Below, piece after piece: positions 1 to 64,000 of a stretch of 64,000 nt of DNA (position 1 is the stretch's first letter; each line of letters begins with the position of its first letter). The DNA is from an uncultured Planctomycetia bacterium (GTDB lineage Bacteria > Omnitrophota > Gorgyraeia > Duberdicusellales > Duberdicusellaceae). A program made the translations under genes and the position numbers. The stretch lies in the NCBI GenBank assembly GCA_964634935.1, contig CAZWJT010000001.1, positions 224,949-288,948 of the forward strand. Reading direction: 5' to 3'. The notes beneath the pieces are model-generated. The model saw only the letters and a program-made list of their open reading frames with translations. It ran no database searches and had not been told where the DNA came from.

Positions 1-1538
1 ACAAAATTGCTTTGATAGATTACGTAATCGGCAAGGTATCTGCGAATAAACCGGACCAGTGCATTTCTTGCGCTGCTGATGAGAGATTTTCCAGGCGATA
101 CGGAAAAAACCCGATGTTTCCAGTTAATCCCGTCAACCCTATGAATCACTTTTGCGCCCATGCATTTGTGAAATAAAATCCACAAAATTTTTGCCGTTCC
201 TCCAACGATAAAGATGACATCGGGTTTATTCTTTTCTCCCGGATAAGAAATTTTAAATCCCGATTGCTCCAAGAACACGCTGATATTTTCTTGAAAAGTT
301 CCCGGCCCACCAAATGCGGGCGGCGGATGAGGAAACCCGACACAGAAAGAATTATTTCCCTTCGTTGGGGATCGAAATATTGGCGAATCCGTCCTTGTGA
401 AAAAAACTTGTTCCAGAGCTTGGTAAATGATGCTTTCCTGATATTGGGGGGTATAATACCTCTGCACTATAGTTCGACAATGAGCTGACATGAAGCATTT
501 CTGCGGCGTAGGATAAAGCAAGAACTTAATCTTTGCCACTAAATCATCGCAGTCACCCTCTTTGTAGATTACCCCGGTCACCCCATCGACAACAGCTTCT
601 CCCTCGGGGCCTTGAGTGTGGCTGGCATTGTCATGAATTACCACTGGGATGCCGTATGCCAACGAATGAATGATCGCTAATCCCGCGTTCCCGGGAAGAA
701 CGGTAACATCCCCCAAATGCAGAAACAGGGATAACTCTTCTTGATCGAGAATTTGTCCGGTAAAAGTCACGATGTCATTTAGGTGAAGCGCATCTACTCG
801 GCTTTCTAATGCTGCCCTTTCCTCCCCTTCTCCGATAAAAAACAGATGGACAGATTTTCCTTCGTCGACCAGTTTTTTTACCGCATCCAATAAAAAGGTT
901 ATTTTCTTCCTGGGAGCCAGACTTCCCAGATGGATCAATACGCGGGTTTGAGGCCCAATCTGAAATTTATGCCTCAGATGATCAAGTTTGCTTTCTTTAA
1001 AATCGAAGATTTCTTTGGTTGCGACTGAATTATAAATGACCAAAAGTTTATCCGGATGAATTCCCTGCTTGATGAGTGTTTTCCGGGCTTTATTTCCATA
1101 CAAAAGCAACATATCATAACCCGAGAGAAAAACATACCGCAGCCATTTTTTAAGTCCGCGTTCTTCCTGAAGTACCCCTATCGACCACAGAATAAGTGGT
1201 ATATGCCGAATTTGACAGATAAAAGGCAAGAACCAAGAAGTAATGTTATAGGGATCTGCCCCTGTAATCAGAGCAGAAAAACGATGAAAACACACAATGC
1301 GCATAAGTCCTTTTTGCCAGTACAATTTGTGCTTCAAAAATGGCAGAGGGAAATAAATGTTTTTTACCGTTAAAAAGGGAATGCTCTCCAAAGGAATGCC
1401 TTGTGTACTCTCCGCCTGAGAATGATCGGCTATAAAAATAAATTTGTACTTGTCTGATCGAGCAAGCCTTCGGAAAATCGGCATTCGATAGTGCGCGAAC
1501 ACTCTCTGGTGGATATACACTATTCTTTTTCCCGACAT
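1..1538 (-). CDS. Glycosyltransferase family 4 (GT1-fold, RfaB-like). ATG at 1538; reading frame stays open to window start, so the 3' end is off-window or a stop was missed.
   Basis: Hand translation of the reverse complement from ATG 1538 gives a GT4 C-terminal domain (FIGEGEERAALE ... GIPVVIHDNASHTQG ... GVIYKEGDCDDLVAKIK). No in-frame stop was found down to position 1, which explains why the ORF track, which lists only complete ORFs, has no entry here. Start overlaps the upstream gene stop (ATGA at 1546-1549). Confidence 0.55.
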   Translation of the reverse strand, partial: MSGKRIVYIHQRVFAHYRMPIFRRLARSDKYKFIFIADHSQAESTQGIPLESIPFLTVKNIYFPLPFLKHKLYWQKGLMRIVCFHRFSALITGADPYNITSWFLPFICQIRHIPLILWSIGVLQEERGLKKWLRYVFLSGYDMLLLYGNKARKTLIKQGIHPDKLLVIYNSVATKEIFDFKESKLDHLRHKFQIGPQTRVLIHLGSLAPRKKITFLLDAVKKLVDEGKSVHLFFIGEGEERAALESRVDALHLNDIVTFTGQILDQEELSLFLHLGDVTVLPGNAGLAIIHSLAYGIPVVIHDNASHTQGPEGEAVVDGVTGVIYKEGDCDDLVAKIKFLLYPTPQKCFMSAHCRTIVQRYYTPQYQESIIYQALEQVFFTRTDSPIFRSPTKGNNSFCVGFPHPPPAFGGPGTFQENISVFLEQSGFKISYPGEKNKPDVIFIVGGTAKILWILFHKCMGAKVIHRVDGINWKHRVFSVSPGKSLISSARNALVRFIRRYLADYVIYQSNF

Positions 1539-1545
1539 AGAAGCC

Positions 1546-2670
1546 TCATTGGCGTAAAATCTGTCCCATCTTTCGCACCAGGCTCAAAATAGCATCCTTG
1601 GCCGATGGATAGCTGGCCAGTTTAGCCATACCTTTCTCGGCTAACGTTACGTTCAAGCCGGCGTTATCTTTGAGCGTAAGAATTACATCGCGCATGGACT
1701 CAAGAGAATGGGGATTAAAATACAACGCTGCATCACCGCAGATTTCTCTGGCAAAATCTAAATCACTTGTTAAGATTGGAAGACAAAATTTCATTGACTC
1801 AAGATAAGCCATCGAAAAAGATTCAAGTAACGTTGGAAAAAACAATGCGTTGAACGATTGATAATATGAGGCCAATTGAGAGTGATGAAGAGGTCCAAGA
1901 TTCACAACGGATTCCTGCAGTTTATACGCGTTGATACTCTGGAGCAGTTTTCTTGCGCGTGAACCTTGCGCGCCGCTAATGGTGATAAAGACGGCGACTC
2001 CCCGAAGGGCATTCTGGTATTTCCGAAAAAGCTCAACTACTCTCTCGAGGTTCTTGTGTTCATAGTACGCAGATAAAAATAATAATTTAAAGTGGCCCGC
2101 GTATTTTTTATCTAGAGAAATCCCAGTTATCTTCGTACCTTCCGAAGAATAATCCAGGAAGACAGGCGGGAAAGTAATCACTTCCCCTTGATAGTTGTAT
2201 TTCTGAAGAAACCTTTTGCGCATGGTTTCTGTCTGACACAAAACAAACTGCACATACGGCAGAGTCCCCCGAATACGGGATTCTTCAAGAAACGTGCGCA
2301 ACCTCGCTAAAAAACTCTTACTATGATACTCAGGGTACATTGAGTGTGCCCGCAGAATCATGGCTGCTTGCCGTAGAGTAGTTTTCTGTAGACCAAAACT
2401 ACCCAGATTCAAGATAAAATCAGGATGATACGCCCGGAGGATCATCGGAAGCTTAAAAAAATTGAACAGAAAACGACTCAGAAAGTTCTTGTGGGTGCAG
2501 AACAGGATTTTGTTCTGCCCGCATGCTAGCTCGCGATATTCAGGTATATCCGGAACAACAAAAAAATATTCATGATCGGAAGCGAATTTTTGAATGTTCT
2601 GTATCACAGAATAACCAAGACCAATGCCTCCACCGTATCGCAAATTATGCGCAAGAACTATGACTTTCAT
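1546..2670 (-). CDS. Glycosyltransferase family 4
   Basis: 374 aa. GT4-like C-terminal fold with the EX7E region (FFPTLLESFSMAYLESMKFCLPILTSD). ATGA overlap with the downstream gene. Confidence 0.7.
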   Translation of the reverse strand: MKVIVLAHNLRYGGGIGLGYSVIQNIQKFASDHEYFFVVPDIPEYRELACGQNKILFCTHKNFLSRFLFNFFKLPMILRAYHPDFILNLGSFGLQKTTLRQAAMILRAHSMYPEYHSKSFLARLRTFLEESRIRGTLPYVQFVLCQTETMRKRFLQKYNYQGEVITFPPVFLDYSSEGTKITGISLDKKYAGHFKLLFLSAYYEHKNLERVVELFRKYQNALRGVAVFITISGAQGSRARKLLQSINAYKLQESVVNLGPLHHSQLASYYQSFNALFFPTLLESFSMAYLESMKFCLPILTSDLDFAREICGDAALYFNPHSLESMRDVILTLKDNAGLNVTLAEKGMAKLASYPSAKDAILSLVRKMGQILRQ

Positions 2671-3656
2671 CGTTGCGATTCAGGAAATTCCAACTTGAGA
2701 TCAAACTTCAGGAATTCGATGCAAGCTTGTTTCTCAAACCCAGGTTTATTTACTGCATGTTTCCGGATGGTAAATACCCCGCGCCCCTTTTCTAAAGACC
2801 AATGTGCTGTTTTTGCTTGCTCGATTTCTTTAAGGGAATAAGAAGCTGGCCACAGAATTTTACGAAGAAAAGCAGACGCCTCCTGATAAGCAGCAGGAGA
2901 AAGTACAAAATAAAACTCCCTCGTCTCCTGTGGGGCATTGATATTTTTTAACCCTGCACGGTTTGATCCCGTATTATCGGAATTCCGGAAATGCCATCCT
3001 TCAATATCAAGAACATTGATGCCACGGTACGGAGGCGTTACAACACGGGCGAAATTATCTGCAGAGTTGGCTTGCGTACCCAAAAAAATACCCCAGCCCA
3101 GCTGCTGAGGAATGAGCCGAAAAAAAAGATCCTCCCCGACCTGTCGCTCAAACTTCTGGCCTTTTTTTATCAAACCGCTCAGATATATGATCTTTTTTCC
3201 GCGATAAATCCTTCTGATCAATGAGGCTGCCGTATGCGTATACCGTTGGATGCCAAACTCTGGATCGCTTATTCTGAAATACGGCTTGCCTGACAGACTA
3301 TCGAATTCTAGCTTTAAAAAAACAATAACCTTATTTTTTGCATACAAAGAAACATTATCTGCGTTCGTGAAGATAAATTCTAGAGAACTGCTGCGTCTTG
3401 GACGAAGTTTGGACAATGCTGCGGTCTGCTTTTCATAAAGAATATCTTGAACAATCAATCTCAGCAAATACGGTTTCTCACCCAAGCCTTTGCCAGTTCT
3501 TTGTTGAGATTGGACAGAAGCCACAACAACAAAATCTGATTCCGCCAGATACTCTTTTAAAGAATTATCGTTTGGTAACCCAGCGGGAACAGCGCCGCAA
3601 ATGCACAATGGAAACAAGAAGAAAACGATCGCGCGAGAAAACTTCTGCATGAACAT
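2667..3656 (-). CDS. Secreted hypothetical protein (signal peptide). Start trimmed to internal ATG (MFMQKFSRAIVFFLFPLCICGAVPA).
   Basis: N-terminus is a classic n-region plus hydrophobic core once trimmed. No recognisable catalytic motif. 4-bp overlap with the upstream GT gene suggests an operon. Confidence 0.45.
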   Translation of the reverse strand: MFMQKFSRAIVFFLFPLCICGAVPAGLPNDNSLKEYLAESDFVVVASVQSQQRTGKGLGEKPYLLRLIVQDILYEKQTAALSKLRPRRSSSLEFIFTNADNVSLYAKNKVIVFLKLEFDSLSGKPYFRISDPEFGIQRYTHTAASLIRRIYRGKKIIYLSGLIKKGQKFERQVGEDLFFRLIPQQLGWGIFLGTQANSADNFARVVTPPYRGINVLDIEGWHFRNSDNTGSNRAGLKNINAPQETREFYFVLSPAAYQEASAFLRKILWPASYSLKEIEQAKTAHWSLEKGRGVFTIRKHAVNKPGFEKQACIEFLKFDLKLEFPESQR

Positions 3657-3816
3657 TATTTTAAAATATCTGCAAAAATAAAATGCGCTCTCTTCTGCCA
3701 AACCCCCGAGAGCCTAACCGCAAACTTTTCCTAATTCTTAAAGATTTCTCGTTTACCGGAAGAAAATTTTCCAAGGCAGCAGAGAACCCGTCTCCCCGGC
3801 TTTCTATTCCATGAAA

Positions 3817-3903
3817 CGGAGAGGCAGGGATTCGAACCCTGGAGACTCCGAAGAGTCTACCGGTTTTCGAGACCGGCCGATTCAACCACTCTCGCACCTC
3901 TCC
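3817..3903 (-). tRNA. tRNA-Ser (anticodon CGA), 87 nt, long variable arm, CCA not encoded
   Basis: Folded by hand. Acceptor stem GGAGAGG/CCTCTCC, discriminator G. D-stem CGA/TCG. Anticodon stem CCGGT/ACCGG with loop CTCGAAA (anticodon CGA). Variable arm GACTC-TTCG-GAGTC. T-arm CAGGG-TTCGAAT-CCCTG. Confidence 0.9.
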
Positions 3904-3961
3904 GATATTTTCTTAATCCAGAACTCCCGTAGAATGCATACTCTGAGAGTCCAAGCTCACC

Positions 3962-5038
3962 TTATTCCCAAATACCAGGTATCTTCTCTCCACAAAACCT
4001 GCATGTCCCGTGAACGATATTATTCTCAAGCACTTTATACCCCTTACGCTCAAGAAGTAGTTTTCCGCATTTCGGACAATACGTGTTCTCTGCGGTATGC
4101 CCGGGAACGTTACCGATATACACATACTTAAGACCGCATGAAAGAGCTATTTGCCTGGCTTTTTCCAGAGTCTCAACCGGCGTTGGAGGTAAATTCTTCA
4201 ATTTGTACATTGGGTGAAACCTGGTAAAATGAAGCGGAACGCTATCCCCGAGGTTTTCCTTAATCCAAAGGCACATTTGTCGAATCTGAGCATACTCATC
4301 ATTGAGCGTCGGGACAACTAAATGAACAATCTCAAGAAATACCCCCTGTTCTTTCACTGTTTTCAGCGTTTCAAGGACCCGCGATAAATCTCCGAAAACA
4401 ACATCTCGATAGAACTCAGAGGAAAAACCCTTGAGATCAACCTTAATAACATCCATATATTTGCATAATTCCTTAAGGGGTTCGGCGTTCATATATCCGT
4501 TTGAGATCATCACATTTTTAATCCCAGCTGCCCTGGCAGCGCGCGCAGTATCGTACATAAATTCATAGAATACCGTTGGCTCAGCATACGTATACGCAAT
4601 CGACGCGCAGCGATATTTTTGAGCAAGCTCAACAATACCCTGAGAAGTCAAAGGTGTACTGGGAATATCTTCAGGGAGCGCCTGAGCAATCTCCCAGTTC
4701 TGGCAAAATTTACAATGCAGGTTGCATCCGGCACAAGCAAAAGATAACGCAAAACTCTGGGGTAAAAAATGAAAAACGGGTTTCTTCTCGATTGGGTCTA
4801 TATTCAGCGAAACGACTTTTCCGTAATTAAGCGCGTACAGTTTTCCCTGGATGTTTTTACGGGTACCACACTGTCCCCGTTGCCCTTCAGCAAGTACGCA
4901 ACGAAAAGGACATAAAAGGCACTGAACGTTTTGATTCGCCTGTCTTTGCTGCCATTGAGCAGGGTGAAGCTCGGCAGCAGAGGTTAAAGACGCAATCAAG
5001 AGGATCATCCCACAAAAGAATAAAGATATCGTGCGCAT
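3962..5038 (-). CDS. AmmeMemoRadiSam-type radical SAM enzyme, with an N-terminal hydrophobic or signal-like extension
   Basis: N-terminal cysteine motif VQCLLCPFRCVLAEGQRGQCGTRKN. DPIEKKP motif. Radical SAM cluster CAGCNLHCKFCQN. C-terminal Cys pairs CPKCG and CRFCG. ATG start verified at 5038. Confidence 0.75.
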   Translation of the reverse strand: MRTISLFFCGMILLIASLTSAAELHPAQWQQRQANQNVQCLLCPFRCVLAEGQRGQCGTRKNIQGKLYALNYGKVVSLNIDPIEKKPVFHFLPQSFALSFACAGCNLHCKFCQNWEIAQALPEDIPSTPLTSQGIVELAQKYRCASIAYTYAEPTVFYEFMYDTARAARAAGIKNVMISNGYMNAEPLKELCKYMDVIKVDLKGFSSEFYRDVVFGDLSRVLETLKTVKEQGVFLEIVHLVVPTLNDEYAQIRQMCLWIKENLGDSVPLHFTRFHPMYKLKNLPPTPVETLEKARQIALSCGLKYVYIGNVPGHTAENTYCPKCGKLLLERKGYKVLENNIVHGTCRFCGEKIPGIWE

Positions 5039-5085
5039 AAAGGTTGTAATTACTTGTATTCTATCAAATATTTACAAAAAATGCA

Positions 5086-5847
5086 TTAACGCTTCAGAAA
5101 AAAAAGAACCCCGGAAAAAAAAAGAAAAAATCCGGCGCACCGGCGTAAATAGAGAAATATTGATTCGCGGAAAACATATTCGAGGGTAAATTTAACCCCA
5201 AGCATACAGCTAATCAAAAAAGACACCATAAGCGTTGCGCTGAAACTGAAAATCAGAAAAGCGGCTACCTTGGTAAAAGTTTCAGTCCCAACACTCCAAA
5301 ACGGCGCCAAAAAACCAATCGCTTCAAAAGAACAAATGCACCCAGTAAATACACCCCAAACACCATACCAAAAACTGCCCATCGTTTTTGGAGAAGAGTA
5401 TACGTTAGCTCCTCGAGCAGAAAGATTGAATCTTTTTCCGGCGATGAAAAAAACACCGATTGCAAGCATCAAAAAACTATTCATTACTGCGCTTACGCGG
5501 GGAAGCTGTGTTTGAATAAAAGAAAGGATGCTTCCACCAGCGGAAGCAAAAATAAAAATAGAAAGAAACCGAAAACCATGAAACACCATGCTCTTTTTCA
5601 ACAAAGAAAAAAACCCTGCTTTTTCTCCAATTAAAGCGCTCCCCACAGAAATACCACAAAAAGGACAGCTGCTCACACCAAATAACATCCCATAGAAAAA
5701 AGCAACAAAAATTACTGATTGGCTGCCTGGACGCGAAACATCCAAATAAAAAATATCGCTCTTGTACAGAAGTGTCAGCGCACTTAATGCTATAGCGCAA
5801 GGATATGTATACCCCCGCATTATTTCCAAAAAATCTAACCTAGCCAT
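5086..5847 (-). CDS. Polytopic integral membrane protein with an intramembrane CxxC (SSCPFCG); function unknown, possibly a CcdA/DsbD-like thiol-disulfide transporter
   Basis: Multiple hydrophobic helices. Start moved to internal Met (MARLDFLEIMRGY) to remove an 83-bp overlap with the upstream ORF. Confidence 0.4.
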   Translation of the reverse strand: MARLDFLEIMRGYTYPCAIALSALTLLYKSDIFYLDVSRPGSQSVIFVAFFYGMLFGVSSCPFCGISVGSALIGEKAGFFSLLKKSMVFHGFRFLSIFIFASAGGSILSFIQTQLPRVSAVMNSFLMLAIGVFFIAGKRFNLSARGANVYSSPKTMGSFWYGVWGVFTGCICSFEAIGFLAPFWSVGTETFTKVAAFLIFSFSATLMVSFLISCMLGVKFTLEYVFRESIFLYLRRCAGFFLFFSGVLFFLKR

Positions 5848-5854
5848 TAAAAAC

Positions 5855-6469
5855 TCATTTTTTTCTGAACCGTATTTGCGTAATAGAGGCAACGCAGTTT
5901 TTACTGTATGACGCTGATATATCTTTTTCTTTCCCAAAATAACTCCGTAAAAAGTCGCGGGCTGAAAAAGCTTCTGAAGGAGCTTGGGTAATAAAATTTT
6001 CCGTTGCCCCGAAGTCTAAGAATACGATTTCCTCAAGACTTCTTGTCTGAAAACCAGGAAAAATCTGACTGAGAGAGAATGCGGAACCCTGAGGGCCAGC
6101 CTGGAATGTAATTTCCAAGAAATCGCCTACGGGCTTCTTCCACCAAGGTATATCATTTTCTAACAAAAATTCCTGGAAATCCTGCAATGATACATCAGAA
6201 CAAAAAAAACTTATTCGATCAAGTTCCCTTTGAAGATTACGAGCTACCGTATTCCTGAAGGGGAAAAGCCGTAAAGCAATTAAATGCGGCTGTATACTTT
6301 TGCCGCAGTTGCCGCGTACTGTGAGCGTAATTTCTTTTTCCTTCTTTTCGAAAAAAACAGGGCGAGGTTTTTCTTTGAAGCAAAAATATAGATCGGCAGC
6401 GAGAAAAAAAATAAAAAAACAAAGAACAAGTTGCTCACAAAAAATCACTATGCTTCTTGGTATCTTCAT
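5855..6469 (-). CDS. Hypothetical membrane-anchored protein (N-terminal TM helix plus soluble domain of about 170 aa)
   Basis: Start trimmed to the Met preceding the TM segment (MKIPRSIVIFCEQLVLCFFIFFLAADLYF). The trimmed start avoids overlap with suhB. Confidence 0.35.
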   Translation of the reverse strand: MKIPRSIVIFCEQLVLCFFIFFLAADLYFCFKEKPRPVFFEKKEKEITLTVRGNCGKSIQPHLIALRLFPFRNTVARNLQRELDRISFFCSDVSLQDFQEFLLENDIPWWKKPVGDFLEITFQAGPQGSAFSLSQIFPGFQTRSLEEIVFLDFGATENFITQAPSEAFSARDFLRSYFGKEKDISASYSKNCVASITQIRFRKK

Positions 6470-6512
6470 CTTCAGACGGAAGGGATAAACTGCAGACGAC
6501 AGAAAATTATCC

Positions 6513-7274
6513 TTAAAAAAACTCCTGAACAATACGCTGCACAGGCTCAGCCAAACCGGATGTACTTGCAATATACCCGATAGTCTGGGGAGTGGCAGCA
6601 TTCCCCTTTAAATCCCGGAATACTCCCCCAGCTTCTTGAATAATACAAACACTTCCTGCAAAATCCCACGGCCGGTCGTGAAATTCAATGGCAAAATCAA
6701 GCACGCCTTCGGCAACATACGTAAGACTTCTCACGGATGAACCAAACATACGAACATTAAATACGGCTTGAGAAACTCGATCAAGTACTTTGAGCATAAC
6801 TTCGGGGGAATAGCGGATGCTCGAATCATAAGAACAAGAAGCTTCTTTCATGGCTTTCACTGAAGATGCGAAAATCTGCTTACCATTCTTAAAAGCTCCC
6901 TTGCCTTTTTCTGCCCAATACAATTCTTTTTCTTTCGGCATATACACTACACCCAAAACAAAATCACCCTTATGCCACAGGCCGATTGAAACCCCAAAAA
7001 TATCGATACCGCGGATAAAATTATGCGTACCGTCCAAAGGATCAATAACCCAGAGATAATCTCGATCCATATGGATACATGTCTGCTCTTCACCCAAAAT
7101 ACCAAACTCGGGAAATTCCCGGAGCAAAGTCTTTACAATCATCTCTTCTGCTTTCCGGTCAAGATCTGTAGCCAGGTTCCGATCACCTTTACTTATGATA
7201 CTGCTAACCTTACCAAAATTACTGGATAAAAAATCTCCAGCCTGCAGAGCAATATGTTTTACAACTTCAATCAT
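6513..7274 (-). CDS. suhB: Inositol monophosphatase family protein (SuhB-like)
   Basis: IMPase motifs WVIDPLDGT and the metal-binding DxxDG region; 253 aa. Confidence 0.85.
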   Translation of the reverse strand: MIEVVKHIALQAGDFLSSNFGKVSSIISKGDRNLATDLDRKAEEMIVKTLLREFPEFGILGEEQTCIHMDRDYLWVIDPLDGTHNFIRGIDIFGVSIGLWHKGDFVLGVVYMPKEKELYWAEKGKGAFKNGKQIFASSVKAMKEASCSYDSSIRYSPEVMLKVLDRVSQAVFNVRMFGSSVRSLTYVAEGVLDFAIEFHDRPWDFAGSVCIIQEAGGVFRDLKGNAATPQTIGYIASTSGLAEPVQRIVQEFF

Positions 7275-7277
7275 AGA

Positions 7278-8750
7278 TTATACAAGAAAATCCTTGGCAA
7301 ACATCGTATCGAGCCCAAATAAACAGAGAGGATCAATTGTTTTTTTAAGTTTAGCCATCTCTTTCAAATGTTTTTTCCCATACATAATCTCAAGATACGG
7401 CCTTTTAATCTTGCCTATACCATGTTCCGCAGAAATTGTACCTTTTAGCGCGATCGCTCTTTTGATGAATTCCATAACAAACCCTTTAGCCCGAAAAGAT
7501 TCTTCGTCGTTCTTCGGCAAAAAATTGAAATGGAGATGATTCTGTCCAATGTGCCCGAAATTCACATAGCTGATTTGCGACTCTTCCGCCTTCTCTTTAT
7601 AGAATGCGTACATCTGGCGGAAAGATTCGTCAGCTACTGCGATATCCGTAGCCATCTTAAGTTGCTTATGGCTTCGCAAAATTTCGTTAATCCGCGAAGG
7701 GAGCTTATGGCGAAACTCATAGAGACGCTCTCTGTCCTTGGATGTTTCAGCAAACCAACACTGGTCAAGAGAAGCACCATACTGCTGAACAATCCCGCAC
7801 CAGAAATCAATAAATTCAGAAGCGGTTCCTTCCTGCTCTATTTCCTGTTCAAAATACACAGCACATTCGGCCCGAGGGAGCGATGGATAAAATTCCTCGA
7901 GTAGATTGAGCGAATTACGATCAAAAAACTCAAGGCTGCAGGGATAATTCTTCCGTTGTTGACGAAGTGATTTTGTATAGTCAACAAACCGAAGGGCTTC
8001 ATCTTCTGAGGGAAAAAATACGATACAATTAAAAACGTCGAAGACAAGCGGTTGCACAAACAATTCAGCATCCACGATAACCCCTAAAGTCCCCTCCTGT
8101 CCGATAAAGAGATCGATGAAATCCATATTCTCGGCGACAAAATACCCAGCTGACGATTTAATCTTTGGACTTGTATACGAAGGAAGGGTAAACTTAAAAT
8201 TTTTTTGGCTTTTCCCGTGTTTTAAAATTCCTGAAAAATTTCTCTTGTGCGCAAAAAATGTTCCCCGCTCAAGCCAATAGTACTCTCCATCAGAAAGCAC
8301 TATGCCTAGGCCTCGTACATACCTGCGGATAGAATCATACTTAAAACTCCTCGGTCCAGAAGCCGAGTTAGCAATCACTCCTCCAATAAAGGCAAGCGGC
8401 TCGGTTGGCTGAGCCCGTAAGGTAAGTTTTTTACAATTCAACTCTTTCTCAAGATCGGCAAGCCGTACCCCTGCCTGAACCAGAACCGTATTCTTTTGGA
8501 CATTGATATCTTTAATTTTGTCTAAAGCTTCCAGGGAAACAAGAGCGCCTTCCAGGGGAACCCTCCCTCCGGTTGTTCCTGTCCCCCCTCCGGAAACCGT
8601 GAGCGGAACATGGTGCAACATACACTCACGGACTACAGAACTTACTTCAGCAGCATCTCGCGGGATATACAAAGCCGTAGCGCTACCTTGCAAGTTTGAA
8701 GTATCCTCGAGATAAGACGCAAACTCTTCCTTACTTCTTTTAACAATCAT
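7278..8750 (-). CDS. FAD-linked oxidase (GlcD / D-lactate dehydrogenase family)
   Basis: FAD_binding_4 signature (PLTVSGGGTGTTGG) plus a C-terminal FAD-oxidase domain; 490 aa. Confidence 0.8.
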   Translation of the reverse strand: MIVKRSKEEFASYLEDTSNLQGSATALYIPRDAAEVSSVVRECMLHHVPLTVSGGGTGTTGGRVPLEGALVSLEALDKIKDINVQKNTVLVQAGVRLADLEKELNCKKLTLRAQPTEPLAFIGGVIANSASGPRSFKYDSIRRYVRGLGIVLSDGEYYWLERGTFFAHKRNFSGILKHGKSQKNFKFTLPSYTSPKIKSSAGYFVAENMDFIDLFIGQEGTLGVIVDAELFVQPLVFDVFNCIVFFPSEDEALRFVDYTKSLRQQRKNYPCSLEFFDRNSLNLLEEFYPSLPRAECAVYFEQEIEQEGTASEFIDFWCGIVQQYGASLDQCWFAETSKDRERLYEFRHKLPSRINEILRSHKQLKMATDIAVADESFRQMYAFYKEKAEESQISYVNFGHIGQNHLHFNFLPKNDEESFRAKGFVMEFIKRAIALKGTISAEHGIGKIKRPYLEIMYGKKHLKEMAKLKKTIDPLCLFGLDTMFAKDFLV

Positions 8751-8754
8751 GATA

Positions 8755-9093
8755 CTAAAAACTTAAAATATCCCCCGGGTGTGTGTTGGTTTTAGAAAGA
8801 ACCCCCCGAGGTAACTCAATAACCGCGAATACACCGAATAAAAATTTTGATATTCTTCCGGAAGGAAAATCATGATAGAGATGAATGATTTTCAGAGACT
8901 TATCAACAAAGATGACATCGATAGGAAATTTCATAAAAAATGTGTGGATACTACCGCAATGATAAAAAACTAACGCCTCCCCTTCGGGGAAAAAAGCCTT
9001 GCCGAGTAAACCCTGCAACCTTTGCCAAAATGTCCGGGCAATCCTTCCGTCTGTTGCAAGAACAACCCCTCGAGTACTATTTTTAATCTCCAT
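8755..9093 (-). CDS. DUF192 family protein
   Basis: 112 aa. Characteristic pattern RGLLGK...GEALVF..CGSIHTFFMKFPIDVIFVD. Confidence 0.65.
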   Translation of the reverse strand: MEIKNSTRGVVLATDGRIARTFWQRLQGLLGKAFFPEGEALVFYHCGSIHTFFMKFPIDVIFVDKSLKIIHLYHDFPSGRISKFLFGVFAVIELPRGVLSKTNTHPGDILSF

Positions 9094-9162
9094 GATAAAT
9101 ATTATACACCAAAAAAGAAAGACCTCAAAGAAAAGGCAGTAGAAAAGTGTTGGTTGGGGTTT

Positions 9163-9579
9163 TTATTCTTCTGATGAAGACAAAAGCTTCTCTTTGAGTG
9201 AAGCTGGCATAAGCACCGGCTTAAAATCTTCCCCGACACATGCAACCCGTGTCTTCACTTCGGCGATTAGCGCCCTATCTTTCATCCGAATGACGGTATG
9301 AACAAAATCTATCCGCGAAGCTCCCAGAGAAGCACAATCAACGCTTACCCGCAAGTGATCGCCAAGATGTGCCGGCGCACGATAAAAAACTTCAGCACGA
9401 GAAACCACAAATAAATACCCCTGTTCTTTATAGGCACCCAGAGAAATGCCCCTGGCCAAGAAAAACTCCATTCGTGCTCGTTCGCAATAGGTAAGATAGT
9501 TCGCATAGTAAACAACCCCCTCGCAATCTGTATCCTGGTAATAAATTCGAAGATCAAAAGAAAACTTATCGGCAGGCAT
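9163..9579 (-). CDS. ybgC: Acyl-CoA thioesterase, YbgC/4HBT hotdog family
   Basis: 138 aa. YQDTDCEGVVYYANYLTY motif with catalytic Asp in the hotdog fold. Confidence 0.8.
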   Translation of the reverse strand: MPADKFSFDLRIYYQDTDCEGVVYYANYLTYCERARMEFFLARGISLGAYKEQGYLFVVSRAEVFYRAPAHLGDHLRVSVDCASLGASRIDFVHTVIRMKDRALIAEVKTRVACVGEDFKPVLMPASLKEKLLSSSEE

Positions 9580-9586
9580 AAAAAGT

Positions 9587-10000
9587 CTATTGTAATTTTA
9601 AGACAAGCTCTCCTTCAGGCGTAAACAAAACAACGCGGTGAGGCTCAATGCGGGTTACCCGGGCATCCTCGATGGTATCATTGACTTTGACGGTAATTCC
9701 ATTAATAACGGCCGTGGGCGATTGAGCGTCGTAGATAATTCCAAAAAGCGTATAGGGACTCCTGGATGAAGACTGGACCGAAGCAACCCTGTCTGCAGGG
9801 GCAGCGCGCTTGACACGAATGAGAATTTTCTCATTCTTTACTCTCATGAAGACAAACCGATACAACCCCCAGCCACCCAGCAGAATCACGATAACAAGCA
9901 CATACACGAGTAATTTTGAAATGGTACTCTTCTTTTCTCCAGAGGTAACGAGGGAATCTTTCTGGCTTACTTTCTTTAAGGCTTGGTAGATAATGCTCAT
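9587..10000 (-). CDS. gspB: GspB/ExeB-like protein (general secretion pathway protein B family)
   Basis: Hallmark N-terminus MSIIYQALKK, a single TM helix and a C-terminal GspB-type domain. Lies immediately downstream of exeA/gspA. Confidence 0.6.
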   Translation of the reverse strand: MSIIYQALKKVSQKDSLVTSGEKKSTISKLLVYVLVIVILLGGWGLYRFVFMRVKNEKILIRVKRAAPADRVASVQSSSRSPYTLFGIIYDAQSPTAVINGITVKVNDTIEDARVTRIEPHRVVLFTPEGELVLKLQ

Positions 10001-10794
10001 GTTAACTCCTCAATGCATTGCTGAATCATTTGTTCATCGACATGCCTCTTCTCAAGTGTAAAACCCAGCAGCAATGCCCGATCACACAAAATATTGATCA
10101 ACCGCGGTATACCACGAGAAAATCGATAAATAAACGGAAAAGTTTCGGGCAAAAAATTAATATCTTTTCCTCCGGCCCGGGCCAGACGAAATACAACATA
10201 TTCACTGATTTCATCTGGCTGCAGAGGAAGAATATGATATTTCACAGCAATCCTCTGTTTAATCTGTCGAGCTGCCTCAAGATTTAACTTTGTGTTCAAT
10301 TCTGGCTGCCCGACTAAAATAACTTGCAGTAATTTATTCTTTTCAGTCTCCAAATTCGAGAGAAGACGTATCTGCTCAAGTTGACGAATAGTCAAATTCT
10401 GAGCTTCGTCGATAATCAAAACAGCATTCCCGCCCTTGAGAGTCGTATCCAGAAGAAAAGTGTTTAGAAAATTTACCAAATCAAGACGGGAGTTTTTCTC
10501 CGGAGTAATCCCGAAATCTTCGATAATCGCACGCAATAATTGGACTTCACTGAAATACGGATTCAGAACCAAAGAAGTCACAACCCCCGCGGGAAGTTCC
10601 TTGAGCATTGCCCGGCACAGGGTAGTCTTCCCAGTCCCTACTTCTCCAGTAATCAGAAGAATCCCTTTCCGATGCTCTACTCCATAGAGAATACACGCCA
10701 AGGCGTCGGTATGGTGTTTACTGCGAAAAATAAATTCTGGATCTGAGGTAATATTAAAGGGGGATTCTTTTAACTTATAAAAATCAAGATACAT
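9997..10794 (-). CDS. exeA: ExeA/GspA/MshM-family AAA+ ATPase
   Basis: Conserved N-terminus MYLDFYKLKESPFN, used as start (the ORF track adds 19 aa upstream). Walker A GEVGTGKT. Walker B LIIDEAQNL. Confidence 0.8.
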   Translation of the reverse strand: MYLDFYKLKESPFNITSDPEFIFRSKHHTDALACILYGVEHRKGILLITGEVGTGKTTLCRAMLKELPAGVVTSLVLNPYFSEVQLLRAIIEDFGITPEKNSRLDLVNFLNTFLLDTTLKGGNAVLIIDEAQNLTIRQLEQIRLLSNLETEKNKLLQVILVGQPELNTKLNLEAARQIKQRIAVKYHILPLQPDEISEYVVFRLARAGGKDINFLPETFPFIYRFSRGIPRLINILCDRALLLGFTLEKRHVDEQMIQQCIEELT

Positions 10795-10890
10795 GACACA
10801 TTGTTTGGTTAAATTTATTATAACAGCAAATATCGCATTGTAAACATTCACTCATCTTGCAAATCCATGCTTCTATTGTACAATACAGGC

Positions 10891-11373
10891 ATGACCAGAA
10901 TACGTCGTATTCATGAAATCCTCCTCCACAATAAAAAAACAATCTCTGTCGCTGAGTCGTGCACGGCTGGTCTTGTATCGTCTCTACTCACTCAATTCCC
11001 TGGAAGTTCAGCATATTTCAAAGCGGGAATTATACCCTATGAAACAAAAACCAAAATTGACCTTCTGAACATATTGCCACAACGCATAAAAAGATACGGG
11101 GTAGTTTCTCGAGAAATAGCCAAGGATCTTGCCGAAAATATACGAATACAAACTCATTCAGATATCGGGGTAGGCATCACCGGGTTTGCCGGACCAGATG
11201 GAGGAAATCAAAAAAACCCTATCGGAACGGTTTATATCGGGATTGCTTCTTGCAAAAAAACTACCGTATGCCGTTCTATCTTTCAAGGGACACGGAAAAC
11301 AATCCAAACAAATGCTGCCAAAAAGACTATGTTCCTGCTCGATAAGCTCCTGGCACCATCTTATCAATTATGA
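10891..11373 (+). CDS. pncC: CinA C-terminal domain protein (PncC-type NMN deamidase)
   Basis: ISVAESCTAGL and GFAGPDGG motifs. Start taken at MTRIRR (the ORF track begins 24 nt earlier). Confidence 0.8.
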   Translation: MTRIRRIHEILLHNKKTISVAESCTAGLVSSLLTQFPGSSAYFKAGIIPYETKTKIDLLNILPQRIKRYGVVSREIAKDLAENIRIQTHSDIGVGITGFAGPDGGNQKNPIGTVYIGIASCKKTTVCRSIFQGTRKTIQTNAAKKTMFLLDKLLAPSYQL

Positions 11374-11933
11374 GAATATTCATCGCGCTGGAAATTCCGG
11401 ATAAAGTTCAAGAAGAAATTGTAAAAATCCAGACTAAACTACGCGCCAGTTTCCCTGCCGGACGATGGGTAACAAAACAAAACCTGCACATGACTCTTTT
11501 GTTTCTGGGAGAACAAAATAACCAAGGGCTACATAAAACAAAAGCTATGCTTTCTGCTGTTTCTCAAAATCCTTTCTCTCTCGCTTTCCAAGCATTAGAT
11601 GGGTTCCCGGACAAAAGACGTCCCCGGATTATCTGTATTCGATGTGCCGGAGAAACGGAATTGAATCGTATCGTCACATCGTTACAAAAACAGTGTTTTG
11701 AACATAACCTCCTTTCGGGAAAAATGCAGAAATTTACTCCACACATTACCATTGCACGTATAAAAAAACCCCAGCTTATGCCGGAAAAGTTCTTCATTCA
11801 AGAAAACATCAAACCGACTGCCTGGGAAATTTCTACGGTGTCGCTCTTTGAAAGCATACAAACACCTCAAGGAAGTATTTATCGGAAAATCGGAAGCAAG
11901 AAATTGGCAACAGAAAGAACGCCAGCCGTATAA
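11370..11933 (+). CDS. thpR: RNA 2',3'-cyclic phosphodiesterase (ThpR/LigT, 2H family)
   Basis: Two HxT/S motifs (HMTLLF, HITIAR). ATGA overlap with cinA. Confidence 0.8.
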   Translation: MRIFIALEIPDKVQEEIVKIQTKLRASFPAGRWVTKQNLHMTLLFLGEQNNQGLHKTKAMLSAVSQNPFSLAFQALDGFPDKRRPRIICIRCAGETELNRIVTSLQKQCFEHNLLSGKMQKFTPHITIARIKKPQLMPEKFFIQENIKPTAWEISTVSLFESIQTPQGSIYRKIGSKKLATERTPAV

Positions 11934-12349
11934 ACTCCCGCCACAAGATCATCACCAAGGATACCGATTGAACCAGAGAATGATTCAAAAGTATCTGCCG
12001 GCGGTATTTTTAGGGCATCGAAAATACGGAAGAGCATAAAACAAACAAACACTGAAGCGGTTGTTTGTGCCGCAAAAAGACAGGCGAAAAGAACTCCGGT
12101 AACTTCATCAAGGATTATCGCCTGAGGATCTTTCTCGCCCAAAATGACTGCCGCCTTTTCGCAGAGCAAGAGCGACAGAATAAAAGACGCGAGAAATACC
12201 CAAAAAGCGACCAAATAACCTCCGAGAAAAAAAACCACGCAACCAAGTAACGTCCCAACAGTGCCGCTGAAGCGCGGCGAAAAACCAAAACCGCATACGC
12301 TGGTAATCCCCAAAATAAGAAACTTTCTATGGAAAATTTCATTTCGCAA
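11879..12349 (-). CDS. pgpA: Phosphatidylglycerophosphatase A
   Basis: PgpA family pattern: GFSPRFSGTVGTL, DEVTG and FDALKIPPAD. Confidence 0.8.
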   Translation of the reverse strand: MRNEIFHRKFLILGITSVCGFGFSPRFSGTVGTLLGCVVFFLGGYLVAFWVFLASFILSLLLCEKAAVILGEKDPQAIILDEVTGVLFACLFAAQTTASVFVCFMLFRIFDALKIPPADTFESFSGSIGILGDDLVAGVYTAGVLSVANFLLPIFR

Positions 12350-12355
12350 GGCGCG

Positions 12356-12937
12356 TCAGAGGGTTCGGATGATTTTTCGGTTGCTCCAGAGAAAAACCCA
12401 GCCGGAAAAAAGAGTGATGAAAACTACCCAAATCATTAAAAGAAAGATAAAAAGATTGGCAAAATCTCGGTTAAACCAAACTAAAAAAATCCCTCTCGTC
12501 TGTGCGTATTTATCAACAAGCTTTACCAAAAATATGAAAATAATCCCGATAATTTGATAAACCGTCTTATGCTTCCCCCATCGTTGCGCCGCAAGCACTT
12601 TCCCCTTCCCTAGGGCAAAAATGCGTAAACTCGTGATTAAAAATTCTCTGATCATAATCAGGATAACCATCCAAGCATGAATAACTCCAATCTCAAGGAA
12701 AGCGAGAAAAACCCCGATCATTAAAATTTTGTCGGCGATAGGGTCAAGAATCTTTCCAAAATCAGAGACCATATTTAACTTTCTCGAGAATAAACCATCC
12801 AGAAAATCGGTGAATGAAGCGACGGAAAAAATCAGGAGACCGAAGGAAAATGAAAAAAAAGTATCCTGAACGATAAACCACATACAAATAAAAGAAAGAA
12901 CGATTCTCAAAACGGTTAGTTGATTGGCGATATTCAT
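12356..12937 (-). CDS. pgsA: CDP-diacylglycerol--glycerol-3-phosphate 3-phosphatidyltransferase
   Basis: CDP-alcohol phosphatidyltransferase motif DFLDGLFSRK...DPIADK. Confidence 0.85.
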   Translation of the reverse strand: MNIANQLTVLRIVLSFICMWFIVQDTFFSFSFGLLIFSVASFTDFLDGLFSRKLNMVSDFGKILDPIADKILMIGVFLAFLEIGVIHAWMVILIMIREFLITSLRIFALGKGKVLAAQRWGKHKTVYQIIGIIFIFLVKLVDKYAQTRGIFLVWFNRDFANLFIFLLMIWVVFITLFSGWVFLWSNRKIIRTL

Positions 12938-14184
12938 TGTGGTCTTCTTTGCATTATGGTGCCTTCTAAATCATATTCGAAAGCCGCAGATATTTGCACC
13001 TTGTAAAAATTTCCCGGTTTTAACTCTTGTCTCACCAGAACATTCCCATCAATCTCATATGCATCGGCGTAACTGCGAGCAAACGAAATACCGTGCTCAA
13101 CAGAATCAACGAGAACGTTCGCCTGAGTCCCCACGAAACGCCGGTTATTCTCTAAAGAAATCTTCTGCTGCAACTCCATAAATCTTCGAAATCGTTCTTT
13201 CTTTATTGTATGATGGATTTGGGGAAATGTATATGCTTTTGTTCCTTCTTCCCGAGAGTAGATGAACGCTCCTGCATTCTTAAAGTGTACTTCAGAAAGA
13301 AAAGAAAGAAGTTCCTGAAATTCAGTTTCGGTTTCCGTAGGAAAACCGACAATGAATGAACTTCTCAATGAAATATCCGGAATTTTCTTGCGCATCATGC
13401 CGATCAATTTTAGGAATTGTTCCCGCGAAGAACCCCTCCCCATCAGCGTTAAGATTCGCTTATTGACATGTTGCAAAGGCATATCGATATAATGGCAAAC
13501 ATTTTCCAAAGAAGCAACTGCCTCAATGAGTGTTTGCGTAATAAACTGCGGATATGTGTACAACAAGCGAATCCAGGTGATCTTTTTTGCGGCACGACTT
13601 ATTTGACGCAGAAGCCATGCAAGATTTTCCGGTGAACGGAAATCTTTACCCCAGGCAGTTGTATCCTGAGCAACAAGAACCAGCTCCCGCACTCCTTTAT
13701 CTTGAAGCTGGCTCACTTCCTCCAAAATATCCGAAGCTCTCCGGCTTTGCAAAGGTCCGCGTATTTTTGGAATCACGCAATAGGAGCATTGCTGTAAACA
13801 GCCTTCCGCGATACGAAGATATGCCATATGCGGCGGAGCAATGCGTATTGGCCGCTCTATCTTCCCCCAAGAAGCCGGCGCATCGAGCAAGGCATCAACC
13901 TCTGGGAAATAACGCAGCAGCTTCTTCCCGTGGTGCCTGACAAAACAGCCGCAGATAATAAGTTTGGCAATCTTCCCTTTTCTCTTTAAAGCTGAGAAAT
14001 GCTCGATCGTTTCAATGGATTGCTTTTTTGCGTCCTGGATAAAAGAACAGGTATTGATGAAAATGATTTCTGCCTTCGAAGGATCTTGGATCAAAAACCC
14101 TTTTTTCTTCAATATACCAAGCCAAATCTCTGAATCAACTTCGTTACGCGGACATCCTAAAGAAACAATGCCTGCGGTTCTCAT
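12934..14184 (-). CDS. rimO: Ribosomal protein S12 methylthiotransferase RimO (MiaB family)
   Basis: N-terminal MTTase Cys triad (SLGCPRN...NTCSF...ICGC). Radical SAM CSYC. C-terminal TRAM domain. Start trimmed to MRTAGIVSLGC (ATGA overlap with rodZ stop). Confidence 0.9.
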   Translation of the reverse strand: MRTAGIVSLGCPRNEVDSEIWLGILKKKGFLIQDPSKAEIIFINTCSFIQDAKKQSIETIEHFSALKRKGKIAKLIICGCFVRHHGKKLLRYFPEVDALLDAPASWGKIERPIRIAPPHMAYLRIAEGCLQQCSYCVIPKIRGPLQSRRASDILEEVSQLQDKGVRELVLVAQDTTAWGKDFRSPENLAWLLRQISRAAKKITWIRLLYTYPQFITQTLIEAVASLENVCHYIDMPLQHVNKRILTLMGRGSSREQFLKLIGMMRKKIPDISLRSSFIVGFPTETETEFQELLSFLSEVHFKNAGAFIYSREEGTKAYTFPQIHHTIKKERFRRFMELQQKISLENNRRFVGTQANVLVDSVEHGISFARSYADAYEIDGNVLVRQELKPGNFYKVQISAAFEYDLEGTIMQRRPQ

Positions 14185-14954
14185 TGACGCAGAGAAAAAC
14201 CTGAAGCAGTGATAAGATAGACTGCGGATTTTTTCTGGCGGGGAGTTGGAATTGGCTCTCCGTTTGCCTGGATAGAAACATCGGAAGGATTTTTCACGTG
14301 GATCTCGATTGTTTTCTTCCCCTTCCACGATTCTTCCTCGCCCTTGCGCAGAACAGATTGAAAAACTGTCTTCCCATCAACTTTCACCGTAATAAAAGAA
14401 TCTTTCTTGGTCCGTACAGCCAAGAAGACATCGCCTCGCTTCGAGGTTGATACAGGAGAAACAGACTGCTTACTTGGCTGAAACTTGACTGCTGCAACGG
14501 GCAATTTCTGAGTCTTTTTAGCAGTTTTTAATTTACGCGCGAAGGACGAAAACGCCAAAAAAACAATAACTACGCCGGCGATTACACCAAGAACCTTAAG
14601 AACCCGCCTGTCGGTAAGTACTGAAAATATGACCCGGAAGAACTGTTTTCCTGCAGCTACCGATGAAAATTGAGCGGTATCTTTGCGAAATTCTTCCTGG
14701 GGCATACGCGCTTTTTCTTCTCTGCGTACCTCGACTTGCTGAATCAAGGTCAATAATTCTTCATCTTTCAAAAACGAAGCATAGATTTTTAAAAAACCTT
14801 TTAAATAAACAGGGCTTATCGCTTGAATATTTCCCTGCTCGATATCAGCAATCACCGTCGGGGTAAGCCTTGTTTTTAAAGAAACTTCTTCGAGGCTCAG
14901 GTGTAACTCCTCGCGTTTTTTCTTAAAAAGAATACACAACTCAGGTAAGTTCAT
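14181..14954 (-). CDS. rodZ: RodZ-like cytoskeleton protein (N-terminal HTH, single TM, C-terminal DUF4115-like domain)
   Basis: HTH segment LSLEEVSLKTRLTPTVIADIEQG, then a TM helix, then a C-terminal beta-rich domain. Confidence 0.65.
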   Translation of the reverse strand: MNLPELCILFKKKREELHLSLEEVSLKTRLTPTVIADIEQGNIQAISPVYLKGFLKIYASFLKDEELLTLIQQVEVRREEKARMPQEEFRKDTAQFSSVAAGKQFFRVIFSVLTDRRVLKVLGVIAGVVIVFLAFSSFARKLKTAKKTQKLPVAAVKFQPSKQSVSPVSTSKRGDVFLAVRTKKDSFITVKVDGKTVFQSVLRKGEEESWKGKKTIEIHVKNPSDVSIQANGEPIPTPRQKKSAVYLITASGFSLRQ

Positions 14955-17202
14955 TTTCTTGAGGTTGAGCTATTTTTTGCTGCTCCTGAAACCATTGTTC
15001 TCTATCGATAAGAATCTGCCGAGCCTTACTGCCCTGGAACGGGCCAACAATACCTTCCTGTTCCATAAGATCCAAAAGGCGGGCTGCCCTTGTATAGCCG
15101 ACTCTCAGCCGACGCTGGATAATTGACGCGGAAGCCTGTCCAGTTTCCATAACTGTTCGAATCGCCTCGGGAAGAAGTTCATCGGCTTCAATTTCTGCTT
15201 TCGGTCTTCTTTGCACTTCAAGAATTTTTGAATCGTATTGTGGTTGACCTTGGCTTCTGATAGCATTGATCAAAGTAGTTACATCATCGTCTTCAATGAG
15301 GCAGGCTTGAGCGCGAATCGGCTTCAATATCCCCGGACGGATAAAAAGCATATCACCTTTGCCAAGCAGTTTTTCGGCACCAACCCAATCAAGCACTGTG
15401 CGCGAATCTACCTTCGATGCCACCTTAAAGGAAATGCGTGCGGGAAAATTCGCTTTGATCACGCCGGTAATGACATCAACTGACGGCCTCTGGGTAGCTA
15501 AAATCAAATGTATCCCAACAGCCCGAGACAATTGGGCAAGACGTAAAATTGCGGTTTCAATCTGATCGCGGGCAATAATCATCAAATCAGCAAGTTCATC
15601 AACAACGATGACAATAAACGGAAGCTTCACTTCTGGTTTTTTCATGTTATAACTGTCGATATTTCTGGCGCCTTCTTCGGCAAGGAGCGAATATCGCCGC
15701 TCCATCTCCTCAGTCGCCCAAGAAAGGACATTCGAAGCTTTCTTCGCATCAGAAACAATCGGAGAAAGTAAGTGGGGGATGCCGACGAATTGAGCAAGCT
15801 CAACCATCTTTGGATCTATGAGGATAAACCGCGCATCGGAAGGTTTTGATTTAAAAAGAATTGAACAAATAATCGAATTGACACAAACTGTTTTTCCGGA
15901 ACCAGTTGTCCCGGCGATCAAAAGATGAGGCATATCCTTTAAATCAGCAATCAAGGGAACCCCGGCAACATCCTTACCCAAGGCAAGACTAAGTTTGGAC
16001 GGAGATTGAATAAAGCGCTTATCCTGAACAACCTCTTTAACATAAACAATGTTTGTTTGCGAATTGGGAACTTCAACCCCCACTGTCCCTTTACCGGGGA
16101 TCGGAGCAACAATTCTGACTGAAGCCGCTTTCATTGCGAGAGCGATGTCGTCAGAAAGAGTGACAATACTGTTAATCTTCACGCCTGCAGCCGGTTGCAA
16201 TTCATAGCGGGTAATTACCGGGCCACTCTGCACGCTGACTACCCGCGCAGAAACCCCAAAGTCACTGAGCGTTTCTTCCAGAACCGCCGCATTCACTTCA
16301 ATATCGCCTTTCACCTTCTTTTCGTCCGTGACTTGCGAAACATCTTTCAAGATACTACATGCGGGAATCACATACGCAGCATCATTATAAGGAATCTGCG
16401 GTGTTTCATTCGGTTTTTCTTCACTCTCTTTGGAAACCAAAGACGCTGCTTTCGCAGGCGCTACCTCCTTTTCTTTGGGTTTCTCCCGGACAATCAAACG
16501 AGTAATCTCCTGTGGAGGCTTCTCAGGCTCATCTTCAGTGATTCCCGGATCAGGATTGGAAGGAGTATAAATCTTAAGTTTTGCCTTACGAGGAACTTTA
16601 GGAGCCATTTCGCTTTGGATAGTTCCATGCTCCTTTTCTCTTACAACCACTCGCTCCCGCTTAAAATAATCTCGCAGGTTGACAAATATTTTTTTGGCGC
16701 ACTCAACAACAAAATCACCCCAAAAAAGAAGAAGCCCCGCAACAAAAAGCAAGACTGACAGGATGAGCGAACCAAGAAAACCAATATACTGCAGCAGCAA
16801 TGCCGACAATGAAAAACCGATTATGCCGCTACGTGAAAACCTGTTTTCGGGAGTATCAAAAATACCCAATAACAGAGAAGCGGAGATAAGAATAATCAGA
16901 AACGACAGTGTTTTCGTCCAAGCACTTGAGGCAATCCCTTCAGCGTGAATTTTATCAAGTTGTTTGAACAGAAGAAACACAAGAAGAATAAAGATCATCC
17001 AGGAAGCCCAGCCAAAAGAAAAAAGCAAGGTACCGGCAAAATAAACTCCGAAAATGCCGATAAAATTCTGGCTAGGATGAGTAGGCGGATAAGAAAATAG
17101 AAAAAAGTCCTCTCTCCGGAATGAAATAAAACTCAGAAAAAACAGAAGGGAGGCAGCTCCTAAGGTAAGACAAACAAGCCACTTAGTGATCTTGTCTTTC
17201 AT
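14941..17202 (-). CDS. ftsK: DNA translocase FtsK/SpoIIIE
   Basis: N-terminal TM domain, linker, motor domain with Walker A GTTGSGKT, and C-terminal gamma winged helix. Confidence 0.9.
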   Translation of the reverse strand: MKDKITKWLVCLTLGAASLLFFLSFISFRREDFFLFSYPPTHPSQNFIGIFGVYFAGTLLFSFGWASWMIFILLVFLLFKQLDKIHAEGIASSAWTKTLSFLIILISASLLLGIFDTPENRFSRSGIIGFSLSALLLQYIGFLGSLILSVLLFVAGLLLFWGDFVVECAKKIFVNLRDYFKRERVVVREKEHGTIQSEMAPKVPRKAKLKIYTPSNPDPGITEDEPEKPPQEITRLIVREKPKEKEVAPAKAASLVSKESEEKPNETPQIPYNDAAYVIPACSILKDVSQVTDEKKVKGDIEVNAAVLEETLSDFGVSARVVSVQSGPVITRYELQPAAGVKINSIVTLSDDIALAMKAASVRIVAPIPGKGTVGVEVPNSQTNIVYVKEVVQDKRFIQSPSKLSLALGKDVAGVPLIADLKDMPHLLIAGTTGSGKTVCVNSIICSILFKSKPSDARFILIDPKMVELAQFVGIPHLLSPIVSDAKKASNVLSWATEEMERRYSLLAEEGARNIDSYNMKKPEVKLPFIVIVVDELADLMIIARDQIETAILRLAQLSRAVGIHLILATQRPSVDVITGVIKANFPARISFKVASKVDSRTVLDWVGAEKLLGKGDMLFIRPGILKPIRAQACLIEDDDVTTLINAIRSQGQPQYDSKILEVQRRPKAEIEADELLPEAIRTVMETGQASASIIQRRLRVGYTRAARLLDLMEQEGIVGPFQGSKARQILIDREQWFQEQQKIAQPQENELT

Positions 17203-19270
17203 CCACCTGTTTCTTACTAAAAGTTACGCGGCCTTGGTCATCGATGGCGACCACCTTAATGCGTACGACGTCACCCTCTCTCAGGTAATCGCTCACATTT
17301 TTCACGAATTCGTTGGAAATCTCAGAAACATGCAAAAGCCCGCTTTTACCAGAAGCGGTTTCACAAAATGCACCGAAACTCGTAATTTTTCGCACGGTTA
17401 CATCATAATAATCACCAACTTCTAGATCTTTAATGATATCAGTCACAAATGAAACTGCTTTCTTCATAGCCTCGCTGTCAGCGGAAGAAATCATAACCTC
17501 GCCGGCTTCATCATCGATATCAATTGAAGCTCCTGTATCCTTAATAATCTTTTTAATGGTTCTGCCGCCGGGACCTATCAATTCACCGATTTTATCTTGC
17601 TGAATCTTGATCGTAACAATCTTGGGTGCAAATTTGGAAACCTCTTTCCGCGGAACCGATATTGCCTTATCGATACATCCGAGAATCTGCAGACGGGCAT
17701 CTTTTGCTCGCTGCAGTGCTTCTCTCAGAAGCTCAATACCAATCCCTTTGATTTTTAGATCAAGCTGTATAGCGGTAATTCCCTTGCGTGTCCCTGCGAC
17801 TTTAAAATCCATATCGCCCATATGATCTTCAACTCCAGCGATGTCGGTCAAAATGATATATTCGTTGCCAGAAGAAACGAGACCCATTGCGATACCAGCC
17901 ACAGGCTCACTGATGGGAACTCCGGCATCCATGAGTGAAAGCGTTGAAGCACAAACAGTCGCCATAGAAGATGAACCATTCGATTCCAAAATCTCTGAAA
18001 CAACCCTGATCGTATAGGGAAATACGTCTTTGGAAGGAATCACCCACTCAAGCGCTTTCTCCGCTAATGCCCCGTGCCCAATTTCTCTCCGGGAAGAGCC
18101 CCTGAGAGGCGATACTTCTCCCACGCTAAAAGGCGGAAAATTATAGTGAAGCATGAATCTCTTGTGAGTTTGACCTTCGAGGGCTTCAATCATCTGCATG
18201 TCGTCGCTTGTACCTAACGTTGTTGCCGCGAGCGACTGAGTCTGCCCCCGCGTAAAGACGGCAGAACCATGGGCCCTCGGCAAAATCCCTACGGTACATT
18301 CAATTGGGCGTATCTGCTCAACCGCTCGGCCATCGGGGCGCACTTTTGTCTTAAGAATCTTTTCGCGGATATAATCTTCCTCCAGTTTAGCAAATAGCGC
18401 CAACGCCTGCTTTATTTTTGTTTTATCAGTCAGCTTTTCCTCGATAAGTTGCACAACCGCATCGCGACGAAGCGCCGAATCTTCTTTGGTAGAATAAAAA
18501 TACAGCGAAGAAAGCCTTTCGTGAACAATCTTGGTAACTTCTTCTTCGAAAGCCTTATCGTGTTCAGCGGTCAACAGTTGCTTCTTATTCTTCCCTATTT
18601 CTGACTGAATGTGACGCTGGAGGGCGATAAATTCTTTAATATGCTTATGAGCGTTCTGAATCGCCTGAAGAACAACATCTTCTGATTCTCTATTCGCCTT
18701 TGCCTCAATCATCAAAATTTTATCTTCGTTCCCTGAAACAATCATATCAAGAGAAGCTTTGGCTCGATCCTGGTAGGTTGGGTTCACTAAGAAATTCCCA
18801 TCAACCCGACAGATACGACAAGCACCAAGTGGATTCTCGAAAGGAATATCGGAGATGAAAAGACTGAGAGACGCTCCATTCAAAGCATAGATATCAGGGT
18901 CATTCTCACCATCTGAAGAAAGAACCATGCAAACTACCTGGACATCGTTACGTAAGGAATCCGGAAAAAATGGACGGATTGACCGGTCTATCAACCGAGC
19001 GGTAAGAATTTCTATATCTTTCGGTTTACCTTCCCGCTTGAAAAAACCACCCGGAATTCTTCCCGCAGCATAGGTTTTTTCCTGATAATCAACGATTAAA
19101 GGAAAAAAATCAGCTTCCTCTCTAGGTTGCGCAGCCATGCAGGCACTCACGAATACCACAGTTCCTCCTACCTGGATAAGAACTGAGCCATTCGCCTGCT
19201 TGGCTAATTCTCCGGAAGAAATAACAATATCCTTCCCGGCTATAGTCCGTGTTACTCTAAAAGGTTGCAT
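17183..19270 (-). CDS. pnp: Polynucleotide phosphorylase
   Basis: 695 aa. Two RNase PH domains, then KH (IGPGGRTIKKI), then S1 domain. Confidence 0.95.
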   Translation of the reverse strand: MQPFRVTRTIAGKDIVISSGELAKQANGSVLIQVGGTVVFVSACMAAQPREEADFFPLIVDYQEKTYAAGRIPGGFFKREGKPKDIEILTARLIDRSIRPFFPDSLRNDVQVVCMVLSSDGENDPDIYALNGASLSLFISDIPFENPLGACRICRVDGNFLVNPTYQDRAKASLDMIVSGNEDKILMIEAKANRESEDVVLQAIQNAHKHIKEFIALQRHIQSEIGKNKKQLLTAEHDKAFEEEVTKIVHERLSSLYFYSTKEDSALRRDAVVQLIEEKLTDKTKIKQALALFAKLEEDYIREKILKTKVRPDGRAVEQIRPIECTVGILPRAHGSAVFTRGQTQSLAATTLGTSDDMQMIEALEGQTHKRFMLHYNFPPFSVGEVSPLRGSSRREIGHGALAEKALEWVIPSKDVFPYTIRVVSEILESNGSSSMATVCASTLSLMDAGVPISEPVAGIAMGLVSSGNEYIILTDIAGVEDHMGDMDFKVAGTRKGITAIQLDLKIKGIGIELLREALQRAKDARLQILGCIDKAISVPRKEVSKFAPKIVTIKIQQDKIGELIGPGGRTIKKIIKDTGASIDIDDEAGEVMISSADSEAMKKAVSFVTDIIKDLEVGDYYDVTVRKITSFGAFCETASGKSGLLHVSEISNEFVKNVSDYLREGDVVRIKVVAIDDQGRVTFSKKQVDERQDH

Positions 19271-19273
19271 GGT

Positions 19274-19543
19274 TTATTTGCGTAAGCTTAAATCTTTAAT
19301 AACGCTCTCGTATTTTCGCGCGTCTTTCTTTTTTAAGTAGCTCAGCAATCTCCGACGCTTTCCGACAAGAGCGAGCAGACCGCGGCGGGAATGAAAATCC
19401 TTCTTAAACTTCTTAAAATGCTCAGAAAGATTGTTGATTCTTTCTGTCAAGAGCGCTATCTGAACCGAAGCGGATCCCGTATCAACCTCGTGCGTCTTAA
19501 ACTTAGAAATTACCTGCTGTTTTTGTACTTTTGTAACAGCCAT
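19274..19543 (-). CDS. rpsO: 30S ribosomal protein S15
   Basis: 89 aa ([24 protein letters not shown]...). Only 3 nt separate it from the pnp start. Confidence 0.95.
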
Positions 19544-19579
19544 CCTGCTCGGAACCTCCTTTCCGAAAATTTAAAGAAT

Positions 19580-19607
19580 ATTATACAATACATTAACGCC
19601 TTGTAAA
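19580..19607 (-). promoter_or_regulatory. Candidate sigma70-type promoter of rpsO-pnp
   Basis: On the minus strand: -35 TTTACA, 16-nt spacer, -10 TATAAT. SD GGAAAGGAGG sits 7 nt before the rpsO ATG. Confidence 0.4.
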
Positions 19608-19690
19608 TGATTATTTTAAAAAAGATTTTTAGCGGAAACAGGCGGAAAAATTACTCAAAAAGTACGGTTACGCTCCTATCTTCCCTTGGC

Positions 19691-20872
19691 CTATCGGAAA
19701 AGAAGGAAAAATAAGGTAAAAACACAGATAAAAAAGATAACCAAGGCAGAAAATATAGTTCGAGTTGGAACAGTATGCTTCAATTCCTCCTCAATTTTCC
19801 TTTTTTCAACGTCGGTTTCCTCAAACTCGCTGCTTTTCAGCTTCAATTGCTCTTCAGTCAATCGTATCTTTTCTTCCAACCCTTGCCGCTCCTGTAAAGC
19901 AACTTCCAGTTTTTGCTTATCTGACGAAAGAACCCCCACTTGATCCTTCAAGGAAGTGTTTTCCTGGGTTAGGGCGGCTACTTTACGATTTAGCTCCTCA
20001 AGTGAAGACGTATCCTGTTGTGCAAGCTTGTTTTTCAATTCTTCGTTTTCCTTTTGCAAGGCAAGAAGCTCATTTGCAGAATCCTGGCCTGCCTTTCCTT
20101 GGGCCTGAGAGATCTCGTTCTTCAAGGAAGTGTTTTCCTGGGTTAGGGCGGCTACTTTTTGGTTGTTCAGTGCCGCCTCATTCAACTGAAGAGACAGCTC
20201 TTTCACTTTGCCTTCGAGTGAAGAAATCTGCGAACGAGAGGCCAACCCCCCTTCCACTAAAGAAGAATTCTCCTTCTTCAAAAGATCGATTTGTGTAACA
20301 AGGCTTTGGCTTTTTGAAAGTTGTACTCTCAGATCCTCATTCTCCTTCCGTAAAACATCCAACTGAACAGTCGCGGTATTTTCACGAAGCTTTTTCTGCA
20401 AATCGGCGTTCTCTTCAGTAAGTATTCTTATTTTTCCTGAAAGTTCATTAACAAGAGCTGCGGAAGCCTGGTATTGATTCGCCTGAGACTGAAAATCTTT
20501 ATTTTCTTTACGCAGGGCTTCAATCTCACGGAATAAATCCGTTGGGGCCCCAAAAGAAGCATTTTTTGCCTGAGCTTTGAGATAAATATTTTCCTGAGTT
20601 AACCGTTGAATGGTGAAGTTCAATTCTTCGAATAAAGCAAGATCCATACTCTTAGGAGCACCGCCTTGTTCGGAAACGGGCAACTCCCCTGTTTCCTGTG
20701 TCTCGGAAAGACTCTTTTCCTTGTCCTGCGGTATGTCCGCGGATGCGCTGAAATCTTTTTCTTGGGAAGGCTTCTGGATATTCTGGGAATTCATAAAAAT
20801 AACGTCCTCGGAGTTTCCTGGACCAAGAGGCGGTGTATTTTCTGGAGAGACTTTGTTCGTCTTCTTGACCAT
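19691..20872 (-). CDS. Tail-anchored coiled-coil protein (about 360 aa coiled coil with repeated ALTQENTSLK units; C-terminal TM helix)
   Basis: Heptad-rich, Q/E/K/L-dominated sequence. C-terminal TIFSALVIFFICVFTLFFLLFR. No signal peptide. Confidence 0.55.
   Translation of the reverse strand: MVKKTNKVSPENTPPLGPGNSEDVIFMNSQNIQKPSQEKDFSASADIPQDKEKSLSETQETGELPVSEQGGAPKSMDLALFEELNFTIQRLTQENIYLKAQAKNASFGAPTDLFREIEALRKENKDFQSQANQYQASAALVNELSGKIRILTEENADLQKKLRENTATVQLDVLRKENEDLRVQLSKSQSLVTQIDLLKKENSSLVEGGLASRSQISSLEGKVKELSLQLNEAALNNQKVAALTQENTSLKNEISQAQGKAGQDSANELLALQKENEELKNKLAQQDTSSLEELNRKVAALTQENTSLKDQVGVLSSDKQKLEVALQERQGLEEKIRLTEEQLKLKSSEFEETDVEKRKIEEELKHTVPTRTIFSALVIFFICVFTLFFLLFR
19946..20158. 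repeat. Two perfect 39-bp direct repeats (19946-19984 and 20120-20158) inside the coiled-coil CDS, 174 bp apart (58 codons, in frame)
   Basis: cttcaaggaagtgttttcctgggttagggcggctacttt occurs twice. It encodes the VAALTQENTSLK unit. Confidence 0.9.
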
Positions 20873-20940
20873 ATTTATATCTTACTTTTTATTTATAATC
20901 TGTCAAGAAATCAACCAGGAAGAAAGGGGTCAAATGACAT

Positions 20941-22572
20941 TCAATTCCGATAATTTTTCCGTGTAAGCACATAAAGCATCTCTTGTGGGAAAAAACGATA
21001 GGCGCAGGTATGCCGAGGGCTTATTTGGTAAGTCTTTTGCAGAAAATCCACGATGTCATCATAGGTAAGCTCCAAGGTGCTCATTGTTGGCTTTTTTTTG
21101 ACGGGGATACTCAGCACTTCTTCAATCAGAAAAACCCTGTGCTGATTATCCAATATGCTTTCTATCTTGTGTCGAAGAAACTCAAAAAGCTCCTCGCGCG
21201 TTCCTTCGCGCTGAAAAATATCATAAAATCTGCAGTTTAAATATCCTAGTTCAAAGAACCGACGGTTGGAAAAATATTCCAAATAGCGCACCCGAAATTC
21301 CGGATATCCAAAATTATTCTTCCCAATAATCAAAATAAGATCCTCTGGGTTTGTTTTTTCACGGATACAACCCGATTGCATCAGATAATAGTTTTTTTCT
21401 GGAATACTGGCAGGATAAATATATGACCAGAAATTTCCAATTCCGTTTGCCACAACTAAAAAAAAGAAAAGAAGCGGTATGATGCGAATCGGAACTAGTG
21501 AAACCCAAAGATACATGCAGATGCTGATTACCAACCAAAAGAATATAAGCAGCGGTGTATAGCGCTGAGTATTAAACGGCTCATAGATAAAAAATATTGA
21601 GATAAACAGAATAAACATAAAAAAACTCGCTACGGTAAGCGCAAAAAGTGCCCGTTCTTTGAAAAGAGGCCGGTAATTGAGCCCGAGAAAAGCGGCGGAA
21701 AAGAAAAAAAGACTCAAGCCGGGAATAGGATTTTCGGTATATCCAAATAATATTTTAGTAAAGTTTTGGGCGATATAGGAAATTTCTTTTGATGCGATGA
21801 CCGAAAATCTCTCATGGGACTTAAACCAAAAAATCATTTCTTTCGCGAAATGCTTGATGCCTGGAAGTATCCCTCCAGAAAAATAGGCTGTGGAATGTTG
21901 TAGGCCAACCAAAAATCCAATTGCGGTATAAGGGATAAGCCAAAACACACACAGACTCACCAGATAGCTTTGGCATAATTTTACTTTTTCTGCTCGAGGC
22001 CTGTTGAGACAGATAAAAGTAATGAGAAAAAAAGGGAAAAAAGTGATGTAGGCTGCAGAAGAAAATGTTGCCAAGGCATGAAAAAATCCTATGAATCGTG
22101 CAGAGGTCTTCCCGGAAAGAATGGTCTTAACCAAAAAATCAATTGAAACAAGCAGAAAAAATATTGAAATGATATGAGTTTCGGCTTCGGTAGCATAATG
22201 CCAAAACTCCGCCGAAAAACCAAGACCAAGCGCACAAGTTAGGGCAAAAAATTTATTGCCGATAAGCCGTTGGAGTATCCGGAAAAACACCACAACAGCA
22301 GCCGCACCAAAAAAAGCGTCAAGTACTTGAAGAGGTAAAAGAGCTGAACCAGCGTAACCGCAGAAACACCAAAGCTGATAAAAAAGATTATTGAACACAT
22401 AGTTGAGCAAATGAAACTGCTGCGAAGGAACAAGGTAGATACTTTTCTCAGCCCATTGTGCTAACGAAATCGAATCGAAATCATACGCTGCGGAAAGGAA
22501 ACTCAAATAGATAAATAATATAGAAAGAAAAATGATAAAAAGAATGAAGAAGTTTTTGAATCTTTCATTCAT
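20941..22572 (-). CDS. Polytopic membrane protein (about 11 TM helices plus C-terminal soluble domain); GT-C-like glycosyltransferase or polymerase candidate
   Basis: 543 aa. Hydrophobic N-terminal two thirds and a soluble C-terminal domain of about 170 aa. No firm family motif. Confidence 0.4.
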   Translation of the reverse strand: MNERFKNFFILFIIFLSILFIYLSFLSAAYDFDSISLAQWAEKSIYLVPSQQFHLLNYVFNNLFYQLWCFCGYAGSALLPLQVLDAFFGAAAVVVFFRILQRLIGNKFFALTCALGLGFSAEFWHYATEAETHIISIFFLLVSIDFLVKTILSGKTSARFIGFFHALATFSSAAYITFFPFFLITFICLNRPRAEKVKLCQSYLVSLCVFWLIPYTAIGFLVGLQHSTAYFSGGILPGIKHFAKEMIFWFKSHERFSVIASKEISYIAQNFTKILFGYTENPIPGLSLFFFSAAFLGLNYRPLFKERALFALTVASFFMFILFISIFFIYEPFNTQRYTPLLIFFWLVISICMYLWVSLVPIRIIPLLFFFLVVANGIGNFWSYIYPASIPEKNYYLMQSGCIREKTNPEDLILIIGKNNFGYPEFRVRYLEYFSNRRFFELGYLNCRFYDIFQREGTREELFEFLRHKIESILDNQHRVFLIEEVLSIPVKKKPTMSTLELTYDDIVDFLQKTYQISPRHTCAYRFFPQEMLYVLTRKNYRN

Positions 22573-22609
22573 CGGAAAATAGGCTGGAATGAAATGTTTA
22601 TTACAGAAA

Positions 22610-24718
22610 TTAAAAACCCCCTGGATCCTTTAAAACTTTCTCTCGAAATTTATTCCACAGTGTGTAAAAATCAGCGCGTGACGCTTCAAGATCGCCAACA
22701 GTATCAAAGGGAGCCTTAATTTCAGAAACAACTTCAGAAAATTTACTGGTAAATCTCTTCGGTACGTACACGATATCGCCATTCTTGAGGATGATGTCGT
22801 TTTTAAGATTCCCATTATAAAGAATATCGTAAACATTGATTAATTTCCGAACTGGACCCTCGGGAGTCTGACGAATAATCTGTACCCTGCGCAGGGCTGA
22901 AGCTTTGCTCGGAAGCCCAGCCATAAACATAAGTTCGCGAATCGTCAAATCCCGGTTTTTCAAACGGTAAATTCCGGGACTGCTGATTTCGCCAAGAACA
23001 TATATTTTTTTACTATTAAACTCGGCAACCTTGACAAATATTTCCGGATTTTCAACAAAACGCGAAAGTTTTCTTGCCACTTCTTCAGAAAGTTGTTTTT
23101 CAGTAAGACCTGCCGCTTTAACTTCAATACCCGCCAACGGCAAAGTAATCGAACCATCTGAACCTACCGTAACGGCACCGCTAAATTCTTCGTGAAACAA
23201 CACAGTCACCCGAACCACATCATCTACATCAATAAGGTATGGAATCCCTGTTTCCTTCTTCTCAGCAAAGAAAAGATTCTCTCGTTTTTTTGCTAACTCA
23301 TCTCGCTCTTTATGTTTCTTGGCCAAACCAATATATACTACTGATTCATGATGCAGAGGATCAAGGGCTAAAACATCCTGGAATTTACCGATTGATTCAT
23401 CCCATTTCGCTTGCGCATAGAGCGCTTTCGCCTGACTCATTAAATCAGTAATCCGAGCTTTTTTCTGAGAAAATTCTGCAATGCGGAGCTGTTCTTCTTT
23501 TTTCGCGATTACTTGCGCCTTCAGTTCTTCTTCAGTATACCCGCGCATCTTAATCTGCGCGAGAGAATGCGTAAGTTTCTGAGCCTCTTCAGCATCGCGA
23601 AACACCTGAATCAATTCTGCCTTACCGGAAGAATGATACGCAAGCACCAATGCTTTTTCCTCTTCTAAAAGCGCTCCTCCGGTTTGTAGCTTCTGCTTCA
23701 TAATCGCAGCAATTTGCTGAAAACTTTCAATACCCGGGTATTTTGCCATTAAAGGAACCAGCTTCTCCTCCGCTTGTTTATAATTAGAGATTGTCATCGC
23801 ATAAATAACGTCTGCGTATTGAGTAAGAACGGCTTCATGTTCGACAAAAGATCCATCCCGTGCTGAAGCGAACAATTCCCGCTTCATTTCTTGCCGCTTC
23901 TGTGCTTCCTCCTGGGCAAATAATTCTGATTTTTCGGTAAAAACACTCTGAGTAAACGAACGCTCACGCGCCATTTCCTCGGCATAAAGCATCGCAAGAT
24001 GCATCTCGCTTTGCTCGGTCTTAATTTCCTGTCTCTTCAGGTTCTTGCGCATAAAAACCTTGGCATACCGGTGCTGAGGATTTAAAATTAAAGTCTCCTC
24101 GAAATACGCCATAGATTTTTCATATTTTCCTTCTTTGTATTTATCAAATCCTTTCTGAAAAGCATCTTTTACTTCATAGGCAATCAGATCTTTATAAACA
24201 GGATTTGAAGAAATTTCCCGGCGAATTGCTTCAAATTGGTCAGGGGATTCTTTCTTGATGACCACGAGTTCTTGAAAAATGCGGCGAACGAAACGTTGAG
24301 CAGTTAAGTTTTGGGGGCTTATCTCGAGAACCTGGCGGAATGCAAGCAAGGCATCTCTCCATTGCCGCCCTTCAAAATTTTCTCGGCCTTCAATAATAAA
24401 CGTTGCGATTGCCTTTGCCCGGGCTGATTCTTCGGCAATATTCCCCTGAGTGGTCACTTTGGAAAGGTCAAACTGGCTTTTACCGTTATTCTGCTCAAGA
24501 AGCATTGCAAAGTTTCTGACTCTCCCTAAGTTGCCTTCAAAATCAACCTGCCCGGAGCTTAGCGCGACCGGCTCATTCTTCTCGGCAACATCGTATTTCT
24601 TCGGACCGTACAAATCTTCTTTCGAACGGGATGAAACAGTCCCCTTTTCGGTCATAACCCCAAAGGCGAATACCGAAGGGATAAGAACTGTCTTCCAGGC
24701 TTTATTGTCGAGCTTCAT
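22610..24718 (-). CDS. Polysaccharide export protein (Wza-like Poly_export plus SLBB domains at the C-terminus) with a long N-terminal helical/TPR-like region
   Basis: C-terminal segment VTVGSDGSITLPLAGIEVKAAGLTEKQL...IYVLGEISSPGIYRL...LMFMAGLP...NGDIVYVP matches the export/SLBB pattern. N-terminal 480 aa is rich in A/E/K helices. Confidence 0.65.
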   Translation of the reverse strand: MKLDNKAWKTVLIPSVFAFGVMTEKGTVSSRSKEDLYGPKKYDVAEKNEPVALSSGQVDFEGNLGRVRNFAMLLEQNNGKSQFDLSKVTTQGNIAEESARAKAIATFIIEGRENFEGRQWRDALLAFRQVLEISPQNLTAQRFVRRIFQELVVIKKESPDQFEAIRREISSNPVYKDLIAYEVKDAFQKGFDKYKEGKYEKSMAYFEETLILNPQHRYAKVFMRKNLKRQEIKTEQSEMHLAMLYAEEMARERSFTQSVFTEKSELFAQEEAQKRQEMKRELFASARDGSFVEHEAVLTQYADVIYAMTISNYKQAEEKLVPLMAKYPGIESFQQIAAIMKQKLQTGGALLEEEKALVLAYHSSGKAELIQVFRDAEEAQKLTHSLAQIKMRGYTEEELKAQVIAKKEEQLRIAEFSQKKARITDLMSQAKALYAQAKWDESIGKFQDVLALDPLHHESVVYIGLAKKHKERDELAKKRENLFFAEKKETGIPYLIDVDDVVRVTVLFHEEFSGAVTVGSDGSITLPLAGIEVKAAGLTEKQLSEEVARKLSRFVENPEIFVKVAEFNSKKIYVLGEISSPGIYRLKNRDLTIRELMFMAGLPSKASALRRVQIIRQTPEGPVRKLINVYDILYNGNLKNDIILKNGDIVYVPKRFTSKFSEVVSEIKAPFDTVGDLEASRADFYTLWNKFREKVLKDPGGF

Positions 24719-26348
24719 CGGATTGACCAGGTTTCAGCAAATAGGCTTTACTTCTTTTTTCAAGTTGACTCGCTTGATCAGCAGTTACTAAAAGCAATTC
24801 CCCTTGCGGAAGCTTTACCCCTTTTGTGAATAAAAAACCTTCGGGAATTTTTCCCTCTTGGTATACGCGCCGCCAGGGATTATCTGTTTTTCCTGAAAGA
24901 CGCAAAAGAGCAGGAGTAAGATAAGCGAATTTTATCTTCTTTCTCTCCTCTTCTCCCATACGCTCCACCAAGCGCAAAAAATCATCCCCCCAAAGGGGCG
25001 TCCAAATCGCAGCTCTGTTCGCAAACCAAGCAACCCTCCAAGGCGCATCAGAGACCACTACTTCATCGTTCTTGGAAATGGACTGCAGATAAAACAAATT
25101 CTTTCGCACGGTTTCATGAGGACGTTGCGGCAGAGCAAAAGCAAAGAATAAAGGAACGGTGTTAAAAATAAGAAAAACGGGAACAACCATCTTACGAAAA
25201 ACAACTCTCTGGATATCTAACCTATGCCACATCTCAAAAAGAAAACCAACACCGATCATAATAATAAAAGGCGTGTAAATAATCATCTGTTCAGCGATGT
25301 GACGCGAAAAACCACTGTAGCAAAAATGAATCGCCATAAGCAGAAATAACCAATATTTAAATTCATGGAAAAAAATATGGCTTTTTTTAAAACGGCAGAA
25401 AAAACCCATAAGAAAAAAAGCAATGACAAAATTTCTCGTGAGCATGAGCGCATTGAAATAAGCCCAATTCAAATTTGCTACGAAACGATGAAAAATATCG
25501 ACAAAGCTGATAGTAGCTGGCGTAAAAACCAAAAGGCTACGAGCCCAATCTGCAGAAGAAATGCCGGTAAAAAATGCGCGCAGATCAAGACTGCTCAAAG
25601 TAAAAAGAGGATTTGCGGTAAGGTACATATTACGAACCCACCAGGGAAGCACCAAACCCAAGAAAGCAAACAACCCAACAAGAAGCTTAGAGATATTTTC
25701 TGTTTTTGCTTTCTTATAAATAAGAACTCCAAGCGGAGCCAATAAAATAAATGTCCAATACCGGGTCAAAAATAAAAGGCCGAGTACAACGCCAATACCG
25801 CAAGCAAGCAAATAGGTGTTTTTTTCGAAAAACATATATACCATGAGGAATAATGCCAAAAACAGGAAAATCAATAACGGTATTTCACTGCCGGAAATCG
25901 CATAACGTAAAAGGAGCGAATTCGAAAAATAAAGAAGCAAGGAAATATTCGCACAAGCTCGATCAAGAATCTTTAAGGTAAAATAATACAGGAGAGCCCC
26001 GGCAAACAGGAAAAAAGCTCCGGAAGTAAAACAAACCATCGTATCATCGACTCCCCCGATGCTGAAAGCCAGAGAAATTAACATAGGCATAAGCGGCGGG
26101 TTCATAAGATCGGGGTGATTGTTGATCCTGGGAGAAACCGCAAAACTTAAAGGACGAATAATCTTTGTCGTAAATCCCTTCCCGACATAGAGCGATTGCC
26201 CGACTTGAGCAAGATCCATTACCTGGGGATCACGGATACCCCGAAACTGCGTTAGAAAATAACCAAGAAAAAAAACCAAACCTACAATACTCCATGCGCA
26301 GGCACGGAGAATCTTCATATTGATGTCGAGAAAGAAATTTTTCTCCAC
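24702..26348 (-). CDS. ArnT/PMT-like (GT39/GT83) polytopic membrane glycosyltransferase
   Basis: 548 aa, many TM helices. First periplasmic loop RDPQVMDLAQVGQSLYVGKGF resembles the ArnT DE-loop. Confidence 0.5.
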   Translation of the reverse strand: MEKNFFLDINMKILRACAWSIVGLVFFLGYFLTQFRGIRDPQVMDLAQVGQSLYVGKGFTTKIIRPLSFAVSPRINNHPDLMNPPLMPMLISLAFSIGGVDDTMVCFTSGAFFLFAGALLYYFTLKILDRACANISLLLYFSNSLLLRYAISGSEIPLLIFLFLALFLMVYMFFEKNTYLLACGIGVVLGLLFLTRYWTFILLAPLGVLIYKKAKTENISKLLVGLFAFLGLVLPWWVRNMYLTANPLFTLSSLDLRAFFTGISSADWARSLLVFTPATISFVDIFHRFVANLNWAYFNALMLTRNFVIAFFLMGFFCRFKKSHIFFHEFKYWLFLLMAIHFCYSGFSRHIAEQMIIYTPFIIMIGVGFLFEMWHRLDIQRVVFRKMVVPVFLIFNTVPLFFAFALPQRPHETVRKNLFYLQSISKNDEVVVSDAPWRVAWFANRAAIWTPLWGDDFLRLVERMGEEERKKIKFAYLTPALLRLSGKTDNPWRRVYQEGKIPEGFLFTKGVKLPQGELLLVTADQASQLEKRSKAYLLKPGQSDEARQ

Positions 26349-26381
26349 TTTCTTAAGCTTGGACTATACTTCTCAAGCCTA

Positions 26382-26564
26382 CTATTTCTTATCAAGCAAA
26401 GAACTGATCCCGAGCGCGATACCAAGCAAAAGGATGTTGGATGCAAGCTTTTGAAAACTAGACGGATAAAGCCAGTTGCCAAAAACAGGAATAACTTTCA
26501 CAAATACTGACGCGACAACACAAATGGTCCCCACCAGGATAAGACTATTTACAAGTCCCTTCAT
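26382..26564 (-). CDS. Small two-TM membrane protein (60 aa)
   Basis: Start trimmed to MKGLVNSLILVG. Strong SD AAGGAGGG lies 5 nt upstream. Confidence 0.4.
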   Translation of the reverse strand: MKGLVNSLILVGTICVVASVFVKVIPVFGNWLYPSSFQKLASNILLLGIALGISSLLDKK

Positions 26565-26583
26565 AGCTCCCTCCTTATTATGA

Positions 26584-26688
26584 TCACTTTTTCCGTGTAA
26601 AAATATAAATCCAGAACACAACCGATGTTACAAAAATAAAAATCTTAACGAGTAGAAAAATAACCGTCATAATATCCATTGTTGCCAC
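26584..26688 (-). CDS. Tiny hydrophobic peptide (31-34 aa, MDIMTVIFLLVKIFIFVTSVVFWIYIFTRKK)
   Basis: Not in the ORF track because it is under 60 aa. SD GGAGG lies 8 nt before GTG at 26688 (ATG at 26679). Stop TGA at 26584. Confidence 0.3.
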   Translation of the reverse strand: MATMDIMTVIFLLVKIFIFVTSVVFWIYIFTRKK

Positions 26689-26703
26689 GTCGATCACCTC
26701 CCT

Positions 26704-26928
26704 TCAGGTAAGAAGCTTCCGTATTTTCTCAAGAGTATATCCCTTTTTTTTCATCTGCTTGATTTTCAGCAACCGATCGATAGCTGACTCTTCATAGAGC
26801 CTATGGCCGGAAGAGGTCCGCTTTGCGGCGGCAATTAAACCAAGCAAAGTATAGTTATGGATTGTTTGCCGGGATATTTTTGTATACTCAATCAGCTCGC
26901 CTATCTTATAAAATTTTCTGTGTATCAT
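26704..26928 (-). CDS. MerR-family HTH transcriptional regulator (74 aa, DNA-binding domain only)
   Basis: YKIGELIEYTKISRQTIHNYTLLGLI...GHRLYEESAIDRLLKIKQMKKKGYTLEKI is a MerR N-terminal HTH plus the start of the coiled coil. Confidence 0.75.
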   Translation of the reverse strand: MIHRKFYKIGELIEYTKISRQTIHNYTLLGLIAAAKRTSSGHRLYEESAIDRLLKIKQMKKKGYTLEKIRKLLT

Positions 26929-27066
26929 ACATCCATTAATTTTATACTTTATAAATTATAAAATATATATCATAACTTACATTTTATATTTTGTATTTTA
27001 TGGCAAGCTACTCGGGATTGTCAACTGTTTTTTTGATATTCTTTGAAATTGCTTCTTCCTACAACA

Positions 27067-27103
27067 ATATGTAGTGGCAAAAATAACAATCACCGCTACA
27101 TAT
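27067..27103. promoter_or_regulatory. Dyad symmetry ATATGTAGTGG-N15-CCGCTACATAT in the AT-rich region upstream of the MerR-like gene; candidate operator and/or part of a yggS terminator
   Basis: 10 of 11 positions match in the inverted arms. The adjacent hairpin CCGCT-N7-AGCGG (27093-27109) is followed, on the minus-strand transcript, by UGAUUGUUAUUUUU. Confidence 0.35.
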
Positions 27104-27154
27104 GAGCGGGTTTATTTGGGGTAAAAATGTGAAGATTCTGAAAATATATTGCTT

Positions 27155-27811
27155 CTACAAAGAACGCGGACCAAAAATCTTCGTGCCAATACGGACAATA
27201 TTCGCCCCTTCTTCCAAGGCAATGCGGTAGGTATCACTCATTCCCATGGAGAGAAATTTTATGGATGAAGGGTAAAGTTCTTGCAAGCGAACAAATAACT
27301 CTTTGGTTTTCCGAAAATATGGACGTATGGATTCTGGACTTACGACATATGGCCCCATGGTCATCAACCCTTGAAGGCAGACAAAAGAAAAATCCCGCAT
27401 AAGAATACGGCAAAACTCAAAAAGCTTTTCGATGCTTACCCCTGTTTTTTGAGCCTCCCCTCCGCTATTGACCTCTACCAAAACTGGCATGACTTTTGAT
27501 TGCAAACGACATTCTTTCTCTATTTTCTCCGCAAGCGCCAACGAATCGATAGTTTCAATCATATCAAAAATTTGAATAGCCTTCCTCACTTTGTTCGCTT
27601 GTAAATGACCGATGAAATGCCATTGGACTTCCTTCCCTAACGCTTGGAACTTCTCGCAGGCCTCCTGGACGTAATTCTCGCCAAAAATATGTACCCCGCC
27701 ACGGTGTGCCTCAAGAAGTTCATCAACAGTTCTCGTTTTTGAAGCGGCGACTACGGTAACCCCTTCAGGAAGTGAGCTTAACAATACCTGCGTGTTTTCT
27801 TGTATAGTCAT
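27155..27811 (-). CDS. yggS: YggS-family pyridoxal phosphate homeostasis protein
   Basis: Lys motif VVAASKTRT; TIM-barrel PLP-binding family; 218 aa. Confidence 0.9.
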   Translation of the reverse strand: MTIQENTQVLLSSLPEGVTVVAASKTRTVDELLEAHRGGVHIFGENYVQEACEKFQALGKEVQWHFIGHLQANKVRKAIQIFDMIETIDSLALAEKIEKECRLQSKVMPVLVEVNSGGEAQKTGVSIEKLFEFCRILMRDFSFVCLQGLMTMGPYVVSPESIRPYFRKTKELFVRLQELYPSSIKFLSMGMSDTYRIALEEGANIVRIGTKIFGPRSL

Positions 27812-27813
27812 CG

Positions 27814-28746
27814 CTACCTCTGAGGAGTGTCTGTTGAAACGGCAATAAAATATTCACCACGCCTCAAAAAAATACCTTTGCGGCATAAATCTTCGAGTTT
27901 CTGCTGAAGATACGCAGAAGAAACGGAGAAGATAGTCTGTAGATCAGAAAAAGTCGCTGGCCGGCGCTGCAAAAATGCCTGTAATCCTGCCATGGAAAAT
28001 TTCCTTCTGAGTTTTCTCGTATGCCGAGGGAATCGTATGATTTCGGCCGGCATGAGTATCTTTTGTATTTGAGTAATCGCGCGAACCGAAGGCAGTCGAA
28101 TCAGGCTTTTTGCGGGGCGTATCGGAACTGTTAAATGCACCCGATCGGGGCAAATCTTGCGCAGCACGTTTTTCAGTTTTCGCGCGTGGGTCACGGTATC
28201 GTTTAGATCCCCCAGAAGCATTACTTCGATCCAAAGATTTCCTTTGTAGACCCGCCGAAACCGAGTAAGCCCGCTAATGATTTTCGGCAAGGTAATCTGG
28301 GAAACCGGATGATCGATCCGTTGAAAAAGTTTCTCGTCAACACTGTCTAAAGAAGCAACAACTATGTCAGCGTCCAAAAGGCCTTGCCGCACTTCTTTCT
28401 TCCACAATAACGACGAATTAGTAATTACAGCGATTCGATATCGCTTGCCGCATACGCTTCGTACTGCACGGATAATTTTGCCTATGCCCACATGGAGCGT
28501 AGGTTCTCCACTTCCGGAAAAAGTAATGCAATCGACCCGGGGATTTTTTTTCAAGAAATCTTTCAGTTCTAGAATAAGCCGCCTTAAATCGACACTGGAA
28601 AAACGCCTTGCTGTATGAATAATGGTCTTGCCCAGTTGACAATAGAGGCAGTTAAATGAACAAGTCTTAAAAGGCAGTAAATCTACTCCTAATGAAAAAC
28701 CGAGTCTTCGAGAAGGAACTGGCCCATACAAATACCTATACTTCAT
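27814..28746 (-). CDS. Radical SAM protein (COG0731-like)
   Basis: N-terminus YGPVPSRRLGFSLGVDLLPFKTCSFNCLYCQLG carries the CxxxCxxC cluster. Confidence 0.75.
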   Translation of the reverse strand: MKYRYLYGPVPSRRLGFSLGVDLLPFKTCSFNCLYCQLGKTIIHTARRFSSVDLRRLILELKDFLKKNPRVDCITFSGSGEPTLHVGIGKIIRAVRSVCGKRYRIAVITNSSLLWKKEVRQGLLDADIVVASLDSVDEKLFQRIDHPVSQITLPKIISGLTRFRRVYKGNLWIEVMLLGDLNDTVTHARKLKNVLRKICPDRVHLTVPIRPAKSLIRLPSVRAITQIQKILMPAEIIRFPRHTRKLRRKFSMAGLQAFLQRRPATFSDLQTIFSVSSAYLQQKLEDLCRKGIFLRRGEYFIAVSTDTPQR

Positions 28747-28778
28747 GGACTATGAAATCTCTTAAAAAACTCGAAATA

Positions 28779-29372
28779 CTAATCATATCCCGGTAACGCT
28801 TTGCCCTGGGGAATAGCTTTTAGCAGATAATCGAATTCTATGTTCAAGAATGAACCTGTTTTCTTCTGGTGGAAAATTGTGTGTGAAAAAGTAAAAGGTA
28901 TTATGTGTACCGTAAACCTGCCTGAATGGACTTGCGCCACGGTCAAACTTACTCCATCTAACGCGATAGAACCTTTCTCGACGATATATTTTGTCCAGCT
29001 TTTCGGAACTACAACTTCACAGATATAGAAATCGCCTCGACGATGCAAATGGACTATTTTCCCTTCACAATCAATATGCCCCAAAACGAAATGACCACTC
29101 ACTCTTTTCCCAAAAATAAGAGCACGCTCTAAATTCACCGACTGGCCAGTCTGAAATCGCTTTAAGTTTGTCGCATCCAGGGTTGGCTTAACCACCTCAA
29201 AATAAGTAACCGACTGCCCCTGCTCCACAGCTGTTAAACATGCGCCATTTACCGCAATACTCTCGCCTGGACATATGTCTTGATAGGAAGTCTCGATTCC
29301 TACGCGCCAGGAAGCCACCATCCGCCTTATTGAATAAATCTTTCCTGTTTTTTCAACAATACCGGTAAACAT
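28779..29372 (-). CDS. ribE: Riboflavin synthase alpha subunit
   Basis: MFTGIVE start and two lumazine-binding repeats; 197 aa. Confidence 0.9.
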   Translation of the reverse strand: MFTGIVEKTGKIYSIRRMVASWRVGIETSYQDICPGESIAVNGACLTAVEQGQSVTYFEVVKPTLDATNLKRFQTGQSVNLERALIFGKRVSGHFVLGHIDCEGKIVHLHRRGDFYICEVVVPKSWTKYIVEKGSIALDGVSLTVAQVHSGRFTVHIIPFTFSHTIFHQKKTGSFLNIEFDYLLKAIPQGKALPGYD

Positions 29373-29375
29373 AGA

Positions 29376-29900
29376 CTAAAACTCAATCCCTCTCCGGGCC
29401 TTTATTCCTTTCTTCCAGGGGTGTTTTATATCCATAATTTTACTCACATAATCGGCTCTTTTGATTATTTTCGGAAGAATGGATCTGCCGGTTAGAATCA
29501 ATTCGCATGTTGCAGGACATTTTTGGATAAGTTCAAGCAAAGCTTCTTCTTGAAGAAAGCCATCCTCTACCGCGCTTAAAATTTCATCGAGCATAATCAC
29601 ATCGAATTTCCGGTTCTGCATTTTTTCTGAAACCTGGACTAAAGCCTTCCACATCGAACGGACGAGCGCCTCTCGATCAAATTGTTTTGCCGAGAGAAAA
29701 AAAGGGTGAGTCTGGTCCGGAAAGCGCTCAATCACCAGAAGCCGATTCTTGGAAAAAAACTTAACTTCTCCGCTTGCCGCTCGCTTATCCTTCAAAAACT
29801 GCGCGATATACACTTTTTTCCCCCAGCCTGCGGCTCGAACACACAATCCTAAGCCAGCAGTTGTCTTCCCTTTTCCAGAACCAATATACAAGTGTATCAT
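29376..29900 (-). CDS. cobA: Cob(I)yrinic acid a,c-diamide adenosyltransferase (CobA/BtuR type)
   Basis: P-loop GSGKGKTTAGLGL...AQFLK and overall 174-aa CobA pattern. Confidence 0.85.
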   Translation of the reverse strand: MIHLYIGSGKGKTTAGLGLCVRAAGWGKKVYIAQFLKDKRAASGEVKFFSKNRLLVIERFPDQTHPFFLSAKQFDREALVRSMWKALVQVSEKMQNRKFDVIMLDEILSAVEDGFLQEEALLELIQKCPATCELILTGRSILPKIIKRADYVSKIMDIKHPWKKGIKARRGIEF

Positions 29901-29908
29901 TGATAAAG

Positions 29909-30580
29909 TTATTTATGCTTCCATAAAAAACGAATAAAACGCACCGTGTCAAAAAAAGGCTGTATGGAGCTTTTGTGGTTCTGATATACGCTTTCAATTG
30001 GAACAGAACAGAGAGTAAAACCGGCCTTGCTCGCCCGAAGAATAATCTCGGAATCAATCTCATACCGCGTGCTGGTAAACCGTATAGCCTCAAGCACTTT
30101 TCGCTTTAACGCCTTATACCCACACTGTGAATCGGCTATGTGCTTGCGACAGATACCGGAAATAAGCAATGACATGAATCTATTCGTAAACAACCGGACT
30201 ATTGGCATGCCCTTTGGATGCAGAAGACGATTCCCGATTACCACATCTGCCTGAGAAAGAGCTGACGAAAACTTATGAAGCTCTCCCGGAAGATGTTGCC
30301 CGTCTGAATCCATAATCACGACTGCCTCAAATGACCGGTCATGATCAAGCAAGTATTGAAAACCTCTCTGCAGCGAAGCTCCCTTCCCCATATTTTTCTC
30401 ATTGCGGATAACCACATCGGCGCCGGAATCTTGAGCGCGTTGATGGGTTTGGTCCGAAGAGCCATCATCGATAACCAAAACCCGATATCCACATGATTTC
30501 ATTTCCTGGACAACCGGAACAAGACAATGCTCTTCATTAAACGCTGAAGTAACAATCCAAATCTTACAAACGTCCATCAT
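29909..30580 (-). CDS. Glycosyltransferase family 2 (Dpm1 / polyprenol-phosphate sugar synthase-like)
   Basis: VIDDGSSD and D-x-D motifs (IMDSDGQH). Start trimmed to MMDVCKIWIV, which lies just after the upstream stop; the ORF track extends 52 aa further. Confidence 0.85.
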   Translation of the reverse strand: MMDVCKIWIVTSAFNEEHCLVPVVQEMKSCGYRVLVIDDGSSDQTHQRAQDSGADVVIRNEKNMGKGASLQRGFQYLLDHDRSFEAVVIMDSDGQHLPGELHKFSSALSQADVVIGNRLLHPKGMPIVRLFTNRFMSLLISGICRKHIADSQCGYKALKRKVLEAIRFTSTRYEIDSEIILRASKAGFTLCSVPIESVYQNHKSSIQPFFDTVRFIRFLWKHK

Positions 30581-30587
30581 ATATCGC

Positions 30588-31448
30588 CTATATTTCCTTC
30601 CAGAATGGCTGGAATAAATACCATTGATCAGGATAACGCGAAATGTACTGTTCGATAATTCGTATGTACTCGCTTGCCAAATCGCGTTCCGTCTTATCCT
30701 GCCCATTCTCCGTCTTGGGAAAAATCGGCTTTTCAAAAATAAGAGAGAATTTTCCGCTTGGACGCCGGATCATAAAACCAGGAACGATGCTGGCTCCTGT
30801 TCTCAGAGAAAACCGTGCCGGCCCAAGGGGAAAAATTGCTGGTTTCCCAAAAAAAGGAAATACCTCCCCGGAACCGGAAAAATCTCTGTCACCAAGAAAC
30901 GCAACCATCTTGCCTTCCTTCAGAACTTGGAAGCATTTTTTTAAAGCTATCCCCAATGGAATAACCCCCACACCGCACCGTTTACGCTGTGCGTCAAAAA
31001 AATGATTTACCCGCGGATCAGCATGCGGTAGCGCCACCGCATAAAAAGGATATCCTAAAAGCCCGAGCACCGCTCCACCGAGCTCCCAGTTGCCAATATG
31101 AGCAGTCAGGACAAGAACACCCTTACCAAGATTATAGCTCTCTTTGAGAAAATTTTCATTTTCGATTTTCACTCTCTCTGCAATAAATCTTTGGTTCACG
31201 CGCGAAAAACAGAAAAAATCAACTAAATATTTACTAAAATTAAAGAAAAGCTGGACCGCAATACGTTTTTTTCGCCATACTGATACATCGGGCATGATAC
31301 ACTTTAGATTCTCCTGAACACCCCTCCAGTCTCTGGGAGAAAAAATGATGTGAAATGACGCAAGACTGCACGCAAAGAAATAAGCAACGCCCCTGGGCAA
31401 CAGAAGCGCCAGAAACTGCCCGCAAAGATACAGCCAATATCGAATCAT
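30588..31448 (-). CDS. Lipid A biosynthesis (LpxL/HtrB/MsbB-family) lysophospholipid acyltransferase
   Basis: N-terminal TM region. Active-site HIGNWE. 286 aa. ATGA overlap with the upstream GT28 gene. Confidence 0.8.
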   Translation of the reverse strand: MIRYWLYLCGQFLALLLPRGVAYFFACSLASFHIIFSPRDWRGVQENLKCIMPDVSVWRKKRIAVQLFFNFSKYLVDFFCFSRVNQRFIAERVKIENENFLKESYNLGKGVLVLTAHIGNWELGGAVLGLLGYPFYAVALPHADPRVNHFFDAQRKRCGVGVIPLGIALKKCFQVLKEGKMVAFLGDRDFSGSGEVFPFFGKPAIFPLGPARFSLRTGASIVPGFMIRRPSGKFSLIFEKPIFPKTENGQDKTERDLASEYIRIIEQYISRYPDQWYLFQPFWKEI

Positions 31449-32569
31449 GACTGAGACGACAAACTAAGCGCAAGCCGTGCGATATCCAGAGAAGATTCAG
31501 CCCGAGAGAATAACCCGGCATTGCGCCTAAGCTCTTCCAGCAGATCCCGATTCAACAAGAGGCTTTTGATAATGAGCGCTGCCTGATAAGGATTTCTTGC
31601 TGCCAAAGCAACCTTATGTTTCACTAAATACCGCATATTCCGCTCTTCTTGGCCAGGAATGGGATTTACAATAACAATTGCCATGCTTTTAGCCAAGGCC
31701 TCAGAAATGGTAATCCCTCCTGGCTTGGTGACGATAATATCGGAAAAATCCATAAATTCACTAATACTATCAACATACCCATGCACAGAAACGGGCTTCC
31801 GGAATGTAGCCTTATGGTCTAAAAACCACTGATGGAGAGCTTGATTTCTGCCACAAACGATAATACACTGAAAATCACTTGCAAGCATGTCCAAATCCTG
31901 AACGAGCTCTCTTAAAGGCCCAAAGCCGGAACCTCCTCCCATCAGAAGCACGGCAGGCAAACCCTGCTGAAATCCATATTTCGTAGCGATTTCGCCTTTC
32001 GGTTTTTTCTGACGGAAAGAAGGCATAATCGGTATACCGAAAACCTTAATCCGGGAAACCGGGACACCACGCTCAGCCAAATACTCCATCCCCTGCTGGG
32101 TCGGAACAGTATAGTAAGTAACCTGATCATAAACCCAGAACCCGTGAGGAAGAAAATCCGTGACCGATGCAACTAAGGGAAGCTGGGAAGAATAATGTTT
32201 TTTAAAAGAAGCAACCACCCCACACGGGAAAGCCTGGGTGCATACAACAACATCTGGCTTAAGACGCAAAAAAAGATTGTGTGCCTTCTGACGATCCAGC
32301 CAATGAAGCAGCTTCTGCCAAAAACCCAAAGATCGGACGACTTTTCTCCGGTCATAGATTCTCCCCCAAAACTGAGGAAATTTTTTCAGGGTAAAAATAT
32401 AAAGGGCATTGATAACACCCGAAGCAAAGGGATGAAAAAAACGGAGCGCATCAATGGTAATAACCGTAGCTGCTTTATCCACACAGAGAAAAGCCTGCTT
32501 CAGCGATTTTGCCGCCTTGTAGTGCCCGGAAGACGGAGTAATATAAAAAATGATTATTCTTTTTCCCAT
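31445..32569 (-). CDS. MGDG-synthase / UgtP-like diacylglycerol glycosyltransferase (GT28)
   Basis: N-terminus IIIFYITPSSGHYKAAKSL. C-terminal GT28 domain (LLMGGGSG...VTKPGGITISEA). Confidence 0.7.
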   Translation of the reverse strand: MGKRIIIFYITPSSGHYKAAKSLKQAFLCVDKAATVITIDALRFFHPFASGVINALYIFTLKKFPQFWGRIYDRRKVVRSLGFWQKLLHWLDRQKAHNLFLRLKPDVVVCTQAFPCGVVASFKKHYSSQLPLVASVTDFLPHGFWVYDQVTYYTVPTQQGMEYLAERGVPVSRIKVFGIPIMPSFRQKKPKGEIATKYGFQQGLPAVLLMGGGSGFGPLRELVQDLDMLASDFQCIIVCGRNQALHQWFLDHKATFRKPVSVHGYVDSISEFMDFSDIIVTKPGGITISEALAKSMAIVIVNPIPGQEERNMRYLVKHKVALAARNPYQAALIIKSLLLNRDLLEELRRNAGLFSRAESSLDIARLALSLSSQS

Positions 32570-32611
32570 AATCTGCTTACATCCGATTATCCGTTTGCCT
32601 TCCCAAAACCC

Positions 32612-33790
32612 CTAACCAGTAATAATGCCTTTTTTCTTTAAAGCGCTAGCAAAAGCATCCACAACAAACGGATTATATTGAGTGCCCTTGCGAAGCATGA
32701 TTTCTCGAAGTGCAGTAAGATATGCAAGAGATTTCCTATACGGCCTTTCTGAGGTCATCGCATCAAAGCAATCGGCAACTGCGATAATGCTTGCAATCAA
32801 AGGAATATCCTTCCCACGCATTCCTTGAGGGTACCCACGGCCATTATAATATTCATGATGGTACTTTACGGCAACTGCTGCGTTTTTCAATTCACGAATC
32901 GGTTTGATCATATTGTATCCGATGAGCGGATGACGATGAACCACCGTGCGTTCCTTCTGAGTTAACCCCTGACGTTTATTCAAGATATGCTCAGGAATTC
33001 CGATCTTCCCGATATCGTGAAGAATTCCAGCAATACGAACATCTTCTTTCATGGAAAGGTACGTCTTTTTGTCAATAAGCCCTCCCTGATAGATTTCCTC
33101 GAGGATACTTAAAGCATACTCAGTCACTCGTTCAGTATGACCCAAAGTATAAGAATCTTTCGCCTCTATGGCCCCTGATAAAACTTTCATCATATTGAGA
33201 AATAATTCCCGGTTCTTTTCCACCTGGGATTTTAAGTTTTTAAAAAGCCAGGCATTTTTTAAAGCCATAGCCACATCCAGGGAGAGTACGGACAAAAATC
33301 CCAGTTCCGCAGTCGTGAAATCTTTATTGTTGTTTTTGCGGCCAAACACAGCAACTCCCAAAAGTTCTTTATGAAAATAACAAGGAATGCAAGCATCCGC
33401 TTTTAATCGAACGAATTCACGCTGTATCTTTTCGAAAAATTCCCGATCCCGGCTCCGCTGTTGTCTTTCCAGAAGAATGTCGAGTTGGGAAGAAAGCAAA
33501 TACTGCTTACCCCATTTCTGATGACGAACGCCATTATTAAAATAACGGATCAACGGGTTGTCAGTGCTCACTTCTCCTGCTTTCCGGGACAAAGAACAGT
33601 GAGCATCACGAGAGGCAACTGCGAAAGAATATTTACCGCGGTCGCTATTGTAAAATAAAATCCCTGCATGACAGATATCAATGTTCTTTACGACGGTCTT
33701 CAAGATAAGCTTAATCAGCAGATACGGATCGTGGATTAAAATCATCTGCCGTGCGGCATCTTCGAGAGTCTTGCGATACTTGACGCTCAT
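32612..33790 (-). CDS. GAF domain-containing HD-GYP phosphodiesterase (c-di-GMP)
   Basis: N-terminal GAF-like region. HD motif ILHDIGKIGIP. GYP motif YNGRGYPQG. Confidence 0.85.
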   Translation of the reverse strand: MSVKYRKTLEDAARQMILIHDPYLLIKLILKTVVKNIDICHAGILFYNSDRGKYSFAVASRDAHCSLSRKAGEVSTDNPLIRYFNNGVRHQKWGKQYLLSSQLDILLERQQRSRDREFFEKIQREFVRLKADACIPCYFHKELLGVAVFGRKNNNKDFTTAELGFLSVLSLDVAMALKNAWLFKNLKSQVEKNRELFLNMMKVLSGAIEAKDSYTLGHTERVTEYALSILEEIYQGGLIDKKTYLSMKEDVRIAGILHDIGKIGIPEHILNKRQGLTQKERTVVHRHPLIGYNMIKPIRELKNAAVAVKYHHEYYNGRGYPQGMRGKDIPLIASIIAVADCFDAMTSERPYRKSLAYLTALREIMLRKGTQYNPFVVDAFASALKKKGIITG

Positions 33791-33873
33791 GGGTCTATTC
33801 GTTCCTTTCGCTATAAATCATACCCATCGCAAGGTAAATAAAACAGTCTGAAACCCTTGGTTGAAGAAACCAC

Positions 33874-34104
33874 TCACCATTGTAACTCTCCTTTTGTTTC
33901 CAGCTGAGGATGGTACCGAAGAGTAAGCCTATTTTTGCACTTGGGGCATCGGAAAGACCTCTTCTGATTCCTTCGATAACGATAGACGAGCCCTGGAAGA
34001 ATAAAAAGAAAGAAAAGAACCTGTTCTTTTTTCTTGTTCCCCGGCCTCACCACTTCCTCGCTCCCAACAAACTTGCAGTGAGGACAATATATCTTTCTCG
34101 CCAT
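33874..34104 (-). CDS. Small zinc-ribbon membrane protein (76 aa; CPHC...TM...CPKC)
   Basis: Start trimmed to MARKIYCPHCKF (1 nt after the motB stop). Central hydrophobic helix VLFFLFILPGLVY is flanked by two CxxC pairs. Confidence 0.45.
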   Translation of the reverse strand: MARKIYCPHCKFVGSEEVVRPGNKKKEQVLFFLFILPGLVYRYRRNQKRSFRCPKCKNRLTLRYHPQLETKGELQW

Positions 34105-34105
34105 A

Positions 34106-34993
34106 CTAATTATTGCTTTCTCCTGGATGAGACTGGACCTCCCCCGGGCTCTGAACCCGCGGTGTTTGCATGGAAACCTCTGTAACCTTTCTTTCTGGAT
34201 CAAGGAGAATCAAGACTACCCGCCGGTTCTTCTTTCTCCCTTCATCTGTAGTATTAGAGGCAACCGGCTGAGTATCAGCAAAACCAGTCGCTTTCAAGCG
34301 TCCCTGAGAAACCCCTTTTTGTTTGATCAAATACTCAACAACTACAACTGCCCGAGCGACTGAAAGATCCCAATTCGAAGTATACCGCTCAAGCCCCTTC
34401 CCCCAGCCAAAATAAGCCCGCTCATCAACAGGAATATTATCAGTATGCCCTTCGATAGAAACCGCATTCTCACAGCTTTTAACAATACTACCAAACATAT
34501 CTAGATAATCCTTTGCGGCAGGAACGAGCTTCGCGCTCCCTTTCTTAAAAAGCAGGTCGGCGCTCACCTTGACCGCAATCCCATCTTTTACCCGGCCAAT
34601 CTCGGTGTGCTGGGCGCCTGCGCTCTCTTGAATTTGTTTCTTCACCTTCTGATAGAAATCACTTGCGGCAGAAGTGGTAAAATCAACCGATTCCTTTCCC
34701 TCTTCCTGAGTCGTAGGAACGCTGATATCATCTTTCCGTTCAGCGGTCTTTACCATGGCAAGTCCTGCAGAGCCTTTTTCCTGTGAATCAGAAAGAAGCA
34801 TCCCGCCAAAACTCCCCAATGCTCCCCTGAGAGAACCAATTGCCCGGCCAAATTTTTTCTCTTCAATACTGGAAAAAGCAACTAAAAGCACGAAGAAACA
34901 AAGCAGGAGATTGTTTAGATCTCCCATAGTCATAACCCAAGCCGGAGCGCCTTCTTCTACTTCCTCTTTATTCAAAAAATCATCGAGCGCCAT
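34106..34993 (-). CDS. motB: MotB-like stator protein with OmpA-family peptidoglycan-binding domain
   Basis: N-terminus PAWVMTMGDLNNLLLCFFVLL with the conserved TM Asp. C-terminal OmpA-like region SIEGHTDN...NRRV. Confidence 0.85.
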   Translation of the reverse strand: MALDDFLNKEEVEEGAPAWVMTMGDLNNLLLCFFVLLVAFSSIEEKKFGRAIGSLRGALGSFGGMLLSDSQEKGSAGLAMVKTAERKDDISVPTTQEEGKESVDFTTSAASDFYQKVKKQIQESAGAQHTEIGRVKDGIAVKVSADLLFKKGSAKLVPAAKDYLDMFGSIVKSCENAVSIEGHTDNIPVDERAYFGWGKGLERYTSNWDLSVARAVVVVEYLIKQKGVSQGRLKATGFADTQPVASNTTDEGRKKNRRVVLILLDPERKVTEVSMQTPRVQSPGEVQSHPGESNN

Positions 34994-35009
34994 AAAAATT
35001 CATCCTAGC

Positions 35010-35807
35010 TTATTTTTTCTCTTGGGCCGGCGGCTGTTCTTGCTGCTGTTTTAACTTTTTCCTGAGTACCGGCGAAAGAAATATAGTCAACGCTTCTTCA
35101 ATCATAACTGAATTTTCATTTGCCTGGATACGTAAAATACCTTCCAAGATAATCGCTTTATTGACAAGTTCTTCGTCGGAGCGCCACTTAAGCTTCTCAG
35201 CGATTGGATTTAAAAAAAGATATGTAACAAGAGCACCGTAAAAGGTAGTAAGAATAGCAACCGCCATACCAGGCCCGATCTTTTTAGGATCATCGAGCAC
35301 TTTAAACATAGCAACCAATCCAATCAAAGTCCCGATCATTCCAAATGAAGGAGCAAGAGTTGCAAACATCTTTACTACTTTTATCCCTTTATCATGACGG
35401 CTCTGGACAAAAGCCATGTCTCGTTCAAGGATATTCCGCAAGACATCTGGCGGGGTTCTGTCGACAATAAGCACAAGCGCTTTGCGGAAGAATTCATTCT
35501 TAACCTTGCTGATCTCTTCTTCAAGGGCCGAAAAACCCTTGGTTCTCGCAAGCCGAGAGATTGCAACGATCTGCTGGATAATCTCAACCGGAGATTCGAT
35601 CTTATGGGTAAATGCGTGCTTGGTCACATTGAAAAAGTTTGCCACTTCTTTAATCGGGTAGGCAACCAGCGTTCCGGCTGTTGCTCCGCCAAAAACAATC
35701 ATCACTGAAGGAATATCCACGTAGGAAAGAAGGCTCGTTCCCATCATGATAGAAACAATCATCAAGGTAATGCCAACAACGATACCGATAATCGTACCTA
35801 AATCCAT
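35010..35807 (-). CDS. motA: MotA/TolQ/ExbB-family proton-channel stator protein
   Basis: Four TM helices in the MotA arrangement. ATG at 35807 used (the track start at 35828 is TTG). 10-nt overlap with the upstream lipoprotein gene. Confidence 0.85.
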   Translation of the reverse strand: MDLGTIIGIVVGITLMIVSIMMGTSLLSYVDIPSVMIVFGGATAGTLVAYPIKEVANFFNVTKHAFTHKIESPVEIIQQIVAISRLARTKGFSALEEEISKVKNEFFRKALVLIVDRTPPDVLRNILERDMAFVQSRHDKGIKVVKMFATLAPSFGMIGTLIGLVAMFKVLDDPKKIGPGMAVAILTTFYGALVTYLFLNPIAEKLKWRSDEELVNKAIILEGILRIQANENSVMIEEALTIFLSPVLRKKLKQQQEQPPAQEKK

Positions 35808-36913
35808 ACAATCCTCCTCATCTCCCAAGAGATGCCGCTCAATGTATCCTGATTTTCCTCATACCATTTATTCCATTCATCAATCGCTTTCTTGTTCTCA
35901 TCGCTGTTCAAGTCACTCTTAAAATCAAATCTCTTGCCCGTAAGTTCAAAAAGCCAAATGATGGCTTCATAGCGAATCAGAGAATCATCGACCGGAAGAA
36001 GGTCAATTAACGCCTTAATGATCCGCTTATCCTTTCTTCCGGCGAGGGCTTCTTTCAAAAAATCAAGATCGTCAACGATCTCATCATTGATCTTGAAATT
36101 AATCAGTTTTCCGGCCTGGCCACCCTTGGCTGCGTCATCCAACTTCTTTTTCTGTTTTGTAACTGTTTCAATCAAGTATTCATAGGGGGAATCATCGCCA
36201 AGCGCAAGAATCGCTCCCGCAATTCCTATCTTGACCGGTTCTTTTACTCCGGAAGCTTTGCGATCCTTCTCAAAAACCTCTTTGAGCTTAGGCAAAGTTT
36301 CCTTTACCTTTAGGTCCTTTAAGCCCAAAGCCGCTTCAAGCCGAACAGCAAAACTCGGATCATCAAGACCCTTGATAAGATACGGCACAGCGTTCTCCTG
36401 TAAAAAACTCCGTAATCCTCCTAAGGCATATTTCCGGATCCGTTCATCAGTATCCTGAAAACCTTGCTCAAGCAAAGAAAGCAGAGTTTCCGGATTGCGC
36501 AGTGCGACTAAACTGGAAAGAGCGACTGAACGCTTGGGAAAACTTTCATGCTTGAGCAATTCGGTAAGAACTGCCACTCCTTCCTTATTCTGGGAAAGCG
36601 TAAGCCCGATAAGTTCCCGAGTCGCCGAATGGCTCTCGCTCTTTCCCAAAGCCTGGTCGAATATCTTCAGAAGAATAGGAACTCCCTTTTCCTTAAATGC
36701 TCCGATAGAATTTGCTATTTGGGCTTTCTTAAAAACATCTTCCTCGCGCAGTAAACTTTCCCCGAATTTCTCCAGGTTCTCTTTTTCTTCTGGTGAGATT
36801 GTCGATTCAATAGAACTTACAATCAATCCGATTTGGTCTTTTTTCTCTTGCGGTTTCCCACACCCTGGAATGAAAAGAAAAAAAATAATGCCTATAATCA
36901 GATAAGCCCTCAT
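35798..36913 (-). CDS. HEAT/PBS-lyase-repeat lipoprotein
   Basis: Signal peptide with lipobox-like FIPGC. Repeated HEAT-like units (ERIRKYALGGL..., DDPSFAVRLEAALGL...). Confidence 0.6.
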   Translation of the reverse strand: MRAYLIIGIIFFLFIPGCGKPQEKKDQIGLIVSSIESTISPEEKENLEKFGESLLREEDVFKKAQIANSIGAFKEKGVPILLKIFDQALGKSESHSATRELIGLTLSQNKEGVAVLTELLKHESFPKRSVALSSLVALRNPETLLSLLEQGFQDTDERIRKYALGGLRSFLQENAVPYLIKGLDDPSFAVRLEAALGLKDLKVKETLPKLKEVFEKDRKASGVKEPVKIGIAGAILALGDDSPYEYLIETVTKQKKKLDDAAKGGQAGKLINFKINDEIVDDLDFLKEALAGRKDKRIIKALIDLLPVDDSLIRYEAIIWLFELTGKRFDFKSDLNSDENKKAIDEWNKWYEENQDTLSGISWEMRRIVWI

Positions 36914-36960
36914 TGATAGAAATTGTAATACCAGCAGGGGGTTTTTTCAAGCAAAATGTC

Positions 36961-38433
36961 CTATGTTTTTGGCTGCTCGGTAGCAGTAATCTTGATCTGG
37001 CCAACAATATAATCAACGATATCCTTATTGTTATAAGGAATTTTGATATAATCAGTCCCACTCCGTGAAGGTTGTTCGGTATAGACAACTTCATCGATCA
37101 TATAGTGTTTCACATAGAATGCGCCTTCAGGAATAGTGATGCTCGTGTAGAAACCGGCTTTAATATAATACTCACCTGCGGGGATATTCTGGGGAAGAGC
37201 AACCCGTACTGGTCCGGTTTCAAACTCCGACCCAACGGGCCAAACCGATGACGCAACCGGAGGGTAGCTTTCGGCGCTTAAAAACGTCTTTGCGCTTACC
37301 TTCTCCACAAGCCTGATAAACATCCTGTAGTTTTCTTTTACATGGGTTTCCGTAGTAAGCTTGAGATTGAGCGTAAAAGATTTCCCAGCTTCCGCCAAGG
37401 CAGGAAAATCGGCAGATTTAAAGCTCAAAAACGGGCGCTCATCGACAACCGTAGTTCCTTCTTGTGGAACAAGCTGAATACTGCTTACTGAATAACCTCT
37501 GCGTTCTTTCAATTCAGAGGCATAGAAATCAAAAAAAGCAATATCGGCAATATTGAGGTAATTGGCAATCTCGGCTAAATCAATCTTCACTGTTTTTCCA
37601 TAATGCTCTTTCGGATCAAGCCAGAGCTTGTATCTTCTCTCCTGGGAATCCTTGAGCTGCAAGGTAACATTCGGCTGCTCCCGCTTTGCCCCACCTTCAT
37701 CTTGAATTTGGAAAGTAAGAAAATCGTAGCGAGACCAGTCCGCGTATTCAGGATGCTCTTTAAAAAAATCATCCATGTAGAATGATGGAAACGGATATCC
37801 AGGATAAAACGTAACATCTACCCAGCCCTTGTTCGCCGCAAAGACTGCGCCGATCGTCTTCCAACGATCCAAGTGTGTTTCCTGAGAAAAATCACTCAAA
37901 AGAAGCGGTTCTACCTTTTTTGCTTCGGCTTTTTCTGATTTTATCACTTTTACCGTAGCCACGGTAAAATCTTTGATGTCGGTATTCGAGTATGGCTCGC
38001 GAATATAAGTCTGTTTGTTCTCCTCTAAAACAACCTCCATAACCCCGCACCGTATGCCATAGTCCCCTTCCGGTAAATCCTTGGGTACATAAATACCGTA
38101 AGGTCCGAGTTTAATCACCTCTGAACTGATCCATTCATCAGTTGGATAATCAAGCTCCGTATCGGCGTTCACAATGAGTTTTCCACTGGAGAGATTCACT
38201 AAATGCAGAAAGAGTTTGAGTGATTTTGGGATATAATCGATGACATAAAAACTGACATAGAGGGGAAGCACTTCGCCTTGTTGCACGGTCTCTGGAATCT
38301 CAATGGCCTTAAACGTAAGAAGGGGGGCTCCTTCCCGAACCTTGGAAACAGTCGTAGTATTCTGAGCAAATCCAACCTCGAGTATCATCGACATACATAA
38401 AAAAACAAAAAAGAAAACTTTTGTCTGTTTCAT
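36961..38433 (-). CDS. Secreted hypothetical protein with an internally duplicated domain of about 80 aa (paralog family A)
   Basis: Signal peptide. N- and C-terminal copies of the motif ...LF.HLV....NAD...P...W..GE...GP..I.IP..LP.GEY...G.F. Confidence 0.5.
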   Translation of the reverse strand: MKQTKVFFFVFLCMSMILEVGFAQNTTTVSKVREGAPLLTFKAIEIPETVQQGEVLPLYVSFYVIDYIPKSLKLFLHLVNLSSGKLIVNADTELDYPTDEWISSEVIKLGPYGIYVPKDLPEGDYGIRCGVMEVVLEENKQTYIREPYSNTDIKDFTVATVKVIKSEKAEAKKVEPLLLSDFSQETHLDRWKTIGAVFAANKGWVDVTFYPGYPFPSFYMDDFFKEHPEYADWSRYDFLTFQIQDEGGAKREQPNVTLQLKDSQERRYKLWLDPKEHYGKTVKIDLAEIANYLNIADIAFFDFYASELKERRGYSVSSIQLVPQEGTTVVDERPFLSFKSADFPALAEAGKSFTLNLKLTTETHVKENYRMFIRLVEKVSAKTFLSAESYPPVASSVWPVGSEFETGPVRVALPQNIPAGEYYIKAGFYTSITIPEGAFYVKHYMIDEVVYTEQPSRSGTDYIKIPYNNKDIVDYIVGQIKITATEQPKT

Positions 38434-38439
38434 GTTCTT

Positions 38440-39339
38440 TCAGAATTTCTCAAGAACCCACAGAAAAGAACGATGGCTCCAATTTTCAATCCCAATACGC
38501 GGGATAAAAAACCGGTTTGTTGTCTTTTTAAGACATCCTCCTTCAGCGCTCAACGCATAGGAGAATCCATAGCGCTTCAGAAGATGAGAAACGTTCCCGG
38601 GAACATCTTGTTTCCGCCCAAAAGGAAAAGCAAAAACAGGAAGAACACATTCCAGCTTCATACGCAGATACTCAAAAGACTGACCAATTTCCTCTTCGAC
38701 GTCCTGCGGAGTAAGAGCCGTAAAACAACGATGAGAAACGCCGTGGCAGCCATAAGTAAAAATATCCCGCATTTGAAAAAGCTCTTCCAAAGAAAGATAG
38801 AAAGAACCTGAATCTTCAGGATACACCAAAGCATTTACTTTACAAAAATTCTGGAGCACAAGTACCGGGTCTTTGTAGTATTTTATATAGGAAAATACCT
38901 CATGCAAAGAGGAAAATTTTCTCCCCAGGAGATTGGAGTATCTCCCGAGAAGCTCGCGCGCTGGAAAATGCCTCCGAAGTTCTTGAAAAGCATCATACCA
39001 GAGGAAACGGCCATCCCCCAGAGAAGAAGTGAAAAAAAGCGTTGCCGGAAGACCAAGCTCCTTTAAAACAGGATAAGCAAGCGTGTAGATATCGCGGTAT
39101 CCGTCATCAAAAGTGATGCTGACTTCATAAGGGCCATTCTTTCCCTTCTCCCACTGGCTCAATAATTCAATTAATGGAACAACACGGTAATATTTTTTAA
39201 GCACCTTAAGCTGTGAGAAAAAATTATCGCGCTCCACGCTCATGGATCGATAGAATTCCGGACAACTTCCCTGATAAATACGATGATAGAGAAGTACCTT
39301 TGGTTTTTTCTGATTAAAAAATCTTAGGATATACCACAT
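38440..39339 (-). CDS. Polysaccharide deacetylase (CE4 / NodB homology)
   Basis: ITFDDGY and CHGVSH motifs. No signal peptide. Confidence 0.8.
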   Translation of the reverse strand: MWYILRFFNQKKPKVLLYHRIYQGSCPEFYRSMSVERDNFFSQLKVLKKYYRVVPLIELLSQWEKGKNGPYEVSITFDDGYRDIYTLAYPVLKELGLPATLFFTSSLGDGRFLWYDAFQELRRHFPARELLGRYSNLLGRKFSSLHEVFSYIKYYKDPVLVLQNFCKVNALVYPEDSGSFYLSLEELFQMRDIFTYGCHGVSHRCFTALTPQDVEEEIGQSFEYLRMKLECVLPVFAFPFGRKQDVPGNVSHLLKRYGFSYALSAEGGCLKKTTNRFFIPRIGIENWSHRSFLWVLEKF

Positions 39340-39357
39340 TGAACATGCACAAATCTG

Positions 39358-40416
39358 TTATGGACAATTCTTATCTTGACTCACAACAAAAAGATCGGAA
39401 ACACGAAAATCATCCTGATTTCTTCCCTGGTATAAAAGCCGCAGGTGATGTCCAAACAGCTTCTCGATCGACTCGTCACTGTCGTCTGTCGCTGAACGGA
39501 ATAATCCTCCATCAACCCTGTAATGCCCCGGCGGAAAAACACAAGGAAAGGTGATCTCGGAAGAATTCAATGTATACTCCTTTCCTGCCGGAAGCCCCAT
39601 GGTTGCGGTTGACTGAATATCTGCATTCAAAAACAGTTTCCTTTTCTTGGCTTCTTCCGCGGTAAGTTTATCAGGATAGATATGGATAAACGCCCTATAG
39701 TCATGCTGGAGCGTTTCTGAAGAAGATACGATAAATTGAACACGAAATTTTTCACAAGGATGAACGCACTTCGGAAATTTGCTGCTTACGAGAGAGAGGA
39801 TCGACCGCACTCCCCCATGAGCATTTCCACGCTCGAGAACAAAATTATCACAATACAGAGTTACGTTCCGTAAAGGCCGAGGAAGATAAATATTTACCTG
39901 GGTAATCTCCTGAATATCAAGAACTCCAGCAATGCCAACAAGGGGAATACGTATTTTTGTCGGCTGCTGAGGCGGCAACGCGAATTCACGCTTAAACCGT
40001 TTATCCTGTGAATCTTTAATCTGAACATAGAGCACAATGGTATAACTATGCGGATTATAAACAGTTACCGCAAAGCGGGCATACTCCCGCCAGTCTTTCT
40101 TTGCCCGAGGACCAAAGTCACTATCTTCAAGAACAATCCGGGGAAATGCTTCACGACGGGCAAAAAAGGTTACTTTGCCAGAAAATTTTCCTCCTGAAAG
40201 ATGAGACGTAGATTGTTGAAGTTCTGCCGAATACACCTCCCACTGCGAGATGTTTTTTTGCTCTTCAAAATCTTCAAGTACCTCAAAAGGCGCCTTACGT
40301 TCAAGCCGCGCCAGGAAAACCTCCAGAAAACGGGAAAGGATATCCCGCTTAACATACCCAATCCCGAATAAACCCAAAAGAAAAAAACCTATAAGAATTG
40401 CGATCTTAACGCGCAT
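39358..40416 (-). CDS. Membrane-anchored or secreted hypothetical protein carrying one copy of the paralog-family-A domain
   Basis: N-terminal TM/signal segment. Domain region FIHIYPDKL...LFLNADIQSTATMGLPAGKEYTL...FPPGHYRVDGGLF. Confidence 0.45.
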   Translation of the reverse strand: MRVKIAILIGFFLLGLFGIGYVKRDILSRFLEVFLARLERKAPFEVLEDFEEQKNISQWEVYSAELQQSTSHLSGGKFSGKVTFFARREAFPRIVLEDSDFGPRAKKDWREYARFAVTVYNPHSYTIVLYVQIKDSQDKRFKREFALPPQQPTKIRIPLVGIAGVLDIQEITQVNIYLPRPLRNVTLYCDNFVLERGNAHGGVRSILSLVSSKFPKCVHPCEKFRVQFIVSSSETLQHDYRAFIHIYPDKLTAEEAKKRKLFLNADIQSTATMGLPAGKEYTLNSSEITFPCVFPPGHYRVDGGLFRSATDDSDESIEKLFGHHLRLLYQGRNQDDFRVSDLFVVSQDKNCP

Positions 40417-42691
40417 TGGGATTTTTTTGCAATTGAAGAATCGCTTGTGCTATTTTCCTGCGAAATTCCTGGTATGTTTTTTTGTCTCGGACAAAATCAC
40501 AGGGCGATGCGATAATTTCCTGACAGGACAAAAGCGACTCAATACATTTCTGATCAGCGGGAAAAATCGTTTTTGCCCCGGACAGCTGTTTCAACTGATA
40601 GAGATACTCGTAATCTTCTAACCCGTCACGCAATATTTCAAGACGCAATGAAGGCACAATCCCATACAGCGACGGATAGTAGAGAACCCCATTGCCATTC
40701 TGCTCAGGAAAATTCATCGGGTCTTTCCAGGGATCAGTCGACCAGCGATTCACCGCCCAATATAACAACCCTTCTATCCCATACTTCCAACACACCGAAG
40801 GAACTACTCGATAATCAACGGCAGCGGTATCAATCACAAAACTCGGATACGGGAACATCGGCGAAGAAACATAGGTCCAAAGGGCTCTGTTATGGTTCTT
40901 TACCTGTCGGACAACTTCCGAATTCAGCTTACTGATATTCACGCACCAGATATCAACATCAGTATAGGAAAAATCGGGATACATAGTGACTAAATTCTTT
41001 ATCAACGGATGGCCGTCATGGATAGCGCGGGTTACTTCTCGGACGCGATTGAAAGTTTCATCAAAAATATAGGCATAGGATTTGTCTAAAGCGCCGATCT
41101 TCTGTAGATAGGCACCAAAGAGTTTAAACGTAGTGACTGCGTTCGCACGGCTACTTAAACCGGGCCATTCAATCCAATCCTTCTTTTCCTGGGAAGGCCA
41201 TTCAACGCCGATCGAGAACGCATTCTGTGAAAGCCCTTTACAGTACAAATCGTACTTTTTTGTAAAGGAATCAAAACCGAGATCTTTTACCGAACCGTCT
41301 TCAATGATAAATTCAGGGTCTCCAAGGTTATGAATCGGAGAAATCCGGTGGCTGAGCATATCCCGGTAATAAGAGTCTAAACGTAACGCCACCTGGTCTT
41401 TTTGTCCAGGCATAACGGAGCGGCTCTCAATGTAGTGCGGATAGAGTTCAAAAGCGGTTTTCAGATGCGTTTCTTTAGGTAAAGTAAAATCCCAGACAGT
41501 CAGACGAAGAGTTGCTTCTAGCGTCGCCTGGCCACCAGAAGAAAAATGAATCGCCCCCTCATAGAGACCGGAAGGCGCATCTTCGGGAACATGAATTCTT
41601 ACCCAAAAAGGATATGCTTTCTTCGGTTCAAGATTGATAAAAGAATTGCCTGGCGCAAGCGGATCAGGCCAAAGACCAATCCGGCTGACGTTATAGTAAG
41701 GTTTCTTGGTCTGTACATTTCCCACGGTAAAAATACGGACGGATCGTGCAGGAAGAACAAAACTTCCTCCTTGATGCCGGAGAGGTCCAAGCCGCACACA
41801 AGCGTCTCCCATCTGAGAAGTCCAGGGAATAACTACAAGCTGGAATGATTCATATTCGTTTCGGGCGCTTTGGAGCTCGATATTGTTGGTAAAAAACAAA
41901 TCAGGATTACTCTGAAGATCAGGAAAAACTTTAGTCAAGGAATCGGCAAACGCAAGAACATACCGCGGAATTCCTTCCTGCGGATAACGTAATGCGGCAG
42001 AAAAAATCTTTCGCGCTTGTATTTGTTCTTTCAACCGCATAATTTGATGCCAAAGTTCTTCATTATCCTCCTCGTCTCGATCAGGCATAGCCAATCCCTG
42101 TTCTAACCGGGGAAAAAAATCCCTGAAAGAAGGGGTAGCCTTAACTAATTCTCTCAGGGTATTGATTTCGCGCAAAAAAGCGGGAACAGTAATCGTGCCA
42201 ATCTGCCAATCTTTTATTCCTTTCTGAACATAGGCAAGCCGAGTGTATTCAACGGAACGGAAAAATTGAAAAGTCCCGTTCTTACTCTTATCGGCAAACC
42301 GCGGGTATTCCTTCCGGAAAAAAAGACCAAGGCGCAGCTTGTACTCCCCAAGCGGCAAAGTGGATGGTATTTTAATCGCAATCGGACCAACGGAAATTTC
42401 TTCTCCTTTTGCCCATTCAAAAGAAGGCTTCGGTAAGTAACTGTCTGCGTTCACGAAAATATCGCCATCTTGAACGAGATGCACAAAAAGTCGAAGATCA
42501 AGGTCGGTCTTTTCTTGAAGCGCAAGTTTTACTCTGACATAAACGGTATCACCGGGACTTGCCTCAGAAGGCATTTCAACCGCAATAAGGTTTACCTCAG
42601 GTAGCCTATCCCCATAACGGAATCCGCATAACAGACTTCCGAAAAAAAGAATAGGAGAAATCAGAAAAAATAAAAAAATCTTTCGCGTCAT
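40406..42691 (-). CDS. Large secreted protein (761 aa). N-terminal paralog-family-A domain plus a DUF4091-like, glycoside-hydrolase-like C-terminal region.
   Basis: Signal peptide. N-terminus LRLFVHLVQDGDIFVNADSYLPKPSFEWAKGEEISVGPIAIKIPSTLPLGEY. C-terminus GNGVLYYPS...LRLEILRDGLEDYEYL, recalled from memory as DUF4091-like. Confidence 0.5.
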   Translation of the reverse strand: MTRKIFLFFLISPILFFGSLLCGFRYGDRLPEVNLIAVEMPSEASPGDTVYVRVKLALQEKTDLDLRLFVHLVQDGDIFVNADSYLPKPSFEWAKGEEISVGPIAIKIPSTLPLGEYKLRLGLFFRKEYPRFADKSKNGTFQFFRSVEYTRLAYVQKGIKDWQIGTITVPAFLREINTLRELVKATPSFRDFFPRLEQGLAMPDRDEEDNEELWHQIMRLKEQIQARKIFSAALRYPQEGIPRYVLAFADSLTKVFPDLQSNPDLFFTNNIELQSARNEYESFQLVVIPWTSQMGDACVRLGPLRHQGGSFVLPARSVRIFTVGNVQTKKPYYNVSRIGLWPDPLAPGNSFINLEPKKAYPFWVRIHVPEDAPSGLYEGAIHFSSGGQATLEATLRLTVWDFTLPKETHLKTAFELYPHYIESRSVMPGQKDQVALRLDSYYRDMLSHRISPIHNLGDPEFIIEDGSVKDLGFDSFTKKYDLYCKGLSQNAFSIGVEWPSQEKKDWIEWPGLSSRANAVTTFKLFGAYLQKIGALDKSYAYIFDETFNRVREVTRAIHDGHPLIKNLVTMYPDFSYTDVDIWCVNISKLNSEVVRQVKNHNRALWTYVSSPMFPYPSFVIDTAAVDYRVVPSVCWKYGIEGLLYWAVNRWSTDPWKDPMNFPEQNGNGVLYYPSLYGIVPSLRLEILRDGLEDYEYLYQLKQLSGAKTIFPADQKCIESLLSCQEIIASPCDFVRDKKTYQEFRRKIAQAILQLQKNPNAR

Positions 42692-43330
42692 TTATTTACG
42701 TCGTAGAATAAGGTAAGTGTTTGAGAAGGTATTTCGAGGAATATTGCGAAAATGCGACAGGATGCCATCGAGATATTTTAAGGGAAAAATAAGCACGGTC
42801 CAAAAATAGTAAAAGAATTTAAATAATGCCTTGCTGTTCAAGGAGCAAATACTAGCAACCGCGTTCACCCAGATTCCAAGAAGAACTGAAAAAGGTAATT
42901 TGGCGCATCCTTCCTCCAGCACATCAAAACCATCTGCAAAAATACGCTTGAGCCCGTTTATGCTAAAACGAAAGTTGTCTTCAGGATTCGGATGATAAGG
43001 ATAGATAAACGCGGAACTGACATAAAGAAAACCCCCTGACTTTAATACTCGCCGTAACTCCAAAGCAGCCTGGAAAGGATTCTGGCAATACTCAAGAACA
43101 TGATCGCAGAGAACGGCATCACAGGAAGAACTCCGCAGGGCAAGAAATTCTGCCTGGAATACCGCATCAACTTTCCGCTGTGAAAGCGTTATATCCGCAT
43201 TGAGAAAACCCTGCAGATAGTTCTCTCCGCAACCAAGATTCACGCAACATTTCAAACCTTTCGCGAGAGAAAAAAATTGAGCCTTTTGGTCATCAACGTT
43301 AAAATCAAGAAGCCGGTCGCCTATCCACAT
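42692..43330 (-). CDS. Class I SAM-dependent methyltransferase
   Basis: SAM-binding motif CVNLGCGENYL and Methyltransf_11-like layout; 212 aa. Confidence 0.75.
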   Translation of the reverse strand: MWIGDRLLDFNVDDQKAQFFSLAKGLKCCVNLGCGENYLQGFLNADITLSQRKVDAVFQAEFLALRSSSCDAVLCDHVLEYCQNPFQAALELRRVLKSGGFLYVSSAFIYPYHPNPEDNFRFSINGLKRIFADGFDVLEEGCAKLPFSVLLGIWVNAVASICSLNSKALFKFFYYFWTVLIFPLKYLDGILSHFRNIPRNTFSNTYLILRRK

Positions 43331-43397
43331 AAAATTTTTGGTTCTCTATGTCTATTGTATTATAAATTCTGAAATACTCCACAGCTGAATAGAAAAA

Positions 43398-45698
43398 TTA
43401 GCCGGAAGTTTTTTTATATACATCCTCTACTGATTGGATAAATTCGAAAGCGCTGTACCCGGAAACCCGTTCGTAGGCTGCCCGGGTAATTTTTCGACGC
43501 AATTTTTTATCTTGGAGTAAAAGCGCAAGATGTTCAGCAAGCTTCAGGGAATTTCCAACAGGAAATAACAGTCCATCGATACCATCCTGGATAACACTCT
43601 CCGCCCCGCGCGTCTCCGAAGCAACCACAGGAACACCCGAAGCTTGAGCCTCCAAAATAACTAAAGGCCTTCCTTCATAGAGCGAGGCCAACACCAAAAC
43701 ATCCGCCCCTTCCAAAATGGCACGGATATCCTGGCGGGGAGGCAAAAAAGAAATATGCTCGTGAATTCCCTTCTGTTGAACAAGGGTCTCCAGACGAAGC
43801 TGCTCTGGCCCCTCGCCAACGATCATTCCCTGAATCGGAAAACCACGCGATACAAGAGAAGCCACGGCGTCGATAAAAACATGAAAGCCTTTTTCTGGCA
43901 CAAGCCGACCGACACTGATTACTTTAAACGAGCAAGCATCAGAAATGCGGTTAAGATTTCTTTCCCGAATATATTCAAAGTATTGAAGATCCACTCCGGT
44001 CTGGCAGACTACAATCTTTTCCTGAGGAATCCCCGCTTTCCGGTAAAAATCACCGACCAAGTTTGAAACTGCGATTATTTTTTCCGTTACCACGGAAAGT
44101 ATCCTATTCGCAAAAATCTGGTACTTTTTGCGCCAAGAATCAAAGCTGTGCTCAAAAATAATAACCTTAGCGGATGGAAAACCAAGAAGAGAAAGTCTCG
44201 TCCATAATGAAGCACTCCATAGATGAGACGAAACAATATCAATATGCTTCTTGCGGACCAAATCCCGTAATGAACGAAAAACCGAACAATCACAGCCGGA
44301 TCTTTTCTCAAAATGAAAAACATTTTCCCGACCCACAAGCTCTTCAAACAATGCGCTGTAAAAACCCTTCCCGGTAAGACAACAGACTGAGATGGCAAAG
44401 TCATCCTTGGAGTGACCACGAATGAGCTCATAGATTATCTTCTGCGCCCCTCCGGATTCAAAGGAATAAACAACATAGAGAAGGTTGATTTTCCGCGCGG
44501 CTCTTTTCTGAAAAATATCACAGAGAGAATAAAGAAGGATCTCCCGGTTGAAATACTGCGTAACAAACGCGCGTCCTCGCTGAGAAAGCTCTTGCCGCAA
44601 TGTATCTTTTTCGGTCATCACGCGCATTTGTTCCGCAAGGCGGTCCGGGCTATATGGCGGCACAAGCACTCCGGTAACCCCATCGACAATAACTTCGGGA
44701 ATAGCAGAAACAGAAGTCGAAAGCGCCAGGCATTGTCTTTCCATAGCTTCAAGAATCACATTCGGCAAGCCGTCTCCAGTGCCTTCTTTTTGGTAGCAAG
44801 GAAGAACAAAAATGGAAGCATTTCCTAAAACTGCCCTTAATGCGTCGTGGGAAATTTCACCCTGAAGAAAAACGTTCTGCAACCCATGCTCTGCGATCAT
44901 CTGTTCAAGTTGAGCGCGTAACGGTCCCTCGCCAAAAATCAATACCTTCCACTCCTTCAGCAAATTTCTGTTCTGGGTTAACGAAAGCAACAATATTTCA
45001 AAGCCTTTCGTGGGTACAAGTCGCCCGGCTGAAACAATGATTTTCTCTTTCTGGGCTGCGTCAGGAGCAGGAAAAATATAGACCCCGTGGTATTGCAAAA
45101 TTACCTTTTCTGGGCAAAACTCATAAGTTTTAAGGAGAAAATCACGGGCAAACTTGCTACAGGTGAGAATAAAATCTGCACTTTCCCCTTTCGCTTTATG
45201 CGAAGACCACGAACAAAAAACATCATGAGCGTGAGCGCTCACCGCATAGTGCACCGGGAGAAGTCGAGAAAGAAAAAATCCGATACTGGCGGGATATGTG
45301 AACCAATGGCAATAGAGAAATACCGTTCTATAATTCGGAAAAATCATTCCAGCAAGAAAAAATGACTGAAAAAAGACATAAAGTGTTTTCCCGAAAATGG
45401 ACAAACCGTCGGAGAAGAAAAAACGCAATGCGCCTATCGCCCTGCAGCATCTGAAAGGATGGAAAAATAAAAAATATAAAAAAGATCCTAGTGATCTCCA
45501 GCCAAATCCAGAAGGCAGATAAAGTGTATTGGCAATAAGCCCTTCATTTTCTCTGTGGCATAGTGGTCTCTGAGGTTTTTTCAGAGAAATAATCCGTATT
45601 TCCCATCCTTGCCGTTTTAAAAAATCGATTTCTTGGGTGATAAACGTTTCATAGAATTGAGGAAACTCTGAAGTAATGATATAAACGGTCTTTCGCAT
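43398..45698 (-). CDS. Tandem-domain glycosyltransferase (two complete GT4 modules fused, 766 aa)
   Basis: Two separate GT4 C-terminal signatures: GEGPLRAQLE...VLPCYQKEGTGDGLPNVILEAM and VGEGPEQLRLE...VLASLYEGRPLVILEAQASGVPVV. Confidence 0.8.
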   Translation of the reverse strand: MRKTVYIITSEFPQFYETFITQEIDFLKRQGWEIRIISLKKPQRPLCHRENEGLIANTLYLPSGFGWRSLGSFLYFLFFHPFRCCRAIGALRFFFSDGLSIFGKTLYVFFQSFFLAGMIFPNYRTVFLYCHWFTYPASIGFFLSRLLPVHYAVSAHAHDVFCSWSSHKAKGESADFILTCSKFARDFLLKTYEFCPEKVILQYHGVYIFPAPDAAQKEKIIVSAGRLVPTKGFEILLLSLTQNRNLLKEWKVLIFGEGPLRAQLEQMIAEHGLQNVFLQGEISHDALRAVLGNASIFVLPCYQKEGTGDGLPNVILEAMERQCLALSTSVSAIPEVIVDGVTGVLVPPYSPDRLAEQMRVMTEKDTLRQELSQRGRAFVTQYFNREILLYSLCDIFQKRAARKINLLYVVYSFESGGAQKIIYELIRGHSKDDFAISVCCLTGKGFYSALFEELVGRENVFHFEKRSGCDCSVFRSLRDLVRKKHIDIVSSHLWSASLWTRLSLLGFPSAKVIIFEHSFDSWRKKYQIFANRILSVVTEKIIAVSNLVGDFYRKAGIPQEKIVVCQTGVDLQYFEYIRERNLNRISDACSFKVISVGRLVPEKGFHVFIDAVASLVSRGFPIQGMIVGEGPEQLRLETLVQQKGIHEHISFLPPRQDIRAILEGADVLVLASLYEGRPLVILEAQASGVPVVASETRGAESVIQDGIDGLLFPVGNSLKLAEHLALLLQDKKLRRKITRAAYERVSGYSAFEFIQSVEDVYKKTSG

Positions 45699-45707
45699 CT
45701 TCAGGTT

Positions 45708-46853
45708 TTACGGATAAGCAAATAAGCCGCAACACCGCAAACATCCTGTAAATAACTTCCCCTGCCGCAGGATTCTTCTGAAATGGATGGCGCGCTGGGA
45801 GTTCCAAAGCACCGAAAACTTCTCAGTTCGAATGTTCCCGAAAATAAAATCCATACAGGGAATTATCTTGCCGTCAGGAAGAAGTATAGCCTCCCTCCAG
45901 GGAGCGGTACATCGGTACTTTAAAGGCAGAGACGGATTTCCATAATACTTCCTGATCTGTTCATCGGTCAAAGCAGGAAAGAAATTAACCGGGAAAGAGA
46001 ACCGAGCCTGCCGAATCCTCTTGATTTGCCCTGACAATATTTCCGGAGAAATTCCTTCTGCGCTCTGCCAGTTCTGAGCTTGCAAATCGAAAAGATTACT
46101 TTCGCTATCGGATTCGTGATGTCGTTGAACCATCGTTTTATCCCAAAACCAAAGATGAGAAATACTCACGCTGTCTACAGGTTCATGTTCAAGTATTTTA
46201 AGAAGTTCGAATAAAAAAGTGTAATTTTTCTTCGTAATACATGGTGCAATCTTTATGCGGGGAACCGTTGTATGAAGCCGTCTTTTTTCATCGGAAACTT
46301 TTCGTATACCCTGAAGCGCCAGATTAAATGTGCCGGCTTTACCGCGCAGTGCATCATGGATTTCTTCCGGAGCATCCAGAGAAACATTGAGGCTATGCAC
46401 TTTTTCCTGAACCAGAAACTCCGCAAACTGATCAAGAAGAACACCATTGGTAGTCACACAAACATCAAGATTGCGCAATCTGGCAGCATGCACAAATTCA
46501 CGGAAATCCTTGTAGAGCAACGGTTCTCCCCCAACAATACTGATTAAAGGAGAAAACCGCCTTACTTCGTCAAAAAACTGCTCATAGATTGCCTTCTCGA
46601 GCGGCTTTTCTTCAAGCGTGGAACGCAAAGAAGCAACTGGCTCACGGCCGCTGTAGAGCGTACACATCTCGCAGTGAAGATTGCAATGGTGGGTAACCTC
46701 GCAATGAATAATGACCGGGGAAAATGCCCTGCCTCCAAGAAGAAAATAATCGAATAGAACATAAGCCTTGAGCTTTCGCCAAAAAGCCCGCATCGCGTAC
46801 AAGGGATTCCGTATGACGATTGAGCACCGATCTCTCAATTTTCCGGAAATCAT
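45708..46853 (-). CDS. Radical SAM enzyme with C-terminal SPASM-like Cys-rich domain
   Basis: CNLHCEMC (CxxxCxxC). C-terminus CTAPW...CMDF...GCLRCCG. 381 aa. Confidence 0.75.
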   Translation of the reverse strand: MISGKLRDRCSIVIRNPLYAMRAFWRKLKAYVLFDYFLLGGRAFSPVIIHCEVTHHCNLHCEMCTLYSGREPVASLRSTLEEKPLEKAIYEQFFDEVRRFSPLISIVGGEPLLYKDFREFVHAARLRNLDVCVTTNGVLLDQFAEFLVQEKVHSLNVSLDAPEEIHDALRGKAGTFNLALQGIRKVSDEKRRLHTTVPRIKIAPCITKKNYTFLFELLKILEHEPVDSVSISHLWFWDKTMVQRHHESDSESNLFDLQAQNWQSAEGISPEILSGQIKRIRQARFSFPVNFFPALTDEQIRKYYGNPSLPLKYRCTAPWREAILLPDGKIIPCMDFIFGNIRTEKFSVLWNSQRAIHFRRILRQGKLFTGCLRCCGLFAYP

Positions 46854-46864
46854 CTTTCTCTATC

Positions 46865-47989
46865 TCAGCTTTTTAGAAAACTTTTATAAATTCGAACATA
46901 GGAATGCACCATTTCCGCAAGAGTAAATTTTTCCAGAATGGTCCTCCGGCCAGCCTGCCCAAGAGAATTTCGTACTGCATCGTTCTGAAGAAGCTCGTTG
47001 GTTCTTTGCGCCAACTCCCGATAACCAAACGGTTCGACTAAAAAGCCGTTATAGTCATGCTGCAATACGGCTGTATTACCGCCTGCGCTCGTTGCACATA
47101 CGGTAATACCGCATGCCATCGCTTCAAGTAGGGCATTCGACATCCCTTCTGAGTCGGACAGAAGAAAGAACAAATCCATAATTTGCAGATAAGGCAATAC
47201 TTCTGTTCGTTCTCCAAGAAAGTGTATCCGCGGATTATCTTCCGCCAATAGTCTAAACTCTTGCTCTTTTTTACCTTTCCCAATAACGAGAAAAACCGCA
47301 TCGTCCCTCAGAGTGCAAACTTCCCGGGCCATCCTAATAAAATGCCCGACCCCTTTCACTGCCGACAGATGAGCAACAGTACCACAGACATAAGGAAATT
47401 GCCCAAAACCAAGATGGTTTTTGAGCCGTATTTTCTCCTCAGGAGAAACAGGAACATAGTGTTGGACATCTACCCCATTCGGAATAATGGTAATTTTCGA
47501 TTGTGGGATTCCTTCGTAACGTAAAACGTGATCCCGTACTGCAGGGGAATTAGCGATACTCAAGTTGACAAAGCTGTTGGCGAATCTCCGACAGATCCGA
47601 TATCGGAACTTATTCCAGAAAACCGTTGCGCGCCTTGCCGAAATAAGACAGCGCACCCCGCCAAACCAAGCTGCAGGAGTAGCATAGACATGCGCAGAAA
47701 AAAGATACGTCTGAACTATTCCTATTTTGTTTTTCCGGAACCAACGAATGAGAACAAAAAATTTCCGTAAGGCAAAAAAACCGTAAATCCTGTGAAGACC
47801 AAGCACAAAAACTTCAATGCCATACTCCTGGCAAAGCCGGAGAAGTCGCTCATCCGAAGGCATAAGACAAATGATATAAGGAATAAATTCTGCACGAGGA
47901 ATATTTTTGGCAAGGCTGATAATATGCCGCTGCGCTCCAGCAAAAATTAACTGGTCAATAACAAAAGCTATTTTTATCGGACGAGACAT
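46865..47989 (-). CDS. Glycosyltransferase family 4
   Basis: 374 aa. C-terminal GT4 signature LSDSEGMSNALLEAMACGITV. Confidence 0.85.
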   Translation of the reverse strand: MSRPIKIAFVIDQLIFAGAQRHIISLAKNIPRAEFIPYIICLMPSDERLLRLCQEYGIEVFVLGLHRIYGFFALRKFFVLIRWFRKNKIGIVQTYLFSAHVYATPAAWFGGVRCLISARRATVFWNKFRYRICRRFANSFVNLSIANSPAVRDHVLRYEGIPQSKITIIPNGVDVQHYVPVSPEEKIRLKNHLGFGQFPYVCGTVAHLSAVKGVGHFIRMAREVCTLRDDAVFLVIGKGKKEQEFRLLAEDNPRIHFLGERTEVLPYLQIMDLFFLLSDSEGMSNALLEAMACGITVCATSAGGNTAVLQHDYNGFLVEPFGYRELAQRTNELLQNDAVRNSLGQAGRRTILEKFTLAEMVHSYVRIYKSFLKS

Positions 47990-48021
47990 CGCTTTTGTTT
48001 TGTTCGCGTAACTGAAAGCCG

Positions 48022-48375
48022 TTACTTAAAGAAATGGGAGCGCCAACTTTTTTCTGTTTCAACAAACTTCCCCTTCTGAGTATTATAATGACTAAATGCG
48101 CCAAACAACAACAGATATGCTCCAACGCCGAGTAAAAAAAACATAGTAACCAAAAATTTACGCTCAAGAATGGTAATGTCCCTCGCGACCTCAGCAACAC
48201 TTTTAATAGACGCTACTCTTTGATGCTTAAGCGGGGCGTTCCCGAGGGAATCTTTATTCGAAGACTTGTATGTTTTGTTCTTTTTAATAACCCGCTCGCG
48301 GAGAAAAAATTCCGTCCAGAAAAAATACAACCCAACCGCAATCAGGATAAGCGCGAGAATAATAATTTTCTGCAT
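48022..48375 (-). CDS. Small membrane protein (two TM helices), first gene of the glycan cluster
   Basis: 117 aa. Hydrophobic N- and C-terminal segments. No family recognised. Confidence 0.35.
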   Translation of the reverse strand: MQKIIILALILIAVGLYFFWTEFFLRERVIKKNKTYKSSNKDSLGNAPLKHQRVASIKSVAEVARDITILERKFLVTMFFLLGVGAYLLLFGAFSHYNTQKGKFVETEKSWRSHFFK

Positions 48376-48508
48376 AAATAATTGATTTTGTACTTATTGT
48401 ATCGGGTCGCAATATCCGTGTCAAGGAAGGCCGGAACCTTCAAAAAAAGTAGAACAGGCAAGAATTCGTCAAAAATCAACCGCGGAACTCACGCTGAGCA
48501 ATTTTTCC

Positions 48509-49624
48509 TCAATAACTCCGTGCATAATCACGGAATGTCAGCGGCAACCCTTCTTTGAGTCGCTCAATACCGCAAATATAATTTTGGCAACAAAGACAAT
48601 TTCCTTTACAGCCAGCCATCGGCTCGAAAAAATTACCTTTACGCACATAAACAGGAATATCGATTCCTTCGCAATTGAACGATGAACCGAAAGAACGATT
48701 CAAGCCCTTGAGCGTTAAACCATCCTTCTCAAATTCCATGCACAGTCCGAAGGTAATCCCGAAAGAATCACAAATCTGACGCAAGGTAAGAAAAGTTTTT
48801 TTCCTGTAGCTAGTTTCTGCCTGAAAAGAATTGTATCTTTCGGAGTATAATAATCGGTACCGAATACTCATGTCTCTTCCAAACAATGCTTCAATCCTCT
48901 GGAAAAAAAACTCTTTTAGCGGAACAGGAATGTCGAGAACTGACGCGATGATATGTTGAGCGCCGTTTTCACGCGCTCTCCGAACGAGTAACGCAAGATC
49001 ATCTGCCGCATCAGTAATGTACGGCAGTATAGGATCAATCCGACAGACCGAGAATAAATCTTTTTTGGCAAGGCATTTCAAGTTACCGAAAAGCTCGTTG
49101 GTCTTTGCTCCATGAGGAATAATGCTATGCCGAAGTGCTTCGTGGGGGGTAAGTATTGAAATTTGCCCAAAACAATGAGGATGCCCGGAAATCATCGCGA
49201 TGATTTCCGGAGGAATTTTCTCCTTGGTTACAAATTCAATAGGAATATTTCTCTGGATAAACTCTCTGGCGGTCTTTTCAGAAAGTCTATACCGTTTGTT
49301 CACTCGCTGGAACGGATCGGCAACCGGAGAAAGATAACCACAAAACGCAATTTGACACCGATCAAGCTGCCGGGAAACTTGTTCAGGGAAATTTTGGAAT
49401 ACAAAGACAGTGCGCGTAGAATGAAATTTCTGAAAATAACCAGGCAGCGCTCGCGCATAGCAGAAAAAACAGCCTACGCCACAACCATTGTATGGATTGA
49501 GCAACATCCGCTCAGAAGTGCACTCTCTCTGAGACCAGGCATACCACCCATGGATTTGTTTTTTTGAATCGACAAGACAATGTTTACAGGGCTTAGTGAG
49601 ACATTTTGCCTGCGCTTGAATCAT
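48509..49624 (-). CDS. SPL-family radical SAM protein (COG1533-like, splB-type)
   Basis: YNGCGVGCFFCYA cluster (Cx3Cx2C) typical of the photoproduct-lyase-like family; 371 aa. Confidence 0.65.
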   Translation of the reverse strand: MIQAQAKCLTKPCKHCLVDSKKQIHGWYAWSQRECTSERMLLNPYNGCGVGCFFCYARALPGYFQKFHSTRTVFVFQNFPEQVSRQLDRCQIAFCGYLSPVADPFQRVNKRYRLSEKTAREFIQRNIPIEFVTKEKIPPEIIAMISGHPHCFGQISILTPHEALRHSIIPHGAKTNELFGNLKCLAKKDLFSVCRIDPILPYITDAADDLALLVRRARENGAQHIIASVLDIPVPLKEFFFQRIEALFGRDMSIRYRLLYSERYNSFQAETSYRKKTFLTLRQICDSFGITFGLCMEFEKDGLTLKGLNRSFGSSFNCEGIDIPVYVRKGNFFEPMAGCKGNCLCCQNYICGIERLKEGLPLTFRDYARSY

Positions 49625-50255
49625 AGCGGTATTTCTTAGCCAGCCGGAAAATTTCCTGACGAAGAGCCTCTTCAGAGTTTATCCTATTACAGAACGCAAG
49701 GTAAGCTAAAGCAAGGAGCTCTCTGGCAATCTCTTGACTATTCTTTTTCCGGAAGAAAACCTTTTTCTTCTTTCGGAGGATAGACCGAATATCCAATTGA
49801 TTTACATACTTGAGCTCCTTAAAAAATACATGTGCTTTGAGCAACGCAGGGGCTTGCTTTGGAATGCGTTCATAAATCGTTTTTCTTCTCTTCTCCCGAC
49901 GCTTACGCTCCACCCATTGACGAATTACCTCTTCAGCGTTCCTTACCTTACGCGAAGAAAAAACATGGGGATGCCGCGCGATAAGCTTCTCGCAGGCAGA
50001 AGAAACAACAGAATCAATAGTAAATTTTTTCTGCTCTTCGAAAATTGCCGATAAGGCAACGATCAGAAGAAGGAGGTCGCCAAGTTCTTCCTGAATCCCC
50101 CGGACACTTCGTTTGTCAATACTCTCAAAAAGCTCGTACACTTCTTCCAAAAAGAAGGCTTTATAGTTTGGTGGTTTTTGTTTGCGATCCCAAGGACACC
50201 CCTGGGGCCCTCTCAAAGTTTTGATAATCGAAATAAGCTTCCCGAATTTTCTCAT
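49593..50255 (-). CDS. mazG: MazG-family nucleoside triphosphate pyrophosphohydrolase
   Basis: LRGPQGCPWD and EELGDLLL motifs. Confidence 0.85.
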   Translation of the reverse strand: MRKFGKLISIIKTLRGPQGCPWDRKQKPPNYKAFFLEEVYELFESIDKRSVRGIQEELGDLLLLIVALSAIFEEQKKFTIDSVVSSACEKLIARHPHVFSSRKVRNAEEVIRQWVERKRREKRRKTIYERIPKQAPALLKAHVFFKELKYVNQLDIRSILRKKKKVFFRKKNSQEIARELLALAYLAFCNRINSEEALRQEIFRLAKKYRYDSSAGKMSH

Positions 50256-50836
50256 TTCGTGTCGTAAAATGAAAAAATTTCTCCGAGCGGCCGTTTGGGA
50301 ACAAAAATATCACCGCGCGCGTTTTGCCAATACTTCACCGACTTATCACTCCTGAAAACAGTCGATTTCTGCTTCGGATATCCCGCTGCGATCACTGAAT
50401 CGATCTGGTATTTCCCGGGAATTTTGAGTATTCTTCGGAGCGCATCGCGCTCGATTGAAGCAATCCAACAGGTCGCTACCCCAAAAGCCCAAAAACTGAG
50501 CAAAATATTTTCACAGGCTGCGCCGATATCCCGCATATCTGGATTCTCACTTTTTTTGGTATTCACCAAAACCACTACAAATACAGGAGGATGTTCGTTC
50601 TTTTGAGGTGTGCCATGGGGAAAAATATACCCTGCCCATCGAGTCAAAGGAAAAATTCTCTCAACAGATTTTTGCCTGTCAAGAACAAGATATTCAAGAA
50701 ATTGAAGATTTTTTACCGAAGGAGCGTACGCTCCAGCGATAATCGCCTTACGAATTAACATTCTCGGTACAGGACGCTGCTGAAATCTTCGGATTGTCCT
50801 GCGGGTAAGAAGAAAACGGTATGGTGAATTTTTCAT
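50252..50836 (-). CDS. Nitroreductase family protein
   Basis: TRRTIRRF N-terminal FMN-binding pattern; 194 aa. Confidence 0.75.
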   Translation of the reverse strand: MKNSPYRFLLTRRTIRRFQQRPVPRMLIRKAIIAGAYAPSVKNLQFLEYLVLDRQKSVERIFPLTRWAGYIFPHGTPQKNEHPPVFVVVLVNTKKSENPDMRDIGAACENILLSFWAFGVATCWIASIERDALRRILKIPGKYQIDSVIAAGYPKQKSTVFRSDKSVKYWQNARGDIFVPKRPLGEIFSFYDTK

Positions 50837-50842
50837 GGAATG

Positions 50843-51961
50843 TTATGTTTTCAATATCCCGGAACGATGAAAAACCGGGTTACCGATCAAAAGAATATCG
50901 TTACCCAGAAAAACCTCTTTTCTATTTCTCAGAACAATCGGATTCCGGATATCCGTTATCCCCTGTCCGGAAATTGCAGACCTCGAATCCCTTCCGCCAA
51001 ATATTTTCCCGGCTAGAAACACATAAATTTTGTCAATAGCACAGGTATCAAAAAACCGACCGAGAGTTTCCGGTCCTCCCTCAACAAAAACCGACATAAT
51101 ATTTTTCCGGTAAAGAATCTCGAGTACCTCCTGGAGAGAAAAACAGCCTGAGTGGGTTCTCAGGAAAACAAGGTGAACGTTTTCCCGATATACATTTCTT
51201 GCTTTATGGTAACACCTGTCAGCAATGATAAAAACATTTTTATAAGAACGGAATATGCGGGCATCTTGGGGAGTTTTTAGGTGCGGGTCGAGAATGACTT
51301 TCACCATCTTTTTGCCCGGGGTTTCAAGATATGGATCATCCGCAAGAATGGTTCCTATGCCGACACAGACACTGTCGTAAAATCCACGTAATTTTCTGCC
51401 GTAAGAACGGCTCTGGCCAGCGGTTACCCATCGGGAAACACCCCGGCTATCAGTAATCTTACCGTCAATGCTCTGCGCCCATTTAGCAGAGACAAATGGT
51501 CTTTTCTTCAGCATATTGGTAAAGAAAATTTCGTTTATGTTTCTGGCTTCTTTTTCTAACACTCCAACCGTTACCTCTATCCCGGCTTTCTTTAGTAGCT
51601 GAAGAGATTTTCCGTGTACCATCGGATTGGGATCTTTGATTGCGATGACAACTCTCTTGACGCCAGAAGCAACCACTGCATCAACGCATGGCGCTGTTCT
51701 ACCCCAATGTGTGCAGGGTTCAAGGGTTACATATAATGTAGCTCCCCGGGCTTTCTGTCCGGCACTCTGTAAAGCGAGAATCTCGGCGTGTTCAGCCCCT
51801 GCCCTATGATGAAATCCTTGAGCTAGGATTTTTCCTTTTCGAACAATTAATGCCCCTACGAGAGGATTTGGCGAAGTCTTCCCTCTGGCTTTCAAGGCCA
51901 AAGAAAGTGCTTCGCGCATAAAAAAGATATCCTGGAATTTTCCGCTACGCATCTTGCCCAT
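50843..51961 (-). CDS. ribD: Bifunctional riboflavin biosynthesis protein RibD (deaminase/reductase)
   Basis: CMP/dCMP deaminase zinc motif HAEILAL...EPCTHWGRTAPC plus C-terminal reductase domain. True start may be an internal Met (MREALSLA). Confidence 0.9.
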   Translation of the reverse strand: MGKMRSGKFQDIFFMREALSLALKARGKTSPNPLVGALIVRKGKILAQGFHHRAGAEHAEILALQSAGQKARGATLYVTLEPCTHWGRTAPCVDAVVASGVKRVVIAIKDPNPMVHGKSLQLLKKAGIEVTVGVLEKEARNINEIFFTNMLKKRPFVSAKWAQSIDGKITDSRGVSRWVTAGQSRSYGRKLRGFYDSVCVGIGTILADDPYLETPGKKMVKVILDPHLKTPQDARIFRSYKNVFIIADRCYHKARNVYRENVHLVFLRTHSGCFSLQEVLEILYRKNIMSVFVEGGPETLGRFFDTCAIDKIYVFLAGKIFGGRDSRSAISGQGITDIRNPIVLRNRKEVFLGNDILLIGNPVFHRSGILKT

Positions 51962-51971
51962 CTTCAGAACA

Positions 51972-52799
51972 CTACAAGTTTAAAGATACCTGACGTGCTT
52001 TCATTGCCTGGACGTATTCGTACGGAAGCTTAATCCTCCCGATCGAGGTGTTATCCTTAGCCAGACCATGACAATCAGATCCTCCACTCACGAGAAGATT
52101 ATGCTCCTTGGCTATTTTCCGATAACGCTCCCGAAGCGCTTCATTGTGACTCGGGTAGAATACTTCCAACCCGTCGACTCCTGACCGGATAAAATCATCG
52201 ATACTCGTTCCACCCCCCAAAAGTAGCGGATGAGCCAAAAAAGTAAGAGCACCTGCGGTCTTTAAAATTCGCAAGGCAGTCGCATAATCAAAATGATACG
52301 CCGGCATATACGCAGAACAATCTTTTCCAAGATACCGGCGAAATGCTTCAGCTATATCCTTCACAAACCGTTTCTGCTTGAGAAAAGAAGCCAAGTGCAT
52401 CCTGCTTATGGAAGCGCCCTTAACAAAATCTTTGAATTCCTCAAAAGCGATATCTAACCCCCCAACCCGTAATTTTTCAAACATCACTTGGGCTCGCTGT
52501 GCGCGTTTCTCCTTAACCTCGGCGAGAAGATCAAAAAGACCGCTATCAACCCCGCCAAAAAAATACCCAAGGATGTGAGCTTCTTTCCCTTGATATTCGG
52601 AACTCAGCTCAACGCCTTGAATGATTTCGACTGGACCGCGGTAGGCGCGGAATGTCTCCGAAGCATAAAAATCGAGCGTATCGTGATCGGTAATCGAAAG
52701 ACAATCAATGCCGGTTTTCAGAGCTTGTGCAATAATCTCCGGAAAAGAAAATGTACTGTCGGAAAAATGTGAATGGACGTGTAAATCAGCATATCTCAT
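51972..52799 (-). CDS. PHP-domain phosphoesterase
   Basis: LHVHSHFSD and TDHD motifs of the polymerase and histidinol phosphatase family; 275 aa. Confidence 0.8.
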   Translation of the reverse strand: MRYADLHVHSHFSDSTFSFPEIIAQALKTGIDCLSITDHDTLDFYASETFRAYRGPVEIIQGVELSSEYQGKEAHILGYFFGGVDSGLFDLLAEVKEKRAQRAQVMFEKLRVGGLDIAFEEFKDFVKGASISRMHLASFLKQKRFVKDIAEAFRRYLGKDCSAYMPAYHFDYATALRILKTAGALTFLAHPLLLGGGTSIDDFIRSGVDGLEVFYPSHNEALRERYRKIAKEHNLLVSGGSDCHGLAKDNTSIGRIKLPYEYVQAMKARQVSLNL

Positions 52800-52811
52800 G
52801 CGAACGAGACG

Positions 52812-53231
52812 CTAAACGCCTTTTGTAGAAGCTTCCTTACGAAAAATACTATCGAGGATACCGTTCACAAATTTGGTCGATTCCAAATCACCATAACGCT
52901 TTGCCAGTTCCACTGCCTCGTTAATACTCACCTTGGGGGGTATATCGCGGACAAAAAGAAGCTCATAGGCACCAATCCGAAGAATATTCTTATCAATAAC
53001 AGCCATACGGGTAAGATCCCAATTATGGGCGTAGCGAGTGATGATTTCATCGAGCTGTTCACGATGTTCAAGGATACCCTTGACGAGAAACGCACAAAAC
53101 TCGGAGCTTTCCTTGGGAAAATTACTGGTGGTTGTATTCTCGGTAATCGCATGTTCCGGAACACTCTTGCCGACTTCAATCTGATATAAGCTCTTCAGCG
53201 CTGACTCCCGCGCCTGGCTACGTACTCCCAT
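52812..53231 (-). CDS. nusB: Transcription antitermination factor NusB
   Basis: 139 aa with the NusB helical pattern ([13 protein letters not shown]...). Confidence 0.9.
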
Positions 53232-53257
53232 GCATTCCCTTCGGTTACCGAAAAATA

Positions 53258-53722
53258 CTATTTTATTTTTGCAACAACATCGGACATTTCAAGCGCAGAC
53301 AGTGCGGCATCTTTGCCTTTATTTCCCTGTTTAATCCCTGCCCGCTCCAATGCCTGCTCCTGAGTATCCGCGGTGATCATTCCATAAATAACGGGAATAT
53401 TTTCAGCAAGAGCAACCGAGGCAATACCCTTTGTGACTTCTGCCGCGATATAATCAAAATGGGGAGTATCTCCCCGGATTACTGCGCCAAGGCAAATTAC
53501 CGCGCTGTATTTCTTGGAAGCCGCTAATCTCTTGGCGAGAAGCGGAACTTCAAACGATCCCGTAGCCCACACCACCGTAATCTCCTCCTCGGCAACCGAA
53601 TGCCGGACGAGAGTATCAACACAGCCCTGCAAAAGCTGTTTGCTGATCATCTCATTAAACGAAGAAACAACGATGGCAAAAGATCTCCCCTTCCCGATAA
53701 AACTTCCTTTTATTTCTTTCAT
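53258..53722 (-). CDS. ribH: 6,7-dimethyl-8-ribityllumazine synthase
   Basis: 154 aa. [10 protein letters not shown] and VPG.FE.P motifs. Confidence 0.95.
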
Positions 53723-53751
53723 GATATCCTCCTTTGCTCTGCACGCATATA

Positions 53752-54996
53752 TTAAAGTCCTTCAAAAAAATGCCCCAGCTTCTTTTTTTTAGTTTCAAGA
53801 TAATTATGGTTATGAGGATTCGAAGGGATATGGATAGGAACACGTTCCATAATACTTAAACCGTACCCTTCCAAACCAATAATTTTCTTTGGGTTATTCG
53901 TCAATAAACGAATATTTTTTACCCCTAAATCAAGAAGTATCTGAGCGCCGATGCCATAATCTCGTAAGTCTGCGGCAAATCCCAAAGCCTGATTTGCCTC
54001 GACGGTATCAAGTCCTTTGTCCTGAAGCGCATAAGCCTTAATCTTATTCGCCAGACCGATTCCCCTTCCCTCCTGGCGCATATAAAGAAAAATTCCCCGT
54101 TGCTCTTGTGAAATAGCCTCGAGAGAATAAATAAGCTGATCTCCACAGTCACAACGTAACGATCCAAACACGTCTCCCGTCATACATTCGGAATGAACTC
54201 TTACCAGAACCGGTTTATCGTCGATAGCGCCCATGCTTAAAGCAATATGCTGAGCGCGATCAATCCGCGATTCATAGAGGCCAAGACGAAACCGTCCAAA
54301 TTCCGTGGGAAGAATCGTTTCTGTAATCTTCGCGATTAATTTTTCCCTGCTGCTCCGGTATTGTATAAGCTCTTCGATGCTGCAGATTTTTAACTTATGT
54401 TTTAGAGCAAACTCTTCAAGATCCGGAAGACGAGCCATCGAGCCGTCATCTTTAATAATCTCACAAATCACTCCTGCTGGATAGAGCCCTGCTAACCGGG
54501 CAAGATCAACAGCAGCCTCAGTATGCCCGGCTCGCACCAAAACTCCTCCCGAAAGGGCTTTCAGGGGAAAAATATGCCCTCCGCGGACAAAATCGGAAGG
54601 CTTACTTTGCTCATGAATCAGCACTTTGATAGTCCGCGCCCGATCGTGAGCGGAAATGCCTGTTGTAACCCCCTCTTTGGCGTCAACAGAAACAACCCAT
54701 GCCGTTGAAAAAGGATCCCGCGCGTGGGTTGAAATCAACGAACCCAGCGGGTAAAGCTGGAGTTCATGAAGGCGATTTTCTTCCATAGGTACACAAACTA
54801 AACCACGGCCTTCTTTGATCATAAAATTGATGATTTCAGGCGTTGCGTACTGGGCGGCAACAACCAAATCACCCTCGTTTTCGCGGCGCTCGTCATCAAC
54901 CACAATAACCGGGCGGCCCTGACGAAACTCTTCCAGTATTTCTTCAATCTTATGAAACATCTCATCCCCTCTGGCTAAAGAGTTATAGTATATCAT
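53752..54996 (-). CDS. ribBA: Bifunctional DHBP synthase / GTP cyclohydrolase II
   Basis: RibB motif [14 protein letters not shown]. RibA Cys triad CDCG. The true start may be the internal Met MFHKIEE. Confidence 0.95.
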
Positions 54997-55063
54997 TTCT
55001 CCAGAAAAATGCCATAGAGAAGTAACGATTCGTATCCACGGAGAAACGGCAACTTACTGCGGC

Positions 55064-56962
55064 TCAATACGCTTTACGAATAATTATGCACTCATTCAGC
55101 GCATGCTCCACTTGAAGCAGAAAATCCTTAAATACCTTATATTCGCTCGGTTGGATAAAAGAACGCTTGTAGAGCGTGCTGATTTCCCGAGTGATCTTTT
55201 GAGATTCCTTCCTGTAATGGACACTCACTGCGAGCCATTCAGATGTAAGCTCAACATCGTCAGGAACATATTCAAAAACAAAGCCTCGGGGAATAAGAAA
55301 ATCGGATTGAGAAACAGTTTGTTGGTTTTCAGGAAACCACAAAGGATATTTTCTGGTTTTGTGGTGGAACTCTTCAGTCAGACTTATCGATGAATTCCCA
55401 AAAATCATGATTTTACCCATAGGCTTGATATAGTATGGATTCTCCGTCTTAATCCGCATTCCCAGAAAACCATACTCATTGTTTTTACCGGTAACCGAAT
55501 AATAAATGATCTTACCGCCCCGGGTAAGATTTTCTATATAACTGAAGAAATCTCCCCGAGATTTGGTAGTAGCCCGTTTGATCATTTGGCGGACTGCGAT
55601 CGATTGCGGGCGGTCAAACAATACCGTTAAGCTTACTGCGGCAGAACCATTATCTTTTAAAAATACTCTTTCTTTTTCGTAGCGTGTCGTTTGTTCCAGG
55701 TTTAAATGAGGAAATTTGATAAACTCTCCCCTATCTTCGTACAGAATATACCCATAGTTTCCAGCAAGCTCATAAGGAGTTTCTCCAAGCTTATAACCCG
55801 TGACCAAAGGATCAACAAAAAGAAGTTTTCCTCCTACCCGAACTGCAACAACCAAATGGTTGAAAAGCGTTGGGGCAGGTAAAAGCTTCTTGGTGTCTCC
55901 ATCTTCTTCAGGACGGACTAGCACGGGATACGCTTTTATCCCAAGCTGGCTGAGCATCGCGATAAATAAAACAGCATGATCTTTGCAATCACCGAATTTA
56001 TTCCGGAATACTTCCGCTGCCAAATGGGGTTTATAATCATGGCCGTCCAAAGCAAAAGAAACATAGCGAACGTTATCATGGAGATACCGGGCAAGAGCTT
56101 CCACTTTTTCTTCGTCAGTCTTAAACGCATGGGTAATCCGAAAAACCTCCGCCTTGATCTCCGGACTATCAGTTATCTGTGCTGAAAATAAACCCCAAAA
56201 CCAAGCCCGGAATACAGACCAATCATTCATCGTAGAAATACACACAAAGGGCAAGAAATCAATAGCCGGGGGGGTATAATTTTCACTCTCTAAATCTTCA
56301 TCGTATAGCTGGTCAGCGGAAAATTCCCATTGGTAGAGAATTCTATTTTTACCATGAGTAATAACCGGCCTATGCGTTGTATTAAGATGCTTAAGAAAAA
56401 AACCTTTTCCAGATGGCACGGAAATTCCGATTCGTTGATATTTTACTGGAGTAGTATCATAGAATGGTATCATGTCAAAATAGTGTCCAGGAATAACCCC
56501 ACGATGGGTAACCAGTTCAAATCGAAAATCAATGGTGCTCCCCGGAACCACATTGGGCATGGTAACAATTTTTTTACGTAAATCTGAATAGTTCCCTTCC
56601 GTAGCGGTATCTACATCCTGAATCATCTTATAGCGATAACGCTTCTTCTCGGGAGTAATGATATAAGCTTTTATCTTTTGTATAGTTTGCCGTCTCTGGT
56701 TATAGAAAATCGGGATTTCTCCGGAAGACATTGCATCCTCATTCTGGATCTTGTTGATCCAATGGATTGATTCCTTATAAGATCCGTCCAGATTAAGTTC
56801 AACTATGGAAGAATAAAAAAGAGTAACTATCGGCTTATCAGAATGTTTTTTCTCCCAATGATCCTCCGCGTAGAGAAGACAAAAATCCAGAAAAAAAGCC
56901 AGAAAAAAAGGAAAAATATATCTCCGATACAACCTTTTATTCCACCCCAATATCATACACAA
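55064..56962 (-). CDS. DUF3857 plus transglutaminase-like domain protein
   Basis: 632 aa. N-terminal hydrophobic segment. Transglutaminase core GDCKDHAVLFIAMLSQLGI with downstream His/Asp. Confidence 0.7.
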   Translation of the reverse strand: MCMILGWNKRLYRRYIFPFFLAFFLDFCLLYAEDHWEKKHSDKPIVTLFYSSIVELNLDGSYKESIHWINKIQNEDAMSSGEIPIFYNQRRQTIQKIKAYIITPEKKRYRYKMIQDVDTATEGNYSDLRKKIVTMPNVVPGSTIDFRFELVTHRGVIPGHYFDMIPFYDTTPVKYQRIGISVPSGKGFFLKHLNTTHRPVITHGKNRILYQWEFSADQLYDEDLESENYTPPAIDFLPFVCISTMNDWSVFRAWFWGLFSAQITDSPEIKAEVFRITHAFKTDEEKVEALARYLHDNVRYVSFALDGHDYKPHLAAEVFRNKFGDCKDHAVLFIAMLSQLGIKAYPVLVRPEEDGDTKKLLPAPTLFNHLVVAVRVGGKLLFVDPLVTGYKLGETPYELAGNYGYILYEDRGEFIKFPHLNLEQTTRYEKERVFLKDNGSAAVSLTVLFDRPQSIAVRQMIKRATTKSRGDFFSYIENLTRGGKIIYYSVTGKNNEYGFLGMRIKTENPYYIKPMGKIMIFGNSSISLTEEFHHKTRKYPLWFPENQQTVSQSDFLIPRGFVFEYVPDDVELTSEWLAVSVHYRKESQKITREISTLYKRSFIQPSEYKVFKDFLLQVEHALNECIIIRKAY

Positions 56963-57676
56963 TCACCATGCCTTTAAAAAATGCCCATAATCTTTAAGCC
57001 ATTGGCGTTCATTACGATAGTCTGGCAGCATACTTTCCACCGCATCCCAGAAGCGCCACGAGTGATTCCGCTCCAATCCATGCGCAAGCTCATGCACTGC
57101 TACATAATCAATTACCGAGAAAGGCGCCATAACCAACCGCCAGTTAAAACTCAAATTTATGTTCCTTGAACAAGAACCCCAGAGAGAAGAAAGATCCTTA
57201 ACGGCAACTCGCTGGAATTTTAAGTTCCATCGTCGTGCGCACAAAAATACTCTCTCAGGAATCACCCGTAACGCTTCTCCCGTATACCATTGCCGGAAAA
57301 GCTCCCGGGCGGAAGAAACGAAAGATTGGTCAAGAAAAAAGTCATTGTTAAAAACAAGAGGGCAAAGTGGTTGTTGAACAAGACGTATCTGATATACGAC
57401 TCCCAGATACATAATTTTTTCTCCCTCTTGAAAGTTACGAGGAAAAATACCCTGCTCTTTTTTCCGGACTTGATCAAGATGCCGCAAAATCCACTTTCTC
57501 TTCCGCTTGAGAAAACAAAAAAGATACCCTGATGAGAGATTACGCGGGGCGCGAACTAGAACGTCTCCCGCAGGAGTAACCTCGAGCGAGAGGGTTTTCC
57601 GGCAGGAATAGACAACTTTCGGGGTAAAAATTTCTTGGTTCGTTTTAGTCTGCTCGTACATCAAGAAATCACGCAA
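56963..57676 (-). CDS. M48-family metallopeptidase (YgjP/DUF45-like)
   Basis: C-terminal zinc motif VAVHELAHGLERNHS; 237 aa. Confidence 0.8.
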   Translation of the reverse strand: MRDFLMYEQTKTNQEIFTPKVVYSCRKTLSLEVTPAGDVLVRAPRNLSSGYLFCFLKRKRKWILRHLDQVRKKEQGIFPRNFQEGEKIMYLGVVYQIRLVQQPLCPLVFNNDFFLDQSFVSSARELFRQWYTGEALRVIPERVFLCARRWNLKFQRVAVKDLSSLWGSCSRNINLSFNWRLVMAPFSVIDYVAVHELAHGLERNHSWRFWDAVESMLPDYRNERQWLKDYGHFLKAW

Positions 57677-57711
57677 AACAAAAGCTTACCGCACCATCGC
57701 CAAATTCCAAA

Positions 57712-58296
57712 TTATGTACCTGGATTCTGAGAAACAACCTCGCCTGTCTGGTCACTTATCAGCACATCAAAACCTTCCTCAGATACTGCGGCACCGTTTT
57801 TAAAAGAAATCCTCCAGATGCGCTGATTTTCTTCAAATACCGCCCCAAGAACAGAATATTCTTTATTTTTCAAAGAATCGATACTATGTAGATAATCCCG
57901 GGCCCTCTGGATTGCTTGATCTTGAGATAATAAATGAGGAAGGTTATTCTCGGCTGCAGAGACAGACTGGGGCTCCTCTTTGACTTCAACGAGTTTTCCA
58001 TCAATAAAGTAAAAATACCATTTTTTCTGATCACCGAAATCATAGAGCCAAATCTCCCCGAAATCACTTGCGGAAGTAGTCAGGGCAACACCTAAAAGCT
58101 GCCGCACATCTTCTTGTGTAGCATCCTTCTTCAGCGAACCCCTGGGAGTAACAATACTATCTGTTTCGGGCGGATCAATAGGAATACGCAAACCGCCACC
58201 AATATGACCCTTACCTCCAGTCATCCGTCCAGCAGCAAATAGACAACCAGAACTGCACACGATAGCGAAAAGAAGAAAATAAAATGCCACTCTCAT
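57712..58296 (-). CDS. Lipoprotein, hypothetical (PepSY-like architecture possible)
   Basis: Signal peptide with Cys in SSGC context; 194 aa. Confidence 0.4.
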   Translation of the reverse strand: MRVAFYFLLFAIVCSSGCLFAAGRMTGGKGHIGGGLRIPIDPPETDSIVTPRGSLKKDATQEDVRQLLGVALTTSASDFGEIWLYDFGDQKKWYFYFIDGKLVEVKEEPQSVSAAENNLPHLLSQDQAIQRARDYLHSIDSLKNKEYSVLGAVFEENQRIWRISFKNGAAVSEEGFDVLISDQTGEVVSQNPGT

Positions 58297-58748
58297 TGAA
58301 ATTGCTCCTTTAACTTATTAAACCGCTCAATATAGTAATCCTGCCGTTTTGATATTCTTGCTTTATACTCAACTACTGAATGCGCAGGGTAACCTTTTAT
58401 GCCCTTCTGAAATTGCACTTCGTTGTCGGGTAAAAAATATGCAAGGTATCCGTAAATGAATTCAAGGAGCAAAAGATAGTGCTTCATTTCCCGATTCTGG
58501 TTCGACTTATACACTAAGCCGTATAAACGGTAAAGATTCTCAATCGCATCCTGAATAATCCCCTTGGGATACGGTAAAACCTTCTCGGCGACACCAAGCA
58601 TCAGACGTTCTCCATGCTGCAAAACACAATCACCATATGCGCCAACTATTTTCTTCAACCTCTCGGTTGGATCTTGAGAATATTCCTTCTGTTTTTTACG
58701 GGAAGGGGTGAAACAACATTCCAATATCCTAAAAAAACTCTTCCACAT
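58293..58748 (-). CDS. Hypothetical protein (151 aa)
   Basis: ORF with ATGA coupling to the downstream lipoprotein gene. No motif recognised. Confidence 0.35.
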   Translation of the reverse strand: MWKSFFRILECCFTPSRKKQKEYSQDPTERLKKIVGAYGDCVLQHGERLMLGVAEKVLPYPKGIIQDAIENLYRLYGLVYKSNQNREMKHYLLLLEFIYGYLAYFLPDNEVQFQKGIKGYPAHSVVEYKARISKRQDYYIERFNKLKEQFQ

Positions 58749-58750
58749 AT

Positions 58751-59539
58751 TTATACCACCTGTTCTTGAAGCGTTTCGTAAACCGACAAAATTTTCTCCA
58801 AAGCATCTGTTGCCTTAAGACTAACTTTCATTTGCACCAACTTTGAAAGCTCGGTTTCTTGGGGATTAATTTCTACTGTCATCCTGTCCCGCCGCAACGC
58901 GTCGAGTATCGGTTCCTGGATATAGGGAAAAACCCCACTTGTTCCTATAGAAAAATATATATCGAATCCGCGGCGAAGCTCGTTTGCAAGAAGTACGCAT
59001 TTCTCTTCGGGAAGCAGCTCTCCAAACAAAACAATATCTGGACGGGTGACGCCCCCGCATCGCACACAGAGTGGCGGCACGGAAAGCCCCCGGTAGTTGG
59101 GAACGGTTATACGCCAGCCACAACCCTTACATAGAATTGTATGCAGATCTCCGTGAATATCAATAACATTTTTTGACCCCGCCTTTTGATGAAATCCATC
59201 AATATTTTGGGTAAGAACCCAGACGCGCTCAAAGCATTCTTCTAGAAACGCGATAATTTGATGCGCTCGATTATGCTCTGCGAAACGACAAGCCTCTTCA
59301 ATCTGATTAATATATTTCCAGGTGAGTCTCGGATTCAGCTCAAAAGTTTTGCCGGAAAGAGCGGTTTCGATAGAAACCCCTTCTTCAACAGCCGCTGAAT
59401 CGTATAAGCCGCCTAAACCGCGATACGTGGGCAACCCCGATTCCGCAGAAACGCCTGCTCCGGTAATAAACAAAATGCTTCTTGCTTTCACAAGAAACCG
59501 AGCAATCGCTTTTATTTTTTCTCTTTCGGAATCTTCCAT
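58751..59539 (-). CDS. cobB: NAD-dependent protein deacylase, Sir2 family (CobB-type)
   Basis: GAGVSAESG, TQNIDG.H and zinc ribbon CKGCG...CVRCGG. Confidence 0.9.
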   Translation of the reverse strand: MEDSEREKIKAIARFLVKARSILFITGAGVSAESGLPTYRGLGGLYDSAAVEEGVSIETALSGKTFELNPRLTWKYINQIEEACRFAEHNRAHQIIAFLEECFERVWVLTQNIDGFHQKAGSKNVIDIHGDLHTILCKGCGWRITVPNYRGLSVPPLCVRCGGVTRPDIVLFGELLPEEKCVLLANELRRGFDIYFSIGTSGVFPYIQEPILDALRRDRMTVEINPQETELSKLVQMKVSLKATDALEKILSVYETLQEQVV

Positions 59540-60571
59540 TTATCGTGTGCTTTGATCAGAAAACGCTTCATGAACCAGGCGTTTTAGTTCAAGATATTGA
59601 TTGTCTTTTTTTACCTTCACTGCAGGAAGATCGATCTCTCCAAAAGCAGAATCATCGAAAATAAAATCCTCTATGCGTCGTATATGCCTCAATTCTATTC
59701 TGCGCAAATTTCCTCTTATTCGCTCAAGAGCAAGCCGAAGCGTAAGAAAACGCAGCGCACCATCGAGCTTTCTCAACGCAGCAATATCAAGTATGAGCCG
59801 ATCGTGATGCTCGCGAATCACCGCGGTATTGAAATTCCGCTCAGCGCAACCAACAAGAAACTCATAGTCTCGTCCTACGGTATAAGCAAGATTGGCGATA
59901 TTTTCCTTAATGTTGGGGTTGAGCTCAAGAAGCTGCGGCAACATCTTAAGACGAATTTTATTACGCAAAAAATTCTCATCAAAATTACTCAAGTCAGTCA
60001 TATAGGCTATCTTGTAAGCGCCAAGCCACTCGAGTATTTCTTTCTTCTCGATACCAAGCAAGGGGCGAAAAACAGTGATCGTGCGGAATTTATTCTTTGG
60101 AAGTATCCCTCGTAAACCCAAAAGCCCAGTCCCTCTTATGATTCGAAGAAGCACTGTTTCCACAAGATCGTCGCGATGATGAGCAAGTACGATTTTCTTC
60201 GCCTTATGGCGGCGGCAAACAGTAAACAGAAAGTCAAAACGCAGTTTCCGGGCTGCCTGTTCAAGAGAATCACCCCGATAACATTCCTGGACCTGCTTCT
60301 TATGGCTGGTAAAACATACGTCTTCCCGCGCGCAGATATCTTTGACAAATTTTTCTTCTGCATCCGCTTCCGGACGCAAAGCATGATTAAAATGAGCGGC
60401 TACAATGGTCAGTTTCTGTATTCGCCGATACGCGAGCAAAAGATGCAGTAAGCACAGCGAATCGGGACCTCCAGAAACACCAATAACTAATTTTTCCCCT
60501 GACTTCAAACCCATCTGGTGTTTAAAAAATTCAAACGCCTTTGACTCAAGGTGACCAGCAATATCCTTCAT
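59540..60571 (-). CDS. tilS: tRNA(Ile)-lysidine synthetase
   Basis: PP-loop GVSGGPDS, then the TilS substrate-binding domain; 343 aa. Confidence 0.85.
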   Translation of the reverse strand: MKDIAGHLESKAFEFFKHQMGLKSGEKLVIGVSGGPDSLCLLHLLLAYRRIQKLTIVAAHFNHALRPEADAEEKFVKDICAREDVCFTSHKKQVQECYRGDSLEQAARKLRFDFLFTVCRRHKAKKIVLAHHRDDLVETVLLRIIRGTGLLGLRGILPKNKFRTITVFRPLLGIEKKEILEWLGAYKIAYMTDLSNFDENFLRNKIRLKMLPQLLELNPNIKENIANLAYTVGRDYEFLVGCAERNFNTAVIREHHDRLILDIAALRKLDGALRFLTLRLALERIRGNLRRIELRHIRRIEDFIFDDSAFGEIDLPAVKVKKDNQYLELKRLVHEAFSDQSTR

Positions 60572-60589
60572 GCTCCACTTCCCTCTTCT

Positions 60590-61612
60590 TTATTCTTGAG
60601 GTAAAAGCACTCGTGACGGATTCCTCGGATACCATTCGACATGTAAGGCTTTCTCATATTCATTGGGAGAAGCGATGAAAGCGACTTCGAGATCAGTCAG
60701 GTTACGTTCCTGAATGAACTTTTCTGATTTTTCTTTACCAAGAATAAAAAAAACAGTTGAAAAAACATCAGCCGCAACACTATCAGGCGCAATTACGGTC
60801 ACGCTCAAAAGCCCTCCTTGAGCAGGATACCCGGTTTTCGGATTAATGATATGAGAATAAATCGTTCCGTCCTGAAGAACAAATTGTTCTGCGCTTCCTG
60901 ATGTGGCTATTGCTTGATCTCGAGCAAAGATCACTTCTTGAGCGCCGTCACCCAGTGGATTTTTTATGCCGACAACCCAAGCGCGAGCATTATCCTTGAA
61001 ACCAGAAGCATAAACCTGCCCTCCGGCACTAACAAGAAAGGAGGAAAGTCCCCGCCGGCGCAGTTCCTGAACAAGCTTCCCAACAACAAATCCTTTGGCA
61101 ATTCCCCCGAAATCAAGAACGATTTCTTTGTTTTTTATGAATATCTCTTTGGTCTTCTCCTCAATCACAACTTGCTCCATGCCGCAAAATGAAGAAAAAT
61201 ATTCAATCGTTGTCCGGGCCGGAGGATCTTTTCTGTCCTTTTGTTTTATCCAATCTTTCCAGAGTAAAAACACTCTTCCTGCTGAAGGATCAAAAATACC
61301 ATCACTGATCTCGTAATATTTTTTCGCTAACTGTAAAATCTCGAGCATTTCTGCGCTCACTTCAACCGCGGCCTTCCCCGCGGCAGCATTCAGAAGCGAC
61401 AATTCTGAACGAGGATCATACAGATTAAGCATTTGATCATAACGCGACAAAAACTTACTGATGAATTGCAGGTCATTTCCCGAAGGAACTTTTACTTCAA
61501 CAAAAGTTCCAAGCGCCAAGAAAGTCTTCTGAACATATAACGTTTTAGAAGAACAGCTCACCAAGAAAAATGAAAAAAGAACGATGAATATGACTATCTT
61601 CTGACGAGCCAT
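60590..61612 (-). CDS. apbE: FAD:protein FMN transferase ApbE (lipoprotein)
   Basis: Signal/lipobox LVSCSS. ApbE motif LDFGGIAKGF. Confidence 0.85.
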   Translation of the reverse strand: MARQKIVIFIVLFSFFLVSCSSKTLYVQKTFLALGTFVEVKVPSGNDLQFISKFLSRYDQMLNLYDPRSELSLLNAAAGKAAVEVSAEMLEILQLAKKYYEISDGIFDPSAGRVFLLWKDWIKQKDRKDPPARTTIEYFSSFCGMEQVVIEEKTKEIFIKNKEIVLDFGGIAKGFVVGKLVQELRRRGLSSFLVSAGGQVYASGFKDNARAWVVGIKNPLGDGAQEVIFARDQAIATSGSAEQFVLQDGTIYSHIINPKTGYPAQGGLLSVTVIAPDSVAADVFSTVFFILGKEKSEKFIQERNLTDLEVAFIASPNEYEKALHVEWYPRNPSRVLLPQE

Positions 61613-63312
61613 TTGCGTAACTCTTCGATTGTCATTGTATTAAGAACATCCGCCTTCTCAAGCCATGCCCTCTGCGCGGTCCATACGCCAAGTTCCATAT
61701 ATGACAGGTGGTTTATTTTATGTGAATCCGTACCAAGCGATATTTTCACCCCAGCCTCTTTGGCCTTCCTTGCCTGAAGATCATCTAAATCAATTCTCTG
61801 CGGATAGCAATCGATCTCAAGAGCAACTCCGTAGTCTCGCGCGACCTGAATGACTTCTTTCATATCAACTTCATAAGCGTCTCGCACCCCGGAAAGAATT
61901 CCTGTCGGGTGAGCTAAAATGTGCACAAAACCGCTCTGAAGCGCCCGGCAAATCCTCCGGGTCATCGATTTCCGAGGGGACTTAAACCCGCTGTGAATGG
62001 CCGCAATCACTAAATCCAGCCGGCGTAGAATATCCTCCGGATAATCCAGGGTACCGTCGGCCAGGATATCCACCTCACTCGCGCAGAGAAGCCGCAATCC
62101 TTTCGTACATTTATTCATTCTTTCAATCTCTTTTATTTTTCCAGCCAATGCATCTTCCGAAAGACCCTGAGCAATTTTCAAAGAACGGGAATGGTCAGCA
62201 ACCGCAAGATACTCATATCCCCGCGCCAAAGCGCCAGAAGCAAGTTCTTCTAAAGAATTCAGACCATCACTGTACCGAGAATGCACGTGAAAATCCCCGC
62301 GGATATCGGAATATTGGACCAAAGAAGGTAAGCAATGATTTTTGGCCGCCTCAATCTCGCCACGATGTTCTCTGAGTACTGCCGGAATATAATCCAAAGC
62401 AAGAGAAGAGAAAATTTCCTCCTCGTTTACACCCGCAATCTTTTTCCCGTCTTCTTTCTCACGGTATACTCCATATTCGTTAATTTTTAATTTCTTTTTC
62501 AACGCAAGTGCCCGTAAAGCAATATTGAAATCCTTTGACCCCGTTAAGTACAGAAGGGCTGCGCCAAAAGAAACATCTTCAACTATGCGAAGATCAACCT
62601 GTATACCTTCACGAAGCAAGACCGAAGATTTGGTCTTTCCAGCAAGAAGCACTTTCTGGACTCGCGGAAGCCGCACAAAAATATCCATCAGGGAAGGCTG
62701 GGCAACCGCAACAATATCAATATCCTTTACCGCGTCTTTCCTCCGACGCAGAGATCCGGCTATTTCAATTTTCTCTATGTTCCCCTGGGTTTTCAATTCG
62801 GCAACAAGCTCTTGAGCGATTCTCAAAGCATAATGCAGCCGCATCTTTTCTTTTGCTCTCCGCAAAAGACCGATTCCTTCAATGATATTCTTTTCTGTCT
62901 TTTCTTTTATCCCTTCCACAGAACGCAGTAATCCACTCAGCGCAGCCTGCTCTAAGGCATCAACATCTTCAATATGGAGCTTTTGATAAATAGCATAAGC
63001 GATCTTCGGCCCTATCCCGGGAATATTCAGCATGGCGACAACCCCGGTGGGTATTTTTTTCTTCAGCGCAGTATATTCGGCAAAAAGCCCAGTTGAAATA
63101 ATTTCTTCGATCTTTCGGGCAAGATCCCGACCGATACCCGAAATCTCCTCAAGCTGGCGCCTTTTGGCTATTTCAGTAATATCATCATGCAAACTTTCAA
63201 TTGTTTGCCCCGCACGCCGATAAGCCCGGATACGAAACGGATTCGCTTCGGTAAGCTCAAGCAATTGAGCCATCTCCTCAAAAAGCTGTGCTACCAGTTT
63301 ATTGCTTTCCAT
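61594..63312 (-). CDS. polX: DNA polymerase X family protein with C-terminal PHP domain
   Basis: HhH motifs (GIGRDLARKIEE, IPGIGPKIA). PolX palm GSLRRRKDAVKDIDIV. PHP HVHSRYSDG. 572 aa. Confidence 0.9.
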   Translation of the reverse strand: MESNKLVAQLFEEMAQLLELTEANPFRIRAYRRAGQTIESLHDDITEIAKRRQLEEISGIGRDLARKIEEIISTGLFAEYTALKKKIPTGVVAMLNIPGIGPKIAYAIYQKLHIEDVDALEQAALSGLLRSVEGIKEKTEKNIIEGIGLLRRAKEKMRLHYALRIAQELVAELKTQGNIEKIEIAGSLRRRKDAVKDIDIVAVAQPSLMDIFVRLPRVQKVLLAGKTKSSVLLREGIQVDLRIVEDVSFGAALLYLTGSKDFNIALRALALKKKLKINEYGVYREKEDGKKIAGVNEEEIFSSLALDYIPAVLREHRGEIEAAKNHCLPSLVQYSDIRGDFHVHSRYSDGLNSLEELASGALARGYEYLAVADHSRSLKIAQGLSEDALAGKIKEIERMNKCTKGLRLLCASEVDILADGTLDYPEDILRRLDLVIAAIHSGFKSPRKSMTRRICRALQSGFVHILAHPTGILSGVRDAYEVDMKEVIQVARDYGVALEIDCYPQRIDLDDLQARKAKEAGVKISLGTDSHKINHLSYMELGVWTAQRAWLEKADVLNTMTIEELRKWLVRR

Positions 63313-63369
63313 GGCGCCTTAAATATTTTCCGTACACAATATCCGGGGATCTTGGCTGGAAATAAAAGA

Positions 63370-63789
63370 TTAAGGATACAAAACAGTTACTCTATTGGTA
63401 ATGCCCCCTCGGGAAGTAAATTCTCCAACAATCTCAGCCTTTTTTGGTTTGACAACCTGAACAAAATCTTCCATGATTTTGTTTACAATATGCTCATTAA
63501 ATGCCTTTACCTGGCGAAACGCATACAGATAATATTTCAACGATTTCAGTTCAATACACCGAGCCCGCGGCGCATAACGCAGGGTGAGCTTGGCAAAATC
63601 CGGAAGTCCGGAAAAAGGACAAATCGAGGTAAATTCTTCAGTGACGTGCTCGATGAGAACATTCCGGCGGGGGTACTCGTAGGGAAATGTCTGCAGAATG
63701 GCACAGGGAACATCATCCAGCACAAATGTCTTTCCGATCAGCTTTTGCGCTTGAGCTTCAAGAAATGAGGTCAGCCTGTCGTTATACAT
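63370..63789 (-). CDS. queF: NADPH-dependent 7-cyano-7-deazaguanine reductase
   Basis: QueF motif ELKSLKYY and catalytic Cys in EFTSICPFSGLPD; 139 aa. Confidence 0.9.
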   Translation of the reverse strand: MYNDRLTSFLEAQAQKLIGKTFVLDDVPCAILQTFPYEYPRRNVLIEHVTEEFTSICPFSGLPDFAKLTLRYAPRARCIELKSLKYYLYAFRQVKAFNEHIVNKIMEDFVQVVKPKKAEIVGEFTSRGGITNRVTVLYP

Positions 63790-64000
63790 TATCCGACCTG
63801 CCGTGTGTAATTTTCTTCCAGTGTTTTCACTAATTCGTACAGAAGGTAATTGATCGGCGTAGGAATGTTCAAATTTTGACCAAGACGGAAAATCGCCCCA
63901 TTGATAAAATCAATCTCCGTTCGCCGTTTGGCAAAAACATCTTGGAGCATCGAAGAAATATTATCACCTGTTGACCGACAAACTGCCTCAACTTTTTCAC
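63789..64000 (-). CDS. panE: 2-dehydropantoate 2-reductase (PanE/ApbA), C-terminal fragment; 5' end lies beyond the window
   Basis: Hand translation of the reverse complement ends ...SSMLQDVFAKRRTEIDFINGAIFRLGQNLNIPTPINYLLYELVKTLEENYTRQVG-stop (TAA 63791-63789). This matches the PanE C-terminal domain pattern TSMLQD...TEID.ING. Confidence 0.7.
   Translation of the reverse strand, partial: EKVEAVCRSTGDNISSMLQDVFAKRRTEIDFINGAIFRLGQNLNIPTPINYLLYELVKTLEENYTRQVG

What the first reader, a model, noticed from the sequence alone, without database searches (positions are those of the whole stretch)
33874..36913. MotA/MotB stator module coupled to a HEAT-repeat lipoprotein and a TM zinc-ribbon protein, in a window with no flagellar genes
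Four co-directional genes are packed with overlaps or 1-nt gaps: HEAT-repeat lipoprotein (35798-36913), MotA (35010-35807), MotB with OmpA-like PG-binding domain and conserved channel Asp (34106-34993), and a 76-aa protein with two CxxC pairs flanking a TM helix (33874-34104). The lipoprotein stop overlaps the motA start, implying translational coupling and a stoichiometric complex. The module sits at the 3' end of a 12-kb glycan biosynthesis and secreted-protein cluster, directly upstream of a GAF-HD-GYP c-di-GMP phosphodiesterase. No fli/flg/che genes occur anywhere in the 64 kb. MotAB/TolQR/ExbBD/AglRQ-type stators are known to power non-flagellar envelope machines. This arrangement (periplasmic HEAT solenoid lipoprotein plus stator plus zinc-ribbon membrane protein) does not match any of those named systems as I know them. 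It may be a PMF-driven envelope or polysaccharide-handling apparatus, or an unusual accessory-equipped flagellar stator.
Basis: partly seen in the sequence, partly recalled or inferred. Interest (0 to 1): 0.75.

Follow-up and report, generated by a model that had tools for sequence, protein, structure and literature searches.

The report
Flagellar-type stator with two novel partners
A rare uncultured bacterial lineage keeps a four-gene unit in which an ion-driven motor of the kind that spins flagella is paired with two proteins found nowhere else, and we cannot yet tell whether it drives a flagellum or something new.

Summary
Four co-directional minus-strand genes encode a HEAT-repeat lipoprotein, MotA, MotB and a 76-aa CxxC…hydrophobic…CxxC protein.

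The unit is not a chance juxtaposition. The same order recurs in all four other lineages found, including one (L008) with different flanks. An exhaustive scan of 1.84 billion protein representatives found only four full-length members of the HEAT family. Wherever neighbouring DNA is available, each sits next to this MotA.

The interpretation needs correcting. MotAB here is not a Tol/Exb/Agl-type generic motor.
- It aligns end to end with Vibrio PomA.
- It has the plug, the channel Asp and an OmpA-like domain.
- It carries the Na+-type threonines and the indispensable rotor-contact charges R88/E96/D114.
- Its nearest outgroups sit inside flbD-motA-motB-fliL flagellar operons.

However, secondary rotor contacts are replaced clade-wide: K89, D85, R232 and the otherwise invariant GxNPR motif. 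MotB also carries a clade-specific 9-aa insert.

The "TM zinc ribbon" is better read as a LITAF-like monotopic zinc ribbon.

The most likely reading (about 0.5) is a flagellar stator with new periplasmic and cytoplasmic accessories. About 0.3 goes to a flagellar-family stator co-opted for a non-flagellar role. The taxon and the genome's flagellar gene content could not be determined.

The parts
35798..36913 (-). HEAT-repeat alpha-solenoid lipoprotein (371 aa). It has a signal peptide with an invariant lipobox Cys18. It is predicted to be a periplasmic, lipid-anchored protein-docking scaffold.
   Evidence: Pfam HEAT_2 E 2e-18. The AF2 model is all-alpha, with pLDDT 81 and pTM 0.76. Foldseek finds only generic alphaRep/ARM/PP2A-A solenoids. 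Cys18 and the C-terminal W-x-x-W motif are invariant in 4 lineages. The family has only 4 full-length representatives among 1.84 billion.
35010..35807 (-). MotA/PomA-type stator A subunit (265 aa) of the flagellar class (FIT/TGI4-like). It has a Na+-type Thr triad and a remodelled secondary rotor-contact surface.
   Evidence: NCBIfam best hit PomA, E 1e-75, 254 bits, below the 341 cutoff. It aligns with V. alginolyticus PomA over residues 1-245. R88, E96, D116 (PomA D114), P153, T160, T187, T188 and P201 are kept. K89, D85, R232 and the GxNPR motif are lost in all 4 clade members (roles from PMC10374538).
34106..34993 (-). MotB/PomB-type stator B subunit (295 aa). It has a TM helix with Asp25, a plug, a Gly-rich linker and an OmpA-like peptidoglycan-binding domain. 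The OmpA-like domain carries a clade-specific 9-aa insert, AYFGWGKGLE.
   Evidence: Pfam MotB_plug and OmpA. Best PDB matches are C. sporogenes MotB and PomB. The insert is absent from flagellar-operon MotBs.
33874..34104 (-). LITAF-like small zinc-ribbon membrane protein (76 aa). Layout: CxxC, then a 14-17 residue uncharged segment with an invariant central Pro-Gly, then CPxC. Predicted monotopic at the cytoplasmic leaflet.
   Evidence: Invariant C7, C10, P37, G38, C53 and C56 in 4 lineages. zf-LITAF-like is the only Pfam family hit by all four, over the full length but below cutoff (21.2 vs 23.8 bits). Hydrophobic length and charge layout. The gene was not called in the Logan record and the exact sequence is absent from the protein collection.
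36922..36950 (-). Best sigma-70-like promoter match in the region (TTGAAA-17-TACAAT). It lies in the 47-nt gap upstream of the HEAT gene and may be the unit's own promoter.
   Evidence: 10 of 12 matches. This is a consensus match only, not evidence of function.
32612..33790 (-). HD-GYP c-di-GMP phosphodiesterase (392 aa), 83 nt downstream. It is a neighbour and possible co-transcript. No terminator-like site lies between it and the small gene.
   Evidence: HD_5 E 3e-33; GAF_2 only E 0.004. Also downstream in L007, after a response regulator. Not present in L008. Terminator scan.
36961..38433 (-). Secreted 490-aa protein of unknown family, immediately upstream. It is a paralog of the 352-aa protein at 39358-40416. 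It accompanies the unit in 3 of 4 lineages with upstream data.
   Evidence: No Pfam, NCBIfam or PDB match. Paralogy E 3e-15. Homologs lie upstream of HEAT in L003, L009 and L011 but not in L008.

Best explanation
A conserved four-gene operon encodes a flagellar-family (PomAB/MotPS-like, Na+-signature) 5:2 ion-driven stator, MotA5B2, together with two clade-restricted partner proteins. It most likely works as an accessory-equipped flagellar stator.

Shown:
- MotB has the channel Asp, the plug and an OmpA-like peptidoglycan anchor.
- MotA has the intact ion path and the indispensable rotor-contact charges.
- The four genes travel together in every lineage found.

Inferred:
- The HEAT lipoprotein is a periplasmic docking scaffold. 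It would recruit or stabilise the stator through MotB's periplasmic domain, which carries a clade-specific surface insert. This would be analogous to MotX/MotY, PflA/PflB, FlcA or MotK/MotE.
- The LITAF-like zinc ribbon sits in the cytoplasmic leaflet beside MotA. It may stabilise or gate the unit, with MotA's remodelled secondary contact surface (K90, R85, V234) adapted to it or to a co-evolved FliG.
For: - MotA aligns 1:1 with V. alginolyticus PomA over residues 1-245. Its top NCBIfam hits are all flagellar stators.
- 57 of 77 flagellar-conserved columns are identical in all four clade members. These include R88, E96, D116 (PomA D114), H138, both prolines and the Thr triad.
- R88, E96 and D114 are the residues indispensable for motility (PMC10374538).
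- MotB has the plug and an OmpA-like domain. These are diagnostic of flagellar rather than generic motors (PMC12505986).
- The nearest outgroup MotAs (49-50% identity) lie in fliG…flbD-motA-motB-fliL…flhA operons.
- The cytoplasmic domain is as constrained within the clade as in real flagellar stators: cyt/TM identity ratio 0.79-1.06 versus 0.88±0.13.
- HEAT-MotA-MotB-small order is seen or partly seen in all four other lineages. That includes L008, which has different flanks.
- There is precedent for lineage-specific helical-repeat periplasmic stator scaffolds (PMC7990780; PMC10954123). There is also precedent for a cytoplasmic stator-binding accessory, FlgX (PMC11725899, abstract).
Against: - No flagellar or chemotaxis gene was found in the 64-kb window or in about 30 kb of relatives' contigs.
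- The pair is detached from the flbD/fliL context of its nearest relatives.
- All 10 flagellar-conserved positions lost clade-wide are cytoplasmic. They include K89, D85, R232 and the GxNPR motif. G and P of that motif are 100% conserved and R 97% conserved in 116 outgroups, and the motif is kept in PomA, Clostridium and Planctomycetota. R232A impairs motility in PomA.
- MotA scores below every NCBIfam flagellar equivalog cutoff.
- No physical interaction between any of the four proteins was tested.
- The HEAT protein has no similarity to known stator scaffolds.
Confidence: 0.5

Rival explanations
1. A flagellar-family stator has been co-opted for a non-flagellar job. MotA5B2 is still ion-driven and peptidoglycan-anchored. 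Its rotating cytoplasmic face now engages something other than a C-ring, perhaps via the LITAF-like protein, or the unit acts as an envelope or surface sensor. The HEAT lipoprotein would couple it to the outer envelope or the glycan layer. Output would be linked to the neighbouring glycan and c-di-GMP genes.
For: - No flagellar genes in 64 kb or in relatives' contigs.
- Clade-wide loss of secondary rotor contacts and of the otherwise invariant GxNPR motif, with the ion path intact.
- The clade's cytoplasmic domain is more diverged from flagellar MotAs than expected: ratio 0.65 versus 0.77±0.11.
- Both partner proteins are unique to this unit.
- In three lineages (window, L003/L011, L009/L010) the secreted 490-aa protein lies directly upstream of HEAT; the window and L003/L011 also show the wider secreted-protein/glycan cluster.
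- c-di-GMP enzymes lie nearby in all three loci with sufficient flanks: HD-GYP in the window and L007, two GGDEF genes in L008.
Against: - Every known non-flagellar relative belongs to the generic class, not the flagellar class (PMC12505986).
- The indispensable FliG-contact triad R88/E96/D114 is invariant in the clade, and the cytoplasmic domain is under normal constraint.
- motAB is often unlinked from other flagellar genes, so their absence from about 90 kb is weak evidence.
- The glycan and HD-GYP adjacency matches general collinearity of close relatives and is broken in L008.
- The 76-aa partner has no domain that could transmit work.
Confidence: 0.3
2. MotAB is an ordinary flagellar stator. 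The HEAT and small zinc-ribbon genes are merely syntenic neighbours with unrelated functions, retained because the genomes compared are closely related.
For: - The flanks are broadly collinear between the window, L003 and L007. For example MGDG synthase, acyltransferase, GT2 and riboflavin synthase follow in the same order.
- Only five lineages are known.
- The stop/start overlap is unique to the window.
Against: - In L008 both flanks differ but the four genes remain together in the same order with short gaps.
- The HEAT family is found only in this position: 4 representatives among 1.84 billion, each next to this MotA where context exists.
- MotA and MotB both carry clade-specific changes that co-occur with the partners.
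- The small protein is highly conserved.
Confidence: 0.12
3. A Zorya-like or other MotAB-based anti-phage or envelope-surveillance system.
For: MotB hits ZorB models through its OmpA-like domain, E down to 8e-20. The HEAT protein weakly hits a PADLOC HEAT-ARM model, E 3e-7.
Against: - MotA has no ZorA match at all and lacks ZorA's long C-terminal tail. It is 265 aa and aligns end to end with PomA.
- No ZorC, ZorD or ZorE-like nuclease or helicase gene is nearby.
- The ZorB hits are generic to OmpA-like domains.
- The context is housekeeping and glycan genes, not a defence island.
Confidence: 0.02

Closest known systems
Na+-driven flagellar stator PomAB (Vibrio) / MotPS (Bacillus), the FIT-TGI4 class
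   Same: - Same length and architecture, with an essentially gapless alignment to PomA residues 1-245.
- R88, E96, D114, P151, T158, T185, T186 and P199 equivalents are present.
- MotB has the TM Asp, the plug, a Gly-rich linker and an OmpA-like domain.
   Different: - It scores below all NCBIfam equivalog cutoffs (254 versus 341 bits for PomA).
- K89, D85, R232 and the GxNPR motif are replaced clade-wide, and E90 becomes K.
- MotB has a 9-aa insert in the PG-binding domain.
- It is not in a flagellar operon.
- It is co-encoded with two unique partners.
Periplasmic stator scaffolds: MotX/MotY (T-ring), PflA/PflB, FlcA/BB0236 and MotK/MotE
   Same: These are lineage-specific periplasmic or lipid- or TM-anchored proteins, often helical-repeat (TPR). 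They recruit or stabilise stators via MotB (PMC7990780, PMC10954123). The HEAT lipoprotein has the same general character: a periplasmic alpha-solenoid docking surface.
   Different: - No sequence or fold-specific similarity. Foldseek returns only generic solenoids.
- The repeats are HEAT, not TPR or Sel1.
- It is encoded directly upstream of motA in one unit.
- The interaction with MotB is untested.
LITAF/SIMPLE-like domain (PF10601), a zinc-binding monotopic membrane anchor in eukaryotes
   Same: - CxxC, then a hydrophobic segment, then CxxC.
- Full-length match to the profile in all four clade members.
- The hydrophobic stretch is too short for a canonical TM span and has a central Pro-Gly, consistent with a re-entrant insertion (LITAF topology from PMC5095921 and PMC5142333).
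   Different: - The score is below Pfam's gathering threshold.
- The hydrophobic segment is 14-17 residues rather than 22.
- It is a bacterial, stand-alone 76-aa protein.
- Association with a stator is unprecedented as far as these searches show.
Cytoplasmic stator-binding accessories (FlgX PilZ tetramer in Campylobacter; YcgR/MotI brakes)
   Same: These are small proteins acting on the cytoplasmic side of MotA to stabilise or brake stator units (PMC11725899, abstract). That is the role proposed for the zinc-ribbon protein.
   Different: No homology. The small protein here is membrane-embedded and has no PilZ domain. The resemblance is functional analogy only.
Generic 5:2 motors: TolQR, ExbBD, AglRQS and ZorAB
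   Same: Ion-driven A5B2 architecture and adjacent A and B genes.
   Different: They have a condensed cytoplasmic domain, no plug and linker, no OmpA-homologous anchor, and TolA/TonB-type or Zor effector partners (PMC12505986). None of this applies here.

Membership tests
Flagellar stator MotAB/PomAB (FIT class, TGI4) | A subunit with 4 TM helices and an expanded cytoplasmic torque-generating domain, alignable end to end with a solved flagellar stator | tested here: met
   phmmer to PomA 8bri, E 7e-55, residues 1-245 to 1-243 with one 2-residue indel. The helix count was not modelled directly.
Flagellar stator MotAB/PomAB (FIT class, TGI4) | Indispensable rotor-contact charges (PomA R88, E96, D114; E. 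coli R90, E98) | tested here: met
   R88, E96 and D/E116 are present in all four clade MotAs. Roles from PMC10374538 and PMC6079164.
Flagellar stator MotAB/PomAB (FIT class, TGI4) | Secondary rotor-contact and structural residues (PomA K89, the R232-D85 salt bridge, the GxNPR motif) | tested here: not met
   K89 becomes T or I, D85 becomes R, R232 becomes V, and GxNPR becomes [NKR]E[NS]SV in all four members. In 116 outgroups G and P are 100% conserved and R is 97% conserved.
Flagellar stator MotAB/PomAB (FIT class, TGI4) | Ion path: conserved prolines in TM3/TM4, the B-subunit TM Asp, and the Thr triad for the Na+ type | tested here: met
   P153, P201, T160, T187 and T188 are kept. MotB D25 aligns with the PomB/MotB Asp.
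Flagellar stator MotAB/PomAB (FIT class, TGI4) | B subunit with plug and linker plus an OmpA-homologous peptidoglycan-binding domain | tested here: met
   MotB_plug E 3.5e-13 and OmpA E 1.5e-18, both above their cutoffs.
Flagellar stator MotAB/PomAB (FIT class, TGI4) | Score above a curated equivalog threshold (NCBIfam PomA, MotP, MotA, MotB or MotS) | tested here: not met
   MotA's best score is 254 bits against a cutoff of 341. MotB's best is 174 against 259.
Flagellar stator MotAB/PomAB (FIT class, TGI4) | Genome encodes a flagellar rotor (FliG/FliM/FliN) and basal body, and the unit drives flagellar rotation | not testable with these tools
   Only 64 kb of the source genome was available. 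There are no flagellar genes in it or in relatives' contigs. The taxon is undetermined.
Zorya (ZorAB plus effectors) | ZorA-type A subunit with a long cytoplasmic tail, plus ZorC/ZorD or ZorE genes | tested here: not met
   No PADLOC hit for MotA. Only generic OmpA-domain hits of MotB to ZorB. No effector-like neighbours.
Tol-Pal / Ton / Agl generic motors (GIT) | Condensed cytoplasmic domain, no plug, a non-OmpA periplasmic domain, and a TolA/TonB-like partner | tested here: not met
   The opposite features were found. No TolA/TonB-like gene lies in the unit. Criteria from PMC12505986.
LITAF-like zinc ribbon (PF10601) | Two Cys knuckles flanking a membrane-inserted hydrophobic segment, matching the profile over its full length | tested here: inconclusive
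   The architecture is present and invariant. All four members hit the profile, and the window copy's match (the only one listed residue by residue) spans profile positions 4-67 of 70. However the best score is 21.2 bits against a cutoff of 23.8. The AF2 single-sequence model was uninformative, pLDDT 54.
LITAF-like zinc ribbon (PF10601) | Zinc binding and monotopic topology, with both termini on one side | not testable with these tools
   Inferred only. The uncharged stretch is 14-17 residues with a central Pro-Gly, followed by a +4 to +7 charge cluster. One four-Cys site also requires both knuckles on the same side.
HEAT-repeat alpha-solenoid | Tandem helix-turn-helix repeats forming a solenoid | tested here: met
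   HEAT_2 66.6 bits against a cutoff of 27.7. The AF2 model has 20 helices, pLDDT 81. Foldseek probability is 1.0 to alphaRep, ARM and PP2A-A.
Bacterial lipoprotein | Signal peptide ending in a lipobox with an invariant Cys | tested here: inconclusive
   A short hydrophobic region is followed by IPGC, SGAC, LFSC or FFGC, with the Cys invariant in four lineages. The boxes deviate from the classical L-[AS]-[GA]-C. No dedicated predictor was available.

The most novel reading that the evidence does not exclude
This is the first flagellar-class (FIT) stator working outside a flagellum. The lineage would lack flagella. The MotA5B2 rotary unit, anchored to peptidoglycan and docked to a HEAT lipoprotein, would use ion flow to act on a membrane-embedded LITAF-like partner or another cytoplasmic-face target. 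Its output would feed envelope glycan handling or c-di-GMP signalling.
Probability: 0.3. Interest if true: 0.85.

Novelty: new variant of a known kind. Interest (0 to 1): 0.55.

Why it matters
Flagellar stators are regarded as a single, structurally conserved class tied to flagella, and all known non-flagellar 5:2 motors belong to a separate generic class. This unit shows a flagellar-class stator that has left the flagellar operon and acquired two partners seen nowhere else. It has also rewritten the secondary part of its rotor-facing surface while keeping the ion path and the primary contacts.

If the lineage is flagellated, this adds a new kind of stator accessory pair: a periplasmic HEAT lipoprotein and a monotopic zinc ribbon. 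That would be useful for understanding how stators are recruited and gated. If the lineage is not flagellated, it would be the first co-option of a flagellar-class stator for another task.

It is also a rare bacterial case of a LITAF-like membrane-inserted zinc ribbon with a defined genomic partner.

Tried and rejected
**Taxon and whole-genome flagellar content: all attempts failed.**
- The genome-contig scan with MotA returned only an unrelated Planctomycetota MAG at 37% identity, with a lone motAB and no HEAT gene.
- Cluster look-ups gave no names. Even ribosomal protein S15 is a singleton at 90% identity.
- A literature search for sample and assembly accessions found nothing.
- Walking left from the window failed because the ORF's exact product is not indexed.
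- The Logan contig ends about 550 bp beyond the window's right edge (computed).

**Widening the HEAT family.**
- Two word-seeded searches found essentially nothing new.
- The exhaustive scan added one lineage.
- The metagenome scan only re-found the L003 lineage.

**Structure.**
- The single-sequence run gave pLDDT 54 and was unusable.
- No multimer prediction was available.
- Foldseek of the HEAT model gave only generic solenoids.

**Other checks.**
- Zorya was considered and rejected.
- Rfam found nothing in the window.
- The upstream 490-aa protein has no PDB sequence relatives.
- Translational coupling between HEAT and MotA was rejected as a conserved feature, because the overlap occurs only in the window.

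Full report
**1. Observation**

The four ORFs are present on the minus strand exactly as described:

| Gene | Coordinates | Length |
|---|---|---|
| HEAT protein | 35798-36913 | 371 aa |
| MotA | 35010-35807 | 265 aa |
| MotB | 34106-34993 | 295 aa |
| Small protein | 33874-34104 | 76 aa |

Pfam and NCBIfam confirm the domains.
- HEAT_2 scores E 2e-18.
- MotA_ExbB scores E 7e-27. The best NCBIfam matches are PomA (E 1e-75), MotP and MotA.
- MotB_plug and OmpA are both found.
- The small protein gives only weak zinc-ribbon hits.

The HEAT stop overlaps the motA start by 10 nt. The other two junctions are 16 nt and 1 nt.

The downstream gene is an HD-GYP phosphodiesterase. Its GAF domain is only weakly supported. 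The upstream glycan and secreted-protein cluster is real.

No flagellar or chemotaxis domain occurs in any ORF of 150 aa or more. The small ORFs in the gaps are S15, NusB, a thioesterase, QueF and similar.

**2. Is it a unit?**

MotA's three closest relatives in a 5.8-billion-protein collection are 56-60% identical. They stand well apart from the next hits, which are at most 50% identical. Their contigs show the same arrangement.

| Locus | Arrangement |
|---|---|
| L003 | GH123, hyp, deacetylase, hyp474, HEAT, MotA, MotB, small gene |
| L007 | (HEAT C-terminal fragment at the contig edge), MotA, MotB, small gene, response regulator, HD-GYP, MGDG synthase, acyltransferase |
| L008 | alanine racemase, HEAT, MotA, MotB, small gene, then an opposite-strand gene |
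| L009/L010 | 490-aa homolog, HEAT, MotA |

L008 is the informative case. Both flanks differ there, yet the four genes stay together.

By contrast, the glycan and HD-GYP neighbourhood is shared only among loci that are collinear over many unrelated genes. It is therefore weak evidence of functional linkage.

The stop/start overlap is unique to the window. Relatives have gaps of 19-72 nt at that junction.

The strongest promoter-like site in the region lies in the 47-nt gap just upstream of the HEAT gene. It is a consensus match only.

**3. The partners are unique to this unit**

Word-seeded searches with the HEAT protein, and with a three-sequence profile of it, found essentially only family members.

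An exhaustive HMMER scan of 1.84 billion representatives found four full-length single-stretch relatives. After those came giant multi-HEAT proteins that match by repeat only.

The HEAT proteins are 34-38% identical to each other. They share an invariant Cys at the end of a short hydrophobic N-terminus and a C-terminal W-x-x-W motif.

AF2 gives a confident all-alpha solenoid, with pLDDT 81. Foldseek matches only generic alphaRep, armadillo and PP2A-A scaffolds. The fold indicates a protein-docking surface and nothing more specific.

The small protein is 48-53% identical across four lineages. C7, C10, P37, G38, C53, P54 and C56 are invariant.
- Its uncharged segment is only 14-17 residues long.
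- That segment has a central Pro-Gly and is followed by a +4 to +7 charge cluster.
- zf-LITAF-like is the only Pfam family hit by all four members; the window copy's match covers the full length, but every score is below cutoff.

LITAF is a zinc-binding monotopic membrane protein. Its two Cys knuckles flank a membrane-embedded hydrophobic segment (PMC5095921, PMC5142333). Four cysteines must come together to bind one zinc ion. I infer that side to be cytoplasmic. This is inference: the single-sequence AF2 model was unusable.

**4. What kind of MotAB is this?**

MotA aligns in register with V. alginolyticus PomA. I aligned the four clade MotAs with 116 outgroup hits and PomA.
- 77 columns are at least 85% conserved in the outgroup.
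- The clade keeps 57 of these in all four members.
- The kept positions include both TM prolines, the Thr158/185/186 triad, R88, E96, D114 (window D116) and H136.

Hu et al. report the Thr triad as conserved in all sodium-driven stators. They also report R88, E96 and D114 as the charges indispensable for motility (PMC10374538).

MotB keeps the channel Asp, the plug, a Gly-rich linker and the OmpA-like domain.

In the framework of Puente-Lelievre et al., flagellar stators (FIT) are defined by four features: an expanded torque interface, an unbroken TM core, a plug and linker, and an OmpA-homologous anchor. All characterised non-flagellar relatives (ExbBD, TolQR, AglRS) fall in a separate generic class that lacks these features (PMC12505986). 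By every sequence-level criterion this pair is FIT, TGI4-like.

The nearest outgroups, P0012 and P0010, lie inside canonical flagellar operons: fliG-H-I-J…flgE-flbD-motA-motB-fliL-fliM-fliY…flhA.

Zorya is excluded. MotA has no ZorA hit and there are no effector genes.

**5. What is unusual about it?**

Ten flagellar-conserved positions are lost in all four clade members. All ten lie in the cytoplasmic domain.

| Position | Change in the clade | Outgroup state |
|---|---|---|
| E90 | becomes K | E or D in 97%, K in 0% |
| K89 | lost | R in 67% of outgroups (K in PomA) |
| D85 | becomes R | N most frequent, 40% (D in PomA) |
| GxNPR motif | becomes [NKR]E[NS]SV | G 100%, P 100%, R 97% |

- The GxNPR motif is also kept in PomA, C. 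sporogenes MotA and a Planctomycetota MotA.
- R232 lies on the (+) face that binds the FliG torque helix and salt-bridges D85. R232A impairs motility.
- Within the clade the cytoplasmic domain is as constrained relative to the TM core as in true flagellar stators: 0.79-1.06 versus 0.88±0.13.
- Relative to the outgroup it is more diverged than expected: 0.65 versus 0.77±0.11.
- This pattern fits a burst of change on the stem of the clade followed by purifying selection. It points to an altered but still important cytoplasmic partner surface.
- MotB carries a clade-specific 9-residue insert, (A/K)YFGW(G/A)KGLE. It sits between the GHTDN and SNWxLS motifs of the peptidoglycan-binding domain.
- MotA and MotB both score below every NCBIfam flagellar equivalog cutoff.

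**6. Mechanism**

Shown by sequence:
- This is an ion-conducting A5B2-type stator with a Na+ signature.
- It has a plug and a peptidoglycan anchor.
- It keeps the primary rotor-binding charges.

Inferred:
- The HEAT lipoprotein docks the stator in the periplasm, probably through MotB's modified periplasmic domain. This would parallel the lineage-specific scaffolds MotX/MotY, PflA/PflB, FlcA/BB0236 and MotK/MotE (PMC7990780, PMC10954123).
- The LITAF-like protein sits in the inner leaflet next to MotA. It could stabilise or gate the unit, as the unrelated FlgX does from the cytoplasm (PMC11725899).

What the stator turns could not be determined.

I weighed a strong prior that FIT stators are flagellar against the clade-wide loss of otherwise invariant secondary contacts and the lack of any flagellar gene in about 90 kb of clade sequence.

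| Reading | Confidence |
|---|---|
| Flagellar stator with new accessories | about 0.5 |
| Non-flagellar co-option | about 0.3 |
| Unrelated neighbours | about 0.12 |
| Defence system | about 0.02 |

**7. Limits**

The source organism could not be identified.
- The one genome-collection scan missed it.
- No source names exist, and even S15 is a singleton cluster.
- Literature searches on the accessions found nothing.

Only 64 kb of a contig recorded as 353,849 bp could be read. No protein-protein interaction was tested. The clade currently consists of five lineages known only from metagenome-derived contigs; the samples' habitats were not established here.

**8. Verdict**

This is a flagellar-class stator with two novel partners and a remodelled secondary rotor interface.

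It is a new variant of a known kind and of moderate interest. The interest would become high if the lineage proves to lack flagella.

Noticed in passing
window 36961-38433 and 39358-40416 (minus strand): Two secreted proteins (490 aa and 352 aa) with no Pfam, NCBIfam or PDB match are paralogs of each other (BLASTP E 3e-15). They share a weak CBM-like region followed by a repeated '…P-x-G-x-Y-x-(4)-G-x-(F/Y)…' beta-type domain. Homologs of both lie upstream of the HEAT gene in L003/L011; L009 shows the C-terminal end of a 490-aa homolog.
   Followed up: partly
window 34106-34993 (MotB residues about 193-201): A clade-specific 9-residue insertion, AYFGWGKGLE, lies inside the OmpA-like peptidoglycan-binding domain, between the GHTDN and SNWDLS motifs. 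It is conserved in all four clade MotBs and absent from flagellar-operon MotBs and from PomB.
   Followed up: partly
window 33874-34104; L001 12808-13124: The 76-aa zinc-ribbon gene was not called by the gene finder in the Logan record. Its exact sequence is absent from the 15-billion-protein collection, although orthologs were called in L007 and L008. It is a conserved small gene that automated annotation misses.
   Followed up: yes
whole window 1-64000: Nearly every gene of 150 aa or more (about 53 of 58 listed ORFs, the rest mostly spurious overlaps) is on the minus strand. GC skew is negative in every 2-kb bin, with cumulative skew -3.24. This suggests a single replichore with strong co-orientation of genes.
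   Followed up: no
whole window (e.g. S15 19274-19543, PNPase 17183-19270, RibH 53258-53722): All nine housekeeping proteins that were found in the collection (of ten looked up), including ribosomal protein S15, are singleton clusters at 90% identity among about 15 billion proteins and carry no source names. The organism appears to be sampled only once.
   Followed up: partly
window 19691-26348 (minus strand): This stretch is a possible polysaccharide export module. It holds a 702-aa TPR + Poly_export + SLBB (Wza-like) protein, a 548-aa PMT_2-type glycosyltransferase, a 543-aa protein with no family and a 393-aa coiled-coil protein. It is separate from the GT4/GH123 cluster next to the stator unit.
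   Followed up: no
window 9587-10851 (minus strand): An AAA_22 ATPase (284 aa, ExeA/GspA-like by domain) is followed by a 137-aa single-TM protein. The pairing resembles the GspA/GspB-type secretin-assembly pair. The resemblance was not tested.
   Followed up: no
L008 624-2854; L007 2541-4102; window 32612-33790: c-di-GMP genes lie near the unit in all three loci with enough flank. L008 has two GGDEF proteins upstream. L007 has a response regulator plus HD-GYP downstream. The window has HD-GYP downstream. This may be coincidence or a regulatory link.
   Followed up: no
L002 9998-11503 (Planctomycetota MAG JAXMAQ010000006.1): A lone motA-motB pair lies downstream of a histidine kinase. Its MotA matches Vibrio PomA better (216 bits) than the window's MotA does (189 bits). 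Its MotB-like protein has a degenerate OmpA-like region. It has no HEAT or zinc-ribbon partners.
   Followed up: partly

Follow-up and report, generated by a model that had tools for sequence, protein, structure and literature searches.

The window, by which we mean the whole 64-kb stretch of DNA analysed here, contains three genes, A, C and D, whose products share a domain that we call X, together with a gene for a CE4 polysaccharide deacetylase (Table 1). These genes are tightly packed on one strand, with intergenic distances of -11 to 67 nt; C begins 11 nt before D ends, and the upstream genes run through to D with gaps of 0-67 nt.

Table 1. Features of the A/C/D gene set and its neighbours, in window coordinates.
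Feature	Coordinates	Strand	Basis
Downstream neighbours of A	34106..36913	-	Pfam and NCBIfam
MotB-like	34106-34993	-	Pfam and NCBIfam
PomA/MotA-like	35010-35828	-	Pfam and NCBIfam
HEAT-repeat lipoprotein	35798-36913	-	Pfam and NCBIfam
Gene A, 490 aa	36961..38433	-	ORF; signal peptide-X-M-X
A, X copy 2, aa 330-490, ~20 aa insertion	36964..37446	-	independent HMM E 4.8e-18
A, M domain, aa 172-329	37447..37920	-	M HMM E 6e-49
A, X copy 1, aa 30-171	37921..38346	-	independent HMM E 1.6e-23
A, signal peptide, aa 1-24, ending ...GFAQ	38362..38433	-	AF2 pLDDT <50 for aa 1-26
CE4 polysaccharide deacetylase, 299 aa	38440..39339	-	PF01522 E 1.5e-14
Gene C, 352 aa	39358..40416	-	ORF; membrane anchor-M-X
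C, X copy, aa 201-352, most divergent copy	39361..39816	-	
C, M domain, aa 46-200	39817..40281	-	alignment; CBM11/agarase CBM-like resemblance
C, N-terminal transmembrane anchor, aa 1-22	40351..40416	-	Kyte-Doolittle 2.15
Gene D, 761 aa	40406..42691	-	ORF; anchor-X-linker-GH123/DUF4091-type hydrolase
D, catalytic (beta/alpha)8 barrel + DUF4091 region + C-terminal helices, aa 406-761	40409..41476	-	PF13320; 8K2F/8K2J/8K2H alignments
D, codons D544-E545, candidate catalytic Asp-Glu pair	41057..41062	-	invariant in 15-sequence alignment
D, GH123-type N-terminal beta-sandwich, aa 266-405	41477..41896	-	PF22680 + PF19543 matches; 8K2F alignment
D, linker, aa 178-265	41897..42160	-	translation; without any family match
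D, X copy, aa 27-177	42161..42613	-	alignments; AF2; independent HMM E 1.2e-30
D, N-terminal hydrophobic segment, aa 1-26, signal anchor or signal peptide	42614..42691	-	Kyte-Doolittle maximum 2.37
Upstream part of array	42692..47989	-	Pfam
SAM methyltransferase	42692-43330	-	Pfam
Double GT4	43398-45698	-	Pfam
Radical SAM/SPASM	45708-46853	-	Pfam
GT4	46865-47989	-	Pfam

Four copies of X were found, two in A and one each in C and D. BLASTP aligned residues 9-163 of A with 6-169 of D (29% identity, 66.6 bits), residues 331-484 of A with 28-171 of D (28% identity, 65.5 bits), and residues 207-306 of C with 33-124 of D (24% identity, 35 bits). The original prediction that these segments are paralogous is upheld by the BLASTP pairs and by an HMM built only from 12 homologues from outside the window, with E-values scaled to 1.84 billion sequences. 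All four copies are homologous, because this independent HMM scores each one, including that in C (E 6e-4). An HMM search of the 64-kb window found no further copies of X or M. The domain is longer than the ~80 aa first proposed; its real extent is ~135-160 aa, and the block described earlier is its conserved core. X is predicted to be an eight-strand Ig-like beta-sandwich, the AF2 model of the copy in D having eight strands at a pLDDT of 92.2. Protein A, on which the HMMs match X twice and M once, gave a full-length AF2 model of three beta domains (pLDDT 84.8). As had been suspected, the block corresponds to no named family: nothing reached threshold in profile searches, and X had no match in Pfam, NCBIfam or the PDB, nor to any known CBM family. 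Foldseek returned no match for X at E below 1e-3, and the best TM-scores were only 0.39-0.48 (about 0.4-0.5).

X is not a rare new domain: it belongs, as a divergent member, to a very large family that has no name and matches 5,363 representative proteins. It is often found in tandem on PMT_2 GT-C glycosyltransferases, where hmmsearch E-values reach 1e-30; PMT_2 was present in 18 of 65 sampled family matches, and GH16, PG_binding_1 and DUF4832 were also seen. The C-terminal tandem beta-sandwich of the PMT_2 proteins is unnamed and partly overlaps Pfam DUF4832 (PF16116), positions 136-209 of whose profile cover X-type regions, although the same profile gave no match at threshold to the X copies in the window. 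X and the PMT_2 repeats align end to end and have a common motif, FVHL...D...PT..W..GE...P...P.G.Y....GLY. They differ in that the window copies carry NAD where the PMT_2 repeats have Q.D, lack the PT motif, have longer insertions ahead of the last strands, and occur singly or split around M rather than in tandem.

The earlier account of shared domains was right about X and overlooked a second one, M (~155 aa), which is common to A and C (63 bits by BLASTP between residues 178-433 of A and 46-310 of C). An M profile matched 4BQ2 (E 1.8e-4) and 1V0A (E 7.6e-3) in the PDB, and Pfam Agarase_CBM (PF17992) matched 6 of 20 M members with a best E of 8e-6, none of the Pfam scores reaching the gathering threshold (C scored 22.3, the threshold being 26.3). 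M resembles CBM11 (1V0A) and the N-terminal CBM-like domain of GH50 beta-agarases (4BQ2), but differs from both in always being accompanied by X.

The C-terminal region of D is, by its sequence, a GH123/DUF4091-type hydrolase, much as had been guessed, and its closest solved relative is NgaCa. PF13320 (GH123_cat) matched residues 523-698 with an E of 7.4e-17 and 62.1 bits (cutoff 23.1), and PF22680 matched with 27.8 bits (cutoff 27). Against the PDB, the D family profile scored 3.7e-62 for 8K2F (NgaCa, Group 1) and 3e-61 for 8K2J (Group 3), two nearly equal values, and 6e-43 for BvGH123 (5L7R); NgaCa was also the best match in a single-sequence phmmer search (101 bits). NgaCa is a Group 1 oligosaccharide-releasing beta-N-acetylgalactosaminidase whose cleft is suited to long chains, and every group of the GH123/DUF4091 superfamily uses the DE motif for catalysis (Sumida et al. 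2024, PMC11087588). The Asp-Glu pair is intact in D, D544-E545 aligning to the 'ADE' of NgaCa. In D as in NgaCa, an N-terminal beta-sandwich is followed by a (beta/alpha)8 barrel and then DUF4091, and D retains both the DE motif and the PD, W, YW, YP and R positions that are conserved; its sandwich aligns to 8K2F residues 34-200 and contains NEYESFQ, WPDPL and W363. Across 15 D homologues the DE pair, WPDPL, W363, YW, YP and R683 are invariant. In contrast to D, NgaCa (516 aa) has no membrane anchor, X or 88-aa linker, and D is encoded inside a glycosyltransferase cassette. The linker looks helical and charged from its sequence, and a length comparison suggests that shorter D-type homologues (678-709 aa) are without most of it.

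The signal or transmembrane N-termini predicted for A, C and D were confirmed as one N-terminal hydrophobic segment each. In D this is the sole hydrophobic segment, and a similar one is present in 11 of the 12 C-like sequences examined (P0166 is the exception). The CE4 assignment of the middle gene also held, by PF01522, and its product carries TFDD and HGVSH motifs. A hydrophobicity scan for an export signal found no hydrophobic N-terminus in this protein, and its closest counterpart elsewhere, with 42% identity, is the CE4 domain within a GT4-CE4-GT4 fusion protein of locus L004. Because it has no signal peptide and that counterpart is fused between two GT4 domains, the CE4 protein is probably a cytoplasmic biosynthetic enzyme and not part of a surface complex. 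Judging from a Wza-like exporter, an OmpA-type MotB and a protein resembling lipid A acyltransferases, all encoded in the window, the cell appears diderm. A periplasmic or inner-membrane-anchored set is therefore likelier than a surface one, so that of the glycan-related surface complex first envisaged, the glycan setting stands and the surface location and CE4 membership are less likely.

Outside the window, D is followed directly by C in much the same way, the arrangement being found in seven lineages in all (the window, L001/L002, L003, L005-L007, L008, L009 and L010). L011 has D-type and C-like genes in one locus with two glycosyltransferase genes between them, and in L004 the D-type gene is not accompanied by a C-like one. 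In the longer loci (L003, L005-L007, L008 and L009) the cassette is found again, with its GT4s, radical SAM/SPASM, methyltransferase and CE4; radical-SAM orthologues are kept with D-type genes in L003, L004, L005 and L009, and L008 has a Radical_SAM/SPASM gene at the same position. No obvious flippase, polymerase or synthase adjoins the cluster. The set had been described as a local paralogue expansion, which does not agree with the occurrence of A-, C- and D-type orthologues together in the distant genome L011 (A-type ~27% identical), nor with the clustering of X copies by protein type and position rather than by genome. The A/C/D set is ancient.

From the homology, architectures, catalytic motif, export signals and synteny of the set we infer its ligand, substrate, complex formation and localisation. 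With moderate confidence, we propose that A, C and D form an extracytoplasmic system which binds and trims the cell's own HexNAc-containing polysaccharide or lipid-linked glycan. The own-polysaccharide reading is supported by the tight array, the recurring cassette and the Wza-like exporter. X is read as a binding-type module because it is a confident beta-sandwich whose family is attached to carbohydrate-active proteins, and M because of its matches to the GH50 agarase CBM-like domain and CBM11. We count against this proposal that X has no CBM, Pfam or structure match and that its low-TM analogues include lipid-binding sandwiches, that M scores below gathering, that no flippase, polymerase or synthase adjoins, that L004 has no C-like gene, and that characterised GH123-type enzymes are catabolic or without a known natural substrate.

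The tight translational coupling of D and C in many lineages suggests a physical complex, and X could instead be a protein-protein assembly module, with A, C and D a hetero-oligomeric periplasmic scaffold in which only the GH domain touches glycan. The Ig-like fold is common in protein contacts, the Foldseek neighbours include Asf1, arrestin and antibody domains, and no known CBM matches X. We consider this unlikely, however, since X lies mostly in tandem on single polypeptides across its large family, as in PMT_2, for which ligand or substrate binding is a better fit, and since it co-occurs with the CBM-like M.

The top Foldseek analogues of X are the lipid-binding Ig-like sandwiches NPC2/ML, RhoGDI and MD-1, and regions of the X family gave partial Pfam ML-domain matches. 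X might then bind lipid-linked glycan intermediates by their polyprenyl or lipid moiety, on the outer side of the inner membrane, and offer them to D or, where X occurs in other proteins, to GT-C glycosyltransferases. PMT_2 enzymes use polyprenyl-phosphate sugars, and X immediately follows the membrane anchor of D and, in PMT_2 enzymes, the membrane domain. We nonetheless find this quite improbable: the TM-scores are low with no E below 1e-3, the same Foldseek list holds the Wzt carbohydrate-binding domain and many unrelated Ig folds, and A is soluble, with two X copies and no anchor.

Conservation of the set with MotAB, put forward earlier as something to check, holds only in part. An A-type gene lies 0-2 genes from motA/motB in the window, L001, L011 and L014, in loci whose A-type proteins are only 26-57% identical; motAB is not next to A in L003, and none is near the D-C pairs of L005, L008 and L009. 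The downstream order in L001 is that of the window (HEAT-repeat lipoprotein, MotA-like, MotB-like), so that in two loci the lipoprotein lies between A and MotA, and an HD-GYP c-di-GMP phosphodiesterase adjoins MotB. The A-type protein, perhaps with the whole set, could thus work with the adjacent MotA/MotB-type stator, either building or remodelling a periplasmic glycan around the motor or coupling glycan secretion to proton flow. This is very unlikely in our view: in L011 and L014 motAB belongs to an ordinary flagellar operon, encoded on the opposite strand together with flbD and a FliG-like gene, shared descent within one clade may account for the adjacency, and the informative loci number only five. 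Most doubtful of all is nutrient foraging, in which D would degrade foreign GalNAc-containing glycans captured by A and C as in polysaccharide-utilisation proteins: characterised GH123 enzymes do degrade host or environmental glycoconjugates and glycan-degrading systems typically have several CBM-like modules, but in all loci with flanks of more than a few kb (L003-L009, L011) D-type genes stand among glycosyltransferases and sugar-modifying enzymes, often CE4, with no transporter, kinase or catabolic gene near, and in the window only the short gaps given above separate D from same-strand biosynthetic genes.

The proposed binding and trimming of a self-made glycan would recall the function of PelA, PgaB, PslG and BcsZ, which are periplasmic hydrolase or deacetylase components of exopolysaccharide systems. 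As there, the polysaccharide biosynthesis locus includes genes for a glycoside hydrolase and a CE4, and the hydrolase in the window has an export signal. The differences are that this hydrolase is GH123-like where those systems use other families, that the CE4 is without a signal peptide (IcaB and PgaB models score 46-54 bits against cutoffs of 248-322), that synthase, PilZ and porin genes are not adjacent, and that the X/M accessory proteins have no counterpart.

Under the trimming proposal, the neighbouring GT4, radical-SAM, methyltransferase and CE4 genes would make the glycan substrate, CE4 acting earlier, in the cytoplasm, to yield de-N-acetylated residues. D would be an inner-membrane-anchored, retaining GH123/DUF4091-type beta-N-acetylhexosaminidase that cleaves beta-HexNAc linkages by substrate-assisted catalysis via D544/E545. 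C, whose gene almost always directly follows D, mostly with overlapping stop and start codons, would be its probable stoichiometric partner and may keep either the polymer or D at the membrane. A would be soluble, periplasmic or secreted, and with three binding-type modules may bind or bridge the same polymer. X, as a non-catalytic Ig-like beta-sandwich that would bind glycan, and M, as a CBM11-like jelly roll, would target all three proteins to one glycan ligand.

The four genes under study (D, C, the CE4 deacetylase gene and A) lie head to tail on the minus strand, within a same-strand array that extends from a GT4 gene at 47989 to motB at 34106 with intergenic gaps of -11 to 67 nt. We read the locus as one for a polysaccharide, in which the hydrolase is exported and the accessory proteins are of binding type. 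The original prediction had described three secreted paralogues, A, C and D, sharing a domain of about 80 aa and interleaved with a CE4 deacetylase; that observation is confirmed with corrections, and the interpretation placed on it is partly supported. A consists of a signal peptide followed by X-M-X, C of an N-terminal anchor followed by M-X, and D of an N-terminal anchor, X, an 88-aa linker and a GH123-type module, where X is the repeated beta-sandwich domain and M a second domain common to A and C. Also encoded in the window are two proteins that resemble, respectively, lipid A acyltransferase and MotB/OmpA. The host organism is most likely a diderm, so that A, C and D would be periplasmic or inner-membrane-anchored. 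Elsewhere in the window there is a second envelope-glycan block, in which a Wza-like exporter and a PMT_2 protein accompany two further proteins, and two other genes of note are a radical SAM/SPASM gene flanked by GT4 genes and a gene for a 371-aa protein just upstream of the glycan array.

Positions of the features discussed, in the window and in homologous loci of other genomes
Feature	Sequence	Positions	Strand	Remarks
D	window	40406-42691	-	ORF, 761 aa
C	window	39358-40416	-	ORF, 352 aa
CE4 deacetylase (B299)	window	38440-39339	-	ORF, 299 aa
A	window	36961-38433	-	ORF, 490 aa
Second envelope-glycan block	window	19691-26348
Coiled-coil protein, second block	window	19691-20872		393 aa
Protein of second block	window	20941-22572		543 aa; no family match
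TPR-Wza-like polysaccharide exporter	window	22610-24718		Poly_export + SLBB; PEP-CTERM-type export model below cutoff
PMT_2 GT-C protein	window	24702-26348		without X repeats
HD-GYP-type c-di-GMP phosphodiesterase	window	32612-33790		HD_5, E 3e-33
Zinc-ribbon-like ORF	window	33874-34203		109 aa; two CxxC pairs
Radical SAM/SPASM enzyme	window	45708-46853		best NCBIfam matches far below cutoff
Protein upstream of array	window	48509-49624		no Pfam match; weak PA0069/Rv2578c radical SAM family match, 64.7 bits vs cutoff 360
A/motAB neighbourhood	window	34106-36913
A/motAB neighbourhood	L001	4366-7099
A/motAB neighbourhood	L011	9757-13481
A/motAB neighbourhood	L014	3835-9486
GT4-CE4-GT4 fusion	L004	6869-9853		994 aa
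Exosortase EpsH/EpsI genes	L004	14770-21227
Exosortase EpsH/EpsI genes	L014	13169-14631
Trio region	L005	13243-16802
Trio region	L008	13207-16801
Trio region	L009	13172-14854
Trio region	L010	5031-6608

The shared block was recovered by two independent routes. BLASTP aligned A 9-163 with D 6-169 (29% identity, 66.6 bits), A 331-484 with D 28-171 (28%, 65.5 bits) and C 207-306 with D 33-124 (24%, 35 bits), and an HMM built from 12 homologues taken only from other genomes found all four window copies, with E-values, scaled to 1.84 billion sequences, of 1.6e-23, 4.8e-18 and 1.2e-30 and, for C, 6e-4. The domain is larger than first proposed, at 135-160 aa, the block of about 80 aa being its conserved core. 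That it was not recognisable as a named family holds: Pfam and NCBIfam gave nothing at threshold. An AlphaFold2 model from a 20-sequence alignment is all-beta with eight strands (pLDDT 92.2, pTM 0.83). Foldseek against the PDB returned nothing below E 1e-3, and the closest analogues, at TM-scores of 0.4-0.5, are Ig-like or E-set sandwiches: NIS1, NPC2/ML, RhoGDI, Asf1, the arrestin N-lobe, CARDB and the Wzt carbohydrate-binding domain. The sequence profile likewise found no significant match in the PDB (best E 0.95), a broader profile reached E 0.01 or weaker (sialidase linker domain, RbmA), and across Pfam, NCBIfam and the PDB there was no significant sequence or structure match to catalogued carbohydrate-binding modules or solved fold families. 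Matches to PapG_N (E 0.04) and GEVED (E 0.013) were taken as chance. Two less likely roles for X are that of a protein-assembly module and that of a lipid binder resembling ML, acting on lipid-linked intermediates; NPC2/ML and the Wzt carbohydrate-binding domain both appear in the same list, at the same modest similarity. We keep to the reading of A and C as binding-type accessory proteins.

X is by no means a rare invention of the source genome. An exhaustive profile search of 1.84 billion representative proteins gave 5,363 matches at E <=1e-3, 679 of them at E <=1e-10, and the absence of any relatives in a word-index protein search with the X alignment therefore reflects a limit of sensitivity, not rarity. 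Most of these proteins are 900-1,000 aa long and end in two or three copies in tandem; PMT_2 (GT-C) glycosyltransferases account for 18 of 65 sampled matches, and other sampled members bear GH16, PG_binding_1 or GH123 modules. Alignment of the window copies with the PMT_2-type tandem repeats extends over their full length, and both have F-x-H, D, W, G-E, P, G-x-Y and G-L-Y/F. X is thus a divergent member of a very large, essentially unnamed and uncharacterised extracytoplasmic domain family. With DUF4832 (PF16116), a match in one of 20 X sequences (E 0.023) does not place X in that family; positions 136-209 of the DUF4832 profile do cover the X-type region in some X-family proteins (E 1.3e-10 in one homologous sequence, P0147), and judged from these profiles the relation is an indirect one, via more typical X-family members.

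A further match, of A 178-433 to C 46-310 (BLASTP, 22% identity, 63 bits), reveals the second shared domain, M, which the first reading of the sequence had missed. A itself has no significant Pfam match, and no NCBIfam model contributed to the annotation of A, C or D. A profile of 20 M domains matched the CBM-like N-terminal domain of a GH50 beta-agarase (4BQ2, E 1.8e-4) and CBM11 (1V0A, E 7.6e-3) in the PDB. In Pfam, six of the 20 members match Agarase_CBM (PF17992; best E 8e-6) and two match CBM_11, all under the gathering score; C is weakly matched by the former (22.3 bits against a gathering cutoff of 26.3). M is probably a jelly-roll module of carbohydrate-binding type. The full-length model of A has three separate beta domains (pLDDT 84.8), with which Foldseek found only strings of beta-sandwich domains, for example xanthanase 6FHJ and complement proteins.

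The suggestion that the C-terminal region of D is DUF4091-like was well founded. GH123_cat (PF13320, the former DUF4091) matches aa 523-698 at 62.1 bits against a cutoff of 23.1 (E 7.4e-17), and among solved structures NgaCa (8K2F), an oligosaccharide-releasing beta-N-acetylgalactosaminidase (PMC11087588), comes closest, at 101 bits in a single-sequence search. Searched against the PDB, the D family profile ranks 8K2F (E 3.7e-62) and 8K2J (3e-61) ahead of 8K2H and BvGH123. The N-terminal beta-sandwich region aligns to 8K2F residues 34-200; it matches PF22680 marginally (27.8 bits, cutoff 27) and PF19543 under the cutoff (18.3 bits against 22). D keeps the conserved PD, W, YW, YP and R positions, and D544-E545 is invariant in 15 homologues and aligned with the 'ADE' of NgaCa. 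By sequence criteria (PF13320, N-terminal sandwich and DE motif) D falls within the GH123/DUF4091 superfamily. In all groups of that superfamily the DE motif is catalytic, in a substrate-assisted, retaining mechanism (Sumida et al. 2024, PMC11087588), and D544-E545 is the candidate catalytic Asp-Glu pair for a predicted retaining hydrolysis of beta-GalNAc or beta-HexNAc linkages by substrate-assisted catalysis. The NgaCa cleft suits long chains, and no natural substrate is known for the NgaCa-like branch, for which the authors speculate on repeating exopolysaccharides (PMC11087588).

The middle gene does encode a CE4 deacetylase, as predicted: PF01522 matches at 54.4 bits against 23.1 (E 1.5e-14), and the translation contains the metal/catalytic motifs 'ITFDDGYRD' (TFDD) and 'HGVSH' (H-x3-H). 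The PgaB/IcaB-type models TIGR03938 (46.2 bits, cutoff 321.9) and TIGR03933 (54.1 bits, cutoff 248.4) fall well short of their cutoffs and match the N-terminal part only, and the protein has no hydrophobic N-terminus or export signal; it departs from secreted PNAG deacetylases of that type on both counts. Its best counterpart outside close relatives is in a homologous locus, L004, where the CE4 part of a GT4-CE4-GT4 fusion is 42% identical over 112 aa (B299 aa 14-124). The lack of an export signal and the fusion argue for a cytoplasmic enzyme acting with glycosyltransferases, one that probably does not join A, C and D in a complex outside the cytoplasm. Of the proposed deacetylase-linked surface complex, the glycan setting stands and the membership of the deacetylase probably does not. 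B299 gave no BLAST match at 1e-3 to the CE4+DUF3473 genes in the cassettes of L005, L008 and L009, and orthology to them was rejected.

A word-index protein search with A found two relatives only, and a scan of representative genomes with A, alone and with its two closest relatives, matched none, missing the source genome too; the exhaustive search adds at least 8 A-type and about a dozen C-type clusters. A C-like gene directly follows the D-type gene, usually with a 4-nt overlap, in L001/L002, L003, L005-L007, L008, L009 and L010. L011 has D-type, C-like and A-type genes together (the A-type protein about 27% identical to A), with two glycosyltransferase genes separating D and C, and L004, from an Omnitrophota genome, is the sole locus with a D-type but no C-like gene. 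In those loci whose flanks are long (L003, L005-L007, L008, L009), the D-C pair is surrounded by a recurring cassette of epimerase, several GT4s, radical SAM/SPASM enzyme, SAM methyltransferase and CE4, often with a GT2; the radical SAM/SPASM enzyme is 49% identical to that of the window in L003, 37% in L005 and L009 and 29% in L004. The L005-L007 D-type protein falls in a 90% cluster that includes sequences NCBI names Auribacterota. Cassettes of the Auribacterota type also have, after the C-like gene, a conserved unannotated trio of about 120-143 aa (CxxC pairs), 425 aa (N-terminal anchor) and 606 aa (TPR), for which tblastn found no counterparts in the window. Exosortase genes occur near D-type or A-type genes in two loci, one of which, L004, also has PEP-CTERM proteins, suggesting that the cassette can belong to PEP-CTERM/exosortase-associated polysaccharide loci.

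A local expansion of paralogues had been proposed, and this is not what the wider sample indicates. In a neighbour-joining tree of 28 X copies, without bootstrap support, most copies group with others of the same type and position (A1, A2, C, D) and not with copies of the same genome, so that the duplications appear older than the split of these lineages; recent local duplication is rejected on this clustering.

Conservation of the paralogue set with MotAB in other genomes had been proposed as a check. An A-type gene adjoins motA/motB in the window, L001, L011 and L014, the A-type proteins being 26-57% identical, but L003 has no motAB beside its A-type gene. The window and L001 have the order A-HEAT-repeat lipoprotein-MotA-MotB; in L011 and L014 motAB lies on the other strand together with flbD and a FliG-like gene, neither of which was found near the window motAB. 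The window MotA resembles PomA/MotP (253.8 bits, under the cutoff of 341). The five informative loci fit inherited gene order as well as functional coupling. A link of A, C and D to the stator is the boldest reading of this neighbourhood, and we think it quite improbable that the triad, chiefly the X-M-X protein, is coupled to a MotA/MotB-type proton channel, with ion-motive force driving periplasmic handling or secretion of a HexNAc polymer or the polymer forming part of the motor's periplasmic scaffold, and X being a novel fold for ligand binding that thousands of GT-C glycosyltransferases also possess. Just downstream of motB is an HD-GYP gene, followed by an MGDG-synthase-like GT28, the lipid A acyltransferase-like gene and a GT2; this arrangement could tie motility to glycan/glycolipid genes at the level of regulation. 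The 109-aa ORF as listed overlaps the motB end by 98 nt, and its true start is therefore probably further downstream.

We propose that the cassette makes a HexNAc-containing glycan, partly de-N-acetylated and possibly methylated; that D would cut its beta-HexNAc bonds outside the cytoplasm; that C, produced in step with D, may tether the polymer or D at the membrane; and that A may bind or bridge the polymer via X-M-X. That A, C and D are instead a foraging system is unlikely; the presence of an NgaCa-like enzyme in every instance of a conserved biosynthetic cassette suggests that its substrate is the polysaccharide of the cell itself. The proposed scheme would parallel that of hydrolases in other exopolysaccharide systems, with other families and an accessory domain that is new.

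Current ideas are not overturned by these data; a known picture, of a hydrolase with binding modules in a polysaccharide locus, is extended to new families. The cassette offers a defined set of genes for reconstitution and, from genomics, a hint at what NgaCa-like enzymes naturally act on, and the strict pairing of D and C predicts a two-protein unit. Beyond this locus, X is a very widespread extracytoplasmic beta-sandwich without a Pfam model or solved structure, present in at least 5,363 protein clusters including many GT-C glycosyltransferases, and its ligand, once found, would allow a large number of envelope proteins to be annotated together.
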